Positions 1-64,000 of a DNA stretch of 64,000 bases are shown piece by piece. Location: the NCBI GenBank assembly GCA_963796995.1, contig CAWCNR010000003.1:92171-156170 (forward strand), written 5' to 3'. The stretch comes from an uncultured Bacteroidota bacterium (GTDB taxonomy: Bacteria; Bacteroidota; Bacteroidia; Chitinophagales; Chitinophagaceae). Position 1 is the stretch's first letter; the number at the start of each line of letters is the position of its first letter. A program made the translations under genes and the position numbers. Under the pieces are notes generated by a model that was given only the letters and a program-made list of their open reading frames with translations, was not told the DNA's origin and made no database searches.

Positions 1-108
1 ATACCTTCATTCTAAAAAGTTTATGAATAATATTTCTTCCGGCTAAAATTCTTGTCGATTGCTTAATCCAGGTTGTACACAACTTGCTATGCGGCAATAA
101 TATTTACA

Positions 109-1839
109 TCATTTTTTTGCAAAGTACCTGTCTCCCAGCATGCGGTCCTCATTATAGATGTCTGTGTAAAAAATAATTTTTCCATTTTTCCCTTCACATG
201 TAAAATAACGAATGAATAAAGGGATCCTGTTTCTTACAGGAATAAAATGCTTTTCTTTTTTTGTCAGCCACTTTTGCACTGAATCTGTTTTTGTAAAGGA
301 ATTACCCCCCAGTGATTTTACATACATGCTATCATTGTTGAGAATATAGTCGCTTAGTTTCTGCCACTGCTGCACACGTACGCAGCCATGACTCAGAGCC
401 CGCATGGATTGCGCAAACAGGTATCGTTGATTTGTGTCATGCAGATAAACTGCATACTTATTGAAAAAATTAAATTTCATTACCCCTAATGCATTATCGT
501 CACCGCTACCTTGTACTATTCTGTAAGGAATTCCTTTTTTGTATTTGGACCAGTCTACAAAGTAGGGATCCACTTCTTTGTTTTTTTCATCAAGCAAACT
601 AAAACCCTTTTTTGCCAGGTAGCCCGGATCTTTTTTTAATGCCGGTAAAAATTCTTTTACAATGATACTTTGCGGCACGCTCCATTGCGGATAGGTAACC
701 AGTTGACTAATGGAACTGGTTAATTCGGGTGTACGTGTCAATGGCTTTCCGATCACAACCTTTGAGTGAATCATTTCTGTATCATTCACCATTAATTCCA
801 TATAATAACCCGGCAGGTTTACCCACACATATTTATCAGGCATCTTAGCCGGCAACATTTTATACTTATCAAGGGTTAATGCAATCCGGATAAATTTTTC
901 TTTGTCTGTAAGATTGAGTGAGCGAATTGTTTCTTCACCCGCCTTACCATCTACCGTCAATTTATTTTCTTCCTGGTATTTTTTTACAGCCTTTGCAATT
1001 TTTGCTTTATTAAAAGAAGTATCAACGGAATCGATCAACCCTCCTTCAAATAATCTTTGCTGGAGAGCAATTTTAAACTTTGCAGTATCATAAACAGGGT
1101 AAGGGACATATGTGTAATCTTTAAAAGTCGCACTGTCCAAAAAACCGTTTATTGCGTTTTTTAATTCATGATAGCCAGTGGCAGTTGGCTGCAATGAATC
1201 AATAACATCAGTTATTGTATTTGACTGGACAATTTTATTTACTTGTTCCTCAAAAAAATCTTTTGTAAGGGTTGAATCCGTACGAAGGGTCATACTGTCC
1301 CGTTGCAGCCGTCCCATTTTCACATCATTGATGATCTGGAGCAATGCATCGGTAAGAAGCACATCTGCTTTTGACCAAAGAACAGCATCTTTTCTTTCCC
1401 CACCAGAGTCCGAAACTTTTTCATCAATAAAAGAAATATTGCTGTAATGATAGTCTTCGGGAAATAATCCATATAAGCGGGAATCACGAATAAACTTTAT
1501 CAACGCTGCACCGGCAGGTGTCCAGCTTGTATCCCTGCTCCACCTTGCTTCATCGTTGTCGTTATCATACAAATATTGAAGAATATCGGGCTGCAAAACA
1601 GAGATTGAATCCAGTTTGCCCGCATTATCAGCTATCTGCTGCACTACCTTTTTAATGATGCCGGGTACTATTTCATTCATCTGCTGAGGTGTACTCACTA
1701 ACTCATGCTGCGGAGGTTTTGTTTTGGTTCTGCACGAATAGCAAAGGCCAAGTAAAACAAGCATGATAAATAAAATTGCTCCTCTCTCAAAAGTCCTGTT
1801 AAAAAGAAACTCTTTGTAGCGTTTTGTATTTAATTTCAT
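109..1839 (-). CDS. L,D-transpeptidase family protein (YcbB-like)
   Basis: ORF 109..1884. C-terminal YkuD-type catalytic motif (..ALSHGCVRV..). N-terminal hydrophobic anchor. Start moved to the internal ATG at 1837..1839 (MKLNTK..), which removes the overlap with the divergent gene. Confidence 0.8.
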   Translation of the reverse strand: MKLNTKRYKEFLFNRTFERGAILFIMLVLLGLCYSCRTKTKPPQHELVSTPQQMNEIVPGIIKKVVQQIADNAGKLDSISVLQPDILQYLYDNDNDEARWSRDTSWTPAGAALIKFIRDSRLYGLFPEDYHYSNISFIDEKVSDSGGERKDAVLWSKADVLLTDALLQIINDVKMGRLQRDSMTLRTDSTLTKDFFEEQVNKIVQSNTITDVIDSLQPTATGYHELKNAINGFLDSATFKDYTYVPYPVYDTAKFKIALQQRLFEGGLIDSVDTSFNKAKIAKAVKKYQEENKLTVDGKAGEETIRSLNLTDKEKFIRIALTLDKYKMLPAKMPDKYVWVNLPGYYMELMVNDTEMIHSKVVIGKPLTRTPELTSSISQLVTYPQWSVPQSIIVKEFLPALKKDPGYLAKKGFSLLDEKNKEVDPYFVDWSKYKKGIPYRIVQGSGDDNALGVMKFNFFNKYAVYLHDTNQRYLFAQSMRALSHGCVRVQQWQKLSDYILNNDSMYVKSLGGNSFTKTDSVQKWLTKKEKHFIPVRNRIPLFIRYFTCEGKNGKIIFYTDIYNEDRMLGDRYFAKK

Positions 1840-1870
1840 CCGAATAAAAGCTTCTAAACCCACCAAAATA

Positions 1871-2569
1871 ATGAATCGTTTCAATATTCAAATAATTATT
1901 CCATTCATTTTTTTAATAACGCCAATATTAAGTTTATATGCTCAAAAAGATTTAAAAGTGATAAAAAAATATTCTGAGTATACACAATCGGTTAAAGCTG
2001 ACAGCATGAAAACAATGGCAGAAGTAAAAACAAGGATACCCGATATTAAATATGATCTCCGGTATGCGACTACTAACAATTTTATGCACAAAAAATTATA
2101 CGCACAGGGTAAAACAACTTTTTTACGGCTGCCGGTAGTGAAAGCTCTTGCTAAAGTGGAACAGGAGTTAAATACAGAAAAATTATCATTAAAAATTTGG
2201 GATGCATACAGGCCTTATAGCGTGACTGTGCAAATGTGGAATTTAATAAAAGATGATCGCTACGTTGCTGATCCGAAAAATGGCAGCGGGCATAATAAAG
2301 GCATTGCAGTCGATCTTACCATTATAAATAAAACAACCGGAGTTGAATTGGAAATGGGCACCGGCTTTGATAATTTTTCCGATACGGCTCATGCAGATTT
2401 CAAAAATCTTTCAGAAGAAGAATTAAAAAACAGGACTCTGCTAAAAAACGTTATGGAAAAATATGGTTTCAGGCAATTGGAAACAGAATGGTGGCACTTT
2501 TACTGGAACCAACCTGACTTTGAAGTATTGGATATAGATTTTGGAAAATTTAAAAAAAATATTAACTAA
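1871..2569 (+). CDS. M15 family D-Ala-D-Ala dipeptidase/carboxypeptidase (VanX/DdpX-like) with signal peptide
   Basis: Zn-peptidase motifs SGHNKGIAVD and ETEWWHF. N-terminus IIIPFIFLITPILSLYAQ looks like a cleavable signal peptide. Confidence 0.75.
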   Translation: MNRFNIQIIIPFIFLITPILSLYAQKDLKVIKKYSEYTQSVKADSMKTMAEVKTRIPDIKYDLRYATTNNFMHKKLYAQGKTTFLRLPVVKALAKVEQELNTEKLSLKIWDAYRPYSVTVQMWNLIKDDRYVADPKNGSGHNKGIAVDLTIINKTTGVELEMGTGFDNFSDTAHADFKNLSEEELKNRTLLKNVMEKYGFRQLETEWWHFYWNQPDFEVLDIDFGKFKKNIN

Positions 2570-2652
2570 CTCCATTTAAAAATTTAATACCGCAGATTGG
2601 CGATTTACTTTTTACTATTCACTATATTCGCCGCCTAAAGTTCTTTGCGAAC

Positions 2653-3582
2653 ATGATCAACAGGCGAAATATCCGGGTAAAAGTGATGCAAACTCTGTAT
2701 ACCACGGCAGCTCTCGAAAATGAAATCAAACCCGGTGAAGCAATAAAAATTTTACAAAGACATTTCGAGCAAACAAGACAACTGTTCATCTATCTCATCT
2801 TTTTTTTATCAGAAGTAGGACGCTATGCTGAAACAGATGCACAAACCCGCGGAGCCAAGCATTTGCCCAGCTATGCGGATCTTCACGTAAACACCAAATT
2901 AGCCGGCAATGAAATCTTATTAAAGATCAATAGAGATCCTTCTTTCAACGAATTTCTGAAAAAGGACAAACCAGAGCAATTCCTGGATAAAGAATTAGTA
3001 AGAAAAATCTATCATGAATTTGCGGAGACAAAGGAACACGGGAATTATATTGCGCATGCAGGCAGGGAAAAAAAAGAAGAAAAAGATATCCTGGAATTTA
3101 TTCTTGAAAAATTTCTGCTTGGCAAAGAAGTCTTTTTGTCACATGTAGAAGAAAATTTCAGCAACTGGGACGATGACGGTGAAATGATAATACAGTTGCT
3201 GGTGAATTATCTTCAAAAACCGGGCAGCTACGATTTTAAAGAAATGATCAGTCCGGAGAAATGGGAATTTGCCAAAATTCTTTTAGAAACAGTTTTAGAA
3301 AAATCTGCACACCTTGAAAGTTTTGTAATTCCCAAGCTTAAAAACTGGGATCCCGAACGTATTGCTTTGCTGGATATGATTTTGATGAAAATGGGAGTAG
3401 CGGAATTTTTATATTTTGAAACCATTCCGCCAAAAGTTACCATTAATGAATATATAGACCTGGCCAAAGAATACAGTACATCTCAAAGCGGCCAGTTTGT
3501 AAACGGAATTCTCGATAATATTCACAAAGAACTGGTTCAGGAAGGAAAAATGCATAAAGTGGATTTCAGGAAAACCAATTAG
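2653..3582 (+). CDS. nusB: transcription antitermination factor NusB (long Bacteroidota form)
   Basis: N-terminus MINRRNIRVKVMQTLY and C-terminal NusB fold signature (..INEYIDLAKEYST..SGQFVNGILD). Confidence 0.85.
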   Translation: MINRRNIRVKVMQTLYTTAALENEIKPGEAIKILQRHFEQTRQLFIYLIFFLSEVGRYAETDAQTRGAKHLPSYADLHVNTKLAGNEILLKINRDPSFNEFLKKDKPEQFLDKELVRKIYHEFAETKEHGNYIAHAGREKKEEKDILEFILEKFLLGKEVFLSHVEENFSNWDDDGEMIIQLLVNYLQKPGSYDFKEMISPEKWEFAKILLETVLEKSAHLESFVIPKLKNWDPERIALLDMILMKMGVAEFLYFETIPPKVTINEYIDLAKEYSTSQSGQFVNGILDNIHKELVQEGKMHKVDFRKTN

Positions 3583-3639
3583 GATGGTTTTTTCTTCCGC
3601 CGGTAAATACATTTAATCTGTCAATAAAGGGAAACCGAC

Positions 3640-3647
3640 TACCTTTG
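3640..3647 (+). promoter_or_regulatory. candidate Bacteroidota -7 promoter box (TAnnTTTG)
   Basis: TACCTTTG lies 24 nt upstream of the ATG at 3671. Confidence 0.3.
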
Positions 3648-3670
3648 CATCTCTCAAAAATGAAGGAACA

Positions 3671-4105
3671 ATGAAGAAATTACTTGGAGTATTGACGATT
3701 GCAGCAGCACTTATTGCCTGCCAGGTAAGAACATCGAAAACTGCCGGCGAGCAACCTGTTGACCCCGCTACGGATTCAACCAACTTTACCACTATTCAAT
3801 GGATCGATTCAACCTACCAGGATCTTGGAACGGTGAAAGAAGGTCCGGAAGTTGAAATAGCTTATAAGTTCAAAAACACAGGAGATAAAAATTTAGTTAT
3901 TGAGAATGTTACCGCCGGCTGTGGATGTACCATTGTAGAAAAACCAAAGGAGCCTTATACGCCCGGTCAAATTGGAACAATCAAAGCTAAATTCACTACG
4001 CAGGGGCACACGGGAATGAATGATAAATCCATTTATGTAACGGCAAATACTAAAAGCGGCACTCATAAAGAATTAAAATTTCGAATTGTTGTGGAGAAAA
4101 GTTAA
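3671..4105 (+). CDS. DUF1573 domain lipoprotein
   Basis: Signal/lipobox (..AALIAC) and the characteristic ..NVTAGCGCT.. motif. Confidence 0.7.
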   Translation: MKKLLGVLTIAAALIACQVRTSKTAGEQPVDPATDSTNFTTIQWIDSTYQDLGTVKEGPEVEIAYKFKNTGDKNLVIENVTAGCGCTIVEKPKEPYTPGQIGTIKAKFTTQGHTGMNDKSIYVTANTKSGTHKELKFRIVVEKS

Positions 4106-4154
4106 ATAACAAATATTCACTTATAAAGAATGGCGTCACTTAAATCAAATTAAA

Positions 4155-4547
4155 ATGAAATCAAAATTTTATTATCTCACTATTATTCTTACATCATTAG
4201 CATTTACTGCATGCGTAGACCAGAATGCATCAGGCGGGCAAGGAAAAGGCTCAGCGGGTTTGGGGCCATTGATATTTTTACCGTTGATGATCCTTGTTTT
4301 CTGGTTATTTTTTATAAGGCCGCAGGCAAAGAAAGCCAAGAATCAAAAAAGCTTTGTAGAAGGTTTACAAAAGGGTGACAAAATAGTAACTATTGCAGGG
4401 ATTCATGGCACTATCAATAAAGTAAATGAAGATGGAACCGTGAACCTTGAAGTAAGCCCTGGTAGCTATATTAAGATTGAAAAGAATGCCATTAGTATGG
4501 AATGGAGCAACCAGTTAAATAAAACCGGAACTGCAGAAAAAAAATAG
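4155..4547 (+). CDS. yajC: preprotein translocase subunit YajC
   Basis: TM segment followed by ..FFIRPQAKKAK..GDKIVTIAGIHG.. which is typical of YajC. Confidence 0.8.
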   Translation: MKSKFYYLTIILTSLAFTACVDQNASGGQGKGSAGLGPLIFLPLMILVFWLFFIRPQAKKAKNQKSFVEGLQKGDKIVTIAGIHGTINKVNEDGTVNLEVSPGSYIKIEKNAISMEWSNQLNKTGTAEKK

Positions 4548-4675
4548 AACTGAACCACGATTCATAGGATCTTATAAATTAAGAGGAAATTGAAAAAATT
4601 TTCTCTTTTTTATTAGCATGTCTAAACAAAAGTAATCTTCATATCTTTCCTTTCAATCCTTTCAATCATTTAATC

Positions 4676-5284
4676 ATGGTTCTAAAAATAGGATTAACAG
4701 GCGGCATAGGCAGCGGCAAAACAACGGTAGCTAAAATTTTTGAAGTGCTTGGTATACCGGTTTATTATGCTGATGAAGGCGCTAAACGACTCATGAATGA
4801 AGATGAGAATCTGAAAGCCGCTATTCAAAAACGATTTGGCGAAGACTCGTATAAAAATAATGAACTGAACAGAAGCTATCTCGCAAAAAAAGTTTTCAAT
4901 GACCCATTGCAATTAGAAATTTTGAATTCTTTAGTTCATCCTGCCACAATTAGTGACGCGACCGCCTGGATGAATGCGCAACAAACGCTCTATACTATTA
5001 AAGAGGCAGCGTTGATCTTTGAGTCCGGATCTGCAGAACAATTAGATTACGTTATCGGAGTGTATGCACCACTTCAGTTAAGAATAAAAAGAACGATGGA
5101 ACGGGATAAATTAACTTATGATGAAACGGTGAAAAGAATGAGTAACCAGCTTGATGAAAATATAAAAATGAAGCTTTGTGATTTTGTCCTCACCAACGAT
5201 GAGCAGCAATTACTGATACCGCAGGTTATTAAACTTCATCGACGGTTCCTGGAAATGGCAGAGGAAAAAAAAAATCTACTTTAA
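4676..5284 (+). CDS. coaE: dephospho-CoA kinase
   Basis: P-loop IGLTGGIGSGKTT at the N-terminus. The ~200 aa length fits. Confidence 0.85.
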   Translation: MVLKIGLTGGIGSGKTTVAKIFEVLGIPVYYADEGAKRLMNEDENLKAAIQKRFGEDSYKNNELNRSYLAKKVFNDPLQLEILNSLVHPATISDATAWMNAQQTLYTIKEAALIFESGSAEQLDYVIGVYAPLQLRIKRTMERDKLTYDETVKRMSNQLDENIKMKLCDFVLTNDEQQLLIPQVIKLHRRFLEMAEEKKNLL

Positions 5285-6466
5285 TTTTGCAAGCGCCGTT
5301 TTTATTCTTTTAAATCCTTCTTCAATCTTATCCAATCCGTTGGCAAAAGAAATGCGAATGCAATTATCATCGCCAAAAGCATTCCCCGCGACAGTGGATA
5401 CATGAGCTTTATTAAGCAGGTACATGCTCATGTCCGAAGAGGAGCGAATTGCATTCTCTCCATCTGTTTTTCCAAAAAAGGATTTTATTACCGGAAAAAT
5501 ATAAAAAGCACCATCGGGTGTTGCGCATTCAATGCCGGGAATTTCTTTTATTAACTCCATGACTCTTTTCCGGCGCTTTTCAAATTGTTCCACCATTTCT
5601 TTAGTTGGTCGCAGGTCTGAAAGTAAAGCAGTGATTGCGGCACGTTGGGTGATGGCATTAGCGCCGCTTGTAAATTGTCCCTGTAATTTTTCGCAGGCTT
5701 TTGCAACCTCGGCATTCGCAGCTATATAACCAAGCCGGTAACCCGTCATTGCATATCCTTTACTTAAGCCATTAATGATGATCACCCGATCTTTTACATT
5801 GTCAAACTGAGCAATGCTTTCATGTTTGCCAATAAAATTTATATACTCATAAATTTCGTCTGATATAACAAAAATTTTCGAATGTCTTTCAAAAACATCA
5901 GCCAAAGCTTTTAATTCCTCTTTGGTATAAACCGTACCGGTAGGATTACAAGGAGAGGAAAAAATAAAAAGTTTGCTGTGTTCAGTTATATTTTTTTCAA
6001 GTTCTTCCGGCGTTATTTTATAACCGTTATTAACAGAAGTTTTTATTAATACCGGCGTAGCTTCTCCCAATCTTACAATTTCAGAATAAGTGACCCAGTA
6101 AGGGGTAGGAATAATAACTTCATCACCCTTATCAACAATAGCAAGCACCGTATTGGCCAGGCTTTGTTTGGCGCCTGTAGATACCACAATGTTTTCGGGT
6201 TTATAATCAAGATTATTATCTCTCTTTAATTTTTTACAAATTGCTTCACGAAGGTCGGGATAGCCCGCAACAGGAGGATAATGACTCCAGTTATCGTCAA
6301 TTGCTTTTTTTGCCGCTTCTTTTATATGTTCAGGTGTATTAAAATCAGGTTCACCCAAACTAAGGTCAATGATGTCAATTCCATTCGCCCTTAACTCACG
6401 ACCCAGTTTGGCCATTTTTAAAGTTTCAGGTTCATTGAATCGTTTCAAACGTGGTGATAGCTCCAT
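5276..6466 (-). CDS. PLP-dependent aminotransferase class I/II (aspartate aminotransferase-like)
   Basis: 396 aa. Has ..SSPCNPTG.. and the lysine motif ..GLSKGYAMTGYRLGY... Confidence 0.85.
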   Translation of the reverse strand: MELSPRLKRFNEPETLKMAKLGRELRANGIDIIDLSLGEPDFNTPEHIKEAAKKAIDDNWSHYPPVAGYPDLREAICKKLKRDNNLDYKPENIVVSTGAKQSLANTVLAIVDKGDEVIIPTPYWVTYSEIVRLGEATPVLIKTSVNNGYKITPEELEKNITEHSKLFIFSSPCNPTGTVYTKEELKALADVFERHSKIFVISDEIYEYINFIGKHESIAQFDNVKDRVIIINGLSKGYAMTGYRLGYIAANAEVAKACEKLQGQFTSGANAITQRAAITALLSDLRPTKEMVEQFEKRRKRVMELIKEIPGIECATPDGAFYIFPVIKSFFGKTDGENAIRSSSDMSMYLLNKAHVSTVAGNAFGDDNCIRISFANGLDKIEEGFKRIKTALAKLK

Positions 6467-6778
6467 GGATAAACAATTTCGCCCGCAAATGTAAAGGAAA
6501 GCAACGAGGTAAAAACTTCGATTTATTCACTCCATGATGGATCATCCCTATATCAAAGGATTAAAAACTATAGAGTGAGAAAGAAGATAAAAGCAGTTTT
6601 TGTCCAGAAGATATTGTCATAATTTAAAGACGGAAATTGCAGACAATATATCAGTAAGACGGTACAATAAAACAACAATCAAAATTCTATTTTCATCCCC
6701 TCTACCTATTTGCCTCGGAGAGGTTATTGACCAGTTAAAAAACGCAGAACTATAAGGCTTTTTGACACCCGAAAACCC

Positions 6779-6786
6779 TATCTTTG
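6779..6786 (+). promoter_or_regulatory. candidate Bacteroidota -7 promoter box (TAnnTTTG)
   Basis: TATCTTTG upstream of secDF, with a TTG at 6762..6764 as a possible -33 element. Confidence 0.3.
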
Positions 6787-6863
6787 CACCTCTCTAAAAA
6801 AAACCATAAACACCTCATCCGCAAATGATAAAGCGGAAGGCAAAAATATAAATTCAAATTCGT

Positions 6864-9800
6864 ATGCAACTGAAAGGTTTGGTTCGCTTCTTTACGATTG
6901 TTCTCATACTCGTTTCTGTTTACATGCTTTCTTTTACATGGTTCGTGCGTAGCCATGAAAATAAATTAGAGTCCCGTGCAAAAAGATACGTAACTGCTTT
7001 ATATCCCCAGGCAAGAGGCGTTAAAAATCCCGAAGACTATCCCGATACAATTAAGGCTGCTTATGATGCACGTCTGAGGCGTTTGGAAGACAGTACCAAA
7101 GATGTTGTATTGACTTACGGCCTTAACGGACCAATCACTTATCAAAAAGCAAAAGAAAGCGAATTGAATCTTGGTCTGGATCTGCAGGGAGGAATGAACG
7201 TAACTCTGGAAGTTGAGTTGACCGGATTATTAAAATCTATGTCAAACAATTCAACTGACCCCACTTTCTTAAAAGCATTGGACAACGCCAATCAAAGGAA
7301 GGCAAATAGCAGCGCCGATTTCATCACCCTTTTTTATGAAGAATATCAGAAACTAAGTCCAAATGGAAGACTTGCATCCATTTTCGCAACGGCCGGGCAG
7401 GACAAAATAAAAATCACTTCCAGCAACTCAGAAGTAATTTCTGATATAAGGAGCGAAGCAAATGATGCCTTCAATCGCACCTACAAAATATTGTCCACAC
7501 GTATTGACCAATTTGGCGTAGCTCAACCCAACATCAGTCCGGATCCCGATCGCAAAATTATAAATGTTGAATTGCCGGGTGTTCGTGATAGAGCCAGGGT
7601 TAGAAAATACCTCCAGTCAACCGCTAACCTGCAATTTTGGCTGACCTACAAACCGGATGAAATTGCGAAAGCATTTGATGAAGCCAACAAAGATTTTGAT
7701 AACTATATTAAAGGAATTGACACCACAAAAATAGATACTACAAAAGGTAGTGTTTCAAGCGACACAACCAATAAGGCCGCTGTCAATAACCAGTTAACCA
7801 ATGGAAGGAAAAGATCTCTCACTGAATTTATCACGCCTACAAGAGCTAACGGTATCGGACTGGTAAAAGTAAATGATACTGCGCTTGTACGGGAATATCT
7901 CGAATCTCCGCAGCTTAGAAAATATTTTCCACCGGATGCCTGGTTCGCTTATGGAATTCCTGAAAATAAAAATGGAAAAGTCAGTACTTCGGTTCCGTTG
8001 TATGTAATAAAAACCAATGGAAAACAAAAAGCACCTATTGAGGGAGAAGTCATCACTGACGCAAGGCAGGGATTTGAACAGACTACCAGCAAACCAAATG
8101 TGAGCATGACGATGAACAGTTCCGGCTCCAGGGACTGGGAAAGGCTTACAGAGACAAGTTTTAAAGAAACTAGGCCGATAGCCGTAGTACTTGACAATAT
8201 TGTTTATTCAGCGCCGGTTGCTTACAATGGTAAAATATCCGGTGGCAACACTGAAATCAATGGTAATTTCTCACTTGAAGAAGCACAGGATCTTGCCAAT
8301 ATTTTAAAAATCGGTAAACTCCCCGCTCCCGCAAAAATAGTTCAGGAGCAGGTTGTAGGTCCTACTCTTGGTAAAGATGCAATCAATGGTGGTTTGAAAG
8401 CATTTGGCCTTTCTTTTGTCGTTATCTTTTTATTGATGTTGGTTTACTACAACAGTGCCGGTTGGGTTGCCAACATTGCCTTAATATTAAATTTACTTTT
8501 TACCGTTGGAGTGTTGACAGCATTAGGTGCTACTCTTACAGCACCGGGTATAGCGGGTCTTGTGCTTACTATTGGTATGGCTGTAGATACCAACGTAATT
8601 ATTTATGAACGAATAAAAGAAGAATTATCAAGGGGCAAAGGATATATACCTGCTGTGAACGAAGGTTACCGGCGTTCATTGCCGCCGGTTTTAGATGCCC
8701 ACGTTACAGTTTTACTTACGGCAATTATTCTTTTCTCATTTGGATTAGGACCTGTGAAAGGTTTTGCCACTACCCAGATTCTCGGTATTCTCTTGTCCTT
8801 ATTCTGCGGAATATTAGTGAGCAGGTGGGTGACTGACTGGTTCACGAGCAAGAAACGTCACCTGCAATATTTTACCGGTGTAAGTAAACGCATTTTCCAA
8901 CATGCCAATATTAAGTTTATTGAATACAGGAAAATTGCATACGGCATTTCGGTAATCGTGTTAGTTCTTGGAATCAGTTCTTTCTTCCATGGTTTTGATG
9001 AAGGAGTTGAATTTAAAGGAGGAAGAAGTTTCCAGATCCGTTTCGCTGACAAGGCGCCTGTTGAACAGATCCGTAACGAACTGAAAGTTAACCTGGGAGA
9101 ATCTCCTACTATAAAAACAGTAGGTAATGATCGAACTCTTGATATTACAACCTCTTATCTTATTGACGATACAAGAAGCAATGTTGACTCACTAGTCGAA
9201 GTGCAACTTTACCAGGGATTAAAGAAATATCTTCCTGCGGGGTTAAGCTATACCCAGTTTGATACAAATAATAAAATAGGTTCCAAGAAAGTGTTACCAA
9301 CCATTTCTGATGATTTAAAGAAGGGGGCAGAAAGGGCGACCATTTTTGCATTATTAATTATCACCTTATATATTTTCATTCGCTTCCGTGATTGGAGATA
9401 TTCTCTTGGAACCATCGTGGCCCTGTTGCATGACGTATTAGTTACACTTGCGGTTTTTTCTTTTGCACGAAGTATTGTTCCTTTCCCGATGGAAATAGAC
9501 CAACATTTTATAGCGGCAGTATTAACCGTGATCGGCTTTTCGATGAATGATACAGTAATTGTGTTTGACCGTATTCGGGAATATGCCCGGGAAATGAAAG
9601 GTGCTACAAAGGAATCGATTATTAATAGTGCTATCAACCATACATTGAGCCGCACAATTATGACATCTCTTACGGTGTTCCTTACTATTCTAATCTTATT
9701 CTTAGTGGGAGGAGAAGTAACACGAGGATTTGCATTTGCAATGTTGGTCGGTGTTATCACAGGAACTTACTCTTCGGTATTTGTGGCAGCCCCTATTTTA

Positions 9801-9905
9801 GTGGACCTTGCAAGGAGGAAACCCCTGGGTAAAGCAGACACTGTAATAGAAGTTAAGCCAAAACCTTCGGCAAAACCTGCTTCGAAGCCAGCCCCTGCGA
9901 AGTAG
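6864..9905 (+). CDS. secDF: protein translocase subunit SecDF (fused)
   Basis: 1013 aa with two sets of six TM helices, and SecD then SecF signatures (..GLDLQGG.., ..FKGGRSF..). Confidence 0.9.
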   Translation: MQLKGLVRFFTIVLILVSVYMLSFTWFVRSHENKLESRAKRYVTALYPQARGVKNPEDYPDTIKAAYDARLRRLEDSTKDVVLTYGLNGPITYQKAKESELNLGLDLQGGMNVTLEVELTGLLKSMSNNSTDPTFLKALDNANQRKANSSADFITLFYEEYQKLSPNGRLASIFATAGQDKIKITSSNSEVISDIRSEANDAFNRTYKILSTRIDQFGVAQPNISPDPDRKIINVELPGVRDRARVRKYLQSTANLQFWLTYKPDEIAKAFDEANKDFDNYIKGIDTTKIDTTKGSVSSDTTNKAAVNNQLTNGRKRSLTEFITPTRANGIGLVKVNDTALVREYLESPQLRKYFPPDAWFAYGIPENKNGKVSTSVPLYVIKTNGKQKAPIEGEVITDARQGFEQTTSKPNVSMTMNSSGSRDWERLTETSFKETRPIAVVLDNIVYSAPVAYNGKISGGNTEINGNFSLEEAQDLANILKIGKLPAPAKIVQEQVVGPTLGKDAINGGLKAFGLSFVVIFLLMLVYYNSAGWVANIALILNLLFTVGVLTALGATLTAPGIAGLVLTIGMAVDTNVIIYERIKEELSRGKGYIPAVNEGYRRSLPPVLDAHVTVLLTAIILFSFGLGPVKGFATTQILGILLSLFCGILVSRWVTDWFTSKKRHLQYFTGVSKRIFQHANIKFIEYRKIAYGISVIVLVLGISSFFHGFDEGVEFKGGRSFQIRFADKAPVEQIRNELKVNLGESPTIKTVGNDRTLDITTSYLIDDTRSNVDSLVEVQLYQGLKKYLPAGLSYTQFDTNNKIGSKKVLPTISDDLKKGAERATIFALLIITLYIFIRFRDWRYSLGTIVALLHDVLVTLAVFSFARSIVPFPMEIDQHFIAAVLTVIGFSMNDTVIVFDRIREYAREMKGATKESIINSAINHTLSRTIMTSLTVFLTILILFLVGGEVTRGFAFAMLVGVITGTYSSVFVAAPILVDLARRKPLGKADTVIEVKPKPSAKPASKPAPAK

Positions 9906-9946
9906 CGCTGAACCGCTATTCGATAGAAAAAGTTTTTATAGAAAAT

Positions 9947-9977
9947 AAAATGCATCCGATTAGGGATGCATTTTTTA
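9947..9977 (+). terminator. rho-independent terminator after secDF
   Basis: ATGCATCC / GGATGCAT stem (9950..9957 and 9964..9971) followed by a T-run. Confidence 0.7.
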
Positions 9978-10045
9978 TATGAATTAAATATTTTTTAATT
10001 CCCCCATTCGCCTTTTGCAATCCAACCTATCTATGCAGAGTTGGC

Positions 10046-10390
10046 TCACACAGCGAAACTTGTTCCGCATCCGCAAGTTTTACTTGCATTTGGGTTTTTA
10101 AAAGTAAATCCGCGGTTGTTTAAACCATCCAACCAATCTATCTCCATCCCGTATAAATAAATTTCATGTGCCTTGTTCATGATACACTGTATATCATTTG
10201 CCATAAACTGTGTATCATTTTCCTGTTTATGATCAAATTCTAAAATGTAAGTCATGCCTGAGCATCCGCCGCCCTTCACCCCTACTCTTAATAATTGATT
10301 TGCATCAAAGCCCGGTTCCGACATCAATTTGTGTATCTGTTTTATCGCACCTTCAGAAAAATTAACAGGCGCCGTTGTTATCGTTTCCAT
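10046..10390 (-). CDS. iron-sulfur cluster insertion/assembly accessory protein (HesB/IscA/ErpA family)
   Basis: 114 aa with ..GGGCSG.. and the C-terminal ..CGCGTSF.. motif. Confidence 0.8.
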   Translation of the reverse strand: METITTAPVNFSEGAIKQIHKLMSEPGFDANQLLRVGVKGGGCSGMTYILEFDHKQENDTQFMANDIQCIMNKAHEIYLYGMEIDWLDGLNNRGFTFKNPNASKTCGCGTSFAV

Positions 10391-10485
10391 TTTGCAAATT
10401 TACGCCATTGAAAAAGCAGTTCAAAGATTAATCTCAAACCAAACATAAACGTTATATCTTACTTTTGGTATTAAATCAACTCTGC

Positions 10486-10995
10486 ATGGATACAGCAACT
10501 ATAAGCCTCATTATTTCAATCATTGCGTTTATCATTTCAATATCTATCTTTTTTATTTTAAATAAAAAACAAAACAGTGCTCCCTCTGAAGGAGGGGATG
10601 GATTCAATTCACGTCCGCTCCAGTTGCAGGCCTATGAACGCCTGGTAATGCTGGCGGAAAGGATTGCATTACCCAATCTTATCAGTCGGGCGAATCAACC
10701 AAACCTAAGTGCAAAAGAAATGCAGGTATTACTCCTGGAAAACATCAAGCAGGAATATGAATATAATCTGACACAGCAGATATATGTGAGCCCTGTTGCA
10801 TGGGAAGCAATAAAAAACCTAAAAGAACAAAGCATGTTAGTTATAAACCAGGTCGCTTCCGCATTGCCACCCGGCGCGACTGGGCTTGACTTAAACAAGA
10901 TTTTGTTGGATGTAATGATGAAACAGCAAAAAGGCCAATTGCATTCCATTGTACTGGAGGCCTTGAATTATGAAGCGAGAAAACTTATGAAATAG
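10486..10995 (+). CDS. hypothetical membrane-anchored protein
   Basis: ORF 10465..10995. ATG at 10486 followed by a single N-terminal TM helix. I did not recognise any family. Confidence 0.4.
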   Translation: MDTATISLIISIIAFIISISIFFILNKKQNSAPSEGGDGFNSRPLQLQAYERLVMLAERIALPNLISRANQPNLSAKEMQVLLLENIKQEYEYNLTQQIYVSPVAWEAIKNLKEQSMLVINQVASALPPGATGLDLNKILLDVMMKQQKGQLHSIVLEALNYEARKLMK

Positions 10996-11040
10996 TTTGA
11001 AGTTTATTGTTGGTGGTTTGTAGTTATTAATATTGAGAAT

Positions 11041-12606
11041 ATGACTGATAAAAAGAGATATGCAGACTCCGGAATAGAAATCAACACAGTTTATACTGAA
11101 CCACAAACTACCAACCATCAGCCACAAACTGAGTTGCCCGGGCAGTTTCCCTTCACACGGGGTATACAACCTGACATGTACCGCGGCAGATTATGGACCA
11201 TGCGGCAATATGCCGGGTTCTCCACAGCCGAGGAAAGCAACAAACGATATCATTATTTATTATCCCAGGGTGTAAATGGTTTAAGTATTGCATTTGACCT
11301 TCCCACTCAAATTGGCTATGACAGTGATCATTCCCTTGCTGAAGGCGAAGTAGGAAAAGTGGGAGTGGCGATTGATAACATTGAAGATATGCAGGCGCTT
11401 TTCAATGGAATAAGACTGGAAAGTGTCACCACTTCGATGACGATAAATGCAACAGCTTTTATTCTTCTTGCATTGTACATAGCTATAGCTAAACAACAGG
11501 GTGCCGATCTGAAGAAAATTTCAGGTACGATACAAAATGATATCTTAAAAGAATACGCAGCAAGAGGCACATATATATATCCTCCTAAACCTTCAATGCG
11601 CATCATAACTGATATTTTCGAATGGTGCAGTACTGAATTGCCGTCATGGAATACAATTTCTATTTCCGGCTATCATATTCGGGAGGCGGGTAGCACAGCC
11701 GTGCAGGAAATTGCTTTTACATTAAGTAATGGTAAAGCTTATGTAAAAGCTGCTCTTGACAAAGGGTTAGATATAAATGTTTTTGGTAAACGGCTTTCTT
11801 TCTTTTTCAATTCACATAACAACTTGTTTGAAGAAGTGGCCAAGTTCCGTGCTGCACGAAGAATGTGGGCAAAAATGATGAGGGATTTAGGTGCTGTTGA
11901 TCCCAAAGCAATGATGCTTCGTTTTCATTCGCAAACGGGAGGAAGCACATTGACGGCACAACAGCCGCTTAATAATATTTCAAGAGTTACGATTCAAACT
12001 TTAGCTGCAGTCCTTGGTGGTACGCAATCATTACATACAAATGGTTATGATGAAGCGTTTAGTTTACCTACCGAAGAAGCCGCATCGATCGCTTTACGAA
12101 CCCAACAAATTGCCGCCTATGAAAGTGGCATTGCTGATACAGCAGACCCACTCGGCGGCTCCTATTTCGTAGAAGCTTTAACGAGTGAAATTGAAAGCAA
12201 AGCCTGGGAATTGATTGAAAAAATTGATGTAATGGGAGGAAGTGTGCCAGCTATTGAACAAGGTTTCATTCAAAATGAAATAGCGAGAAGCGCCTATGAA
12301 TACCAGCGCCAGGTTGAAAGCAAGGAAAAAATTATTGTCGGTGTAAACAAATTTCAGCTGGACGAAGAACAACCTATCAATATTTTTAAAGTAGATGATT
12401 CTATCCGGCAAATTCAAATACAAAAACTTCAACAGTTTAAAGATAGCCGTAACATGGCCAGGGTGGATCAATGTCTTCAAATACTTAATGACAAGGCAGC
12501 AGGCGGCGAAAATCTTATGCCTGCTGTAATAAATGCTGTAGAGCAAAAGTGTACACTTGGCGAAATAGCTGATGAACTGAGAGGAGTATTTGGCGAATAC
12601 AGATAA
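11041..12606 (+). CDS. methylmalonyl-CoA mutase family protein, catalytic (large) domain only
   Basis: 521 aa with ..[24 protein letters not shown].. and ..[16 protein letters not shown]... No B12-binding domain in this ORF. Confidence 0.85.
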
Positions 12607-12642
12607 TTACAGGTAATTCTTTCGTAAAGTAGTTGCTTAAAT

Positions 12643-12678
12643 AAAGCAGCTCCGATCAATCGATCAGAGCTGCTTTTA
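12643..12678. terminator. bidirectional hairpin between convergent genes
   Basis: AAAGCAGCTC / GAGCTGCTTT 10 bp stem, flanked by A/T runs on both sides. Confidence 0.6.
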
Positions 12679-12732
12679 ATAAACCCACAATTTGCTATTC
12701 TTATAATCCCGCAAACGCGGAACTTTAAGTCA

Positions 12733-13594
12733 TTAACCTAAGTAAGCTTTTAAGGCATTACTATAACGAGCTTTTTGCAAACGCTTAATGGCTCTTTCTT
12801 TAATTTGACGAATACGTTCTTTGGTGAGATCGTACTTCTGGCCGATCTGTTCAATGGTAACACCATTTTCACCATCAAGTCCAAAATAAGCGTTCACAAT
12901 TTCAGCTTCTCTTGGGGACTAAGAGATTTTAATACACGACGAATTTCATTACGCAAGGAATCTTTCATCACATCATCATCGGTATCATCACCGCCTTCCA
13001 GTAAATCGCCCATAGCTACATCTTCTGCTTCGTGAACCGGAGCATCTAATGAAGTATGGCGGGTATTGCTTTGGAAAATGTTGTTGATCTCAGTTTCACT
13101 CATTTCTAACAATTCGGCTAATTCTTCCGTAGAAGGCTCACGTTCATGTTCCTGTTCAAAAGCCATATACGCTTTATTAGCCTTGTTGTATGTGCCAATT
13201 TTGTTTTGAGGCAGGCGGACTAATCTACCCTGCTCTGCCAACGCCTGTAGAATGGACTGGCGAATCCACCATACAGCGTATGAAATAAATTTAAAACCCT
13301 TGGTTTCATCGAAACGCTGGGCTGCTTTAATCAATCCGAGGTTGCCCTCGTTGATCAGGTCGCTAAGTGAAAGACCCTGGTGCTGGTACTGCTTAGCAAC
13401 AGATACCACAAAACGTAGGTTGGCCTGCACCAATTTGTCCAAAGCCTTCTGATCACCCATTTTAATGCGCTGGGCCAGAGTGGTTTCTTCTTCAGGAGTG
13501 ATCATCGAAATCTTTGAAATTTCCTGCAAGATACTTTTCTACTGCCTGAGAGTCGCTGATTTGTGATCTGGGTGGCAATTTTAAGCTGTCTCAT
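12733..13594 (-). pseudogene. rpoD: RpoD-like primary sigma-70 factor, reading frame broken three times
   Basis: MRQLKIATQITNQ is in the frame of the ATG at 13594. DSQAVEKY is shifted +1. The ORF 12894..13529 (LQEISKI..regions 2-3..RRVLKSLS) is shifted +1 again. Region 4 (SPREAEIVNAYFGLDG..KERIRQIKERAIKRLQ, stop 12733..12735) is in yet another frame. Confidence 0.7.
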
Positions 13595-13876
13595 AATAAT
13601 GAATCTAAGTGTTTAAAGAACAACTAATAAATGACAGTCGTGGTTTGCAGAAAGTTGCAAATGGATAGTTAATGAAAAATTTTACCGTCCGTGACTATCT
13701 ACAAAAATACGCTGCAAAGTCCGAATCTCATAATGGTTGGGGATAATTTATCATAACAAATTTTGTGCAACCATTATTTATATAGACAGAATTTCTGAAA
13801 CCCTCTATAGACGGGCATTTTGTCTTTGCGGACTGTAAAGAAATACTTTTATTGTCAGACTGAAGTTTTGCGGACA

Positions 13877-15169
13877 TCACACTTTTGGCACCAATGCCCT
13901 GCGCCTGAGAAGAATAAAAAGCAAAAACCCAGCTAAAAACAGAAGTGTTGAAATCACCTCAGCCTGGGTAGGATGAAAACCAAATAAATCCATTCGGTTA
14001 TTCACCCTGATCTTTTCAATAAAAAATCTTTCGATTCCATTTACCATAAGATAAACAGCAAATAAGGTTCCGGGTATTTTCAGTTTTTTTCGAAGTGCCC
14101 AAAGAATTGCAAATAAGAGCAGGCAAACTATTGTTTCATAAAATGAAGTCGGAAAGACAGGAAGAGGGAGATGATTACAGTATTTTTCATCAATACAACC
14201 CGGTATCCGAACTCCGTCATCATTTACATTGTGAGGAAAATCGTAGGCGAAAATCCAATTGGGCAAAAATCCGAGTGATGATGGCTTTTTTAATTTCTTA
14301 CTTGGAACTGCCTCAATCACACCATAGTTTCTAATAAAAAAAGTGCTGTTGGATTCCATCACACTACGAAATTGACCCGGAGCAGCAGCAATGATTTTGC
14401 CATTTTGAACTATGTAAGCATCATTATAAATACCCCAATCTCCATCTCCCGCAACCTGGCAACCAATTCTACCTATCGCATAGGCCAGCATTAAACACGG
14501 AGCGGCAGCGTCATTTAAATGCCAGAAACCAATTTTATGCTTTTTTGCATACAGCCAAATTGCAACAGCGGCAAAAATCAACCCTCCGTAAAAAGTCAAT
14601 CCCGCCGGAGAAAAAATAAATGAAGACGGTTCCTTTAAAAAATCGCTCCAGTTTTCAAATATGTCAAACAACTTTGCACCGATCAAACCAAATACGAGAG
14701 CGATAATGGTTATTTCCCCTACTCTGTCCTGGGGCCAGAAACGAATCTTTCGCAGTTCAGGCTTGGGAAGCTTTTGTTTATTTTTTTCCCACCATTTTAT
14801 ACCCGCAAATACGAGCCCGAGAACAATGCCGGCCGGCCAACTTCCCAGTCCTGAAAAAATGAACGCCTGCGGATCATTAGTGACAGAACTGTTCATTATA
14901 AAAAGAGCTAAAATCTTATAACCAAGAACAAATCCAAGTAAAAAATTTAAAAGAAGTTCTGTTAGAGAAGCAGGCTTGCCGACCATTACATTTATTTCAG
15001 TAGGCTGCAATAAGCCTTCCTTCGCTTTTCTTTTTAATTCGGCGGCGAGGGTGACTGCGGCCAATATAAAAGCCAGCGCTACAAAAAAACCAAAAGAATT
15101 AATAAAGCGAAGTGGTTTCCAGTCAATCTTAAACAAGTCTTTAAATGCGTAATACAGGTTTGGATACAT
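13877..15169 (-). CDS. lgt: prolipoprotein diacylglyceryl transferase (long Bacteroidota form)
   Basis: Polytopic membrane protein. N-terminus MYPNLYYAFKDLF and ..GRIGCQ..G.. motif. Confidence 0.65.
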   Translation of the reverse strand: MYPNLYYAFKDLFKIDWKPLRFINSFGFFVALAFILAAVTLAAELKRKAKEGLLQPTEINVMVGKPASLTELLLNFLLGFVLGYKILALFIMNSSVTNDPQAFIFSGLGSWPAGIVLGLVFAGIKWWEKNKQKLPKPELRKIRFWPQDRVGEITIIALVFGLIGAKLFDIFENWSDFLKEPSSFIFSPAGLTFYGGLIFAAVAIWLYAKKHKIGFWHLNDAAAPCLMLAYAIGRIGCQVAGDGDWGIYNDAYIVQNGKIIAAAPGQFRSVMESNSTFFIRNYGVIEAVPSKKLKKPSSLGFLPNWIFAYDFPHNVNDDGVRIPGCIDEKYCNHLPLPVFPTSFYETIVCLLLFAILWALRKKLKIPGTLFAVYLMVNGIERFFIEKIRVNNRMDLFGFHPTQAEVISTLLFLAGFLLFILLRRRALVPKV

Positions 15170-15282
15170 CTGCAGATTCCGGATTTTGATTTAAGGAAGC
15201 AATGTTATGAAATAAATCAATGATTTTTACATTAATTAAAATGCCTCCCGCAAGAGAGGCATTCCCTAATCAAATAAGCTAA

Positions 15283-15699
15283 CTAATTACAATATTGCTC
15301 AAAAGCGCTGATAAGATTACGGGCAATTACTTGAGCTGGCCTGCCTTCAATCTGGTGTCTTTCTATGAAATGAACAAGTTCACCATTTTTAAATAACGCT
15401 ATTGAAGGAGACGACGGAGGATAAGGCAATAAGCGTTCGCGAATCTTTTTAATCGCTTCTTCATCAAAGCCGGCGAAACTTGTTGTAAGATAATCCGGTT
15501 TCTTTTCTGTATTGGCAATAGCCATTAACAGACCAGGACGGGCAGAACCTGCAGAACATCCGCAAACCGAATTGATCATTACCAAAGTAGTTCCTTCTTT
15601 AATCAGTTGTGCATCTACTTCCTCACCTGTCAAGAGCTCGGTAAAACCATTGTCTGTCAGCTCTTCTTTCATGGGCAATACGATTTCTGATGGATACAT
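15283..15699 (-). CDS. BrxA/BrxB family bacilliredoxin (DUF1094)
   Basis: 138 aa with ..TLVMINSVCGCSAGSARP.. redox motif. Confidence 0.8.
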   Translation of the reverse strand: MYPSEIVLPMKEELTDNGFTELLTGEEVDAQLIKEGTTLVMINSVCGCSAGSARPGLLMAIANTEKKPDYLTTSFAGFDEEAIKKIRERLLPYPPSSPSIALFKNGELVHFIERHQIEGRPAQVIARNLISAFEQYCN

Positions 15700-15926
15700 A
15701 AAGTATTTTTTAATCTTTTATTCTAATATCAATAACGTGCAAAAGTAAAAAAAGTTTTAGAAGCGCTTTTTATTGAAACTCTGGCAGTAGATATTCACTC
15801 AAGCTGCAATTATGACTGACGGAATTTGATAATTGTGCATTAATAGGCAGAAAAATTCTGCTGGTACATCATTTGAAAAAACAGAAGTGATTTAAAAATT
15901 TATTTAACCGCAAAAACATAACAGCT

Positions 15927-16365
15927 ATGACACTTGTAAAATTTAATAACAAGCCAACTAACTGGTTTCAGCCTCCTCGAAAATTTCTTTAACGAAATTC
16001 CAACAGTATTTAGAGACGATTTTGCATCTAATATAAGAGGGGCTATTCCGGTAAATATTAAAGAGATAAAAGATGCTTATCAGGTAGAAGTAGTAGCTCC
16101 TGGTTTTGAAAAAAATGATTTTAAAATAAATCTTGATAAAAATATGCTGACTATTTCTGCTGAAAAGAAAAATGAAGTAAAAGATGAGAACGAAAAGCAA
16201 ATCCGTAGCGAATACAGCTATCGTTCTTTTAACCGGTCTTTTACTTTGGATGAAAAAATTGATGCAGAAAAAATTGAAGCAAAATACCTTAATGGTGTTT
16301 TAACATTAAACCTTCCGAAGAAAGCGGAAGTCAAAGCTTCAGCAAAAGAGATTTCAATACAATAA
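15927..16365 (+). pseudogene. Hsp20/alpha-crystallin small heat-shock protein with N-terminal frameshift
   Basis: ATG at 15927 gives MTLVKFNNKPTN, then a stop at 15990. The rest (GFSLLENFFNEIP..VNIKEIKDAYQVEVVAPGF..LNGVLTLNLPK) is in the +1 frame. That frame has no start codon before 16144. Confidence 0.75.
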
Positions 16366-16521
16366 CTTATTCGAAGACTTTCTCATAAGCAGTTGGTTTT
16401 GGTTTATACCCCTCCGGATTTCTATCCTTGGAGGGTTTTTTATTTTTGGGATTCGTTAATAATAGCTTTCGGGCAAATGAACTAATATTGCACCTCTTTT
16501 CTACCCTTACAAAGAATCAAG

Positions 16522-17796
16522 ATGAGAAAACCATACTTGTTTATTTCCATATTTCTCATTTTTATCGGAAAAATATCCAGTGCCCAGGTCACCGATACTG
16601 CATCTATACTGAGGCAGGATTCATTATTATATTTACGAAAACCACAGGACTCGGTTTTGCGCATAACAAATTTAAACCCTTACTTTACGCAGCATGTTGA
16701 TTCAAGCCTTTCCTATCAATTTCAAATCAATCGGAATCCGGCAGACTATCATTGGTATCTCGAAAACTCGCCGGTAGGGGTTAAAATTGACAAGGACAGC
16801 GGTTTATTGACTTTTAAGGCAGAGAAATCCTATTTTTTATCAGGGAAGTTAAAATATGATTTTCCGTACAAGGTTAACATCGGTGTTCAAAGTCTTATCG
16901 ATCCAACAGAGAAGGTGGATACATCTTTTACTCTTCTTTTTTTCAATACCGATATAATTCCTTCAAAAGTAAAACCGACGGTTTCGGGTACTTTATATGT
17001 TGACGAAGGTGAAACAGTAAGTTTTAAAGTTCAGTGCGAAACAGGCAGCTTTCCAATTGAAGATATTCTTTTCAGCAGCAGTGTCCCAATCAAAAACTTT
17101 TCTCTCGTCACAAAATGTAATGATGAATTTAACTGGACTCCTGACTACGGTTTTGTAAAAGGAAAAGATTCGACTATTGTCGATTTAAGCTTTGTCGGAT
17201 CAAATAAATTTAAAGTACGCGACACAGCTATTGTTCATGTTGTAGTAAAAAAGGCACTAAACTATCCTGTAGCTCTTGATGAATATGACAAGGCAGTTAA
17301 CAACGTGAAAATTTATATCCTTCAGTTAAAATATACATTTTTACAGTTGGATAAAGGATTGAAAAAAAATAAACATGCCCGCACTACTTTTGATCTTACT
17401 GGCGCAAGCACAGCTTTAACCGGCACGATTTTGAACACTTCAACTAGTCCCGATGCCCAAAATGTAGGTAAAGTGTTACCAAGCGTGGGTGTTGCACTTG
17501 TGCCAATTAAGGAAGCCGCCGTGCCTGCAAAGGTCGTGGACCAGAACCAGGCATCTCTGATAAGATCATCTATTAAAAGACTCGAGTATATGCTTACGGA
17601 TAATGGATTGGCAGGCGGTAAAGATCCGGACATTGTTCAAAAAACTACGAAGCTCAGAGACGAACTAAAGCAGGCCCAAGTGCAACTTATAGATATTCCC
17701 GTTGATATTGAAACAAACGATATGACGGCTGAGCAGTTAAACAAATATTTTGATAGCCCGAAAGTGAATAAAAAATACAGGACAAAGAGCAGATAA
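16522..17796 (+). CDS. hypothetical secreted protein
   Basis: Signal peptide (..FIGKISSAQ). 424 aa. I did not recognise any family. Confidence 0.5.
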   Translation: MRKPYLFISIFLIFIGKISSAQVTDTASILRQDSLLYLRKPQDSVLRITNLNPYFTQHVDSSLSYQFQINRNPADYHWYLENSPVGVKIDKDSGLLTFKAEKSYFLSGKLKYDFPYKVNIGVQSLIDPTEKVDTSFTLLFFNTDIIPSKVKPTVSGTLYVDEGETVSFKVQCETGSFPIEDILFSSSVPIKNFSLVTKCNDEFNWTPDYGFVKGKDSTIVDLSFVGSNKFKVRDTAIVHVVVKKALNYPVALDEYDKAVNNVKIYILQLKYTFLQLDKGLKKNKHARTTFDLTGASTALTGTILNTSTSPDAQNVGKVLPSVGVALVPIKEAAVPAKVVDQNQASLIRSSIKRLEYMLTDNGLAGGKDPDIVQKTTKLRDELKQAQVQLIDIPVDIETNDMTAEQLNKYFDSPKVNKKYRTKSR

Positions 17797-18252
17797 TCAT
17801 TCGCACGGCTGCCTGCGCCTTGTATCGACCAGGTACTGAATTTTCCATTGACCATTGATAAAAATTAACTGGAACGAATCAACACCGCAGTGACTAAACT
17901 TTCCTTCAAAATAAAATTTATAAGGAGCCCATACCATCGCTAAAGGACCGTCAATTTTTAATGATTCAATCAAGATTCTTTCATCTGCCGCGCCTTTTTT
18001 GAGACCGCTTATTATTTTGGCAAACTCTTCCACTCTATCAGTTTCAACAATTGTATTTCCTTGTTTATCCTTTCCAACGCTCTGCAGAATGGCGCTGTCT
18101 GCAAAAGTTTCAGAAATCATTGCCGAGTCTGAATTTTTCATTCCATCAAATAACTGTTTTATCACTGCTTTAACAGAATCTTCAGCGTTCTGAGCGTCAC
18201 AAATAGTAACGAGTGAGAGGATTAACGAGGATAAAAGTGTAAGTGTTTTCAT
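17797..18252 (-). CDS. NTF2-like (DUF4440/SnoaL-like) secreted protein
   Basis: Signal peptide, 151 aa, ..SFQLIFINGQWKI.. at the C-terminus typical of the cone-shaped NTF2 fold. Confidence 0.5.
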   Translation of the reverse strand: MKTLTLLSSLILSLVTICDAQNAEDSVKAVIKQLFDGMKNSDSAMISETFADSAILQSVGKDKQGNTIVETDRVEEFAKIISGLKKGAADERILIESLKIDGPLAMVWAPYKFYFEGKFSHCGVDSFQLIFINGQWKIQYLVDTRRRQPCE

Positions 18253-18304
18253 TAATTAAATTTTCGGCAAGTTAATTGTCCCACTAAAATAAAAATCTAT
18301 TAAT

Positions 18305-18673
18305 ATGAAAAAGTTTAGAATTATACAGACGGCCATTTTAGCATCATTTGTAAGTGTACTCATTGGTTGCGGATCTGCACGAGGATATCCCTACGATCAC
18401 ACAGGAGCTTCCTTTTCATTAATTCTCGGCCGCGGGTCCGGAATACATCCGGACAGATACCCGGATGGCAGTTACTACTATCGCAACCCGCAGGGTTATA
18501 TCTATTGGCAAGGGCCCGACAATCGTTTTTACCTGGATCAATCTTATTTAGGCAAGGTCCATTACAATAAGAGAGAATATAATGATTGGAAGAGACATCA
18601 TGGCCATCACCATAGTGATCGTAACGAAGATCATGACAGGGATCATGATCGCGGCCATGGAAGACATCATTAA
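18305..18673 (+). CDS. lipoprotein with His/Asp-rich C-terminal tail
   Basis: Lipobox VLIGC. Tail is KRHHGHHHSDRNEDHDRDHDRGHGRHH. Confidence 0.5.
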   Translation: MKKFRIIQTAILASFVSVLIGCGSARGYPYDHTGASFSLILGRGSGIHPDRYPDGSYYYRNPQGYIYWQGPDNRFYLDQSYLGKVHYNKREYNDWKRHHGHHHSDRNEDHDRDHDRGHGRHH

Positions 18674-18749
18674 ATTTCTTAACTGAAACAAGCCCTCTGT
18701 TGCAAAATTCTGTGCCGGTTCACAAATTTTAGCTTCAGGGGCTTAATTT

Positions 18750-20147
18750 TTACATATAGCCGAGAATTTTCAGCATACTCTGTGCTGTTTGCTCTTTAGC
18801 ATAAAGCGAATCGACCAGTTTCCCGTTTTTATCGTAATTAATAAGCACATGCTTTGGCGAAGGAATAAGACAATGCTTTATACCGCCATAACCACTGATC
18901 TGATCCTGGTAGGCACCTGTATGAAAAAAGCCAACATATAAAGGCTCGCCATTGTTTATTTTAGGAAGGAAAACTTCATTAATATGTTCTTCGGAATCGT
19001 AATAATCATGACTGTCGCAAGTCATTCCGCCTAATACCACACGCTGGTATTCGGCATCCCATTTATTAATTGGTAAAAGTAAGAACCTCTCTCCTATGCC
19101 CCATGTATCCGGCAACGTAGTTATAAAAGAGGAGTCGATCATATACCATATCTCACGATCATTCTGCATTTTTTGCGCAACCACGCTATATATGTGCGCC
19201 ATACTTTCACCAACTGTGTAACTTCCAAATTCTGTATAAATATCCGGCATGGGAACTTTGGCTTTTTTACAAGCCGATTTAATGTTACCGACAATTTCAT
19301 TGATCATAAATTGATAGTCGTACTCAAAACCCAATGAATGCTTAATTGGAAATCCACCGCCTATATTGATCGAGTCAAGTTCAGGACATATCTTTCGGAG
19401 CTGACAATAAAGATTAATGATTTTATTCAGTTCGCTCCAATAATAAATATCATCTTTAATACCCTTGTTCAAAAAGATATGCAGCATCTTGAGCTGAAAC
19501 CTGCTTTCATATCCCTCAATCCTGTCAACATAAAATTCCAGGATATCTTTCGCCCGAATACCCAATCGCGAAGTATAAAAAGGAAATGTGGGTTCTTCTT
19601 CTGCTGCAACACGAATACCCAATTTAAAAGGAACTCGCACCGCTTTAGCATATTCCCTGAGTTCTTCTTTATTGTCTAGCACAGGGACAACGTTGTCAAA
19701 TCCAGAATTTAAAAGACCGGCAATTCTTCTTGTATAATTTTTTTGTTTAAACCCATTGCAAATGATCTGGATATCTTTTGTGATCTTTTTTTTCTCGTAC
19801 AGTTTTTTTATAATCTCGATATCATAAGCATAAGAAGTTTCCAAATGTATTTCCTGCTTGAGTGCCTCTTCTACCACAAAACTGAAGTGAGAACTTTTGG
19901 TGCAATAACAATAATAATATTTACCCTCGTACTTATGTTTTTTAAAAGCCGCGGCAAACATCTGCTTTGCCTTTCTTATCTGCATACCTATTTTTGGCAG
20001 GTAACTTAGTTTCAGCGGTGTACCATATTTATCGATCAACGCCTTCAAATCGACTCCATTAAATTGCAGGTAACCATCTTTTACTTCAAATCCTTCCTGC
20101 GGAAAATTGAAGGTCTGTTGAACGAGGTCATGATAAGAATTTGTCAT
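18750..20147 (-). CDS. speA: arginine decarboxylase (type III PLP-dependent, Orn/DAP/Arg decarboxylase fold)
   Basis: 465 aa with ..INIGGGFP.. and ..GGMTCDSHDYY.. motifs. Confidence 0.75.
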   Translation of the reverse strand: MTNSYHDLVQQTFNFPQEGFEVKDGYLQFNGVDLKALIDKYGTPLKLSYLPKIGMQIRKAKQMFAAAFKKHKYEGKYYYCYCTKSSHFSFVVEEALKQEIHLETSYAYDIEIIKKLYEKKKITKDIQIICNGFKQKNYTRRIAGLLNSGFDNVVPVLDNKEELREYAKAVRVPFKLGIRVAAEEEPTFPFYTSRLGIRAKDILEFYVDRIEGYESRFQLKMLHIFLNKGIKDDIYYWSELNKIINLYCQLRKICPELDSINIGGGFPIKHSLGFEYDYQFMINEIVGNIKSACKKAKVPMPDIYTEFGSYTVGESMAHIYSVVAQKMQNDREIWYMIDSSFITTLPDTWGIGERFLLLPINKWDAEYQRVVLGGMTCDSHDYYDSEEHINEVFLPKINNGEPLYVGFFHTGAYQDQISGYGGIKHCLIPSPKHVLINYDKNGKLVDSLYAKEQTAQSMLKILGYM

Positions 20148-20380
20148 TGATGAAATAATGGGTTAACAGGAGTAATCTTTTTTGCGGAAACAAATGTAAC
20201 AGTTTGAAATTTTTCAAAGAGAAATTTTTTAGTTACCTGCCTAGGTAACTCCAATTTAGCCGCTGTTAGGCCGCACGCTGACGCCTATGATCTGCATCCC
20301 AATAGTAATCCCCGGGACACTCGTGCTTTTATTTTTTTTATTCAACAACCACGAAACCGGCATTCTCTTTTGTTGTAAAT

Positions 20381-20408
20381 AAAAAACCGTCCAGACATGT
20401 CAGGACGG
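20381..20408 (-). terminator. rho-independent terminator after rplT
   Basis: CCGTCC / GGACGG stem followed on the minus strand by T6 (A-run 20381..20386 on plus). Confidence 0.7.
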
Positions 20409-20439
20409 CGCAGTTGTTCTCTCACGTAAAGCAAGATCT

Positions 20440-20784
20440 TTATTTAACCTCAGCCACAAGGTTTTTAAAAGTTTCTGGATTGTTCATTGCGAGGTCAGCC
20501 AGCACCTTGCGATCGAGATCAATTCCTTTTTCATTTAATTTATGAATGAACTCCGAATAAGTTAAACCTTCAGCACGTACCGCCGCATTGATACGAGCGA
20601 TCCACAGTTGGCGGTAGCTTCTTTTTTTCAGCTTACGACCAACATACATATAGGTCATACCTTTTTCCACCACATTCTTGGCAACCGTATAAACATTCTT
20701 ACGCTTGCCGTAAAAGCCTTTGGCTTGTTTGAGTATTTTTTTTCTGCGGGCTTTACTGGCAACCGCATTTACTGAGCGAGGCAT
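20440..20784 (-). CDS. rplT: 50S ribosomal protein L20
   Basis: [26 protein letters not shown].. is canonical L20. Confidence 0.95.
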
Positions 20785-20828
20785 ATCTGAATAATTTTAA
20801 TTTGAAATTTTTGATTTACCTACAAACA

Positions 20829-21026
20829 TTACCTTAACCTGAGAAGGCGTTTTACAAAATCTAAATTTGCTTTTGCAACGCTGCCATCCTTGCGAAGATT
20901 ACGTTTGCGTTTCTTTGATTTTTTTGTCAGAATGTGACGCTTGAAGCTCTTTTGATGAGTGATCTTTCCGGTGCCGGTCACTTTAAACCTTTTTTTGGCA
21001 CTGGAATTTGTTTTTACCTTAGGCAT
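20829..21026 (-). CDS. rpmI: 50S ribosomal protein L35
   Basis: [22 protein letters not shown].. is canonical L35. Confidence 0.95.
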
Positions 21027-21216
21027 TCTACACGCATTTTTTGTTACACCCTTGAGGCGTTCCCGATCAGTCGGGACTCTTGTCGAACCTCTTCAGGCAA
21101 TTATTCCGGTAAATTTGAAAATACCGTTCCCATTTCAGGGGTCGCAAAGATAAAGGTTTCAAGCCAAGCTGCAAAAGATGAAAGAATTATTCGGGGTAAC
21201 CTTACCTTGCAAATCT

Positions 21217-22299
21217 ATGCTCAGGTTAACAAATATTTCACTTGTTCAGTTCAAGAATTATCAAAACTGGTCAGGCGCTTTCTCCGGAAGAATCGTGGGA
21301 ATTTCGGGTCGCAACGGAATCGGTAAAACCAACCTTCTCGATGCTATCCATTATCTGTGTTTTACCAAAAGCTATTTTACGAGGATCGATGGAAGTAATA
21401 TTATGCGCGGGCATGACGGATTCAGGCTTGAAGGCGATTTTGAAATTTGGGATCAGCCTGAGAAAGCGGTCTGCATTCTGAGAGAGACGGGAAAAAAAGA
21501 ATTTTGGATAAACGACCAACCTTATGAAAAATTTTCCCAACACATTGGCCACTATCCGTGCGTAATCATCGCACCGGACGATATACAGATTATAACCGGC
21601 ATCAGCGAAGAAAGAAGAAGATTTATCGACACCCTATTGTCACAACTAAATGCGGAATACCTGCAACAGCTTATTACCTATAACAGGATTCTACAACAAC
21701 GCAATGCGTTATTAAAATCTTTTTCAGAAACAGGAAATAAAGATCTTTCACTTTTATCGGTTCTCGATGAGCAATTATCGGTGCCCGGTGAAAAGATCTT
21801 CGAAAAGCGAAAAGAGTTTCTCGTTTCTTTTTTACCCCTTGCAAAAAATCTATACACCGAAATCGCCAACCAATTTGAAAATGTGACCTTATTCTATAAC
21901 AGTGAATTGATCAATGCCTCCTTTTCGGAATTATTAAAAGCAAACCAGGCAAAAGACATTCTGTTGACGAGAACTACCAGCGGCATTCATCGTGATGACC
22001 TGGAATTTAATTTGAATGAACAGGCGTTTAAAAATATTGCTTCTCAGGGGCAAAGGAAGAGTTTACTATTTGCTCTCAAACTCTCGGAGATGCACGTATT
22101 GAAAAAAGAAAAAGGTTTTGCCCCAATTTTGTTGCTGGATGATGTTTTTGAAAAGCTGGACGAACAAAGAATAGCAAACCTGCTCCAGCATGTTTGCCTT
22201 GCAAACGAAGGGCAGGTCTTTATTACCGACACAAACGAACAAAGATTAGAACAACAATTGAACACACTGACTTCCGACTACCAGGTAATTCATTTATAA
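21217..22299 (+). CDS. recF: DNA replication/repair protein RecF
   Basis: MLRLTNISLVQFKNY.., Walker A GRNGIGKTNLLDA, signature ..SQGQRKS.., Walker B LLLDDV. ORF 21178..22299 trimmed to the ATG at 21217. Confidence 0.9.
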   Translation: MLRLTNISLVQFKNYQNWSGAFSGRIVGISGRNGIGKTNLLDAIHYLCFTKSYFTRIDGSNIMRGHDGFRLEGDFEIWDQPEKAVCILRETGKKEFWINDQPYEKFSQHIGHYPCVIIAPDDIQIITGISEERRRFIDTLLSQLNAEYLQQLITYNRILQQRNALLKSFSETGNKDLSLLSVLDEQLSVPGEKIFEKRKEFLVSFLPLAKNLYTEIANQFENVTLFYNSELINASFSELLKANQAKDILLTRTTSGIHRDDLEFNLNEQAFKNIASQGQRKSLLFALKLSEMHVLKKEKGFAPILLLDDVFEKLDEQRIANLLQHVCLANEGQVFITDTNEQRLEQQLNTLTSDYQVIHL

Positions 22300-22351
22300 T
22301 CGAGATAACCTGCGTCGGAATTTCAATGATCTATTTTTTTAACTTTGGAGC

Positions 22352-22633
22352 ATGGCAGAATATTCATTAGGCGATGCAATAAAAAAATTTTTGAATGAAA
22401 GCCGGATCAAAGGTGGTATCCAGGCATTGCAAATTGAAGACGTTTGGGAACAAATCATGGGAAAGACGGTAGCAAGATATACAGACAAGATAAAAATCAT
22501 TGGCGACACTTTGTTTATTTCTACCCAGGTCGCACCCTTAAAACAAGAACTTGTTTTCCAAAAAGAAAAAATTATTCAACGTGTGAATGAAGCGCTCGGG
22601 CAAAAAGTGATCAGTAAGATAGTCGTGCAATAA
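22352..22633 (+). CDS. DUF721 domain protein
   Basis: 93 aa directly downstream of recF, the usual Bacteroidota arrangement. Confidence 0.65.
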   Translation: MAEYSLGDAIKKFLNESRIKGGIQALQIEDVWEQIMGKTVARYTDKIKIIGDTLFISTQVAPLKQELVFQKEKIIQRVNEALGQKVISKIVVQ

Positions 22634-23080
22634 TCAGGCAAGCATATAAAATTGATCTTCCACAGCATCAAAAACCTGCATCCGGTTTTCCACTACTTCA
22701 TAAATAATATCATCGGAGGAAACGACCCCTCTAAAATCAAATCCATCAAACACAGGAAGAAATCTGACATTATGTTGCCTCATTGTACGCATGCATTTTT
22801 CCACCGTGTCATCAATGGTAACAACAGGCAATCTTGTATTCATTATCTCGGATACAAAAGTTTTATCTAACAGCTTTCTCCCAAAAATGATCTTCGTTGC
22901 AATATCATGATCAGTGAGTATGCCCAAAAATCTTTCATCCTCGTCTACCACTATCAGGTGATCAATATTCTCCGAACGCATTTGCTGCAAGGCATCAGTA
23001 ATAAGTGAATTGGGAGAAACAGTATGCAAGTGCATTTCCTTGCGCTTAAGAATGGAGGTTATACGTTCCATGGTTTTCAA
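22634..23080 (-). CDS. CBS domain-containing protein
   Basis: Tandem CBS pair pattern (..DHLIVVDE..FLGILTDHDI.. / ..VRFLPVFD..GVVSSDDI..). Confidence 0.8.
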   Translation of the reverse strand: MKTMERITSILKRKEMHLHTVSPNSLITDALQQMRSENIDHLIVVDEDERFLGILTDHDIATKIIFGRKLLDKTFVSEIMNTRLPVVTIDDTVEKCMRTMRQHNVRFLPVFDGFDFRGVVSSDDIIYEVVENRMQVFDAVEDQFYMLA

Positions 23081-23223
23081 TATTGCGTCTTTGTCACAGG
23101 ACTTAGACAGATTAGTAATTTAAATATCTGCTTCTTCTCCAGTGGAACAGTTAGAGTAAAACTAATGGCGAATAACAATTTACAAAAATTAAACCACGAA
23201 AATGCTGATGTGAAAAAAAACAT

Positions 23224-24273
23224 TTAATGTACAGTGACCCGTGGATCAATGATGCCATACAGAATATCTGAAAGAATATTAATAACTATAAAAAAGGTGG
23301 CCGACAACAAGACTGAACCCATCACCACAGGAAAGTCCAGCTTCTCCAAAGCATCTACGGTCACTTTGCCAATTCCTTTCCAACCAAAAATATATTCAAC
23401 GAAAAAAGCTCCTCCCAGCAGCTCCGCAAACCAGCCTGTAACCGCTGTCACAACGGGGTTCAGAGCATTACGCAAAGCATGTTTCCAGACGACCACCCGT
23501 TTACTCAACCCCTTTGCATAAGCCGTTCGGATATAGTCCTGGTCAAGCACATCAAGCATAGCGCTTCGGGTTAGCTGGGTTATTATAGCAAGAGGGCGAA
23601 TACCCAAAGTGACGGCAGGCAATATCAAATTCCTTAATACGATATGCTTTTGACCGGTAACATCATCGATGTCAAACCAATTACCGGTAATATGAAGGCC
23701 CGTCCACGAAGTAAACATAAAGCCAAAAACGTAGGCGATAAGAATCCCTGTAAAAAATGAAGGAGCCGAAATACCCACCAGGCTGGCAAATACCGAAGAT
23801 GTATCAAGCCAGGTATTATGCTTTACTGCTGCCAGCACTCCGAGGGGAATACCAAGAATTACAGCAAGCAGCATTGCGGTAAAAGTTAAAAGCAGCGTTC
23901 CGGGGAGAGCTTCCATTAAAATTTGCCCAACTTTTCTTTTTGACTGATAGGAGCGACGGAGATAAGGAAGTTTCAGCCCAACTTTTGTATTACCCCCGAT
24001 AAAAATACCCGTAAGATTTTTCTTTTGTATCTCGTCGTGATTATTTATGGAAATGGGTGAAACATCATTAAGATATAAAACAAATTGTTTCCACTTCGGC
24101 TGATCAAGATAAAGTTCCTTTCGAATGTTTGCCTGTGTAGTGGAGTCCCCTGTTTGCCCCATTACCAATCGCGAAGGATCACCAAAACCCTGGAATAAAA
24201 AAAATACAACTATCACCACTCCTATTAATACGAGCAATCCATACAGAGTTTTTCGGATAATGTATTTAATCAT
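23224..24273 (-). CDS. ABC transporter permease (Dpp/Opp-type)
   Basis: 349 aa, 6 TM helices, EAA-like loop ..DYIRTAYAKGLSKRVVVWKHALRNAL... Confidence 0.8.
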   Translation of the reverse strand: MIKYIIRKTLYGLLVLIGVVIVVFFLFQGFGDPSRLVMGQTGDSTTQANIRKELYLDQPKWKQFVLYLNDVSPISINNHDEIQKKNLTGIFIGGNTKVGLKLPYLRRSYQSKRKVGQILMEALPGTLLLTFTAMLLAVILGIPLGVLAAVKHNTWLDTSSVFASLVGISAPSFFTGILIAYVFGFMFTSWTGLHITGNWFDIDDVTGQKHIVLRNLILPAVTLGIRPLAIITQLTRSAMLDVLDQDYIRTAYAKGLSKRVVVWKHALRNALNPVVTAVTGWFAELLGGAFFVEYIFGWKGIGKVTVDALEKLDFPVVMGSVLLSATFFIVINILSDILYGIIDPRVTVH

Positions 24274-24330
24274 AGAGATACCCTATTAAAAACAATGCCG
24301 CCAAACCAGGTTCGCTTTCTTATTTCTCCA

Positions 24331-25488
24331 TCACGGCAAAGACTGCATGGCTTTTTTAATTCTTTTATATGGCCATTTATTTACAACAGTTCCTTGTTTC
24401 AATAAATAAAGACAAGGATTGGTACGTGCGGCTGTTCGAATAACCGTAAAGTCACATTCAAAAATGGAAATATTAGGAAATGGAGTTCTTTGTAAAGCTA
24501 CTTCAGCATCATTAACTGAAGCAGTTACAATGTAAACCGGGATATTCTTCTGGTCGGCCGCTTTTTTTACTTCTTCAAAATCTTTTTCCCAGTTTTCAAC
24601 CGGAGTTGAAAAATCTTCACAGAACAATAAAAGACAATTAGGCTCAGACAAAATAGCTTCAGCAGAATCATTTCCGGCCGAGGTTAACAAAGCGAATCCT
24701 TTGATGGCCGGCTCGGCGTTTCCTTTGCGCACAAGTTTATCAACCCGGTCTTTAAAAGTGTACGTGTTTAGGTCGGAAGGAAGTTGAACAGGCGAAAACT
24801 CAAATTGCTTCCCACCTTTCTCATATATAAACCTGATTGCAAAGCTATCCGGCACTGAGCCGGGAGGCGGTTTCATTTTTTCCGGAATACTATTTCCTTT
24901 CTTGAATGGCAGGCAATCAACAAATGGTAAATAATTTAAAACATACCATTGGATGGCAAAACTCACTACAGTTGTACCGGCCATTATTCCAAAATTTGTT
25001 TTTGAAGAAAAAATGGGGCGTATGTATTTTTTATTTGCAAACAAAAAAATGATCAGCAAAGTCAGCACGATATCTTTCAAAAAAGAAGTCTTTGGTGTAA
25101 TTGGCAGGCAATCACCGAAGCATCCACAATTGGTAAATTTGCCTGAAGAGTAAGCATAACCGGTCAAAAAAGTAAAGAACAAGGTCAACAATAATAACAG
25201 CCAACTAAAGATTTTCATTCTCCATCCCAACAGCAGGGCCACGCCTGCAATGATCTCAAATGCTATCATGAATATCGAAAGCGACAGGGAATAGTCGTGA
25301 AGAAAGAGAAAAAAGTTGATCAATATATTTTTTAAAAAGAAAGAACCATGCTCCAGGCCCGAATTCCAAATCTCAAAAAACTCCTTCATTTTATAACTTA
25401 AGCCCAGCGGGTCATTGGCCTTTACAAGCCCTGAAAAAATAAAGAGCACACCTACGATAACCCTTACTATATTAAGAAGTAATTTCAT
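24331..25488 (-). CDS. DoxX-family membrane protein with C-terminal thioredoxin-like domain (BT_3928-like)
   Basis: N-terminal ..VGVLFIFSGLVKANDPLG.., four TM helices, a CGCFGDC motif, and a soluble C-terminal domain. Confidence 0.6.
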   Translation of the reverse strand: MKLLLNIVRVIVGVLFIFSGLVKANDPLGLSYKMKEFFEIWNSGLEHGSFFLKNILINFFLFLHDYSLSLSIFMIAFEIIAGVALLLGWRMKIFSWLLLLLTLFFTFLTGYAYSSGKFTNCGCFGDCLPITPKTSFLKDIVLTLLIIFLFANKKYIRPIFSSKTNFGIMAGTTVVSFAIQWYVLNYLPFVDCLPFKKGNSIPEKMKPPPGSVPDSFAIRFIYEKGGKQFEFSPVQLPSDLNTYTFKDRVDKLVRKGNAEPAIKGFALLTSAGNDSAEAILSEPNCLLLFCEDFSTPVENWEKDFEEVKKAADQKNIPVYIVTASVNDAEVALQRTPFPNISIFECDFTVIRTAARTNPCLYLLKQGTVVNKWPYKRIKKAMQSLP

Positions 25489-25561
25489 TTAAGAGTGGCT
25501 ATTGTTTACAAATAAAAACGCAACGGCTATCTTTAGATTCAAAAGTAACAACAAACATTTA

Positions 25562-26392
25562 ATGTTTACGCTAAACTGCAAAGGAAGGTTATTGGTGATT
25601 GACAAACCTATTGTGATGGGAATTATAAACGCCACCCCCGATTCATTTTATGAAGGCAGCAGGTTTACGCAAACAAACGAAATTTTACAACAGGTCGAAA
25701 AAATGATCAATGAGGGTGCTGATATAGTTGACATTGGAGGGCAAAGTACGAGGCCAGGCAGTGAGAAGATGTCCGAAGAACAAGAATTGAAAAGAGTGCT
25801 TAATGCAATTGAAACAATTCATCAGAAATTTCCGGATACAATTATCTCAGTGGATACTTATTATGCCAGTGTGGCAAAGAATTGTGTGGATGCGGGCGCA
25901 AGCATAGTAAATGATATAAGTGCCGGGGCGTTAGATAATAAAATGCTTGAAACAATTGCCATGCTTAAAGTGCCATACATAGCTATGCATATGAAGGGAA
26001 CGCCGCAAAACATGCAGCAGTTTGCGAAATATGATGACGTGACAAGCGAGGTACTCGATTTTTTTATTCAAAAAAAAGAAGAGTGCCGAACGGCAGGGAT
26101 TTTCGATCTTATCATTGACCCGGGATTTGGATTCGCAAAAACAACGCAGCATAATTTTGAAATAATAAAAAAACTTACGGTGTTTAAAATACTCGAACGC
26201 CCTGTAATGATTGGCGTTTCGCGAAAATCATCTGTTTATAAAACACTTGGCGTTTCTGCGGAAGAAGCCCTGAATGGAACAACCGTTCTGCACACCATCG
26301 CATTGATGAATGGGGCAAAAATTTTAAGAACACACGATGTAAAAGAAGCAAAGGAAACTATAAAGCTTTTTGAAATGGTCAATCGGAACTAG
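25562..26392 (+). CDS. folP: dihydropteroate synthase
   Basis: ..MGIINATPDSF..DIGGQSTRPG.. and ..LRTHDV... ORF 25502..26392 trimmed to the ATG at 25562. Confidence 0.9.
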   Translation: MFTLNCKGRLLVIDKPIVMGIINATPDSFYEGSRFTQTNEILQQVEKMINEGADIVDIGGQSTRPGSEKMSEEQELKRVLNAIETIHQKFPDTIISVDTYYASVAKNCVDAGASIVNDISAGALDNKMLETIAMLKVPYIAMHMKGTPQNMQQFAKYDDVTSEVLDFFIQKKEECRTAGIFDLIIDPGFGFAKTTQHNFEIIKKLTVFKILERPVMIGVSRKSSVYKTLGVSAEEALNGTTVLHTIALMNGAKILRTHDVKEAKETIKLFEMVNRN

Positions 26393-26685
26393 CAAATATC
26401 TATTCAAAAAGGTAAAGGCAAAATAAAAAGCAACCTCAACAGATTGCTCTCTATCATTACATCAAGTCGGATCTCATTTAATAAGCGCTCAATGTTCAAC
26501 CTCTATTTTCATAAAGTCAGATATATGGTGGAAATAATACAGGGATCTGGGCTCATTTCAAGAGGGCGGAAAAACTAATGGATGTTGGATTAAAAACGGA
26601 GCCGAACTAACGGTCAGTTAGTTCGTAAAAACGGGCCATTAAAATAATGGAAGACACAAAGTTCCGTAATTTATCGTTACAACAA

Positions 26686-27654
26686 TTATTTTTTTCGTTG
26701 AGTTGTATCAACTTTTGTTGACGGCATAGTTTTCATTTCAGATTTATCTTTTACATCAACCAACTCAACTTCAAAGATCAAATTTTCGTATGGCTTGCCT
26801 CCCTGGCTTAATGGATTAGGACCATAGCCCAGTACCGCAGGAATATAAAATTTTGCTTTCCCGCCTTTTTTTAATAAACGAATTCCCTCATCCAGGCCGG
26901 GAATTACCTGTCCTCCTCCTACAAGAAACTGATAGGCTCCTGCATGATGAAAAGAGCTGTCCATGTTTGTATCAAAAACCTCCCCATCAAAAGTGCTTCC
27001 TCTATATTTCATTGCCGCTAATTTTCCTGAGTCAGCCTGGGGACCTGAACCGGGATTAAGAATTTCAACATAAACCCCGTTATTAGCCTTCTGGGCATTT
27101 ATTTTATGTGCCGCTATATAATCGCCTATTGCCTTTTCTTCTTTTACTTTTTCACCGGCATTTTCCTTTTCCTGCCTTGCTTGTTCTACTACCATTTCCT
27201 TTTGTTTGTCAGCATTCAAAAGGCTATCAGAAGTAAATAGATCAGTAACCCTGAAACTAACCGTTATCCTGTCTCCCCTTTTCATGAACGGGGGAATGGT
27301 AGGCATTTGTCCTTTCATTATTAGAGAATCAACCAGCATGACAGCTACTGCACTATCTCCTTTATGTAGCATGACAAACAATTCCGAAGGAGTGTATTCA
27401 TCACCTTTCAAAGCCTGGACAGTAGGATAAGCAGGGAATTTACCAAAGTTAGTTTGCAGAACAGAGTCATTTAATTTTTGAGTAAAGTATAATTTCAAAG
27501 TATTACCGGCTTTTGCTGTTGGGCCTTTCGAATCTTTTGTAGAGATTATCTTATATAGCAAGCCGCTTTTTGTTTTTTTATAATCCAATTGACCACATCC
27601 GGCAACAAGGAGTGAAATCGCCAATAAGGATAGTAACCAGGTTTTGTACTTCAT
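26686..27654 (-). CDS. FKBP-type peptidyl-prolyl cis-trans isomerase lipoprotein
   Basis: Lipobox LVAGC. C-terminal FKBP domain ..GTFDGEVFD..GGGQVIPGLDEG..IPAVLGYG... Confidence 0.85.
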   Translation of the reverse strand: MKYKTWLLSLLAISLLVAGCGQLDYKKTKSGLLYKIISTKDSKGPTAKAGNTLKLYFTQKLNDSVLQTNFGKFPAYPTVQALKGDEYTPSELFVMLHKGDSAVAVMLVDSLIMKGQMPTIPPFMKRGDRITVSFRVTDLFTSDSLLNADKQKEMVVEQARQEKENAGEKVKEEKAIGDYIAAHKINAQKANNGVYVEILNPGSGPQADSGKLAAMKYRGSTFDGEVFDTNMDSSFHHAGAYQFLVGGGQVIPGLDEGIRLLKKGGKAKFYIPAVLGYGPNPLSQGGKPYENLIFEVELVDVKDKSEMKTMPSTKVDTTQRKK

Positions 27655-27665
27655 TTAATTAATAT

Positions 27666-28673
27666 TTATTGTAATAAAGATTCGTTTTCTCTCATGGCTT
27701 GTTTGAACTTCTTTATGGTTTCTGCAAGCGAATCACTGCTGCGGCCGCCTGCTGCGTTGAAATGACCGCCGCCTTCAAAATATTTCCTGGCAAATTTGTT
27801 ACAATCAAAATCACCTTTGCTCCGGAAACTCCATTTTCTTTCTTCGTCCCTGTCAATTACCAATGCTACCAATTTCATTCCCTGTATTGTCATGGGATAA
27901 TTGACAAGGCCTTCGGTATCGCCTGTCTTAATATTATATTTCAGAAGATCAGATTTGGGGATCGCAATTAATGCAGTATTGTATTCGTAAAAAATTTCCA
28001 TCCTGTTCAGGAGAACATTGCCTGTAAAGCGAAGGCGATTCTCCAGGAAATTATCATATAAAGCCTCATGAACAGGTGTATGAAGCAGCCCTTTGTCTTT
28101 TAGATCGGCCACTAACCTGTGCACATTAGCAGAAACGCTTGGAAACCGGAAAGAACCCGTATCAGCCACCACTCCGGCATAGATACATTCTGCAACCTCA
28201 GTGTTTATCTTGTCTTCATAACCCGAAGCGAGAATAAAATCGTAGAGTAGTTCGCAGGTCGAGCTCCGTGTGGCATCACTAATCCCGTAATCAAAGCTTT
28301 CTTCATCGGGTTCTATGTGATGGTCGATCATTATTTTTGTACAATTGAGGGCTGCCAGTTTTGATGCCATGTTTTTAGTACGCCCGAAATTATTAAAGTC
28401 AAGACAAAACAGCCAGTCGGCTTTATCGAGTTCAGCATTGGCCTTTTGCTTTTGCAACTCAAAGTCTAAAACCTTTTTGGCGCCGGGCATCCAGTTTACC
28501 CAGCCTGCCCAGTTGGTAGGCGATATTACAGTAACCTGGTGACCAAATTGGATAAGAAAATGATAAAGGGCGAGAGAAGAACCCATTGCGTCAGCATCCG
28601 GTTTCTGATGAGTGGTTATCACCACATTTACCGGTTTATCAAGCAAAGGAAATATTTCATTAACCGTCTTCAT
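27666..28673 (-). CDS. DHH/DHHA1 phosphoesterase (NrnA-like oligoribonuclease/pAp phosphatase)
   Basis: ..THQKPDADAMGS.., ..DHH.., C-terminal ..GGGHFNAAG... ORF 27666..28784 trimmed to the ATG at 28673. Confidence 0.8.
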   Translation of the reverse strand: MKTVNEIFPLLDKPVNVVITTHQKPDADAMGSSLALYHFLIQFGHQVTVISPTNWAGWVNWMPGAKKVLDFELQKQKANAELDKADWLFCLDFNNFGRTKNMASKLAALNCTKIMIDHHIEPDEESFDYGISDATRSSTCELLYDFILASGYEDKINTEVAECIYAGVVADTGSFRFPSVSANVHRLVADLKDKGLLHTPVHEALYDNFLENRLRFTGNVLLNRMEIFYEYNTALIAIPKSDLLKYNIKTGDTEGLVNYPMTIQGMKLVALVIDRDEERKWSFRSKGDFDCNKFARKYFEGGGHFNAAGGRSSDSLAETIKKFKQAMRENESLLQ

Positions 28674-28938
28674 TAAAGGCAGCGAAGATAAGATTTGTAG
28701 GGTATAGTTGTCGGGTGATTTTTCAGACACCGTTAACCGTTTCCGAAATAAGATTTTAGTCAGGAACTTTATTCCCGGCATCATTATCCGTAAAATAAAT
28801 TGAAGGAAAAAACGACTTCAATTCTATTTTTGGAAATTTAGTTGTCATAGCAATGAGCAACTTCATTTAAAAAATTGACTACTCTCATATTTAATTACTA
28901 ATCAAAAAAAGAACTTAGGTTCTGTAAAGGAGGTTTTT

Positions 28939-29181
28939 ATGGGAAGAAGAACAGAATCTTTCAGCATTAATGGCGAGCAATTGCTGAAAAAAATAAAAGA
29001 ACTGATCGCCGAGGGCAATGTGAGAAAGATAACAATTAAAGATAAACACGGAAAAGAATTAATGACTTTTCCGCTGACAGTCGGTGTCGTTGGAGCGGTC
29101 CTTGCGCCGATACTTGCAGCAGTGGGAGCATTAGCCGCATTGGTCGGCGAATGTACTATCGCTGTAGAAAGAGAAGAATAA
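28939..29181 (+). CDS. DUF4342 domain protein
   Basis: 80 aa with ..IAEGNVRKITIKDKHGKELMTFPLTVGVVGAVLAP... Confidence 0.6.
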   Translation: MGRRTESFSINGEQLLKKIKELIAEGNVRKITIKDKHGKELMTFPLTVGVVGAVLAPILAAVGALAALVGECTIAVEREE

Positions 29182-29198
29182 AAACAAAAAGGAATGTT

Positions 29199-29513
29199 AT
29201 GAATCCGATGGAAATTTTTCAACAGGAAGCGCCGGAAGTGGCAAAAGCTTTTGATGGCCTTATTCAATCACTTGTTGATTCAAAAGGACTCGACGAAAAA
29301 ACCAAACAGCTTATCTATATCTCAATGAAGGCTGCACAGGGTGAAGAAACTGCCGTAAAATTTCATGTAGCTATGGCCGTAAAATTGGGCGCTACAAAGC
29401 GTGAAGTGGTTGATGCTATTTTAATGACTCTTACTGTTTCCGGCATCAGGGGAGTGGCAACCTGCTTGCCCGGAGCAATAAAACAATTTGAAGAACAGTT
29501 TTCAAAGAATTAG
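29199..29513 (+). CDS. carboxymuconolactone decarboxylase (AhpD-like) family protein
   Basis: ORF 29151..29513 trimmed to MNPMEIFQQEAPEV... ~105 aa all-helical CMD pattern. Confidence 0.65.
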   Translation: MNPMEIFQQEAPEVAKAFDGLIQSLVDSKGLDEKTKQLIYISMKAAQGEETAVKFHVAMAVKLGATKREVVDAILMTLTVSGIRGVATCLPGAIKQFEEQFSKN

Positions 29514-29754
29514 CTACCAGGTTTTGCTGCCTGCAAAAGAAAATTCAGTATAAGTAAAACTGCAGTAAAGCGATAAAGCGGGGCGTATTGATACGATTCG
29601 TTGATCGCTGATTTTCTTTAGAACCGTGGATATTTTCACAGCGCCTTTTAATACAAACAATCAAATAATTTTTTTTCATTAGTTGTTCACAGTAGGTGAA
29701 AACAATTATAACATTTAACGACATAACTTCTGTACATTTACTCAAAATAGTTTC

Positions 29755-30090
29755 ATGAACATTTTTGTAGCAGGTCTGCCCTACGACCTCGACGATGCCG
29801 AACTCGAAGAGATATTTGAGAAATTCGGCAAAGTGAATTCGGCTAAAGTAGCCATGGACAGAGAAACAGGAAAAAGCAGGGGTTTCGGTTTTGTAGAAAT
29901 GCCCGTTGAATCAGAAGCAAAAGAAGCTATTGAAGGTCTTAATAATATTTCTCTCGGTAAAAAGCCTCTTGTGGTAAAAGCTGCTGAAGATCGCCAGGGA
30001 AGTAGCAGCGGGGGTGGAAGTGGTTTTCATGGAGGGAGCAGGGGCGGAGGTGGTTATAATAAATTTAATGACAATCGCCGTCGTTACTAA
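29755..30090 (+). CDS. RRM-type RNA-binding protein with Gly-rich tail
   Basis: RNP2 NIFVAGL and RNP1 RGFGFVEM. C-terminal GGGSGFHGGSRGGGG. Confidence 0.85.
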   Translation: MNIFVAGLPYDLDDAELEEIFEKFGKVNSAKVAMDRETGKSRGFGFVEMPVESEAKEAIEGLNNISLGKKPLVVKAAEDRQGSSSGGGSGFHGGSRGGGGYNKFNDNRRRY

Positions 30091-30639
30091 TCAGAATTCT
30101 ATTTCTCCTAACTTTTTCAGTCCATACATAATGCAGGTTACATGCATTGCCTGCACGATTTTATTTTCTTTAAGTAAATTTTTTAGTTCTTCAATGCTGA
30201 ATAGTTGAACTTCTATTTCTTCATTATGATCTAATTCCTGTTCCTTAGTTTTTTCTCCGCCTGTTGCCAAAAACATATGCATCCAATTGCTGTTAGTAGA
30301 AGGATTGGGAGAAATTTTTCCGAGATATTCAAATTTTGTAAAAGTATAACCGGTCTCCTCCGTAAGTTCTCTTGCAATTGCTTCTTCTAAATTTTTATCT
30401 GTATCATCTACACACCCGCCGGGAATTTCCAGGCAGTCATCGTCAATTGCATGACGATATTGACGCTCCATCACCACCTTTCCGTCTTTGGTTAATGCAA
30501 GAGCGGTAACCCACGTAGGAAATTCATATACATAATAGGGATCAACGATCTTTCCTTCCGGAGTTTCACATCTGTCTTTTCGAACAGTAAACCATGTGTC
30601 TCTAAAAAGATATTCAGAAGAAAGAATTTTCCATTTCAT
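30091..30639 (-). CDS. NUDIX hydrolase
   Basis: Nudix box ..GGCVDD..LEEAIARELTEETG... Confidence 0.8.
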   Translation of the reverse strand: MKWKILSSEYLFRDTWFTVRKDRCETPEGKIVDPYYVYEFPTWVTALALTKDGKVVMERQYRHAIDDDCLEIPGGCVDDTDKNLEEAIARELTEETGYTFTKFEYLGKISPNPSTNSNWMHMFLATGGEKTKEQELDHNEEIEVQLFSIEELKNLLKENKIVQAMHVTCIMYGLKKLGEIEF

Positions 30640-30704
30640 ATTACTGGTTGCTGGTTATTGGTCGCTTGTAACTGGTAACCAGAAACAAGGAACCAGAAAC
30701 TTTT

Positions 30705-31244
30705 TTACCAACCCATTCGCTCTCTTAGAGAAATGATATGCGCCACATGATGTCTTCCATGCCATGCATAACTGCCGAGCAATGTCCATAATCTAATTGT
30801 CTTTTTCTGTTCCGGATGAAAAATAGTTCGGTTGTTCCATTCATCATCGGTTACATACTTCAATGCCTCGTACCAGCGCAGATGTAATGCATGCAATAAA
30901 GTAAGAGATATATTGATGGGAAGTTTTTGCACGTCATTCATTTCAGCCCAAAGTTTTTGATCATAGGGTTTAATAACAGGGTTATCTTCTGTAAGTGCGA
31001 GTTTGAAACGGCAATAAGCATTCATATGACTGTCTGCCACATGATGCACCAGTTGATGCACTGTCCATCCTCCTTCACGATAAGGAGTGTGTAACTGATC
31101 TTCATTCAAATTCAGTACAGCATTCTCCAAAGAATGCGGAAGAAATTTAAGATCAGCCAGCCATTCTACTTTTTTTTCAATAGAAAATGGTTGTGGCTCA
31201 TATTCTCCAATGGGAAATCGTGGGTCAATAGCCGTTGTATGCAT
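30705..31244 (-). CDS. DinB/YfiT family metal-dependent hydrolase (bacillithiol-transferase-like)
   Basis: 179 aa four-helix DinB pattern with a His triad (..HHVADSH.., ..WHGRHHVAHI..). Confidence 0.7.
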   Translation of the reverse strand: MHTTAIDPRFPIGEYEPQPFSIEKKVEWLADLKFLPHSLENAVLNLNEDQLHTPYREGGWTVHQLVHHVADSHMNAYCRFKLALTEDNPVIKPYDQKLWAEMNDVQKLPINISLTLLHALHLRWYEALKYVTDDEWNNRTIFHPEQKKTIRLWTLLGSYAWHGRHHVAHIISLRERMGW

Positions 31245-31273
31245 AAATTGAAATTGATAAATTCCGGCAAGGA

Positions 31274-32038
31274 TCAGTCTTCGCGAAGTGAATGACCTGT
31301 TAAATGAATGAATACATCTTCAAGATTTGCTTTCTTCACTTCCCTGGGTCTTTCAAAACCTGAAGCCACCAGGTCATCTATCATCTGGTCAGGACTGCTT
31401 AATGCAATAATTCTCCCCGAATCAACAATCGCTACCCTATTGCATAAATATTCTGCTTCGTCCATGTAATGAGTCGTGATGATCACGGTGGTGCCTTTAT
31501 CGCGAATTGTTTTTACCAGTTCCCACAAACTTCTTCTTGCCTGCGGATCAAGACCTGTTGTGGGCTCATCTAAAAAAATAACTTTAGGATCATTGATCAA
31601 TGTGGTGGCTACTGAAAACCGTTGCTTTTGTCCACCACTTAATTGTTTAAATTGAGATTTTGCTTTTTCGGTGAGGTTTACCATCTCCAGCAATTCCATA
31701 GGCTCAATATTCTTATTATAAAGGCCGCAAAAAAGTTCGATCAATTCAACTAAGTTTAACCCGGGATAATAGCCACTCGTCTGTAGTTGCACCCCTATTA
31801 TTTTTTTGATCTCATCCGGTTCTTTATCGAGATCATGCCCGTCCACAACAACTTTACCACTTGTCTTTTCCCGTAAAGTTTCTATGATCTCCAGCGTGGT
31901 TGATTTTCCTGCGCCATTAGGCCCCAGCATTCCGAAAATCTCATTTTCATACACATCAAAACTGAGTCCTTTTACGGCTTCAAAATTTCCATACTTCTTA
32001 AACAGGTCTTTTACAGAAATAATTATTCTCTTTTCCAT
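31274..32038 (-). CDS. ABC transporter ATP-binding protein
   Basis: Walker A GPNGAGKST, signature LSGGQKQR, Walker B IFLDEPT. Confidence 0.9.
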   Translation of the reverse strand: MEKRIIISVKDLFKKYGNFEAVKGLSFDVYENEIFGMLGPNGAGKSTTLEIIETLREKTSGKVVVDGHDLDKEPDEIKKIIGVQLQTSGYYPGLNLVELIELFCGLYNKNIEPMELLEMVNLTEKAKSQFKQLSGGQKQRFSVATTLINDPKVIFLDEPTTGLDPQARRSLWELVKTIRDKGTTVIITTHYMDEAEYLCNRVAIVDSGRIIALSSPDQMIDDLVASGFERPREVKKANLEDVFIHLTGHSLRED

Positions 32039-32067
32039 AGAGCAGCAATTTACTGCAAAAAGTTTTT

Positions 32068-32736
32068 TCAGGCATCCGCAATATTTTTAGCCCGTCTTTT
32101 ATAAGAAGCGAAAATCTTATCAATAGCAATCAATAAAAAGCCAATTGCAATGAATACAATTGTTAATCCCAGGCAATTCAATATTACTTTTTGGTAACCT
32201 GATTTATTAAGATCAAGAAAAGGATAAGGATAGAAATCTTCAATGTGTCCGCGAATCATTGCGTAGAACAAATAAGCAACGGGGTATAGCAACCACGCAA
32301 AACAATTTTTCCATTTTAATGAACCCTTCTCAATAAAGAATATCCAGTAAACAATAAACAAAACCGGCACGGCAACATGCAACAATTCATCAGCCAATAG
32401 TTGAAGGCCGCTTGGTTGCCACAACCGTCGCAGTATGATATTATAAACAAGGCCAACTATTAAAATGTACAGAGTAATAGCTGTTGCCGAAGACGGCTTT
32501 GATAAAAATCTTCCTGCCGGAGAACTTGGTTTTATTAAAACAACTGTAAGACTAATGGCCACCATAAGGTTAGTCAATATTGTGAAGAAAAGAAAAAATC
32601 TTCCTACCGCTTGTAAAGGGGTCATCCCGTTAGCTGGTGTGTTGTCAACCAAAATATACAGTTGAAGAATCAACGCAAACCAACAGGTGATTGAGATGAT
32701 CAATCTGAAAAAAACAAGTAATTTTTGTTTACTCAA
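32068..32736 (-). CDS. polytopic membrane protein (Pr6Pr / FAR-17a-AIG1-like)
   Basis: 222 aa, about 6 TM helices. The family assignment is tentative. Confidence 0.45.
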   Translation of the reverse strand: MSKQKLLVFFRLIISITCWFALILQLYILVDNTPANGMTPLQAVGRFFLFFTILTNLMVAISLTVVLIKPSSPAGRFLSKPSSATAITLYILIVGLVYNIILRRLWQPSGLQLLADELLHVAVPVLFIVYWIFFIEKGSLKWKNCFAWLLYPVAYLFYAMIRGHIEDFYPYPFLDLNKSGYQKVILNCLGLTIVFIAIGFLLIAIDKIFASYKRRAKNIADA

Positions 32737-32824
32737 AGCATATGATTTGTTATAGAAAGATAAGAACTTAACAGTTTAAAGAAGTTTTGAATTCCAAAAG
32801 CGGTATTCACTTTATTTTTGAATC

Positions 32825-34951
32825 ATGAAACAACTATTCACCCTGCTTGCGTTAATTCCATCTATCGCATTTTCTCAAACTTTTACGCCGCAGGAAATAA
32901 AAAGGTGTAAAGAAGAAGCACAGAGAGTAACAATAATCAGGGACAATTGGGGCGTACCGCACATTTACGGCAAAACAGATGCTGATGCAGTGTTTGGATT
33001 ATTATATTCTCAATGTGAAGAAAACTTTCAGAAAGTGGAGGAAAATAATCTTGAAATGCTGGGCAGACTTTCTGAAATAGGAAAAGCTGGATTGTATGAT
33101 GATCTGCAAATGCGGTTGATCTATGACAGCAGTGCTGCCATCGCAGATTATAAAAGATGCACTCTATGGTTTAGAAAATTATTGGATGCTGCTGCAGACG
33201 GTGTAAATTATTTTCTTTACAAACATCCTGAAGTAAAGCCTGAAGTTCTGAAATACTTTGAGCCGTGGTTTGCTTTGATGCGCACAAACGGGAGCATTTC
33301 CGCTACACAAACAGGAGGCCTGACTTTACAGGACATGAAAAATCTTTACAAAACCAATGATGCTTCCACATCTTTTACTAAAAAAGAAATACCTGTAGAA
33401 ACAGGATCAAATGGTTTTGCAGTCGCACCATCAAAAACACTGTCCGGGCATGCAATTATTTACATTAACCCGCATGTAACGTTTTATTACCGAACCGAAG
33501 TACAAATGGCAAGCGATGAAGGATTGAACGCATACGGCGGTGTAACGTGGGGAACGTTTTTTGTTTTCCAGGGCTTTAATGAGCATTGCGGATGGATGCA
33601 TACTACAAGTTATGCAGATGTAGCTGATCTCTATAAAGAAAAAGTAGAAAAAAGAGGCGACACCTTATTTTACTTGTACGATGGGAAATGGCTTCCAGTA
33701 AAAACTAAAAAGATCACGATTGACTATAAGCAAGGGAATGCAATTAAGAGGGAAAGTTTTACTGTGTACGGCACTGGCCACGGGCCGGTAATGGGAAGCA
33801 GAAACGGGGATTGGTTAAGCCTTAAAGAAAATAATCGTTCGCTAACTGCTTTAATGCAATCATGGCTGCGTACGAAAACAAAAGGATTTGAAGATTTCAA
33901 AAAAGTAATGGATATGAGGTCGAACAGTTCTGACAATACTGTTTTTGCGGATGACCAGGGAAACATTGCCTACTGGCACGGTAACTTTATTCCGAAACGT
34001 GATGAAAAATATGACTGGACACAACCGGTTGATGGAACTACGTCTGCTACCGAATGGAAGAGTCTCCATACTTTAGATGAAATGGTTCATGTATATAATC
34101 CTTCAACAGGTTGGATCGAGAATTGCAATTCCACACCATTTACCGTTTCAGGAAGCGCCAGTCCAAAAAAAGAAAATTATCCTTCGTATATGGCTCCGGA
34201 TGCTGAAAACTTTCGTGCGGTAAACGCAGAACGTTTATTAAGTAATGCCAAAGAACTAACGATTGATAGAATGATAAAAGAGATCGGTTACAGTCATTAT
34301 CTCTCTGCATTTGAAATTTTACTGCCCCCACTCTTTTCAGCCTATGATGAATTGTCTTCTGCTGATTCTCTAAAACAAATTTTATCAGAACCGGTCTCCT
34401 TATTAAAAGCATGGGACAAAAATTCTTCTGATACTTCGGTAGCAACGACATTGGCAATTGAATGGGCAACAAGGGCGATGAGAAATTCTTCATCAACAGA
34501 AAACCTGCCTGCCGGCAAGGCAGGATTAAACTTGCTTTTTGAAACAATGAAAGATTTGAAACAAAGATTTGGTTTATGGAAAATTGCATGGGGCGAAATA
34601 AATCGTTACCAGCGTGTGGCGAATGGAGAAAACTTTGATGATAATAAACCAAGTTTGCCATCAGGACTTGCTTCGTCTGCTTATGGCTCTATACCTTCTT
34701 TCGTTGCACGACGTTTCCCGGGTACTAATAAACGTTATGGATTTTCAGGAAACAGTTTTATTGCCTGTGTTGAATTTGGGAAAAAAATAACTGCAAAAAC
34801 AATTGAAACAGGAGGCCAATCATTTGATCCTTCATCAAAACATTTTACCGACCAGGCACAAATGTTTCTCGATGGAAATTTTAAAGATGTGCTTTTCTAC
34901 AAAGAAGATGTGATGAAGCATGTTGAGAGAAAATATCATCCGGGAGAGTGA
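32825..34951 (+). CDS. penicillin acylase family Ntn-hydrolase (possible acyl-homoserine-lactone acylase)
   Basis: 708 aa with signal peptide, ..IRDNWGVPHIYG.., and a putative nucleophile at ..TGSNGFAV... Confidence 0.85.
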   Translation: MKQLFTLLALIPSIAFSQTFTPQEIKRCKEEAQRVTIIRDNWGVPHIYGKTDADAVFGLLYSQCEENFQKVEENNLEMLGRLSEIGKAGLYDDLQMRLIYDSSAAIADYKRCTLWFRKLLDAAADGVNYFLYKHPEVKPEVLKYFEPWFALMRTNGSISATQTGGLTLQDMKNLYKTNDASTSFTKKEIPVETGSNGFAVAPSKTLSGHAIIYINPHVTFYYRTEVQMASDEGLNAYGGVTWGTFFVFQGFNEHCGWMHTTSYADVADLYKEKVEKRGDTLFYLYDGKWLPVKTKKITIDYKQGNAIKRESFTVYGTGHGPVMGSRNGDWLSLKENNRSLTALMQSWLRTKTKGFEDFKKVMDMRSNSSDNTVFADDQGNIAYWHGNFIPKRDEKYDWTQPVDGTTSATEWKSLHTLDEMVHVYNPSTGWIENCNSTPFTVSGSASPKKENYPSYMAPDAENFRAVNAERLLSNAKELTIDRMIKEIGYSHYLSAFEILLPPLFSAYDELSSADSLKQILSEPVSLLKAWDKNSSDTSVATTLAIEWATRAMRNSSSTENLPAGKAGLNLLFETMKDLKQRFGLWKIAWGEINRYQRVANGENFDDNKPSLPSGLASSAYGSIPSFVARRFPGTNKRYGFSGNSFIACVEFGKKITAKTIETGGQSFDPSSKHFTDQAQMFLDGNFKDVLFYKEDVMKHVERKYHPGE

Positions 34952-35125
34952 TTTGTAGTCAACTTTTTTCAGGACGAGACATTACAGCAGTTAAAACACG
35001 GCTTGCGTCAGCCTGCATTTTGGCAATACCCCTGTTGTACGTTCGCCCTTCGTCTTGGTAATTTGAATTGGAAGTCTGTGTCTACCGTGGCAGGGTGTGT
35101 CCCGGAAGCGCTGGAACAAGGCAGG

Positions 35126-35178
35126 CTCTTTTGCAAGGTTGGCTTTTGTGTGTCGGCTTTGTGCGCCTTGCAAATGTG
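35126..35178 (+). repeat. island-bounding direct repeat, copy A
   Basis: ctcttttgcaaggttggcttttgtgtgtcggctttgtgcgccttgcaaatgtg. About 48 of 53 positions are identical to 44208..44259. Contains the internal inverted repeat TTTGCAAGG..CCTTGCAAA. Confidence 0.8.
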
Positions 35179-35190
35179 CTTTCACCTGTG

Positions 35191-35490
35191 TTAAGCTTTC
35201 TGCTTTTTGTCAAAGAACAATGACGCAATTAAAGCTATTCCAACAATAACATCAACGATGTTCCATAATTGTCTGCCCAATGCAATTTTGATTAAGGGTT
35301 GGAATAAAATTGCTAGCGCAGCATATATAAATGCAAATGTCTTGTCATTTTTCTCAAAACTTTGATATGCAAGAAAAGCAAATCCTATTAATGCAGCGAA
35401 TCTTACCAACTGATAATAGCTGTACGGTAAATCAGCCAAACAAATAAAAAATAGAATTGCTAAAAATATTTTTGTGAGCTTAGTAATCAA
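35191..35490 (-). CDS. small integral membrane protein
   Basis: 99 aa, 3-4 TM helices. Last gene of the co-directional island array. Confidence 0.45.
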   Translation of the reverse strand: MITKLTKIFLAILFFICLADLPYSYYQLVRFAALIGFAFLAYQSFEKNDKTFAFIYAALAILFQPLIKIALGRQLWNIVDVIVGIALIASLFFDKKQKA

Positions 35491-35507
35491 GTGATTTTTT
35501 TATTCTT

Positions 35508-36374
35508 CTAAATAAAGTTTCTGTTATTTCTAAACGTTTCATATTTCTTTAGCTGTCGCTCAGATATAGAAGGCGGATTAGTCTTTATTGCTTCTTCCAA
35601 ATGTTTTTGCTTAATTTTTGTCCGTTCCTTCAAAGCATTTCGTGATGCTTCATTCACTATGAATTTAATATCGCTTGCCACATAAAGGTTTGTGAGTTCT
35701 GCCAACTTATCAATATCAATATCTTTCTCTGTTGGTCTGCCCAAAAGGTGTAGTTGAAACATTTCCTTTCTTGCTGTTAAGTCAGGCGGTGCTAAGTAAA
35801 TGACTTTATCCATTCTTCCGGTTCTTAAAATTGCAGGGTCAATCTTTTCCGGTCTGTTAGTCGCTGCAATAATGAAAATGCCATGTTGATGGCACTCTGT
35901 CATTTGAGCCAAAAACTCATTCACTTCTGACGCATAACTCTGGCTTAAATTTCCTTCTCTGTTGGGGAGTATTGCATCAACTTCATCAATGAAAATTATT
36001 GTTGGTGCTTTCTCTTTTGCTTCTGTAAAAAGTTTTGCAATTTTTTCCTGTGTTCCGTGAACATAAATGCTTGCAATATCAGAAGGTCTAAGTTCAACAT
36101 AATTGTAAGAAATTTCTTCGGCAAACTTTTGAGCAATAAAAGTTTTTCCGCAACCCGGCGGACCATAAAGTAACATTCCATTTGGAATAGAAACTTTATA
36201 TTGCTCGTAAAGTTCTTTATCGTTCAATGGAAGAATGATGTCTTGATAGAGTGTATCTTTCAATTCACTCATTCCGGCAATCAAATCAAAACCTTTTCCT
36301 CTCTCTTTTATTTTGAAAGTTGCTGAACGAACCTCCGCTTTTTGCTCAACTGATTTTCCATTTGAGCTAACCAT
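35508..36374 (-). CDS. AAA+ ATPase (classical CDC48/FtsH-type AAA module)
   Basis: Walker A GPPGCGKT, Walker B IIFIDEVD, second region of homology ..ATNRPEKIDPAILRTGRMD... The frame stays open 14 codons upstream of the ATG, as far as the IS terminus. Confidence 0.85.
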   Translation of the reverse strand: MVSSNGKSVEQKAEVRSATFKIKERGKGFDLIAGMSELKDTLYQDIILPLNDKELYEQYKVSIPNGMLLYGPPGCGKTFIAQKFAEEISYNYVELRPSDIASIYVHGTQEKIAKLFTEAKEKAPTIIFIDEVDAILPNREGNLSQSYASEVNEFLAQMTECHQHGIFIIAATNRPEKIDPAILRTGRMDKVIYLAPPDLTARKEMFQLHLLGRPTEKDIDIDKLAELTNLYVASDIKFIVNEASRNALKERTKIKQKHLEEAIKTNPPSISERQLKKYETFRNNRNFI

Positions 36375-36463
36375 TTCAATTTTCGGTTTGATTTCTTCTG
36401 TATTAGCCCCCTAAATGGCTGGACTAAATTTGAAATTAAATTTAGTCACTTAAATTTAGGATT

Positions 36464-36784
36464 ATGTCAAAGAAAAGAAGACAATTTTCTGTAGAGCAGA
36501 AACTGCAAATCATTCAGGAAGCCGACCAGGAAGGCGTCACTCAAACGCTTCGTAAACACAATCTTTCTCACAGTGTTTTTCTTCGATGGAAAAATCAGTT
36601 CAATAGTGGTGGTGCCGGGTCTTTAAAACCGCAGTACAATAAAATGGATCCAGAACTCAGGGCCTTGAAAGAAGAAAATGCCCGTCTCAAAAAGATCATT
36701 GGCAATCAGGCATTGGAACTTGAATTCAAAACCGAGCTTTTAAAAAAAAGCGATGCCTACGAACGGAAGCTGAAGGGCTTGTAA
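36464..36784 (+). CDS. IS3 transposase OrfA (HTH)
   Basis: MSKKRRQFSVEQKLQIIQEA.. with a leucine-zipper-like C-terminus. Confidence 0.85.
   Translation: MSKKRRQFSVEQKLQIIQEADQEGVTQTLRKHNLSHSVFLRWKNQFNSGGAGSLKPQYNKMDPELRALKEENARLKKIIGNQALELEFKTELLKKSDAYERKLKGL
36742..36749 (+). other. programmed -1 ribosomal frameshift slippery run (A8)
   Basis: TTTTAAAAAAAAG near the end of orfA. The -1 frame is open from here into orfB (..KKRCLRTEAEGLVRTFILKGISARLVLNWSGIG..). Confidence 0.65.
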
Positions 36785-36816
36785 GAACTTTTATTCTCAA
36801 GGGAATATCTGCAAGG

Positions 36817-37659
36817 TTGGTGCTAAACTGGTCGGGAATAGGAGCCAGTAGTTTTTATTATAAAAAGTCAGGAGGACATAAAGGAATAAAGCCAAGCACG
36901 CATAGTGTCAATAGTGATGGCGAGCTCTTTGAAAATACGGTTGTGGTAAAAGATATTGAAAAAACATTACACCAGGAGTTCTGTTGTTATGGCTATCGCA
37001 ACATGACGGGTGAACTGAAAGATCTTGGTTGGATCATCAATCACAAAAAGGTTTACCGGCTTATGAAAGAGCATAAACTTCTTTATGGAGGAAGAATCAG
37101 GCCCGAGCCTTTTAAGCGGAATTTTATTCGCTTTAGAACACCTGTTGCTACCCGGCCACTACAGTACTTGTCTATGGATATCAAATATGTTCATATCCAT
37201 GGCTCTGGTCGAAACGCGCTGCTGTTAACTGTTATGGATATTTATTCCAGAAAAGTACTGATCCATTTACTTCGAAACAGTATTAAAAAGGGCGATGTGC
37301 TGGTGATGCTGTCACTGATGTTACTGGAATACAAAGCTGAAGGCATGACGCTGAGAAATGATAACGGATCACAGTTTATTGCAAATGCAGTGAGACAATA
37401 TCTAAAAGAAAAAGGCATTTACCAGGAGTTTTCTCATGTTGCTACTCCTGAAGACAATGCCTACATCGAGGCCTTGCACTCGAATCTGCAGCGTGAAGTG
37501 ATTGACCGATTTGAATTTGATTCCGTTTATCACGCTCAAATGATCATCGATCGGTATTACAGATGGTACAATGAAAAAAGAAGACATGGATCACTTAATG
37601 GAAAAACTCCTCAAACCATCTGGAACCGCTATTTTAATCCTAACCCTTTTGAATACTAA
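36817..37659 (+). CDS. IS3 transposase OrfB (DDE/rve integrase core)
   Basis: ..YLSMDIKY.., ..NDNGSQF.., ..YNEKRRHGSLNGKTP... The frame is -1 relative to orfA. Confidence 0.85.
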   Translation: MVLNWSGIGASSFYYKKSGGHKGIKPSTHSVNSDGELFENTVVVKDIEKTLHQEFCCYGYRNMTGELKDLGWIINHKKVYRLMKEHKLLYGGRIRPEPFKRNFIRFRTPVATRPLQYLSMDIKYVHIHGSGRNALLLTVMDIYSRKVLIHLLRNSIKKGDVLVMLSLMLLEYKAEGMTLRNDNGSQFIANAVRQYLKEKGIYQEFSHVATPEDNAYIEALHSNLQREVIDRFEFDSVYHAQMIIDRYYRWYNEKRRHGSLNGKTPQTIWNRYFNPNPFEY

Positions 37660-37670
37660 AAACTACTAAA

Positions 37671-38595
37671 CTACCTTTGGAAAACTGTCCAGTTTATTGG
37701 GGGTTGATACACTTCTTTCACTGTATCGTTTAATGCAGTTAAAAATTCATCAGCAGTTTTATAGCGTTCCTCAATGTCTTTTGAAAGCGCTTTAAGAATT
37801 ACATAATCAAGATATGGAGTACAGGCATCATTATGCAATGATGGCTTTTGTATCTCCTTTCTCCTTGCAGTGATTACCATCGTTGTGATTTTCTCTGTGT
37901 CATCATCTGTTCCTTCAAAGTCATATTCCCAAGGATGCATTCCTGTTATCATCTTATATAAAATAATCGCTGATGAAAAAACATCGCTTGTCGGTAAGTA
38001 GGTTCCAAAAAAACACTCAGGAGCAAAATAGATGTAACGACCTGCTGCATTTGGCAATTTTGAAAGTTGGTCAATAAGATTGAGCCAAACCAAAATCAGA
38101 AAGCATTGCAATTGGCTTTTCTTTCTCGTAAGACAAAAGAATGTTGTCAGTGCTTATGTCTCTGTGAACTATTGGTTGTGGTTGCTCTTGAACAAACTTC
38201 AAACCTGTCAACAAATCATTTTGAATTGAAAGGGCAATTGGAATTGGTAGTTGGATTTTTCGTTTCAAGAATTGAGTAAGGGTTTCACCTGAAATAAAAC
38301 CCATTGTGATGAAAAAATATTTCTTGTCTTGTCTGATGAATGAGTTAGTTTCAAAAACTCTGACTATGTTGGGATGAGTTAGTTTTGAAAGAATCTTTGC
38401 TTCTCTTGTAACTGTACCAATGTCTGTCTTGCTTACATAATCTTCTTTGAAAACTTTCATAACCTGCACACCCAAATATTTGTGCTTAACACGATACACT
38501 TCACCAAATGCTCCTTGTCCTATGAAAAACTGAATTTCATAAGTGTCATTGATGTTTTCACCCTTTGATAAAATATGTTCCTTTAGTGATGGCAC
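37671..38595 (-). pseudogene. Hanks-type Ser/Thr protein kinase, frameshifted, with 3' end running into the IS
   Basis: ORF 38071..38595 has GQGAFGEV, VQVMK, HRDISTDNILL and DFGLA. ORF 37671..38111 continues in another frame with ..YFAPE... The last ~8 codons (INWTVFQR*) are encoded by the IS right terminus. Confidence 0.8.
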
Positions 38596-38607
38596 AAAAT
38601 AAAAATT

Positions 38608-38994
38608 TTAATATCCCAATCCTCCTTCAGGTTCTCTTGGCGGTGGTGTTCCTTCTGGTAATAGTGAAAATAGTTCACCGACAATTTGTTGAAGTTTTGC
38701 CTTTGATGGATTTGTTACAATATTTTGTTTCGCTTTATTCATGAGTTGGGTTGCTTTGCTTCGATTAGTCCATGCAGTTGTATCAAAATTATCATCCAAG
38801 TATATTATAGAACCAATAATATAACCTAACTGCTGAAAGTTAATTGAAAAAGCAAGAGAATAATAATTACTGATTAAATCTTTTGCTGCCTTTGTATTTT
38901 CATTCCTGACAACGACCTTCGCCTGCTCCTCCAATTGTGAAAGAGCTGAGGATGTTTTATTATCACCATATCTTGTGTTTACTGTTCTTGACAT
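38608..38994 (-). CDS. hypothetical protein
   Basis: 128 aa, helical, Pro/Gly-rich C-terminus (..EGTPPPREPEGGLGY). Lies 13 nt upstream of the kinase gene. Confidence 0.4.
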   Translation of the reverse strand: MSRTVNTRYGDNKTSSALSQLEEQAKVVVRNENTKAAKDLISNYYSLAFSINFQQLGYIIGSIIYLDDNFDTTAWTNRSKATQLMNKAKQNIVTNPSKAKLQQIVGELFSLLPEGTPPPREPEGGLGY

Positions 38995-39051
38995 ACTCTA
39001 AAGCATCTTCCATATTCTGGCTTCTGTTTTTGGAAATTCATTTTTGGATTG

Positions 39052-41129
39052 CTATGATTCTAATTCAATCATTACTTTTCGTAATTCTTCCATCACTTGT
39101 GTTCTCGTGTTTGGATTTCCTTTTCCGTTTTCAAATAATTCTTGAAGTTGCTGTATTTTTTCTTCTGCATTTTCAGAATCAATTGAAGAAAATTCTGCTT
39201 CAAGATTTTTTAAGAATGTATAAGCAGCTTTTATTTGTTTAGCCACTACAACTTCATCAATTGCATCTTGCTTGATGTCTGGAAATGCAATTGGTATTGT
39301 GTCGTTCAAATATGGAATATCAATTGACATAGAAACTCTCTTTAACGGTCAATTTCAATCGAAATTTCTATTTCACTGTTCTTTGGAAGAAAGCCTGAAA
39401 CATTATCCCCTGTGAGAGTGTGCTGGCAAACAAAATCTCCATAAAGTGCTCTTGAATTTGGTTTTCCTTGCCAAACTACAATATCAATTTTGTCATTGAT
39501 TTCACCGGTTCTAAGGTTTGTCAAAGGTTTTGAATTTGTTCTTTCCTTTTGCGGGAAGTGTTGTGTCCTTTTTTAGCCCATCTAATGGAATAAGAAGTTG
39601 TTTCCCTTTACCAAAGTTGAACGCTTCGATGCAAATGTCATAGGGTAAAGTTGGATTTGCAATTTGTATTGGAAGTATCTGAAAATAGGAATGTTCACAC
39701 TTCAAAATATTTCCTTGCTCATCAAATAATGTAACATTAAAACGGTTCACTTTTTTTTCTTCTAAAAGAACGTCAATTATTTCAGCATCGTCAACCACTT
39801 AAAATTTCCGCTTGACCAACCTTTATCGCTTCTATCCACTTGGCAAAATATTTTCTCCGGTAGTTTCCCCAGATAAGAAATGCGATTGATTTTTATTCCC
39901 AATTTCACTTCGAGTTCAGGAGATGATTCAGGATACTTCAACGAAACTTGAATTCATATCTGCTGCAACTCCTTCCATTAATTGGATTATTTCTTGTTGA
40001 TGCAAAAATAGCAGCTCCTTTTGCCACTACTGTCATAGGGTCAACGGAAGAATCAATCCTACATCCAAGTTGTTCTTTAAGCATTCGTCTTAAGGTTTGC
40101 GACTTGGTCGGTCCGCCTACAAGAATCAATGGATTTAGCTCACTTGCTTTTATGTTGCGACTTTCAATTACTTTTTTGGTTATATCAAATGCATTAATGA
40201 TAGTTTGGCTCTACAATCTTTTCAAATTATTCCAGAGTAGCCTTTGGATAGAAAATAAATTGTTTTCTTTATCATACTGAATTCCTATGTCCTCAAAACC
40301 ATAACTGGACACAACATCGTTAGAAGAAAGTTCAATCTTAATATCTTTTGCTAACCTTTTTAGAATTCAATAAGTAAATCAGTTCCTTTCCATTAAATAT
40401 CGGTCAATTTTATATTCCTGTTTTATTGCTGGTAAAAGAAGGTAGTCAACAATTGCGTAGTCAATATTTTTACCGCCAAGTTGATTATTACCATCTGTAG
40501 TTTAACTGTGATTATTTCCTCTAAACGTTCACTAATGCTGCATCAAATGTTCCCCCTCCAAAATCAAAAACCGTCCGGTCGCCATCAGTTTTATGCGTTG
40601 ACAATCCATACGCAATCGAAGCTGCAATAGGTTCTTGTAGCAACTTACAATATTTGAACCCTGCTAACTCGGCAGATTTCTGTGTTGCATCAATTTGATG
40701 TTGCTTAAACAGTGTAGGGACTTGAAAACAATGGAGTTGACTTTTGCATTTCTGAATAAAAACAATGTAAATTTTTCTAAAAGTTCCGAAGAAAATTCTT
40801 CTGGTGAAAAGGAGCGATTTGCATTTGAGCATTCATATTTGATAGTCGTTCCCATGTCTCGCTTGAATTCAATGAAAGTATTTCTGCTTTATGATTTTTG
40901 ATTTGCCTGAAAATCCTTGAATGCTTTTATAGCATCCGCACTTAACTGGTTGAATGCCTTTTGCCCGACAAAAAGAACTTGCTTCTTATTTATGTGAACA
41001 CATGATGGAGTAGTGTCCGTCTGTGTGGCTTCATCACTTTTGATAATGGTAATCTCACCATTGTCCATTTTTGCAATAGCTGAATTGGTGGTGCCTAAAT
41101 CAATACCATAGTCAATTTTTTGTACTCCA
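39052..41129 (-). pseudogene. non-canonical Hsp70 family ATPase, heavily disrupted
   Basis: Fragments in order on the minus strand:
- IDYGIDLGTTNSAIAKMDNG (phosphate-1)
- ..DATQKSAELAGFKYCKLLQEPIAASIAYGL, TVFDFGGGTFDAAL (phosphate-2)
- DGNNQLGGKNIDYAIVDY
- LILVGGPTKSQTLRRML..DPMTVVAKGAAIFA (adenosine motif)
- beta-sandwich SBD (..TTLPAKGKNKFKT.., ..IDIVVWQG.., ..EIEISIEID)
- helical lid (ORF 39052..39330)
At least ten frame breaks plus an in-frame TAA at 40889..40891. Confidence 0.8.
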
Positions 41130-41150
41130 TTCTTAAATATTTTAATTTGA

Positions 41151-42049
41151 ATTAGTTGCCTGTGCTTACTTCAATTTCAGCCATCTGAATCGCTTCGTGA
41201 TTAAAATTTATTTGCGGTTTAATCACCTTTGTTATTATTCTTTCGCCCGGATTCAAGTTGTCAGATGGAATGAATGTAGCTTTTACAGAAAGTCCATCAT
41301 TAAATTGTTTGTTTATCATGTCAACTATTTCGTATCCTCCTTGATTAAATTCTTCTTAATTTTTCCAGGTTTGATTAAAGGAATAAGAGATTTATCGTCC
41401 GTCTTAATGGAACTTATTCTTTGCCGCAATCTGATTAATTTCATACCCAACTTTCAAAGGTAATTTATGGTCTGATGTATTTGCAGTTGCTCCATTTGTT
41501 TTTCGTTCTTCTTTCAAAATGCTTAATTGAGTTTGCAATATTTCTACAAGTTTTGAATCAAGTTTGATTGCTTCGTTTTGCATTGCTTCATTCGTCTTTG
41601 CAATTTGTGAATCAAGATTTTTTGTACTTGATGAAAGCTTGTTTCGCAAAACGAAAAATGCAATCATACTCAACAAAGCAACTCCTAAGATGCCGATTAT
41701 CCAGTAAAGAGTTCTATTACTGATTGTCTGATTAATGTCCTGGATCTGATTTTGCGTTTGCTTGCTTGCAGTGGAGACATTGGTAACTGTGATGTGCAAT
41801 GAATCTGCAATCTGCTGAATGTTTGATTGAGCGACTGAAAGCTGCAAGGTCATACTATCAATATGTTTTTTCTGATTTGCATTTGATTGCTGCAAATCAG
41901 TGTTGCTTTTTTCAAGCGATTTTATTTTGCTTGTAAGTTTGGAAATCTCCGAATGAAATTCTGATTTTGTTATTATTGAATCTGTAGATTGTGCGAACAC
42001 AAAAGCACAAAGTCAAAACCAATAATATTGTGAATGAATATTTTTTCAT
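41151..42049 (-). pseudogene. membrane-anchored GrpE-like protein (candidate nucleotide exchange factor), three frameshifts
   Basis: ATG at 42049 gives the signal peptide MKKYSFTILLVLTLCFC. After a shift comes ORF 41404..42000 (coiled coil, TM helix LYWIIGILGVALLSMIAFFVL). The C-terminal ..GYEIVDMINKQFNDGLSVKATFIPSDNLNPGERIITKVIKPQINFNHEAIQMAEIEVS is reached after two more shifts. Confidence 0.5.
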
Positions 42050-42059
42050 TTATTATATT

Positions 42060-42986
42060 TTATGCGGAAGGTTTTGAAAATTGCCATCCTTCATTAAGCA
42101 TTTTGTTTAATGTAGGATAACTTCTTATTGTTGATTGGCTTGTGTCTTTAATGTTTGCTTTCGATGTTTTCTGACTTTTTAAAGCTTGTCCTACAATCCA
42201 TCCTATAATACCTCCAACAAGTAAACCTGCAAACCAGTACCCATCAGCTACTATACCAATAATTAATCCCACCACAGCAAAACCGATAAGAGCAAAAGTG
42301 GAGCTATCGGAGCTTTGGCTGTGTATTTTTTGGCATTCGCTGCATCTTGAAATGCTTACAGGAATATAAGAAAACTGAACTCTTCTTGGGAAATGACTTC
42401 GGTAGGTTTCCTTATAAATGGTTATTTCAAATTTGCTTGTTTCTTCTGGTGGATTTTTTTCGCAAAACCAACAGCTATAATAAGCTTTATTTTCAATGTA
42501 ATGCCTGCAAGTGTCTAAATTCTCTTTTGCTCTATCTTTTACCCGTTGAGTCGCTGCTATGCTTAATGCATATTCGTACTCTTGCAAATAATCCTCCTCA
42601 TTTCTGATAGCTTTGACATAATCAATTTCCCCATTTGCTGTTTTGCAAGTATTAAATTTTTCTATTCCACATTTTACAATTTCCAGAGAAAGCTTATCAG
42701 CAATCGTTTGATATTGGTAGTCTTCAGTGCCCAATATTTTTCTTAAATAATCAATATCTGCTTTTGTATTTTTCACCAAATCTTTCCCCGCAGTAGTAGC
42801 GTCTTTTGCTGAGGTTTTTCTTATAGTCTTTGATGATTCGATTTCCTTATCAATATTTTGAATTTGTTTTGCAACAAATTTATTAGTCAGGAATTGCCTT
42901 GCCTCAAGTGGGAAGTTTGCAAAAGAATTTATCAGTTCATTAATAGAAATTCCATCTTCTTGTTCAAAAAAAGGTTTACAAATCAA
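42060..42986 (-). CDS. hypothetical zinc-ribbon protein with C-terminal glycine-zipper TM helices
   Basis: 308 aa. Cys pairs CWFC and CSEC. C-terminus FALIGFAVVGLIIGIVADGYWFAGLLVGGIIGWIVG. Overlaps the upstream gene by 11 nt. Confidence 0.5.
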   Translation of the reverse strand: MICKPFFEQEDGISINELINSFANFPLEARQFLTNKFVAKQIQNIDKEIESSKTIRKTSAKDATTAGKDLVKNTKADIDYLRKILGTEDYQYQTIADKLSLEIVKCGIEKFNTCKTANGEIDYVKAIRNEEDYLQEYEYALSIAATQRVKDRAKENLDTCRHYIENKAYYSCWFCEKNPPEETSKFEITIYKETYRSHFPRRVQFSYIPVSISRCSECQKIHSQSSDSSTFALIGFAVVGLIIGIVADGYWFAGLLVGGIIGWIVGQALKSQKTSKANIKDTSQSTIRSYPTLNKMLNEGWQFSKPSA

Positions 42987-44136
42987 GTATGTCGTTTATG
43001 TAAAAATGAAGCACCTTTTCTGAACTATAATTGTATCGCTCTCCTGCAATCATCTTTGAGTATTCATCCATGTTTCCATTTACGAAGATATTTTTAGCTA
43101 ATGCAATTCCTTTTTTGAAGTGGTTCAATTTAAAAGTTCCTTTTGATGAAACAAGCGAAAGCGCTAAATAAAGATTTGATAGATTTTTGATGTTGCTGAA
43201 AGTTTTAGAAGAGACATTTAATCCTTCACCATACGTTTCATCTTCTACAAGTTTGCAAAACCTGAAATTTCTGAAAGAGATTTTTTGATTGTTGCTTACT
43301 TTAAAGCCGAAGTAGCTACCAAAGAAGGGTTCACTTTGCACGGTTTCAACATGAGTGTCATTGATGTAGAATTCTAGTTCATTTTTAATTTTCTTAATCA
43401 TGATATGATTGCTTGACCATTTTCTAACAGCATCGCATTTCTGCCAAGCAATAATTTTATGGAATGCCCATTCCACATTTTTGCTGAAACAGTAATAGCC
43501 ATTTGCAGCTAAATCGAACATAAAATAACTCCCCTTCTCCCTTCCGAAAATTATTCCATACCCAATATTATCGACTCCGTCTCGCCATTCTGTATCAACC
43601 TCAATAGTCCAGTTTTCACTATAATTGAGGTCTGCATGTACAACCGGAATAGATGAACTTGTTTCTTTTTTTCTTTCAATAATATATTCCTCTTCATTTT
43701 TTTTGAGACAGTGATCTTCATCATCTTGTTCTGACCAACTGGAAGACTGCCTTATTAGGTTTTCATGCAAAACGACCTGCTTATAAACTTTATGTTTATT
43801 TGCCAATGCTGACTTTTCCCAAATGGCAATGGCTTTTTCTGTATTACCTTCTTTGAGAACTTCAAAAGCAATTTCATCTACACTATTATTTTTCCAAAAC
43901 CAAAATAATGAGTAAAGAAGTTTGCTCTCGGTTTGTTCGATTTGTTTTTTTGCTTCTTCAATAGCAAAAGGGGTTCTTTCAACTATTGGTAAAAATGGGA
44001 AATCGGTGTCAAGCGATTTTACTTTTCCCATTTCTGCATAAGTCGCTAGAGAATTGATTTGCCTTGCAATTTCTCTCTCGCTTGCAGTTATTGGTAAACC
44101 AAGTATTCGATATGGGTTGTTATTGATAAGGTTCAT
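42976..44136 (-). CDS. J-domain-like protein lacking an HPD motif, with beta-rich C-terminal domain
   Basis: N-terminus NPYRILGLPITASEREIARQINSLATYAE resembles J-domain helices I-II. There is no HPD tripeptide. ..LLYSLFWFW.. follows, and the C-terminal ~200 aa are beta-rich. Confidence 0.55.
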   Translation of the reverse strand: MNLINNNPYRILGLPITASEREIARQINSLATYAEMGKVKSLDTDFPFLPIVERTPFAIEEAKKQIEQTESKLLYSLFWFWKNNSVDEIAFEVLKEGNTEKAIAIWEKSALANKHKVYKQVVLHENLIRQSSSWSEQDDEDHCLKKNEEEYIIERKKETSSSIPVVHADLNYSENWTIEVDTEWRDGVDNIGYGIIFGREKGSYFMFDLAANGYYCFSKNVEWAFHKIIAWQKCDAVRKWSSNHIMIKKIKNELEFYINDTHVETVQSEPFFGSYFGFKVSNNQKISFRNFRFCKLVEDETYGEGLNVSSKTFSNIKNLSNLYLALSLVSSKGTFKLNHFKKGIALAKNIFVNGNMDEYSKMIAGERYNYSSEKVLHFYINDILDL

Positions 44137-44207
44137 ATTCTTAGAGTAAGTACTAAAATAGAAAATTATGGCTTTTCCGGAGATTAGGTGCGGTCGGCAA
44201 AATTTAG

Positions 44208-44259
44208 CTCTTTTGCAAGGTTAGCTTTTGTGTCGGGCTTTGTGTGCCTTGCAAATGTG
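44208..44259 (+). repeat. island-bounding direct repeat, copy B
   Basis: ctcttttgcaaggttagcttttgtgtcgggctttgtgtgccttgcaaatgtg. Same orientation as 35126..35178. Confidence 0.8.
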
Positions 44260-44261
44260 AT

Positions 44262-44303
44262 AAATGTGGGTTGGCTTTCAAAAAACAAAAAATGTGGGTT
44301 GGC
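44262..44303 (+). repeat. two exact copies of aaatgtgggttggc
   Basis: Copies at 44262..44275 and 44290..44303, 28 nt apart, immediately after repeat copy B, which itself ends in aaatgtg. Confidence 0.7.
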
Positions 44304-44511
44304 AAAAAAATAAAACTTCTTACGTTGGGTCGTGCTGTGGCTTGTATGTGTCATGTCGTTAGTTTGGTCTTTAAAGTTGTGTGCCTAATAGTGAGGTGTC
44401 GACATAGGCTTGCAGGTAACGTGTGTATACCGCTAATATACGCTACTAAAAATTTTAAAACAATCCTCTTAAAAAATATCATCATCGCAGGAGTGAGAGC
44501 ATTAAATTGTT

Positions 44512-45597
44512 TCACTCTTTTTTAAGTATCTGCATCAGACGGCGGTTAAGATAAAGTTTTTCTTTTCCTGCAATTTCACTTTTCAAAAAACCTTTGTCTT
44601 CAAGATTTTTTAAATAAGTTCCTGATGTTTTGATGTTACCAATTCCTGCTTTTTCCAAAAATGCCCGCTTGGTGTAAGGCAATCTGAATAATACTTCTAC
44701 CAGATCTTTCGAATAAACTTTAGGTAACTCTTTTTGAATTTGACCGCTCATTGTTTTTATCTCTTTTTCTATTTTTTCGATTCGGTTTCTTCCGTTCAGG
44801 GCAGTTACTTCTATCATGTCCAGCATGTAAAATATCCATTTCTCCCAGCTATTTTTTTCCGTTACATTTCTCAGGTTCAGGTAATACTCGTTTTTATTTT
44901 TAAGAATATAATTGCTTAAATACAACGCTGGCAAATCCATCAATCCCCATAATTTCAAATAGAGTAACAAAATTATTCTTCCTGTTCTTCCATTTCCGTC
45001 AAAGAAGGGATGTATTGCTTCAAACTGGTAATGTATCAGTGCCAATTTAATCAAATGATCAAAATCCCCACTCACATTCATAAATTCTTCCAAAGATTTT
45101 AATTTATCCCTGATAATGTTTTCTCCCGCTGGCGGTGTGTAAATTATCTTTCCTGTTACAGGATTTTTTAATTGCGTTCCGGGAATATTCCTGATGCCCG
45201 ACCTGTTTTCTTTTATTATTTGCATAATATCAATAAAAAGATTGGTAGATAAAACCGGTTTTTTATTTAATTGTTTTATTCCATACCATAAGGCATCTTT
45301 GTAGTGTATGACTTCTTTTGTGGCTGGGTCTTCGATTTTTTTATCTGTCACAGATGCTTTAAAAAGTTCATCCTGGGTAGTAATAATATTTTCGATGGCT
45401 GAACTTGCCTGTGCTTCCTGCAGATTTATCGTATCAATGAATAAATAGGGATTGGGTAAATTTTTTATCGCCCCTTTTAATTCTGACAATGCCCTGCTTG
45501 CTGAAATAACTTTTTTAAGAATTATCTTCGATTCTATATCAGCCTTAGGTGGCAAATCGGGCAACGCATTGTAAGGCTTTAGCGGATCATGCTTCAT
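44512..45597 (-). CDS. Fic family protein (AMPylase-type)
   Basis: Canonical Fic motif HPFFDGNGRTGR. ORF 44512..45693 trimmed to MKHDPLKPYNALPDLPP at 45597. Confidence 0.85.
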   Translation of the reverse strand: MKHDPLKPYNALPDLPPKADIESKIILKKVISASRALSELKGAIKNLPNPYLFIDTINLQEAQASSAIENIITTQDELFKASVTDKKIEDPATKEVIHYKDALWYGIKQLNKKPVLSTNLFIDIMQIIKENRSGIRNIPGTQLKNPVTGKIIYTPPAGENIIRDKLKSLEEFMNVSGDFDHLIKLALIHYQFEAIHPFFDGNGRTGRIILLLYLKLWGLMDLPALYLSNYILKNKNEYYLNLRNVTEKNSWEKWIFYMLDMIEVTALNGRNRIEKIEKEIKTMSGQIQKELPKVYSKDLVEVLFRLPYTKRAFLEKAGIGNIKTSGTYLKNLEDKGFLKSEIAGKEKLYLNRRLMQILKKE

Positions 45598-45611
45598 TTT
45601 TGGCTGTTTTG

Positions 45612-45710
45612 GAACGAGGGCAAAATTTACCTGCGTTTTTTGAACGAGGGCAAAAATACACAAAATTTGCCTTCGTTTTATTTTCGAGGGCAAAACTTAC
45701 CCTCGAAAAA
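45612..45710. repeat. cluster of three CGAGGGCAAAA-containing palindromic units
   Basis: Box 1 is 45615..45635 (degenerate). Box 2 is 45645..45675 (CGAGGGCAAA / TTTGCCTTCG). Box 3 is 45681..45709 (TTTTCGAGGG / CCCTCGAAAA, a perfect 10 bp stem). Confidence 0.7.
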
Positions 45711-45760
45711 ATATCTCTTTTTTTGAGGGAATGTTATATGTGGGATAAAGATCAGGATTC

Positions 45761-48700
45761 TCAGGAACTTTCATTGCCTGCCGCCTGTTCACCTTGTTGT
45801 CTTCTCAATTCTTCTAATTTCTTTTTTCCGTAAGCAAGTCGTGTAATTGTTACAAATAAAACCGGTACAATAAAAATTGCCAATGATGTAGCAGCAAGCA
45901 TTCCGCCAAAAACAGTCCATCCAATAGTGGAACGTGCAATGGCTCCTGCTCCTTTTGCAAAAGCCAGGGGCAAGACACCTAAAATAAATGCAAAGGATGT
46001 CATCAGGATGGGACGCAAACGCAATCTGACTGCTTCCAGCGTAGCCTTAATTAATTCCATTCCGGCATCTACACGTATCTTGGCAAACTCCACAATCAGG
46101 ATTGCATTCTTTGCCGACAAACCAATTAATGTTATCAAACCGATTTGAGAATAAACGCTGTTACTTAATCGTGGAATAAATGTTAACGTGAGAATGGCTC
46201 CAAAAGCAGCAAGAGGCACTGCCAGTAATACTGAAAAAGGAACCGACCAGCTTTCGTATAAGGCTGTTAAAAATAGAAACACAAATACAACAGATAACGC
46301 AAAAATGTAGATCGTGCTCGAGCCTGCCTCAATTTCCTGTTTGCTTAACCCTGCAAATTCATATCCGTAACCCGCAGGTAACGTTTTAGCAACTTCCTGT
46401 AAAGCCGCAAGAGCCTGGCCGCTGCTATAACCCTGTTTAGGGCTTCCATTAATTTCTGCCGCACGGAACAAATTAAAATGCGAAATGACTGACGCATTCT
46501 CAACTATTTTGTAAGTTGTCAGTACACTTAAGGGAAGTAGTTTGCCTTCCTGGTTTCGTACATAATACTGATCAAGGTCTTTAATATCGCCGCGAAATAC
46601 CGTGTCGGCCTGCGCTACCACGTGAAAGTTTCTTCCGTAAATGGTAAAATCATTTACATACCGGCTTCCCAAAAAAGTTTGCATGGTACTATATACATCA
46701 GAAATAGAGACGCCAAGTTTCTTACACTTGTCTCTGTCCACATCGACCTCGTATGCGGGAGTTTTTGCAGTAAAATAAGAAAATGCTCTTTCGATTTCCG
46801 GCCGCCGGTTCAATTGACCAACGAAATTGTTTACCACTTTTTCAAATGTCTTTAGATCATCATTGCTTCGCTGCTGTTCCAGTTCAAAAGTAAATCCCGC
46901 CGTTTGACCAAGGCCGGGAATGGCCGGTGGTTGAATGACAAGAATGTTTGCTTCTTTGATCGAAGCGAACTTCCTGTGCATTTCGGCCATGATGCCTTGT
47001 ATTTGTTCCGACTTCCTTTTCCGATCACTCCATGGTTTCAACATGCAGAAAATGGTGCCGCCGTTTGATTTGAAAGCAAATGAAATCACATTTAATCCTC
47101 CCAGAGCTGCAAAGTGATCAACACCATGAATAGTTCGAATACTATCCATCATCCTGTTGAGCGTTTCGATGCTCCGTGTTGTAGAAGATGCTTCAGGAAG
47201 TTCATACGTAATATACAATCGCCCTTCGTCTTCAGTTGGAATAAAACTTGTTGGTTTAGCTTTGAATAAAAAATACGTACCCACAATTATGCACAGCAAC
47301 ACGATCAGTGCATACCTGCTGCCTCTGATAATATTTTTGACGGCGGTTGAATATTTATTGACTCTACGGTCAAACCAGCTATCGAATTTGTAAAAGAATT
47401 TATTTAATCCTTTTGATCGCCTTGTTAAATGCCGGGGACGCAACATTAATGTACACAATGCAGGTGTGAGTGATAATGCAACAAACGCGGAAATAAGAAC
47501 AGAGATCGCAATAGTGATAGCAAATTGCTGATACAACCTTCCTAATATTCCGGGAATAAAACCCACCGGGACAAAAACGGCTGCTAATATTAATGCAATG
47601 GCAACTACGGGACCCGAAATTTCTTTCATTGCTGCGGCAGTCGCTTCTTTTGCAGATAATCCTTTATCGTCAACATAATGCTGAACGGCTTCCACCACAA
47701 TAATAGCATCATCAACCACAATACCGATTGCCAGCACAAAACCAAACATCGTAAGTGTGTTGATGGTAAATCCCAGCAATGAAAAAAAAGCAAATGTGCC
47801 AACAATAGATACCGGGATAGCAAGAATGGGAATTAATGTGGATCGCCAGGTTTGTAAAAAGAAAAATACAACCAATGTTACCAGGCTCAAAGCTATCAGC
47901 AAAGTTTTCACTACTTCATCAATAGAAACTTTTACCACCGATACTGTTTCAAACGGAACTATGTAATCTACATCTTTGGGAAAAGATTTTTTTAATTCCG
48001 CCATCGCTTTATACACTCCGTCTGCTGTTTCCAGTGCATTGCTCCCGGGCGCCTGGAAGACCAATAAAAAAGAAGATCTTTTCGTATCAACATACGAATT
48101 ACTGGCATAGCTGAATTTGCCAAGCTGCACACGGGCTACATCTTTTAAATAAACAATCGAACCACTTCGCGGATCCGATCTTACGACAATACTATCAAAT
48201 TGTTCAGGAGTGCTTAGCCTGCTGTTTGTAAGCACAGAATATTCGAAGGCTTGTGTATTTTGTTGTGGCGGTGCACCAATTGTACCGGCAGCAATTTGCA
48301 GGTTTTGTTCCTGCAGCGCACTTACAACATCAGATGCAGTTAATCCTTTTTGAGCCAGTTTATCCACCTGCAGCCAAATACGCATACTAAAATCATCGGC
48401 TCTTGTAAAAACATCTCCCACACCTTTCACCCGCAGCACCGCATTCTTCACAAAAATATTTGTATAGTTATCTAAGAATGCTATATCATGTGTTCCTTCA
48501 GGAGAAAAGATACCCACAACCATTAAAATGCTCGGATTGCGTTTCCTGGTAACAATTCCCAAATTTTTTACATCAACTGGCAAGGCAGGGGTAGCAATGC
48601 CCACACGGTTCTGAACATCCAGCGCACCGGAAGTAACATCGGCGCCTACATTGTAGGTAACCGTAATTGTACTTTGTCCGCTCGACGTACTGTTGCTTTG

Positions 48701-48937
48701 AATATAGGCCATCCCCGGTGTGCCGTTTACCTGCGTTTCAATAGGAGTTGTGATCGTTTGCTCCACCGTTTGCGCATCAGCGCCATTATAATTAGCTGAA
48801 ATGTTTACAGTAGGAGGACTAATTTCAGGATACTGGCTTACAGGTAAATTTAAAATAGACAAAACTCCCAGCATTACAATGACGATAGATATAACAATAG
48901 CTGTAACAGGGCGTCTGATAAAAGTGTCGGCGATCAT
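45761..48937 (-). CDS. efflux RND transporter permease (AcrB/HAE1 family)
   Basis: 1058 aa, 12 TM helices, N-terminus MIADTFIRRPVTAIVISI... Confidence 0.9.
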   Translation of the reverse strand: MIADTFIRRPVTAIVISIVIVMLGVLSILNLPVSQYPEISPPTVNISANYNGADAQTVEQTITTPIETQVNGTPGMAYIQSNSTSSGQSTITVTYNVGADVTSGALDVQNRVGIATPALPVDVKNLGIVTRKRNPSILMVVGIFSPEGTHDIAFLDNYTNIFVKNAVLRVKGVGDVFTRADDFSMRIWLQVDKLAQKGLTASDVVSALQEQNLQIAAGTIGAPPQQNTQAFEYSVLTNSRLSTPEQFDSIVVRSDPRSGSIVYLKDVARVQLGKFSYASNSYVDTKRSSFLLVFQAPGSNALETADGVYKAMAELKKSFPKDVDYIVPFETVSVVKVSIDEVVKTLLIALSLVTLVVFFFLQTWRSTLIPILAIPVSIVGTFAFFSLLGFTINTLTMFGFVLAIGIVVDDAIIVVEAVQHYVDDKGLSAKEATAAAMKEISGPVVAIALILAAVFVPVGFIPGILGRLYQQFAITIAISVLISAFVALSLTPALCTLMLRPRHLTRRSKGLNKFFYKFDSWFDRRVNKYSTAVKNIIRGSRYALIVLLCIIVGTYFLFKAKPTSFIPTEDEGRLYITYELPEASSTTRSIETLNRMMDSIRTIHGVDHFAALGGLNVISFAFKSNGGTIFCMLKPWSDRKRKSEQIQGIMAEMHRKFASIKEANILVIQPPAIPGLGQTAGFTFELEQQRSNDDLKTFEKVVNNFVGQLNRRPEIERAFSYFTAKTPAYEVDVDRDKCKKLGVSISDVYSTMQTFLGSRYVNDFTIYGRNFHVVAQADTVFRGDIKDLDQYYVRNQEGKLLPLSVLTTYKIVENASVISHFNLFRAAEINGSPKQGYSSGQALAALQEVAKTLPAGYGYEFAGLSKQEIEAGSSTIYIFALSVVFVFLFLTALYESWSVPFSVLLAVPLAAFGAILTLTFIPRLSNSVYSQIGLITLIGLSAKNAILIVEFAKIRVDAGMELIKATLEAVRLRLRPILMTSFAFILGVLPLAFAKGAGAIARSTIGWTVFGGMLAATSLAIFIVPVLFVTITRLAYGKKKLEELRRQQGEQAAGNESS

Positions 48938-48943
48938 GGTTAA

Positions 48944-50131
48944 CTACTTGTTGCTGGTTACTTGTTGTGGATTATTTCCTGCCGGTGTTATTTGCACCCT
49001 GGCGCTGTCTCTTAATCTTTGAAAACCTTCTGTAATAATTTTATCACCTTCCTCCAATCCTTGTTTCACAATTACCTTATCATTGATTCTTGTGCCTAAG
49101 GATACCCTGTGTTCAATAGCCTGGCTGCTGTCATTTACTACAAACACAAAATATTCTCCTATCTGTTCGATAACTGCTTTAAAAGGAATTAATAGCAAAC
49201 GCTGTCCTCCGGCATTATTCTTCACCTTTACATTTACATTCATACCGGGAATCAAAATATTTTTTGAATTTGGAAAAATCAATCTCGCCTTAATGGTACC
49301 GGTCTGCGGATCAACAGCACGATCTATAAAAGCAATCTTGCCGGTTTGAGGATAAACAGAATCCCCGGGCAATTGCAAAGTGAATGTTGAATCTTTTTTA
49401 TTAAAAACATTTTGTTTTAATTGTTCAAAACGGGGAATTTCTTTTTGATCCACTTCAATATCAACTGCCATCGGATCATCAGAAGAAATAGTGTTCAATA
49501 AAGTTTGATTGGCTGTAACCAATGAACCAATTTTTACCTGTGAAATACCAATTGTTCCTGAAAACGGTGCACTGATAGACGAATACTTTACTGTTGTTTG
49601 TACATTCCGAACATTCGACTCTGCGGCCTGTACCTGCATTTTAGCACTCTGCAGATCTGCTACTGCGTGGTCGTAAACTTGCTTTGCAATGGCATCTTGC
49701 TTTAACAGGTCTGCATAGCGGTCAGCATCTTGTTGCGCTTTGGCCAGGTTCGCTTTTGTTACATTTAAATTGGCAGTAGCCTGGTCCAAATTTGCCTGGT
49801 ATTGCTGCCTGTCAATATCATACAGTTTTTGCCCTTTTACTACATGCTGTCCATCTTTAAAAAAAATTCCTGTTATATAACCGGTAACCTGTGCCCTTAT
49901 ATCATCCTCTTCCAATGGTGTAACAGTGGCCGGATAGTCGTTGTAATAAACAGCAGTTTCTTTTTGCACAACTTCAGTTGTTACCGCCGGTGGCGGAGGT
50001 GCCTGCGTATTATTTTTCTTTTCACCGCACGAAGCGATCAACAGTGAAGCACTGAAAGAAAGAAAGAATATTGACAATTTATTTCTCATACCCGCATAAT
50101 TGCTTTTATAATTTATTTTGTGTTCAATCAC
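48944..50131 (-). CDS. efflux RND transporter periplasmic adaptor (MFP)
   Basis: Lipobox ..LIASC, alpha-hairpin and beta-barrel pattern. Overlaps the upstream TolC gene by 4 nt. Confidence 0.85.
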   Translation of the reverse strand: MIEHKINYKSNYAGMRNKLSIFFLSFSASLLIASCGEKKNNTQAPPPPAVTTEVVQKETAVYYNDYPATVTPLEEDDIRAQVTGYITGIFFKDGQHVVKGQKLYDIDRQQYQANLDQATANLNVTKANLAKAQQDADRYADLLKQDAIAKQVYDHAVADLQSAKMQVQAAESNVRNVQTTVKYSSISAPFSGTIGISQVKIGSLVTANQTLLNTISSDDPMAVDIEVDQKEIPRFEQLKQNVFNKKDSTFTLQLPGDSVYPQTGKIAFIDRAVDPQTGTIKARLIFPNSKNILIPGMNVNVKVKNNAGGQRLLLIPFKAVIEQIGEYFVFVVNDSSQAIEHRVSLGTRINDKVIVKQGLEEGDKIITEGFQRLRDSARVQITPAGNNPQQVTSNK

Positions 50132-51444
50132 TGACCTAATGTTCCCAAAGCCTTTTCTACATCTATCTTACTTTCCAATAGTTGATATAATGCTGTATAA
50201 AGATTTAATTCTGACGTTCGCAAATCGCTTTCTGCAATTATCATATCAATATATGCTTTAATACCCTGCTGGTACTGTAACCTGATAACATTATACACAT
50301 CTTCGGCTAATTGCACATTTTCTTTTAATGCATCGTAATTTGCAAGGTTGCCTTTGTATGCAGCCAATGCTCTTGCATAATCTGTCCTTATGATATCTTT
50401 AAAATATGCGATAGCCCAATCTAACCTGTCGACCTGCAATTGCGCCGTTCGCACCTGGAAAACTCTTTTTGTTCCCTGGAAAATGGGGAAGCTTAATTGT
50501 AAACCAACATTTGAATTGGGGAAAGACTGGTTATATAATTTTCCAAAACTATTATTCAGGAAATTAAAATTGTAATTACCATATGCAGACAAGGATGGTA
50601 AAAAACCCCACTTATAATATTTTAAATTGTACTGCTGCAAATTTTTCTCCGTCTGCAACAATCGGTATTCGATCCTGTTGTCGTAGTTAATTTGCTGAGT
50701 AGTGTCGAGAAAGATTTCGTTTTCGAGTTGTGCAGTGTCATACTGAAGTTCTAATGCTGCGCTATCCGGATAACCCATTAACTGTCGCAGGTAAAAATAT
50801 TTCGCTGTCAAAAGTTCCTCTTGTTGTCTTCGCTGTGCGTTTGCATTATTTAAAGAAATGGTGGCACGTTTATAATCAGTCTTGTCAACGATACCACCTT
50901 TATACTGATTGTACGCATCCTGCAAACTTTTATTCAGTCGACCAATATCTTCATCAAGCACCGAAACCTGTTTTTTAGTAAGAAGTACATCATAAAAAGC
51001 TTTACTGACGCTTGCGGCGACCCCGATTCTTGTGCTATCTGTTACCTCGCTGGCTGCTTTTTTTATATCACCGGAAGATCTTAGTGCCAGTAGCACGTCC
51101 CTGTTAAAAATATTTTGAGTAGCTCCAAATTGAACTGCAGAATTATTCTTTGTTCCGTTAGAAACGTAGTTTCCTCCGAAATAAAGGGTCGGGAGTTTCA
51201 CGTTATATTGGTAGGAAGCATTCAGATTTAGTTGAGGAAACCAATCAGCAAGTTTGCTGTGAATGGTAGCGGCGGCGATCTTTTCATCAATCAGCGATTG
51301 CTGAATAACGGGCTGATGTTCCAGCGCATATTGCACACAGGCCGGAAGCGTTGCACTCGGTAATGTATCGTTCGAGGCTGGTTGGGCAAAAACATTGAAA
51401 AAACAAAAAGCAGACGCAGCAGTGAGAATTAAGTTTCGTATCAT
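50128..51444 (-). CDS. TolC family outer membrane efflux protein
   Basis: 438 aa with signal peptide and two-repeat TolC architecture. First gene of the OMP-MFP-RND operon. Confidence 0.85.
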   Translation of the reverse strand: MIRNLILTAASAFCFFNVFAQPASNDTLPSATLPACVQYALEHQPVIQQSLIDEKIAAATIHSKLADWFPQLNLNASYQYNVKLPTLYFGGNYVSNGTKNNSAVQFGATQNIFNRDVLLALRSSGDIKKAASEVTDSTRIGVAASVSKAFYDVLLTKKQVSVLDEDIGRLNKSLQDAYNQYKGGIVDKTDYKRATISLNNANAQRRQQEELLTAKYFYLRQLMGYPDSAALELQYDTAQLENEIFLDTTQQINYDNRIEYRLLQTEKNLQQYNLKYYKWGFLPSLSAYGNYNFNFLNNSFGKLYNQSFPNSNVGLQLSFPIFQGTKRVFQVRTAQLQVDRLDWAIAYFKDIIRTDYARALAAYKGNLANYDALKENVQLAEDVYNVIRLQYQQGIKAYIDMIIAESDLRTSELNLYTALYQLLESKIDVEKALGTLGQ

Positions 51445-51646
51445 TCGTTGGCCAAAATATTTGTCAATTTCAGTAATAATTTTTTGACAGCAATGATAAT
51501 ACCCGAAAATTTTTTCAACGGTACTGATTCCTTCACATTCGCCATTGTTTCTCTTCCGTCCGGTACCAGACCTATTATAACATCTTCGGATAGGGTTTGT
51601 TTATATTTGTTCCAGTTTAAGAAAAATTAAGTTGTTGGGGCGAGCC

Positions 51647-52264
51647 ATGTCTGAAACAAATTCATATCCACGAATTCCTACTTCAAGAATCGAAGCTTTC
51701 AGTGATGGTATGTTTGCCATTATTATTACAATAATGGTACTTGAACTAAAACCGCCTCATGGAAGCAGTTGGACAGATATAAAATCAATTATGCCTGCTT
51801 TAATCAGTTATGTAATGAGTTTTTTGTTTGTTGGCGTGTATTGGGGAAATCATCATCACCTGATGCTTGCTGTAAAAAGACTTTCTTCAGGCATTATGCT
51901 TTCCAACCTCAATTTGCTTTTTTGGCTTTCCCTCGTTCCATTTGTAACCGGATGGGTGGGAGAAAATAACTTTGCATCGTTACCAGTTGCCATCTACGCA
52001 GCATTGCTGGATATTTGTGGTCTCTCTTATACAATTTTGCAGAAAATGATTGAGGCCTGTCATAAAGATCTTCACCTAAAAGAAAATTTTAAAAAACACT
52101 CCAGGAAGGGAATCCTTTCGTTGCTTTGCTATACAACGGCCATACCCCTTGCTTACGTTAATTCCCGCATTTCTATCATTATTTTTTTTACAGTGGCTAT
52201 TTTATGGCTTATTCCGGATAAAAGCATTATTATGAAGAATGACAAATTTCCTGCTACTCATTGA
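51647..52264 (+). CDS. TMEM175/DUF1211 family potassium-channel-like protein
   Basis: ..RIEAFSDGMFAIIITIMVLEL.. signature. 6 TM helices. Confidence 0.75.
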   Translation: MSETNSYPRIPTSRIEAFSDGMFAIIITIMVLELKPPHGSSWTDIKSIMPALISYVMSFLFVGVYWGNHHHLMLAVKRLSSGIMLSNLNLLFWLSLVPFVTGWVGENNFASLPVAIYAALLDICGLSYTILQKMIEACHKDLHLKENFKKHSRKGILSLLCYTTAIPLAYVNSRISIIIFFTVAILWLIPDKSIIMKNDKFPATH

Positions 52265-52311
52265 AAAAGAAAAACAGTATTTTTATTCGGATGTAGAAAG
52301 GATTGCTAACA

Positions 52312-52809
52312 ATGGCAGAAATTCAAACCACATATTATCATTCGCCTGTCGGGCTTTTAAAAATTTCCGGCACTGATAATTACATCACAGAAGTTGTGTT
52401 CAATGACAAAGTGCAAAAGACCGATGGCGGAAAAAAGAATTTATCGCCCATGCTCATACAATGCGTAGAGCAATTGATCCAATATTTTAATGGGGAACGG
52501 CGGGTGTTTGAATTACCTATCAATCAACAGGGCACCGCCTTTCAACAGGAAGTTTGGAATGAGTTAATGGCGATCCCGTTCGGAAAAACTATTAGCTATA
52601 TCGAACTTGCCCGCCGAACAGGTGATCCAAAAGCCACAAGGGCTGTAGCAAACGCTAATGGAAAAAATAATGTTGCCATCATCGTTCCTTGTCATCGGGT
52701 GATCGGCGCAAACAAAGAGTTGGTCGGTTACTCCGGCGGATTGTGGCGAAAGAAATGGTTGCTGGAACATGAAATGAAAGTGGCTTATGGAGTGCAGACA
52801 CTTTTTTAA
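52312..52809 (+). CDS. ogt: methylated-DNA--protein-cysteine methyltransferase
   Basis: Active site ..IVPCHRVIG.. and ..ISYIELARRTG... Confidence 0.85.
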   Translation: MAEIQTTYYHSPVGLLKISGTDNYITEVVFNDKVQKTDGGKKNLSPMLIQCVEQLIQYFNGERRVFELPINQQGTAFQQEVWNELMAIPFGKTISYIELARRTGDPKATRAVANANGKNNVAIIVPCHRVIGANKELVGYSGGLWRKKWLLEHEMKVAYGVQTLF

Positions 52810-52863
52810 AAAGTCAAAAGTAAAAATTCAAAAAGTTAATCAAGGAAGGTTCATATTTTTACT

Positions 52864-53349
52864 TCATTGCAATTCTTCATTCGTAAATGCAAGTGGCAAT
52901 AATTGACTTGCTGATTTTATAACATACACCTTTCCTTCCATCCCTGCCAATAATAATCTTACCGGCTTTTTCATTCTGGCCTCAAACTCCTGCAAAGATT
53001 GACGACACATGCCGCATGGAGAAATCGGGTGATCGCTTTGTACAACTTTGCTTTGATAACTGACAGCCATCGTTTCAATAGGTGTACCAGGATAAAGAGA
53101 GGAAACAGAGCCTAACAACACACGTTCTGCGCAAATGCCCACCGGGAAAGAAGCATTTTCCTGGTTACTGCCGGAAACAATTTTTCCGTTGGTGAGTCTT
53201 GCAGCTGCTCCCACATAAAAGTGAGAATAAGGTGCATAAGCATTTTCAGTTACACTGCGGGCATGCTTCAACAATTCCTGGTCTTCTTTGCTTAACTCAT
53301 CAATGCTTTCATAAACATCAAATGAAAATTCGAATTTTCTCTTTTCCAT
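52864..53349 (-). CDS. cdd: cytidine deaminase
   Basis: Zn motifs ..CAERV.. and ..PCGMCRQ... ORF 52864..53382 trimmed to the ATG at 53349. Confidence 0.8.
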   Translation of the reverse strand: MEKRKFEFSFDVYESIDELSKEDQELLKHARSVTENAYAPYSHFYVGAAARLTNGKIVSGSNQENASFPVGICAERVLLGSVSSLYPGTPIETMAVSYQSKVVQSDHPISPCGMCRQSLQEFEARMKKPVRLLLAGMEGKVYVIKSASQLLPLAFTNEELQ

Positions 53350-53415
53350 AAAACGTATAAAGTGTGGTGTAAGACCATCCAATTGCCTCGATAGTGAACC
53401 CGGTATACCAATAAT

Positions 53416-54954
53416 CTATTTCACTATTTTGAAGAATCTGTCCCATCTTGGGCCATGTCCCCAACTGAGCCAAATGATGGCCGCTTTACCTACAATATGA
53501 TCTTCCGGTACAAAACCCCAAAAACGGGAATCCTGCGATTTGTGACGATTATCTCCCATCATCCAATAATAATCCATCTTAAACGTGTATGTGTTCGCTT
53601 CTTTTCCATCGATAAAAACCTTTCCATCTTTTTGCTCCCAGCTATTTTTTTCATACACTTCGATACACCGTTTGTAGAGATCAATATTTTGAGGGGTCAG
53701 GGGAATGGTCGCTCCTTTCCTTGGGATCCAAACAGGTCCGAAATTATCTATCGACCAATTAAAATATTTAGGATCATATGGAAAAACTTCACTGGTAGAA
53801 TCAATCTCTCTTGTAATGGAACTATCAATAACGCCGGGAATTTTCTTTAATATTTCAAGCTCAACCGGTGTAATATTGATACGATAGAAATAGCCCATGC
53901 CTGGAATAAAATCCGGGTCCTGGTCGTCCTGGTTCAGCCGAATACCTGCATCCTTTAACTGGTCCTCATACATCATAACATTTTTCGTCTTAAAATCGTA
54001 AAAAGTAGCAGACGTAGGCGAAACAAATGCGGGCTTGCCATTTACAAACAAAACACCATTTACAATCTTTAATGTGTCTCCGGAAATCCCAACGCACCTC
54101 TTAATATAGTTATCTGTTTTATCGACAGGATGAATAGCCAGGGGATAATCTTCAGGGTCGTTCAAAATAGATTGATCCGCCTGAGAACCCTCACCAGCCC
54201 TTCGCTTAATATCGTAATAGGGAATGGCAGATTGAAACTCCGGTTTGTTTATCACTGTATCCCCTTCCGGAAAATTAAACACGACATCGTCATTTCTCTT
54301 TACCGGGGAAGGCCACCAGCGTGTGTAAGGAAGCTTTATTAATGTGCTATAAGATTTCCAACTGGTGCCGGGAATATAATTATGAATGAATGGTATTGAT
54401 AAAGGAGTATTCGGAAGCCGCGGACCATAACTCAACTTACTTACAAAAAGAAAATCGTTTACCAATAAAGTTTTTTCCATAGATGCGGATGGAATGGTAT
54501 ACGCTTCAAAAACAAATGTGCGAATAAGAGTAGCCGCTACAATAGCAAAGATGGCCGCATCAAACCATTCTCTCGTGGCCGTTTTCTTGTGTTTTTTTAA
54601 AGCTTCGGGTCCGAGATATTTTACTTTTTCATAAAAGGCGAGATATGGAAAATATAAGGGCGCCAGTAATGAGGCCAATATATGTGAGCCAATAGAAAAT
54701 TTTCCATACAACTTTACAAACTCAATAAAAATACCGGGAGTGATGAACCAGCCAACCACAGGAATAAATTGCCAGAATACCCAATGTCTTGGTCTTTTGG
54801 CAAGGGTTTCCATGATCCATGTATTATAAAAAGGGATAAAAGCATTCCACGCAGGCACACCTGCTTTTTCAAACAATTTCGTCAAACCGAAAGAAGGTAA
54901 AAAGACAAGCAGCAGTTGAATGAGATAAATAATTAACAGATCCTGTAAAGGCAT
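53416..54954 (-). CDS. lepB: signal peptidase I (long Bacteroidota form)
   Basis: ..IPSASMEKTLLVNDFLFVSK.. (Ser box) and ..GDNRHKSQDSRFWGFVP... Confidence 0.85.
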   Translation of the reverse strand: MPLQDLLIIYLIQLLLVFLPSFGLTKLFEKAGVPAWNAFIPFYNTWIMETLAKRPRHWVFWQFIPVVGWFITPGIFIEFVKLYGKFSIGSHILASLLAPLYFPYLAFYEKVKYLGPEALKKHKKTATREWFDAAIFAIVAATLIRTFVFEAYTIPSASMEKTLLVNDFLFVSKLSYGPRLPNTPLSIPFIHNYIPGTSWKSYSTLIKLPYTRWWPSPVKRNDDVVFNFPEGDTVINKPEFQSAIPYYDIKRRAGEGSQADQSILNDPEDYPLAIHPVDKTDNYIKRCVGISGDTLKIVNGVLFVNGKPAFVSPTSATFYDFKTKNVMMYEDQLKDAGIRLNQDDQDPDFIPGMGYFYRINITPVELEILKKIPGVIDSSITREIDSTSEVFPYDPKYFNWSIDNFGPVWIPRKGATIPLTPQNIDLYKRCIEVYEKNSWEQKDGKVFIDGKEANTYTFKMDYYWMMGDNRHKSQDSRFWGFVPEDHIVGKAAIIWLSWGHGPRWDRFFKIVK

Positions 54955-55123
54955 ATCCTTAGTTTAAGCGGGCAAATTTATTATAATAATTGACGAACTG
55001 AAACTTATAATCTTCAAAGTTTTGCTAAGATGCACGACTGGTTTATTGCTTTAGGCAAGATAAGGAACAAAGCGGGAATAAGTTAATCAACCAATAATCT
55101 AATCAACTGATAAACCAGAAATC

Positions 55124-56284
55124 CTACTTGGGCACAACATAGTTCTTGACATCTTCCGTTGTAATGGTCTTTCCGGAAAGTATAATCAATCTTTCCACTA
55201 CATTTCTCAGTTCACGAATATTTCCTGTCCAATCATAATTTTCCAGCAATTTCAAGGCATCATCGTCCATCGTTTTTTTAGCAATGCCATAGTCTGTACA
55301 AATATCTGTGAGGAACTGATCGACCAGCGGCGGAATATCATCACGTCTTTCATTCAAAGAAGGTACATGTATAATAATAACACTGATACGATGATATAAA
55401 TCGAGACGAAAAGTCTTTGCTTCAACTTCTTTTAAAAGATCTTTATTGGTAGCGGCAACTACACGAACGTCAACATTAATATCTTTATCCGCTCCCACCC
55501 TTGTAATTTTTCCTTCCTGCAATGCACGCAGCACTTTTGCCTGTGCATTCAAACTCATGTCGCCAATTTCATCCAGGAAAAGTGTACCGCCATTTGCCTG
55601 TTCAAATTTTCCGATCCTTTGTTTAATAGCGGATGTAAATGAACCTTTTTCATGTCCGAACAATTCACTTTCGATAAGTTCACTCGGAATTGCCGCGCAA
55701 TTGACTTCTACCAAAGGGCCTGTTGACCTGTTGCTCTTTTCATGTATCCATCTTGCAACAAGTTCTTTACCGACACCGTTCTCGCCGGTTATCATTACCC
55801 GTGCATCAGTAGGCGCTACTTTATCAATTGTTTCCCTGATTTTTAAAATCGGCGTCGATTGACCAATCATTTCCTGCACCTTGTTCACTTTTTTCTTCAA
55901 CACCTTTGCCTCAGAAACAAGATTGCTTTTATCCATCGCATTGCGAATGGTAATTAACAGGCGATTCAGATCAGGCGGTTTGGAAATGTAATCGTAAGCG
56001 CCGGTTTTTACAGCTTCAACAGCCGTTTCAATATTACCGTGGCCCGAGATCATGATAATCGGAACATCCGGGTTGCTCTCTCCCGCTTTTTGTAAAAATT
56101 CAATGCCATCGATCTTGGGCATTTTTATATCGCACAAAACAACATCGTAGTTTTTTTCCTTAAATTTTTTCAACCCTTCTTCTCCGTCTGAAGCTTCTTC
56201 AATCTTGTAGCCTTCAAAAGAAAGTATTTCTCCCAGCGTTTTCCTGATCGATTTTTCGTCGTCGATGATCAATATTTCTGCCAT
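55124..56284 (-). CDS. sigma-54-dependent response regulator (REC + AAA+), no C-terminal HTH
   Basis: REC domain (..DVVLCDIKMP..). AAA+ domain with GENGVGKE, GHEKGSFTSA (GAFTGA-like) and ..NIRELRNVVERL... The ORF ends ~30 aa after the AAA+ domain. Confidence 0.85.
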   Translation of the reverse strand: MAEILIIDDEKSIRKTLGEILSFEGYKIEEASDGEEGLKKFKEKNYDVVLCDIKMPKIDGIEFLQKAGESNPDVPIIMISGHGNIETAVEAVKTGAYDYISKPPDLNRLLITIRNAMDKSNLVSEAKVLKKKVNKVQEMIGQSTPILKIRETIDKVAPTDARVMITGENGVGKELVARWIHEKSNRSTGPLVEVNCAAIPSELIESELFGHEKGSFTSAIKQRIGKFEQANGGTLFLDEIGDMSLNAQAKVLRALQEGKITRVGADKDINVDVRVVAATNKDLLKEVEAKTFRLDLYHRISVIIIHVPSLNERRDDIPPLVDQFLTDICTDYGIAKKTMDDDALKLLENYDWTGNIRELRNVVERLIILSGKTITTEDVKNYVVPK

Positions 56285-56590
56285 TAAGTAGAACAGTTTT
56301 TATTTAGGGTGCAAAAATAACCAAAACCTTCCACCCTTAACGGGGAGTTTTGCATTTTCAAACTTGTTTTGAATATTCAAAAATATAAAAAGGCTTATTG
56401 CAAAAATTAAAATCAGGAAGAAAGACTGATCTAAGTTGTCCTTTAGGGAGACAGAGGGTAAAAAAAGAAGCCGGATAGAAATCCAGCCTCGTATAAAATC
56501 CAATATCCTATGAAAAACCATAACAAAGATGTATTTTCTTATTGAAACGCTGCATTAATCTTATCTAAATCTTATTAACATAGTGTAAAG

Positions 56591-56622
56591 AAAAAAACCC
56601 GGAGAGATTCCCCGGGTTTTTT
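56591..56622. terminator. bidirectional rho-independent terminator
   Basis: A7-ACCCGG..CCGGGT-T6 hairpin just downstream of pdhB. Confidence 0.7.
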
Positions 56623-56638
56623 AAACATAACGTGAGTT

Positions 56639-57640
56639 TTATTTATGCAAATACATTACTTCTTTTACCAGTTTTACCGTTTTGGGCACATCGGGCAAAG
56701 CACTCGCTACCAGGTTGGGCGCATAGTGCAAAGGTGCGTCTGCCGCCGTGATGCGGCGAATAGGAGCATCAAGATAATCAAACCCTTCTTTTTGCACCTG
56801 GTACGTTATCTCTGAAGATACAGAACCAAAAGGCCACTGTTCTTCAACGATTACCAGGCGGTTCGTTTTCTTTACACTTTCCAAAATTGTTTTCCAGTCC
56901 AGCGGACGGATCGTTCTCAGGTCAATCACTTCGGCGCTGATATTTTCTTTCTCCAATTCGGATGCAGCAGCCATTGCCACGTTCATCATTTTATTAAAAG
57001 ATACAATCGTTACATCATTTCCTTCTCTTTTCACATCTGCTTTTCCCAAATGGATGTAATATTCGTCTTCAGGAACTTCGGACTTATCTCCGTATGAAAC
57101 TTCACTTTCCATGAACAATACCGGATCTTCTTCATATCGGATCGCTTGCTTCAACAACCCTTTTGCATCATAACCATTGCTGGGTGAAACAACTTTGATT
57201 CCCGGAATGTTGGCATATAAACTTTCATATGCAGTGGAATGTTGAGCACCCAATTGACCGGCAGAACCATTTGGTCCGCGAAAAACAATCGGACAGGATA
57301 TTTGCCCGCCACTCATCGCAAGCATCTTGGAGGCCGTGTTGAGTATTTGATCCAAAGCAAGATTCGCAAAGTTCCAGGTCATAAATTCCACTATAGGTCG
57401 CAATCCGTTTTGTGCAGCGCCTACGCCTATCGCCGTAAAACCCAATTCTGAAATAGGTGTGTCAATTACTCTTTTCGCCCCAAACTCAGCCAGCATACCC
57501 TGGCTTACTTTATAAGCGCCGTTGTATTCAGCCACTTCTTCACCCATTAGAAAAACTCTTTCATCTCTTCTCATTTCTTCTACCATTGCTTCACGAAGAG
57601 CTTCACGATATGCAATTTGTCTTGCCATCCTTTTTATCAA
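56639..57640 (-). CDS. pyruvate/2-oxoacid dehydrogenase E1 component beta subunit
   Basis: ..REALREAMVEEMRRDERVFLMGEEVAEYNGAYKVS... The true start may be the second ATG (MARQ.., 57628). Confidence 0.85.
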   Translation of the reverse strand: MIKRMARQIAYREALREAMVEEMRRDERVFLMGEEVAEYNGAYKVSQGMLAEFGAKRVIDTPISELGFTAIGVGAAQNGLRPIVEFMTWNFANLALDQILNTASKMLAMSGGQISCPIVFRGPNGSAGQLGAQHSTAYESLYANIPGIKVVSPSNGYDAKGLLKQAIRYEEDPVLFMESEVSYGDKSEVPEDEYYIHLGKADVKREGNDVTIVSFNKMMNVAMAAASELEKENISAEVIDLRTIRPLDWKTILESVKKTNRLVIVEEQWPFGSVSSEITYQVQKEGFDYLDAPIRRITAADAPLHYAPNLVASALPDVPKTVKLVKEVMYLHK

Positions 57641-57788
57641 TTTTAGGATGGCAAAAATATGTGAGAAGCCGGATAAAACCTAAACTGGTTCCTTGTTGTT
57701 AGTTACTGGTTACAAATCTTTTCTCAAATAATTTCAGTTGTTCGTACCGGCAGGCAACCAGAAACCTGCAACCAGTATCTTTGTTGAA

Positions 57789-58806
57789 ATGGATAAGAAT
57801 CACTACACAATTATAATTATAGGCGGAGGACCTATCGGGTTGGCCTGCGCCCTGGATGCTCAAAATGCAACACTTGATTACCTGGTCCTCGAAAAAGGAT
57901 CTCTCGTTAATTCATTATATAACTATCCGGTTAATATGACCTTTTTTTCTACATCAGAAAGACTTGAGATCGGTGGAATTCCTTTTGTTTCCAATAATCC
58001 AAAACCTACAAGACCCGAAGCACTGGAATATTATCGTCGGGTAGCATTGTCGAGGCATGTAAATATTCAATTGTTTGAAAAAGTTTTGGAGGTAAAGGAG
58101 CAAGGCACAAGATTCAAGGGACAAGAAACCAACAACCGGCAACAAGGAAATTACAAGGTAATAACAAACAAGAATGAGTATACCGCAGAATTATATAATT
58201 ATCGCAACAGGATTTTATGATATCCCTTACAAATTAAATGTGCCGGGTGAAGAATTACCCAAGGTGACACATTATTATAAGGACCCTCATTTCTATGCTT
58301 TTCAAAAAGTGCTGGTGGTTGGAGCCAGTAATTCTGCAGTAGATGCCGCATTAGAAACATGGAGAAAAGGAGCTGAAGTAACAATGGTGGTACGAGGAAG
58401 CCAGATCGGCGAACGGGTAAAATATTGGGTACGGCCTGATATTGTCAATCGGATCAATGAAGGATCGATCAAAGCGTATTTCAATTCAACTGTAAAAGAA
58501 ATTCATGAACACAGTGTGGACATTCAAACACCGGAAGGTCCCGTTACAGTTGAAAATGATTGGGTGATCGCTATGACCGGTTATCAACCCAACCTGGATT
58601 TTTTAAGAAAACTAGGGATCCGGTTATCAGACGATGAAGTAAGAAAACCAGTATACGATGAATCTTCTTATGAAACCAACGTAAAAAATATTTTTATAGC
58701 GGGCGTTATTTGCGGGGGGATGAATACGCATCGCCTGTTTATCGAGAACTCGCGGGAACATGCAGAAAAAATAGTCAGGACAATAAAAGAAAGAGAACAA
58801 AGCTGA
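57789..58806 (+). pseudogene. YpdA-family FAD/NAD(P)-dependent (putative bacillithiol disulfide) reductase, single frameshift
   Basis: ORF 57738..58220 carries IIIIGGGPIGLACA (FAD site). ORF 58174..58806 continues ..YIIIATGFYD..VLVVGASNSAVD.. in the +1 frame. The break lies within 58174..58220, near GCAGAATTATAT. Confidence 0.75.
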
Positions 58807-58988
58807 TCTGTACACCAAGGCATCCGTGTAACATCATCGAAAAAAATACAATATGGTAAAGATAATTTTCGCACGAGGGTTGTAATACTCCTTGGGGCTG
58901 ATAACAATTTTTTAAAGAAAAAGCCGTTTTAATGCATTGTGAGAATACGAAGTAGTTAAGTGTGATTTGATCTAATATCCTTGTTCTG

Positions 58989-61900
58989 ATGAAATCCAAG
59001 CCAATTTCCTTTATAGGAACTATCCTGCTAATCCTCTTTTGCCACTACACCAGGGCTCAATCTATTGGTGCAAATGCTTCTGCCGTTTGGATTACTGACT
59101 GTAGCCAAAGTGCTTTTCTGAATACCACCGGTTCGATTGGTTCATCAAATTTGCCTTCAGACCTCGGTGTATATACACAAAATTCCGGTTCACTTATTCT
59201 CAGCGGCGCACAAGTCAATACTTTTAAAAATCCCGCTTCATCCAATGTTTGCTCTGTACGTATGTATTATAATATACATCTTCAAAGCAATCCTGCAGGT
59301 TCATTCACTTCCGTTGACCTTCCTTTGTTAGAAGGTTGTAATGGATCCAATCAATACCCTTCAGATGGAAGTGCATGCTCTTTGGGCGATCAGAGATGGC
59401 AAAACTTTTTTAGTGATATTGATCTGACTGCCCGTGCTCCCGGAAATTATGTACTTGAAATTTATTATGAAATATCCGGCTCCAATACCACCATCAATCT
59501 ATGCGATGAAACTGTAACACAAAACAACGGCGGAGCTAACTACAAAACAAACTTCACTATTCAGTCACCTAACCTGTCAAGTACAAATCCATCATCCTGT
59601 TTTGGCAATGAAGGATCGATCACAATTGGCGGACTGGCTCCCGGCGCTACTTACCTGTTAAGTTATACAGGCAATGGTGTTGCTATAGGCCCGGCTTCGT
59701 TTACCGCGAACGGTTCGGGACAAATTATTATCACAGGTTTGAAAAAGGGATTTTATTCTGACTTTGTTCTCCAGATCAATAACTGCGAAACGAATCTATT
59801 TACAGGAATTATTTTATCAGATCCGATATTCATTCCGAAATTTAATCCAATCCCTCCGTTTTGTGCTGGAACCCCGGCACCTGCGCTGCCAACCACATCA
59901 AACAACGGGATCGCAGGAACATGGAATCCGGCAACCATCGACAATCAAAATTCAGGAAGCTACACTTTTACTCCCAATGCAAATCAATGTGGAGCATCGG
60001 TTACAATTAATGTAACGGTAAATCCAAGGACCACGCCGACATTTAGTTTCGGCACGAGTTTATCAATTTGTGCAGGTGGAACTGTACCAACTTTGCCGCC
60101 AACATCGCAAAATGGAATACCCGGGACATGGAGTCCTTCCACAGTTGATAACCAGAATTCCGGAACCTATACATTTACACCCAATGCAGGACAGTGTGCA
60201 AATCCAACAACATTTAATGTAACAGTAACTCCTAATATTACACCAACATTTAGTTTTGGAACCAGTTTATCAATTTGTGCCGGGCAGGCTGTTCCCACGT
60301 TACCTGCTACTTCAGACAACGGAATCACCGGAAGCTGGAGTCCGTCAACGGTCGATGATCAAAATTCAGGAACTTATACTTTTACACCTGGTGCCGGGCA
60401 GTGTGCTACAGCTACTACATTTGATGTAACAGTTAATCCCAACATTACTCCCACATTCAACTTCGGAACAAGTCTATCTGTTTGTTCAGGTGCAAGTGTG
60501 CCTACTCTCCCAACAACATCTCAAAATGGAATAGCAGGCACATGGAGTCCTTCCACAGTTGATAATTTAGTTTCCGGTACCTATATATTTACACCTGATG
60601 CAGGACAGTGTGCAACTTCAACTTCTTTTGATGTAACCATCAATCCAAATATCACCCCAACATTTACTTTCGGAACCAATTTATCCATTTGTACCAATGG
60701 AGCTGTTCCTATTCTACCGACCACTTCAACAAATGGGATAACGGGACTCTGGACGCCTTCTGTTGTCGACAATCAAAATTCAAACAGTTATTTATTTGTG
60801 CCCACTGCCGGACAATGTGCAACCACTGCAACATTTAACGTGACGGTAAATCCAAACATCACTCCGACATTTAGTTTTGGAACCAGTCTTTCGATTTGCA
60901 ACGGAGGTACGGTACCGACTTTGCCGGCAACTTCATCCAACGGAATAATCGGAACGTGGAGTCCTTCTGCTGTTGACAATCAAAATTCGGGCACTTACAC
61001 ATTTACTCCAATGGGAGCACAGTGTGCAACAACTGCGACATTCGATGTGACGGTAAATCCCATTATCACTCCAACATTCAGCTTTGGATCTACTTTATCA
61101 ATTTGCGCAGGTGGCAGTGTGCCAACTTTGCCAATAACATCGCAAAATGGTATTACAGGTACTTGGAGTCCTTCAATCGTCGATAATCAAAATTCAAATA
61201 TTTACGAATTCACACCGGATGCCGGGCAGTGTGCAATGACCACATCTTTTTCGGTAACAGTTGCTCCCAATATTACTCCTGCATTTAGTTTTGGTACAAG
61301 TTTATCAATCTGTGCGGGAGGATCCGTACCCTCATCGCCTGCCACATCCGATAATGGAATTACAGGAACATGGAGTCCTTCTTCGATCGACAACCAGACT
61401 TCAGCCACATACACCTTTACTCCGGATGCAGGACAATGTGCAACCATCGCATCGTTAGCTGTGACTGTAAATCCAAACGTTACACCCACCTTTAGTTTTG
61501 GATCAACACTAACTATTTGCGCAGGTGGAACTGTACCGGCATTACCAACAACATCAGATAATGGTATAACAGGAACATGGAGTCCGGCAGCAGTTGACAA
61601 TCAAAATTCTGACACGTATACATTTAACCCTGATGCGGGGCAATGTGTTACAGGATCAATAACATTTTCCGTAACTGTTACTCCTAATGTAATACCCACA
61701 TTCACCCTCGGTGATACTTTAACCATTTGCAACGGTGCAACTGTTCCAGTATTACCGACAACATCAGATAATAGTTTAACCGGTACATGGAATCCGGCAA
61801 TTGTTAGTAATGCAACAAGTGGCACTTATATTTTTAACAGTAATTCGGTATCATGTGTTGTACCAGATACATTTACTGTAATTGTAAATCCCATCATTAA

Positions 61901-62645
61901 ACCAACGTTCAATTTTGGAGCTTTCCAATCTCTTTGCATTGGTGCAACAGTTCCTGTATTGGCTGATACATCTGCAAATGGCATTGCGGGTACATGGAGT
62001 CCGGCTGTTGTCGAGAATGCGACAAACGGCACATATATCTTTACACCTGATGCTGGACAATGCGCAGATACCACCTCTTTTAAATTAGAAGTAAATGCAG
62101 TACCAACGGTGGGTGTACGAACAGATACCACGGTATATGATGGAGATTTTCTGCCTGCATTTAATTTTATTACCAGCCCGGGTGCTACAATCAATTGGAC
62201 AAACTCAGATCCATCTATTGGCTTGCAGGGTTCAGGCATAAACAGTGTTCCTTCATTTACCGCTACAAATATGAGCAACCAGGCGGTAACCGCCACTATT
62301 ACTGCAACACCTGTGATAGGAGGATGTACCGGCTTAACACAGAGTTATGTAATTAAAGTGCTCCCGCTAAACAAAGATGTGTTTGTACCAAATGTTTTCA
62401 CACCAAATGGTGATGGTAAGAATGACCTGGTGTTTGTATACGGCAACTACATCACTAAAGTTGATATGCACATTTTTAATCAGTGGGGTCAACAGATTGC
62501 AACCATCACTAACAAAACACAAGGCTGGGATGGAAAATATAAAGGAACACCTCAACCGGTTGGTGTATATGTATATATATTAAAAGCAGAATTATCCGAC
62601 GGGCGAACTATCAACATGAAAGGCTCAATAACCCTATTACGATAG
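58989..62645 (+). CDS. T9SS type-B sorting domain cargo protein with tandem Ig-like repeats
   Basis: Signal peptide. Eleven ~69 aa repeats. C-terminal gliding-motility/CHU_C-type domain (..VFVPNVFTPNGDGKNDLVFV..GWDGKYKG..QPVGVYVY..). Confidence 0.8.
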   Translation: MKSKPISFIGTILLILFCHYTRAQSIGANASAVWITDCSQSAFLNTTGSIGSSNLPSDLGVYTQNSGSLILSGAQVNTFKNPASSNVCSVRMYYNIHLQSNPAGSFTSVDLPLLEGCNGSNQYPSDGSACSLGDQRWQNFFSDIDLTARAPGNYVLEIYYEISGSNTTINLCDETVTQNNGGANYKTNFTIQSPNLSSTNPSSCFGNEGSITIGGLAPGATYLLSYTGNGVAIGPASFTANGSGQIIITGLKKGFYSDFVLQINNCETNLFTGIILSDPIFIPKFNPIPPFCAGTPAPALPTTSNNGIAGTWNPATIDNQNSGSYTFTPNANQCGASVTINVTVNPRTTPTFSFGTSLSICAGGTVPTLPPTSQNGIPGTWSPSTVDNQNSGTYTFTPNAGQCANPTTFNVTVTPNITPTFSFGTSLSICAGQAVPTLPATSDNGITGSWSPSTVDDQNSGTYTFTPGAGQCATATTFDVTVNPNITPTFNFGTSLSVCSGASVPTLPTTSQNGIAGTWSPSTVDNLVSGTYIFTPDAGQCATSTSFDVTINPNITPTFTFGTNLSICTNGAVPILPTTSTNGITGLWTPSVVDNQNSNSYLFVPTAGQCATTATFNVTVNPNITPTFSFGTSLSICNGGTVPTLPATSSNGIIGTWSPSAVDNQNSGTYTFTPMGAQCATTATFDVTVNPIITPTFSFGSTLSICAGGSVPTLPITSQNGITGTWSPSIVDNQNSNIYEFTPDAGQCAMTTSFSVTVAPNITPAFSFGTSLSICAGGSVPSSPATSDNGITGTWSPSSIDNQTSATYTFTPDAGQCATIASLAVTVNPNVTPTFSFGSTLTICAGGTVPALPTTSDNGITGTWSPAAVDNQNSDTYTFNPDAGQCVTGSITFSVTVTPNVIPTFTLGDTLTICNGATVPVLPTTSDNSLTGTWNPAIVSNATSGTYIFNSNSVSCVVPDTFTVIVNPIIKPTFNFGAFQSLCIGATVPVLADTSANGIAGTWSPAVVENATNGTYIFTPDAGQCADTTSFKLEVNAVPTVGVRTDTTVYDGDFLPAFNFITSPGATINWTNSDPSIGLQGSGINSVPSFTATNMSNQAVTATITATPVIGGCTGLTQSYVIKVLPLNKDVFVPNVFTPNGDGKNDLVFVYGNYITKVDMHIFNQWGQQIATITNKTQGWDGKYKGTPQPVGVYVYILKAELSDGRTINMKGSITLLR
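59835..62105 (+). repeat. 11 tandem ~207-210 nt coding repeats
   Basis: Unit consensus: TPTFSFGTSLSICAGGTVPTLPTTSxNGITGTWSPSxVDNQNSGTYTFTPDAGQCATxTxFxVTVNPNI. Confidence 0.85.
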
Positions 62646-62707
62646 AAATAAATTATTAATGATCCGTACCCTATAATGAAAACAAACTGTCAAATGTTCT
62701 GTATAAA

Positions 62708-63733
62708 ATGAAAAATAAACCTACATATCGTGCCGGGTGGATAACAACTTGTTTGTTGCTGCTGATTACCATCAGAACAGTGGCACAAACTGATCCGCAC
62801 TTTACACAAAATTATACTTTCCCCATGTACATCAACCCTGCGCTAACAGGCAGCAGCGATGGCGAATACAGGGCTTCTGCTATTTATCGTAGCCAGTGGG
62901 GAAGCATATCTGATCCATACCGCACTATGGGAATATCATTTGACACACGTACCAATAATAATATAGCACTTGGAATAAATTTACTCGATCAATCAGCCGG
63001 CGACGCAGGCTATAATTATTTGAGCACTTATGCTTCGGTCGCATACACCGGGGTAAAATTTGGTAAAGAAAATACCCAACACATTGTATTGGCCATACAA
63101 GGCGGCATCATTAACCGGCATGTAAACGAATCAAAATTCAAATGGGGTGAACAATGGAACCCCATCACCGGATACAATGCTTCGAACCCGACTACGGAAA
63201 CTTTCGCAAAAACATCTGCGACAACTTTGGATATTGGGGCAGGTGCTTTGTATTATGATGCAACACCTGATAAAAAAACAAATGCATTTGGTGGCTTTTC
63301 CGTTTTTCATATCAATAAACCAAAAGACCCGATCGTATCTGCACAAAGCACTGAATTGAATACGATACCTGTGCGTTTTGTCTTACACGGAGGACTGAGT
63401 TTTAATCTGTCTGAACGTGCCAGCATTATTCCGCATGTCTTATACATGCGCCAGGGCAACGCAAGCGAAACAATGTTCGGGACCTATGCACAATTAAATG
63501 TAAATGCTGAAACGGATGTGATGATCGGGGGATATTATCGTTTCAAAGATGCAGTGGCACCATTTTTCGGATTCGACTATAAAGATTTCGTCGTGGGATT
63601 TAGTTATGACATAAATACATCCAAATTAGGCGCCACGAGCAGAAACGTAAACAGTTTTGAATTGAGCCTTTCCTATGTTAAACGCACAGGTACAAAAAGC
63701 ATTCTTGATTTTGTTCGTTGTGCAAGATTATAA
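62708..63733 (+). CDS. PorP/SprF family T9SS outer-membrane protein
   Basis: ..AQTDPHFTQNYTFPMYINPALTG.. N-terminal signature. 341 aa beta-barrel. Immediately downstream of the type-B cargo gene. Confidence 0.8.
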   Translation: MKNKPTYRAGWITTCLLLLITIRTVAQTDPHFTQNYTFPMYINPALTGSSDGEYRASAIYRSQWGSISDPYRTMGISFDTRTNNNIALGINLLDQSAGDAGYNYLSTYASVAYTGVKFGKENTQHIVLAIQGGIINRHVNESKFKWGEQWNPITGYNASNPTTETFAKTSATTLDIGAGALYYDATPDKKTNAFGGFSVFHINKPKDPIVSAQSTELNTIPVRFVLHGGLSFNLSERASIIPHVLYMRQGNASETMFGTYAQLNVNAETDVMIGGYYRFKDAVAPFFGFDYKDFVVGFSYDINTSKLGATSRNVNSFELSLSYVKRTGTKSILDFVRCARL

Positions 63734-63795
63734 TTTGAATTAAAATGAATATTTCATTCTGTATACAAAAAAAATTGTCAGCTTTCAAAAAGAAC

Positions 63796-64000
63796 ATGAA
63801 AGTACCCGGTAAATTTTTGCTGGTGGTAATGATATGCACCGGTTGCCTGCAATCGCAGGGACAAAAAAACAAAAGCACAATACAATTAGCGGATGAATAT
63901 TTTGCAGCAGGCGAATATTATACCGCAGCGAACTTATATGGTCAATTTTTGAATCCTTCCAAAAAACAAAAATCGACAAGCGAATTTCCTTTGAACATTA
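63796..64000 (+). CDS. partial CDS (5' end): lipoprotein, possibly the OmpA/TPR-type third gene of T9SS type-B loci
   Basis: ATG at 63796 (or in-frame at 63745), MKVPGKFLLVVMICTGCLQ.. lipobox. The frame is open to the end of the window. Confidence 0.35.
   Translation, partial: MKVPGKFLLVVMICTGCLQSQGQKNKSTIQLADEYFAAGEYYTAANLYGQFLNPSKKQKSTSEFPLNI

Follow-up and report, generated by a model that had tools for sequence, protein, structure and literature searches.

A decayed mobile cassette with a putative membrane-tethered Hsp70 cycle and a kinase-AAA+ fusion: a proposed anti-phage or anti-mobile-element system

The region described here, part of a 64,000-nucleotide window (the whole stretch of DNA that was analysed), is probably a decayed mobile cassette, in which a self-contained Hsp70 cycle, anchored at the inner membrane, is coupled to a kinase-unfoldase and which we propose to be an anti-phage or anti-mobile-element system. 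Intact copies are located among anti-phage genes, which makes the cassette a strong candidate for a new type of bacterial immunity, a role read from genomic context. As the preliminary description of this DNA had supposed, the system is apparently undescribed so far, no description having been found in PADLOC, NCBIfam or full-text literature searches.

The eight genes originally listed are four ancestral genes (g1-g4), a DUF6804 gene and an IS3-family insertion sequence (IS; Table 1); the co-directional minus-strand array with tiny gaps was correctly noted, and runs from 35191 to 44136. The ORFs of 386 and 308 aa, previously taken as two genes, form g1 (~690 aa), which is a single gene in homologues (659-692 aa) and is divided in the window by a 2-nt deletion at ~42978. 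The supposed separate gene for a 128 aa protein is the 3' end of g3, as revealed by tblastn tiling of intact homologues. The kinase and the AAA+ ATPase are one fusion gene, g4, the linker of which is cut by the IS; deleting the IS together with one CTTC copy gives a single g4 frame running from the kinase through the AAA+ domain. Pfam and NCBIfam searches detected the Hsp70 NBD, a protein kinase domain, a classical AAA domain and DUF6804, so that the anticipated Hsp70, kinase and AAA matches were obtained, whereas the sequence of g2, the GrpE-like protein, scored under thresholds against Pfam, NCBIfam and the PDB.

Table 1. Features of the island and cassette (window coordinates)
Feature	Position	Strand	Evidence or remarks
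Inserted island, 10.8 kb	34952..45760	.	cassette + IS + Fic, between convergent acylase and RND-pump genes
Conserved non-coding cassette 3' tail	34990..35185	-	begins with hairpin repeat copy A (35125-35178)
DUF6804 small membrane protein, 99 aa, intact	35191..35490	-	PF20619, E 1.4e-32
g4 C-terminal half, Cdc48/VAT-like AAA+ plus linker part downstream of IS	35508..36398	-	PF00004 5e-37, AAA_lid_3
IS3-family insertion sequence	36399..37711	+	orfA 36464-36784, orfB 36817-37659; HTH_Tnp_1 and rve
IS terminal inverted repeats	TGTATTAGCCCCC / TGTATCAACCCCC		read from sequence
IS 4-bp target duplication CTTC	36395-36398 and 37712-37715		read from sequence
g4 N-terminal half, Hanks-type Ser/Thr kinase	37712..38595	-	Pkinase 1e-25 and 4e-07 (two pieces)
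g3, Hsp70-like	38608..41131	-	heavily damaged pseudogene here; tblastn tiling of intact homologues
g2, transmembrane GrpE-like	41152..42049	-	299 aa in relatives; 4 indel events here
g1	42060..44136	-	J-like domain (no HPD), ConA/galectin-like β-sandwich, helical domain, Zn ribbon, 2 TM
Hairpin repeat copy B	44207..44259	-	between Fic 3' end and g1 start
Fic/SoFic-like gene	44512..45693	-	Fic_N, Fic, SoFic-like_C domains; G+C 34.5%

Structural modelling suggests that g2 is a nucleotide-exchange factor with a GrpE fold, the long helix of which would span the membrane and lead into a coiled coil in the periplasm. The top 12 PDB matches of the model (pLDDT 82.6) are all to GrpE, with E between 1e-5 and 4e-3, and unrelated folds follow only at E > 0.2, so that the fold comparison upholds a GrpE-like call first made by eye. 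The g2 family comprises 1246, 938 and 512 representative clusters at E ≤ 1e-3, 1e-10 and 1e-30, respectively. The g1 model (pLDDT 90.8) implies a two-pass membrane protein whose J-like domain and ConA/galectin-like binding domain probably face the cytoplasm; its sandwich resembles ConA/galectin/CBM66 (E 4e-7). The earlier assignment of a J-like domain without HPD agrees with the N-terminal profile, for which J domains account for 12 of 19 PDB matches (best E 0.0065), and with an hhalign alignment to J domains (E 3.5e-4), consistent results with weak scores; the catalytic HPD is absent.

From its sequence, g3 (826-853 aa in homologues) appears to be an Hsp70 in which the ATPase domain has all that catalysis needs, the β substrate-binding domain is recognisable though altered, and the tail is long and helical; the NBD matches DnaK at E 2e-68 with catalytic motifs retained, and the SBDβ match is weak. 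As in the DnaK-DnaJ-GrpE system, three roles (Hsp70, GrpE-fold, J-like) are held in one operon, with all catalytic motifs kept in the Hsp70 ATPase. By contrast with that system, g3 is ~200 aa longer than DnaK, extra sequence is inserted ahead of or inside SBDβ and the tail is novel, g1 and g2 are integral membrane proteins, and the cassette is an accessory, mobile unit to which a kinase-AAA+ gene is linked. Further, the J-like domain of g1 differs from that of DnaJ in lacking HPD, and the DnaK residues that contact the HPD loop, R167, N170 and T173, correspond to E, Q and I in g3, which would fit a co-evolved non-HPD partner. Because the linker and lid of g3 are also unlike those of DnaK, a canonical chaperone cycle is not assured.

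The g4 product joins a Ser/Thr kinase that looks active to a predicted AAA+ unfoldase of the Cdc48/VAT type. The kinase retains the G-loop, Lys, HRD, DFG and APE motifs and carries a 1-nt insertion at ~38077, located against the L017 contig from the same study; the AAA motifs are likewise conserved. The best solved relatives of the AAA domain are VAT and p97/Cdc48 D2 (1e-95), and the pore-loop aromatic is retained (IYVHG, aligned on KWVG of VAT). Among the eleven other cassettes, the fusion measures 584-590 aa in nine and 604 aa in L025, and L004 has the kinase alone.

The acylase and RND genes adjoin one another in related metagenome contigs, at least eight in number, with only 5-90 nt from stop to stop (L027, L029, L030, L034, L035, L036, L039 and L058), and the island is therefore an insertion, the suggested search for an empty site in relatives having succeeded. 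The low G+C content reported for the region was borne out by windowed composition, with 34.2% in the island without the IS against 39.2 ± 1.6% outside, and, of all 2-kb windows in the 64 kb, the 13 with the lowest G+C lie inside the island. The description of the island as repeat-bounded holds in part: the direct repeat of ~54 nt is real (copies matching at 91-96%; two matches of a 23-nt core pattern in the window versus none expected), but the island extends past both copies. One copy lies at the 3' end of the Fic transcription unit and the other at that of the cassette, and they are unlike target-site duplications of the island. The copy in the cassette 3' tail is part of the cassette itself, since L007 has it too. 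This tail is 71% identical over ~198 nt to L007 17659-17835, directly after DUF6804; it had no match in an Rfam search, and its fold z-score is 0.45. The Fic gene, earlier regarded as an unrelated flank, is within the inserted island and outside the conserved cassette, being missing from the empty sites and from the other cassettes. The cassette and Fic would thus have entered between the acylase and RND genes, the IS3-family element later splitting g4, with frameshifts and stops in g1, g2, g3 and the kinase.

All four cassette genes are damaged in the window, including g1 and g2, which carry frameshifts and are not the intact accessory proteins first described. The proposal of a selective silencing of the NTP-using enzymes fails for this reason. 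In a 99.1%-identical contig the IS is the sole lesion, and the other decay is therefore strain- or assembly-specific. It is possible, if somewhat doubtful, that this decay, IS apart, is mostly a consensus artefact of long-read metagenome assembly from several co-existing haplotypes, a question that concerns the condition of the window only. In favour of this, L017 is identical to the window over ~17 kb of flanks, the IS (an identical insertion, also shared by L019 and L020) and the AAA+ part, yet has intact g1, g2 and g3. The private differences of the window are concentrated in 38600-41450, g3 differing from that of L017 by 90 substitutions, 7 new stops and 16 indel events, with no third-position excess (44/23/23), 14 synonymous versus 76 non-synonymous changes and strand-specific loss of G. 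In addition, the locus is represented by two further contigs, L019 and L020, which are short alternatives and each have frameshifts of their own, and the contig_NNNNN names are presumably those of a long-read assembler. However, substitutions, many of them G>T, make up 85% of the differences, whereas the usual long-read errors are indel-dominated; two assemblies made independently show no difference outside the block, implying high general accuracy; dead genes also gather GC-to-AT-biased, position-blind changes; and the block could be a recombination import, as the mosaic blocks of L019 and L020 evidently were. Mosaic alleles and losses have arisen rapidly at the locus within this one population.

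The expected recurrence of the co-localised genes was found in many unrelated genomes, with cassette loci in at least four phyla. The order g1-g2-g3-g4 is intact in L005, L006, L007, L008, L022, L023, L024 and L025, and is the same in L004 (kinase-only g4), L014 (g1 in two pieces), L001 (g3 in two pieces) and, save for the IS, L017; intact cassettes occur in Bacteroidota, Legionella, Acidobacteriota, Desulfuromonadaceae and on a Haliscomenobacter hydrossis plasmid. The cassette is widespread and horizontally mobile, as is evident from the empty sites, the low G+C, the plasmid-borne copy and nearby Rep3/Toprim or phage-like genes. Intact copies do lie in defence islands, as had been anticipated: IetA/IetS are directly upstream in L007 (3e-78, 8e-60) and PDC-S15 directly downstream in L008 (2e-64), and the flanks include Type ISP RM and PDC-M16A (L023), PDC-S40, NERD and HIRAN (L024), BREX brxL/pglZ and SIR2 (L025), and a Cap4-nuclease/NACHT giant protein (L022).

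In PADLOC, the suggested check gave domain-level matches for g4 (kinase halves with PD-T4-6, mad6 and PglW models, AAA+ half with IetA and TRIP13), and models for g1, g2 and g3 were lacking; the g4 matches are generic and far under family-specific NCBIfam cut-offs. This gap for g1-g3 counts against a defence reading, as do the lack of cassette homologues among 50,697 phage records (hence no sign of phage counter-use), the neighbours of L004 (none recognisable as defence) and L014 (only a weak mad2-like match), and what else is found inserted between the acylase and RND genes in relatives, namely regulatory genes and not defence genes.

In the proposed mechanism, which would act against phage or mobile elements, g1 would bring a foreign client, or one close to the membrane, to the private Hsp70, with g2 setting the rate of the cycle, possibly upon envelope perturbation; the Hsp70 would then pass the client to, or license, the kinase-unfoldase, which may phosphorylate and/or unfold targets, so stopping infection. 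Cooperation of g3 and g4 is suggested by their operon linkage.

A specialised, non-immune proteostasis or envelope-stress module, in which a private membrane Hsp70 keeps certain membrane proteins in order, or extracts them, during metal, oxidative or envelope stress and the kinase-AAA+ protein is a quality-control unfoldase and regulator, is a less likely explanation. Both co-chaperones are membrane-anchored, and the fifth gene, a small membrane protein in the window (the position after g4 being filled likewise in L006, L007, L017 and L022), is TerB, of the tellurite-resistance family, in L024 and L025, so that an envelope-stress role would fit too. The cassette resembles E. coli HscC, a non-housekeeping Hsp70 of sporadic, HGT-like distribution served only by its own co-encoded, client-targeting JDP (DjlC, probably also DjlB), with suggested membrane-protein clients (PMC8215388). 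Hsp70 also works with an AAA+ disaggregase in DnaK-ClpB (PMC8215388), and a ClpB-like gene lies two genes downstream of the cassette in L024. However, HscC is 550-580 aa long, needs no exchange factor and has J proteins with a working J domain (PMC8215388), whereas the cassette Hsp70 is much longer, comes with a GrpE-like factor of its own and a J-like partner without HPD, and always precedes a kinase(-AAA+) gene. The repeated adjacency of known or candidate defence genes in unrelated genomes, the patchy distribution, the plasmid or island location and the mosaicism and loss described above also speak against a proteostasis or stress module. That the cassette instead serves its carrier element, in addiction, exclusion or inter-bacterial competition with a toxic kinase-unfoldase checked by the chaperone components, is improbable, since, despite the plasmid copy, Rep3/Toprim/HTH_17 or ArdC-N/AAA_24 neighbours, the co-inserted Fic toxin-like gene and frequent inactivation in the studied population, most copies are chromosomal, neighbours are defence and not conjugation or partition genes, and neither a conserved antitoxin-like small gene nor secretion-system linkage was seen.

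For the proposed immune cassette there are partial parallels among conflict systems. Comparative genomics has predicted GTPase-centric GAP1-N2 systems with HSP70, GrpE and DnaJ fusions (PMC7159879) and CoCoNuT systems with the Hsp70-like CnuD proteins (PMC11090510). Hsp70-family proteins there occur in predicted NTP-dependent conflict operons, some with GrpE/J-domain fusions or nearby Ser/Thr kinases. Those systems, found mainly in actinobacteria and firmicutes, are by contrast built on TRAFAC GTPases plus tubulin or on McrB GTPases and are without the g1/g2 membrane proteins and the kinase-Cdc48-like fusion, CnuD has degenerate ATPase motifs unlike g3, and the present cassette has no GTPase, vWA or McrBC gene. 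PD-T4-6, Stk2-type kinases, BREX PglW and Iet IetA are, like g4, kinase- or AAA+-based, but their systems lack an Hsp70, a GrpE-like or J-like protein and a kinase-AAA+ fusion. The cassette would share with Hsp70-ClpB/Hsp104 an Hsp70 cycle plus a ring-forming AAA+ threading motor with its pore-loop aromatic, although the g4 motor is a single Cdc48/VAT-type domain on a kinase, unlike the two-ring ClpB with its M-domain.

The genes of the island form a compact array in which all sizeable ORFs lie on the minus strand, separated by gaps of a few bases, as the preliminary description had proposed; its division of the array into eight genes, however, was mistaken. Library scans identified a DUF6804 protein, a classical AAA domain with its lid, a protein kinase domain spread over two adjacent ORFs and, on a translation joined by hand, an Hsp70 nucleotide-binding domain (NBD), so that the domains expected from Pfam were found for Hsp70, kinase and AAA, with no match to Pfam GrpE. 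No family in Pfam, NCBIfam or PADLOC was found for the 386-aa, the 308-aa or the coiled-coil ORF. Homologues of the 386-aa ORF are mostly of 560-692 aa, and the 308-aa ORF aligns with residues 387-676 of a 676-aa homologue (44% identity, E 1e-93); thus these two ORFs, described earlier as separate proteins, are one gene, g1, split by a 2-nt deletion. The following gene, g2, is broken by four small indels in the window copy. Intact relatives of the Hsp70-like g3 have 826-853 aa, and because their last ~240 residues tile onto the region of the supposed '128 aa unknown', that ORF is the C terminus of g3. The kinase and AAA+ ORFs likewise belong to one fusion, g4, which is a single protein of 584-590 aa in nine of the 11 other cassettes and of 604 aa on a Haliscomenobacter plasmid (L025), and is present as the kinase alone in one ENA/Logan contig (L004). 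The ancestral unit is g1-g2-g3-g4, then DUF6804.

Coordinates of features in the window and in homologous loci (L handles)
Feature	Sequence	Coordinates	Strand	Remark
Insertion (cassette, IS, Fic)	window	34952-45760		10.8 kb
3' tail after DUF6804	window	34990-35185		~190 nt, non-coding
Counterpart of 3' tail	L007	17659-17835		71% conserved
Direct repeat, copy A	window	35125-35178
Direct repeat, copy B	window	44207-44259
Gene array	window	35191-44136	minus
DUF6804	window	35191-35490	minus
AAA domain with lid (g4)	window	35508-36374	minus
CTTC at IS borders	window	36395-36398; 37712-37715
Transposase ORF pair	window	36464-37659	plus
Kinase ORFs (g4)	window	38071-38595; 37671-38111	minus
Frameshift in g4 kinase	window	~38077
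g3 C terminus	window	39342-38611	minus
Hsp70 NBD (g3)	window	39977-41119	minus
Window-private block	window	38600-41450		L017 13010-15900
g2 (from ATG)	window	42049-41152	minus
2-nt deletion in g1	window	~42978
Region compared with L019/L020	window	34950-44430
Second block differing from L017	window	32146-33400
1218-aa ORF	window	58989-62645	plus
Repeats of 1218-aa ORF	window	59875-62081
g4 of H. hydrossis plasmid	L025	13398-15212
304-aa kinase without AAA+ domain	L004	7646-8560
TerB-family fifth gene	L024	14335-14892
TerB-family fifth gene	L025	15224-15763
Second Hsp70 operon	L001	4522-9478	minus
dnaE2-imuB	L007	27-3013
dnaE2-imuB	L022	2085-6217
Acylase/RND junction	L026	2217-9514
Acylase/RND junction	L044	1821-4069
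Acylase/RND junction	L037	4516-5944

The interruption of g4 in the window is due to an IS3-family element. Its two consecutive ORFs carry HTH_Tnp_1 and then rve domains, its ends (TGTATTAGCCCCC... and ...GGGGGTTGATACA, i.e. TGTAT...ATACA) are of the TG...CA type, and the CTTC at both borders is a target duplication within the 3-5 bp range of the family. Removal of the element together with one CTTC makes ...LNDTVKE continuous with EIKPKIEMVSSNGK... in one frame.

An intact homologue of g3 matches Pfam HSP70 (PF00012; E 7.8e-68) over profile positions 3-373 of 599, and the g3 profile aligns with the DnaK NBD (E 2e-68) such that GIDLGTTNS, the K70 equivalent, E171 (EP) and DxGGGTFD are all in register; the intact protein thus has an actin-fold NBD with catalytic motifs, the window gene being broken. 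A second, weak stretch of similarity relates positions 521-644 of the family profile to DnaK 381-494 (SBDβ), and from the sequence neither a DnaK-type linker nor a lid can be recognised. DnaK R167, N170 and T173, which we take to be the residues contacting the J-domain HPD loop, are replaced in the profile alignment by E, Q and I. Full-length relatives of g3 at ~50% identity are numerous.

The model of g1 (50 sequences, pLDDT 90.8) begins with a helical domain (helices 8-11, 20-35, 56-67 and 69-76), continues with a β-sandwich (118-299) that matches CBM66, galectins and the botulinum-toxin lectin-like domain (E 4e-7), and ends with a helical domain, two β-hairpins with CxxC pairs and two transmembrane helices. 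In the AF2 model the N-terminal helices fit the J topology, although helices II and III are connected by a loop of unusual length; in a fold search with the full-length model the β-sandwich dominates the matches and would mask a J domain. J domains account for 12 of the 19 PDB matches of the N-terminal profile, the best at a weak E of 0.0065, and comparison by hhalign with aligned J domains scores E 3.5e-4 at 37% probability, with Pfam DnaJ being detected in only two of 24 N-termini (E 0.059). The HPD motif is absent from all 24 aligned N-termini, its position being occupied by E-M/V-G (HMMER) or D-x-D (hhalign). The full form of g1 is rare, with 12 g1-like loci among 185,579 species (one genome each), six of which are shorter stand-alone paralogues. 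Paralogues of ~570 aa occur in Mucilaginibacter-type genomes (L002/L003, L009-L013); these have the J-like N terminus, β-sandwich and helical domain, are devoid of the Zn ribbon and transmembrane helices, and are solitary genes whose vicinity includes no Hsp70; those of L002/L003 have glycosyltransferase/polysaccharide-export genes on one side and gap/pgk on the other.

The GrpE identity of g2 is settled by fold comparison alone, sequence methods being weak. Its AlphaFold model (49 sequences, pLDDT 82.6) comprises an N-terminal hydrophobic helix, a very long helix (28-185) that includes a transmembrane segment, a short helical bundle and a C-terminal β-domain, elements in keeping with the long paired helix, bundle and β-domain of the GrpE fold. 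GrpE or GrpEL1 accounts for every one of the top 12 Foldseek matches in the PDB (E 1e-5 to 4e-3, probability 1.0, 150-172 aligned columns), the next unrelated fold being at E 0.24. By sequence, g2 matches no GrpE family in Pfam or NCBIfam and its profile finds no GrpE among PDB sequences at E ≤ 10; the C-terminal 63 residues align with GrpE in hhalign at E 8e-4, compared with 0.012 for a reversed decoy. On the basis of the model, we read g2 as a GrpE-fold factor with a helix that probably continues across the membrane into a periplasmic coiled coil. The family comprises 275 clusters at 90% identity, and a library of 1.84 billion proteins contains 1246 of its representative clusters at E ≤ 1e-3, 938 at E ≤ 1e-10 and 512 at E ≤ 1e-30; a search of a phage database with g2 found nothing.

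The intact g4 fusion matches Pkinase at E 4.8e-40 and is of Hanks type, the G-loop, VAIK Lys, αC Glu, HRD, DFG and APE motifs being kept in nine of ten cassettes. In the g4 of the Haliscomenobacter hydrossis plasmid HNE replaces the catalytic HRD, and this protein may, from its sequence, be a pseudokinase. The AAA+ half (PF00004, 5e-37; AAA_lid_3, 5e-09) belongs to the classical clade of Cdc48/VAT/FtsH type; it scores 3e-58 against TIGR01243 CDC48, which is under the full-length cut-off of that family, and is nearest to VAT and p97/Cdc48 D2 (1e-95), with motifs aligned. The Walker A, Walker B, sensor and Arg-finger motifs are kept, as is the aromatic residue of the pore loop.

The cassette, as defined by the gene order g1-g2-g3-g4, recurs in unrelated organisms, with most loci intact. 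It is present in MAGs of Chryseobacterium (L005), Legionella (L006), Hanamia (L007), Prolixibacteraceae (L008), Pyrinomonadaceae (Acidobacteriota; L014, with g1 in two pieces), Bacteroidota (L023) and Desulfuromonadaceae (L024), in two ENA/Logan contigs (L001, L004), in a 275-kb JGI contig (L022), and on plasmid pHALHY02 of the cultured Haliscomenobacter hydrossis DSM 1100 (L025). RefSeq names the genes on pHALHY02 'CFI-box-CTERM domain-containing protein', 'septum formation initiator', 'Hsp70 family protein', 'AAA family ATPase' and 'TerB family'. The copy on pHALHY02 spans 8539-16064, and the Hanamia and Bacteroidota copies are carried by DATKQQ010000239.1 and CAWKTZ010000009.1, respectively. 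DUF6804 occupies the fifth position in the window, L006, L007 and L022, a position taken by a TerB-family protein in L024 and L025; in L024 a ClpB-like double-AAA+ gene lies two genes further on. In L001 a different Hsp70 operon stands back-to-back with the cassette, in the order HSP70, DUF2167, a 388-aa protein, a canonical DnaJ-domain protein and DUF6804, so that DUF6804 is found with accessory Hsp70 operons of two unrelated kinds.

In the window the cassette is part of an insertion. In at least eight related metagenome contigs (acylase 75-79%, ABC protein 87-90% and RND pump 82-92% identical) the acylase stop is only 5-90 nt from the convergent RND stop; since the two genes abut in these relatives, the cassette, IS and Fic gene of the window are inserted DNA. 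The low G+C content noted earlier by eye is borne out by a windowed calculation, with 34.2% for the island excluding the IS and 39.2 ± 1.6% outside, and the 13 lowest-G+C 2-kb windows of the 64 kb all fall within the island. The acylase/RND junction is variable in related genomes (L026, L044, L037), the genes found there being either a LytTR response regulator paired with a TPR histidine kinase, a cyclase-TPR protein or an unknown small ORF.

The flanking direct repeat is real (~54 nt, 91-96% identity; two copies in the window, with none expected by chance), and both copies contain the hairpin TTTGCAAGG...CCTTGCAAA. It is not an att duplication of the island, since its 3' copy belongs to the cassette in the Hanamia locus, the JGI contig is without the repeat, and the true island edge lies outside it. 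The 3' tail that follows DUF6804 is conserved between two different genera, and in the window a second copy of its first 54 nt alone (the hairpin) precedes g1; the JGI contig is without the tail. For the repeat and the tail, a known RNA or tRNA attachment site was rejected, there being no Rfam match at E ≤ 1 and no tRNA or tmRNA in the window. The fold of the tail is no stabler than those of shuffles (z 0.45), and covariation could draw on only four sequences, which is too few. A consensus promoter/terminator scan gave counts at shuffle level.

Intact cassettes adjoin known or candidate defence genes, as had been suggested: IetA/IetS directly upstream and a KAP/NACHT-like NTPase downstream in L007; PDC-S15 directly downstream in L008; Type ISP RM, PDC-M16A and a PADLOC TPR/cold-shock protein in L023; PDC-S40, HIRAN and NERD in L024; SIR2 and BREX brxL/pglZ in L025; and a 2144-aa Cap4-nuclease/NACHT protein in L022. 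Weaker defence-gene matches are found in L014 and L001. Rep3, Toprim, ArdC-N and AAA_24 genes close to the cassettes in L022 and L001 point to mobile elements. In two different genomes, L007 and L022, the cassette region has the error-prone polymerase pair dnaE2-imuB a short way upstream, which suggests a shared integration hotspot.

The composition, order, conservation, mobility and neighbourhood of the cassette are observed, and its function is predicted; as a system it fits none of the described kinds found. PADLOC-DB 2.0 has no match for g1, g3 or DUF6804, only a chance coiled-coil match for g2, and matches for kinase and AAA+ at the generic domain level with no system-specific model; NCBIfam MAD6 and IteA scores are far under their cut-offs. 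Open-access full texts yielded no account of either the cassette or DUF6804, although subscription journals may hold one, and the main text of a language-model defence survey mentions no Hsp70, DnaK, GrpE or chaperones. Reviews count three types of prokaryotic Hsp70, DnaK, HscA and HscC (PMC8215388), from which the cassette differs in length, partners and linkage; the remaining 'DnaK derivates' have been termed unexplored dark matter in a 2026 review (PMC13580251). In its working the cassette may be likened to the DnaK-DnaJ-GrpE triad, and HscC with DjlB/DjlC is likewise a private Hsp70 set (PMC8215388). Hsp70 proteins also occur in predicted conflict systems, i.e. the GTPase-centric systems (PMC7159879), CoCoNuT CnuD (PMC11090510) and DnaK-like fusions to EACC1-protease modules (PMC12642450), the cores of which are other than that of the cassette.

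The neighbourhoods favour an anti-phage or anti-mobile-element role, which is the probable one. A specialised role in membrane proteostasis or stress appears unlikely by comparison, and a role selfish to the element carrying the cassette highly improbable. With respect to mechanism, g1 and g2 would hold a private Hsp70 to the inner membrane on its cytoplasmic side, g1 choosing clients via its lectin-fold domain and also making a J-type contact of non-canonical form, and g2 promoting nucleotide exchange, which could be coupled to the periplasm; g4 would provide the output, by phosphorylation and/or ATP-driven unfolding. We tentatively propose that the predicted defence role could represent a new, chaperone-cycle-driven class of immunity, in which g1 traps a phage or foreign protein at the inner membrane, g2 relays the status of the envelope, and the Hsp70 activates or feeds g4 such that infection is aborted. 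If so, it would be the first immune mechanism with an Hsp70/NEF/J triad as sensor and switch, and g2 the first transmembrane GrpE; protein remodelling and phosphorylation would be added to immune strategies, as opposed to nucleic-acid cleavage or NAD/nucleotide depletion. One DnaK derivative gains a complete conserved genetic context, with its own predicted exchange factor, non-HPD J-like adaptor and kinase-unfoldase partner, and the cassette would show that an Hsp70 can function with an HPD-less J-like partner and a membrane-spanning exchange factor. The cultured carrier, H. hydrossis DSM 1100, makes the hypothesis directly testable.

The state of the window copy is best considered by comparison with L017, a 70.7-kb contig (ENA assembly ERZ25039539) with the same flanks, 99.1% identical over 22 kb, which has the same IS insertion and intact g1 (692 aa), g2 (299 aa) and g3 (826 aa). 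There are no differences in the IS, AAA+ region, DUF6804 or right flank, and a handful in g1; the damage private to the window is one 2.9-kb block of ~124 differences, with ~17 kb around it identical. The g3 part of this block has 90 substitutions, distributed 44/23/23 over codon positions (14 synonymous, 76 non-synonymous), with seven new stops and 16 indel events. Coding-strand G is altered at 7.6%, roughly a threefold excess over the other bases (2.4-3.0%), with G>T 17 times, G>A 17 times and several G deletions. Two short contigs with the same IS and identical flanks, L019 and L020 (ENA ERZ25039533 / ERZ25039539), have blocks 25-35% divergent in g1, g2 or g3, the third-position excess of which identifies them as imported alleles. 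At least four haplotypes of the locus thus co-exist in one study, all with the same IS insertion, and because they carry different divergent blocks the locus is a mosaic of recombined alleles.

Three explanations stand for the damage to g3 in the window: a long-dead allele imported by recombination, local strand-biased hypermutation, and a badly polished patch in a long-read assembly. Import of a functional divergent allele can be dismissed, since there is no third-position excess, unlike in the L019/L020 blocks and a second block in the window that differs from L017. A consensus mixture of haplotypes is contradicted by the private differences, which raise rather than lower the distance of the window to L019, and stop-codon recoding by in-frame stops that mix TAA, TAG and TGA, adjoin frameshifts and are absent from L017. 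The selective silencing of NTP-using enzymes proposed in the preliminary description cannot be upheld, as g1 and g2 are also frameshifted and, of the inactivating events, the IS insertion alone is shared by all haplotypes; what stands of that interpretation is an undescribed, recurrent, island-borne system. The kinase half of g4 may still be functional, because L004 has a natural kinase-only form.

The second block has 64 differences from L017, mostly transitions spaced in multiples of three, and resembles the outcome of ordinary allelic recombination. L017 has a split acylase gene (531 + 84 aa), which is intact in the window. Elsewhere in the window, a unit of 207 nt (69 aa) is repeated in tandem ~11 times within the 1218-aa ORF, the copies being 60-84% identical.
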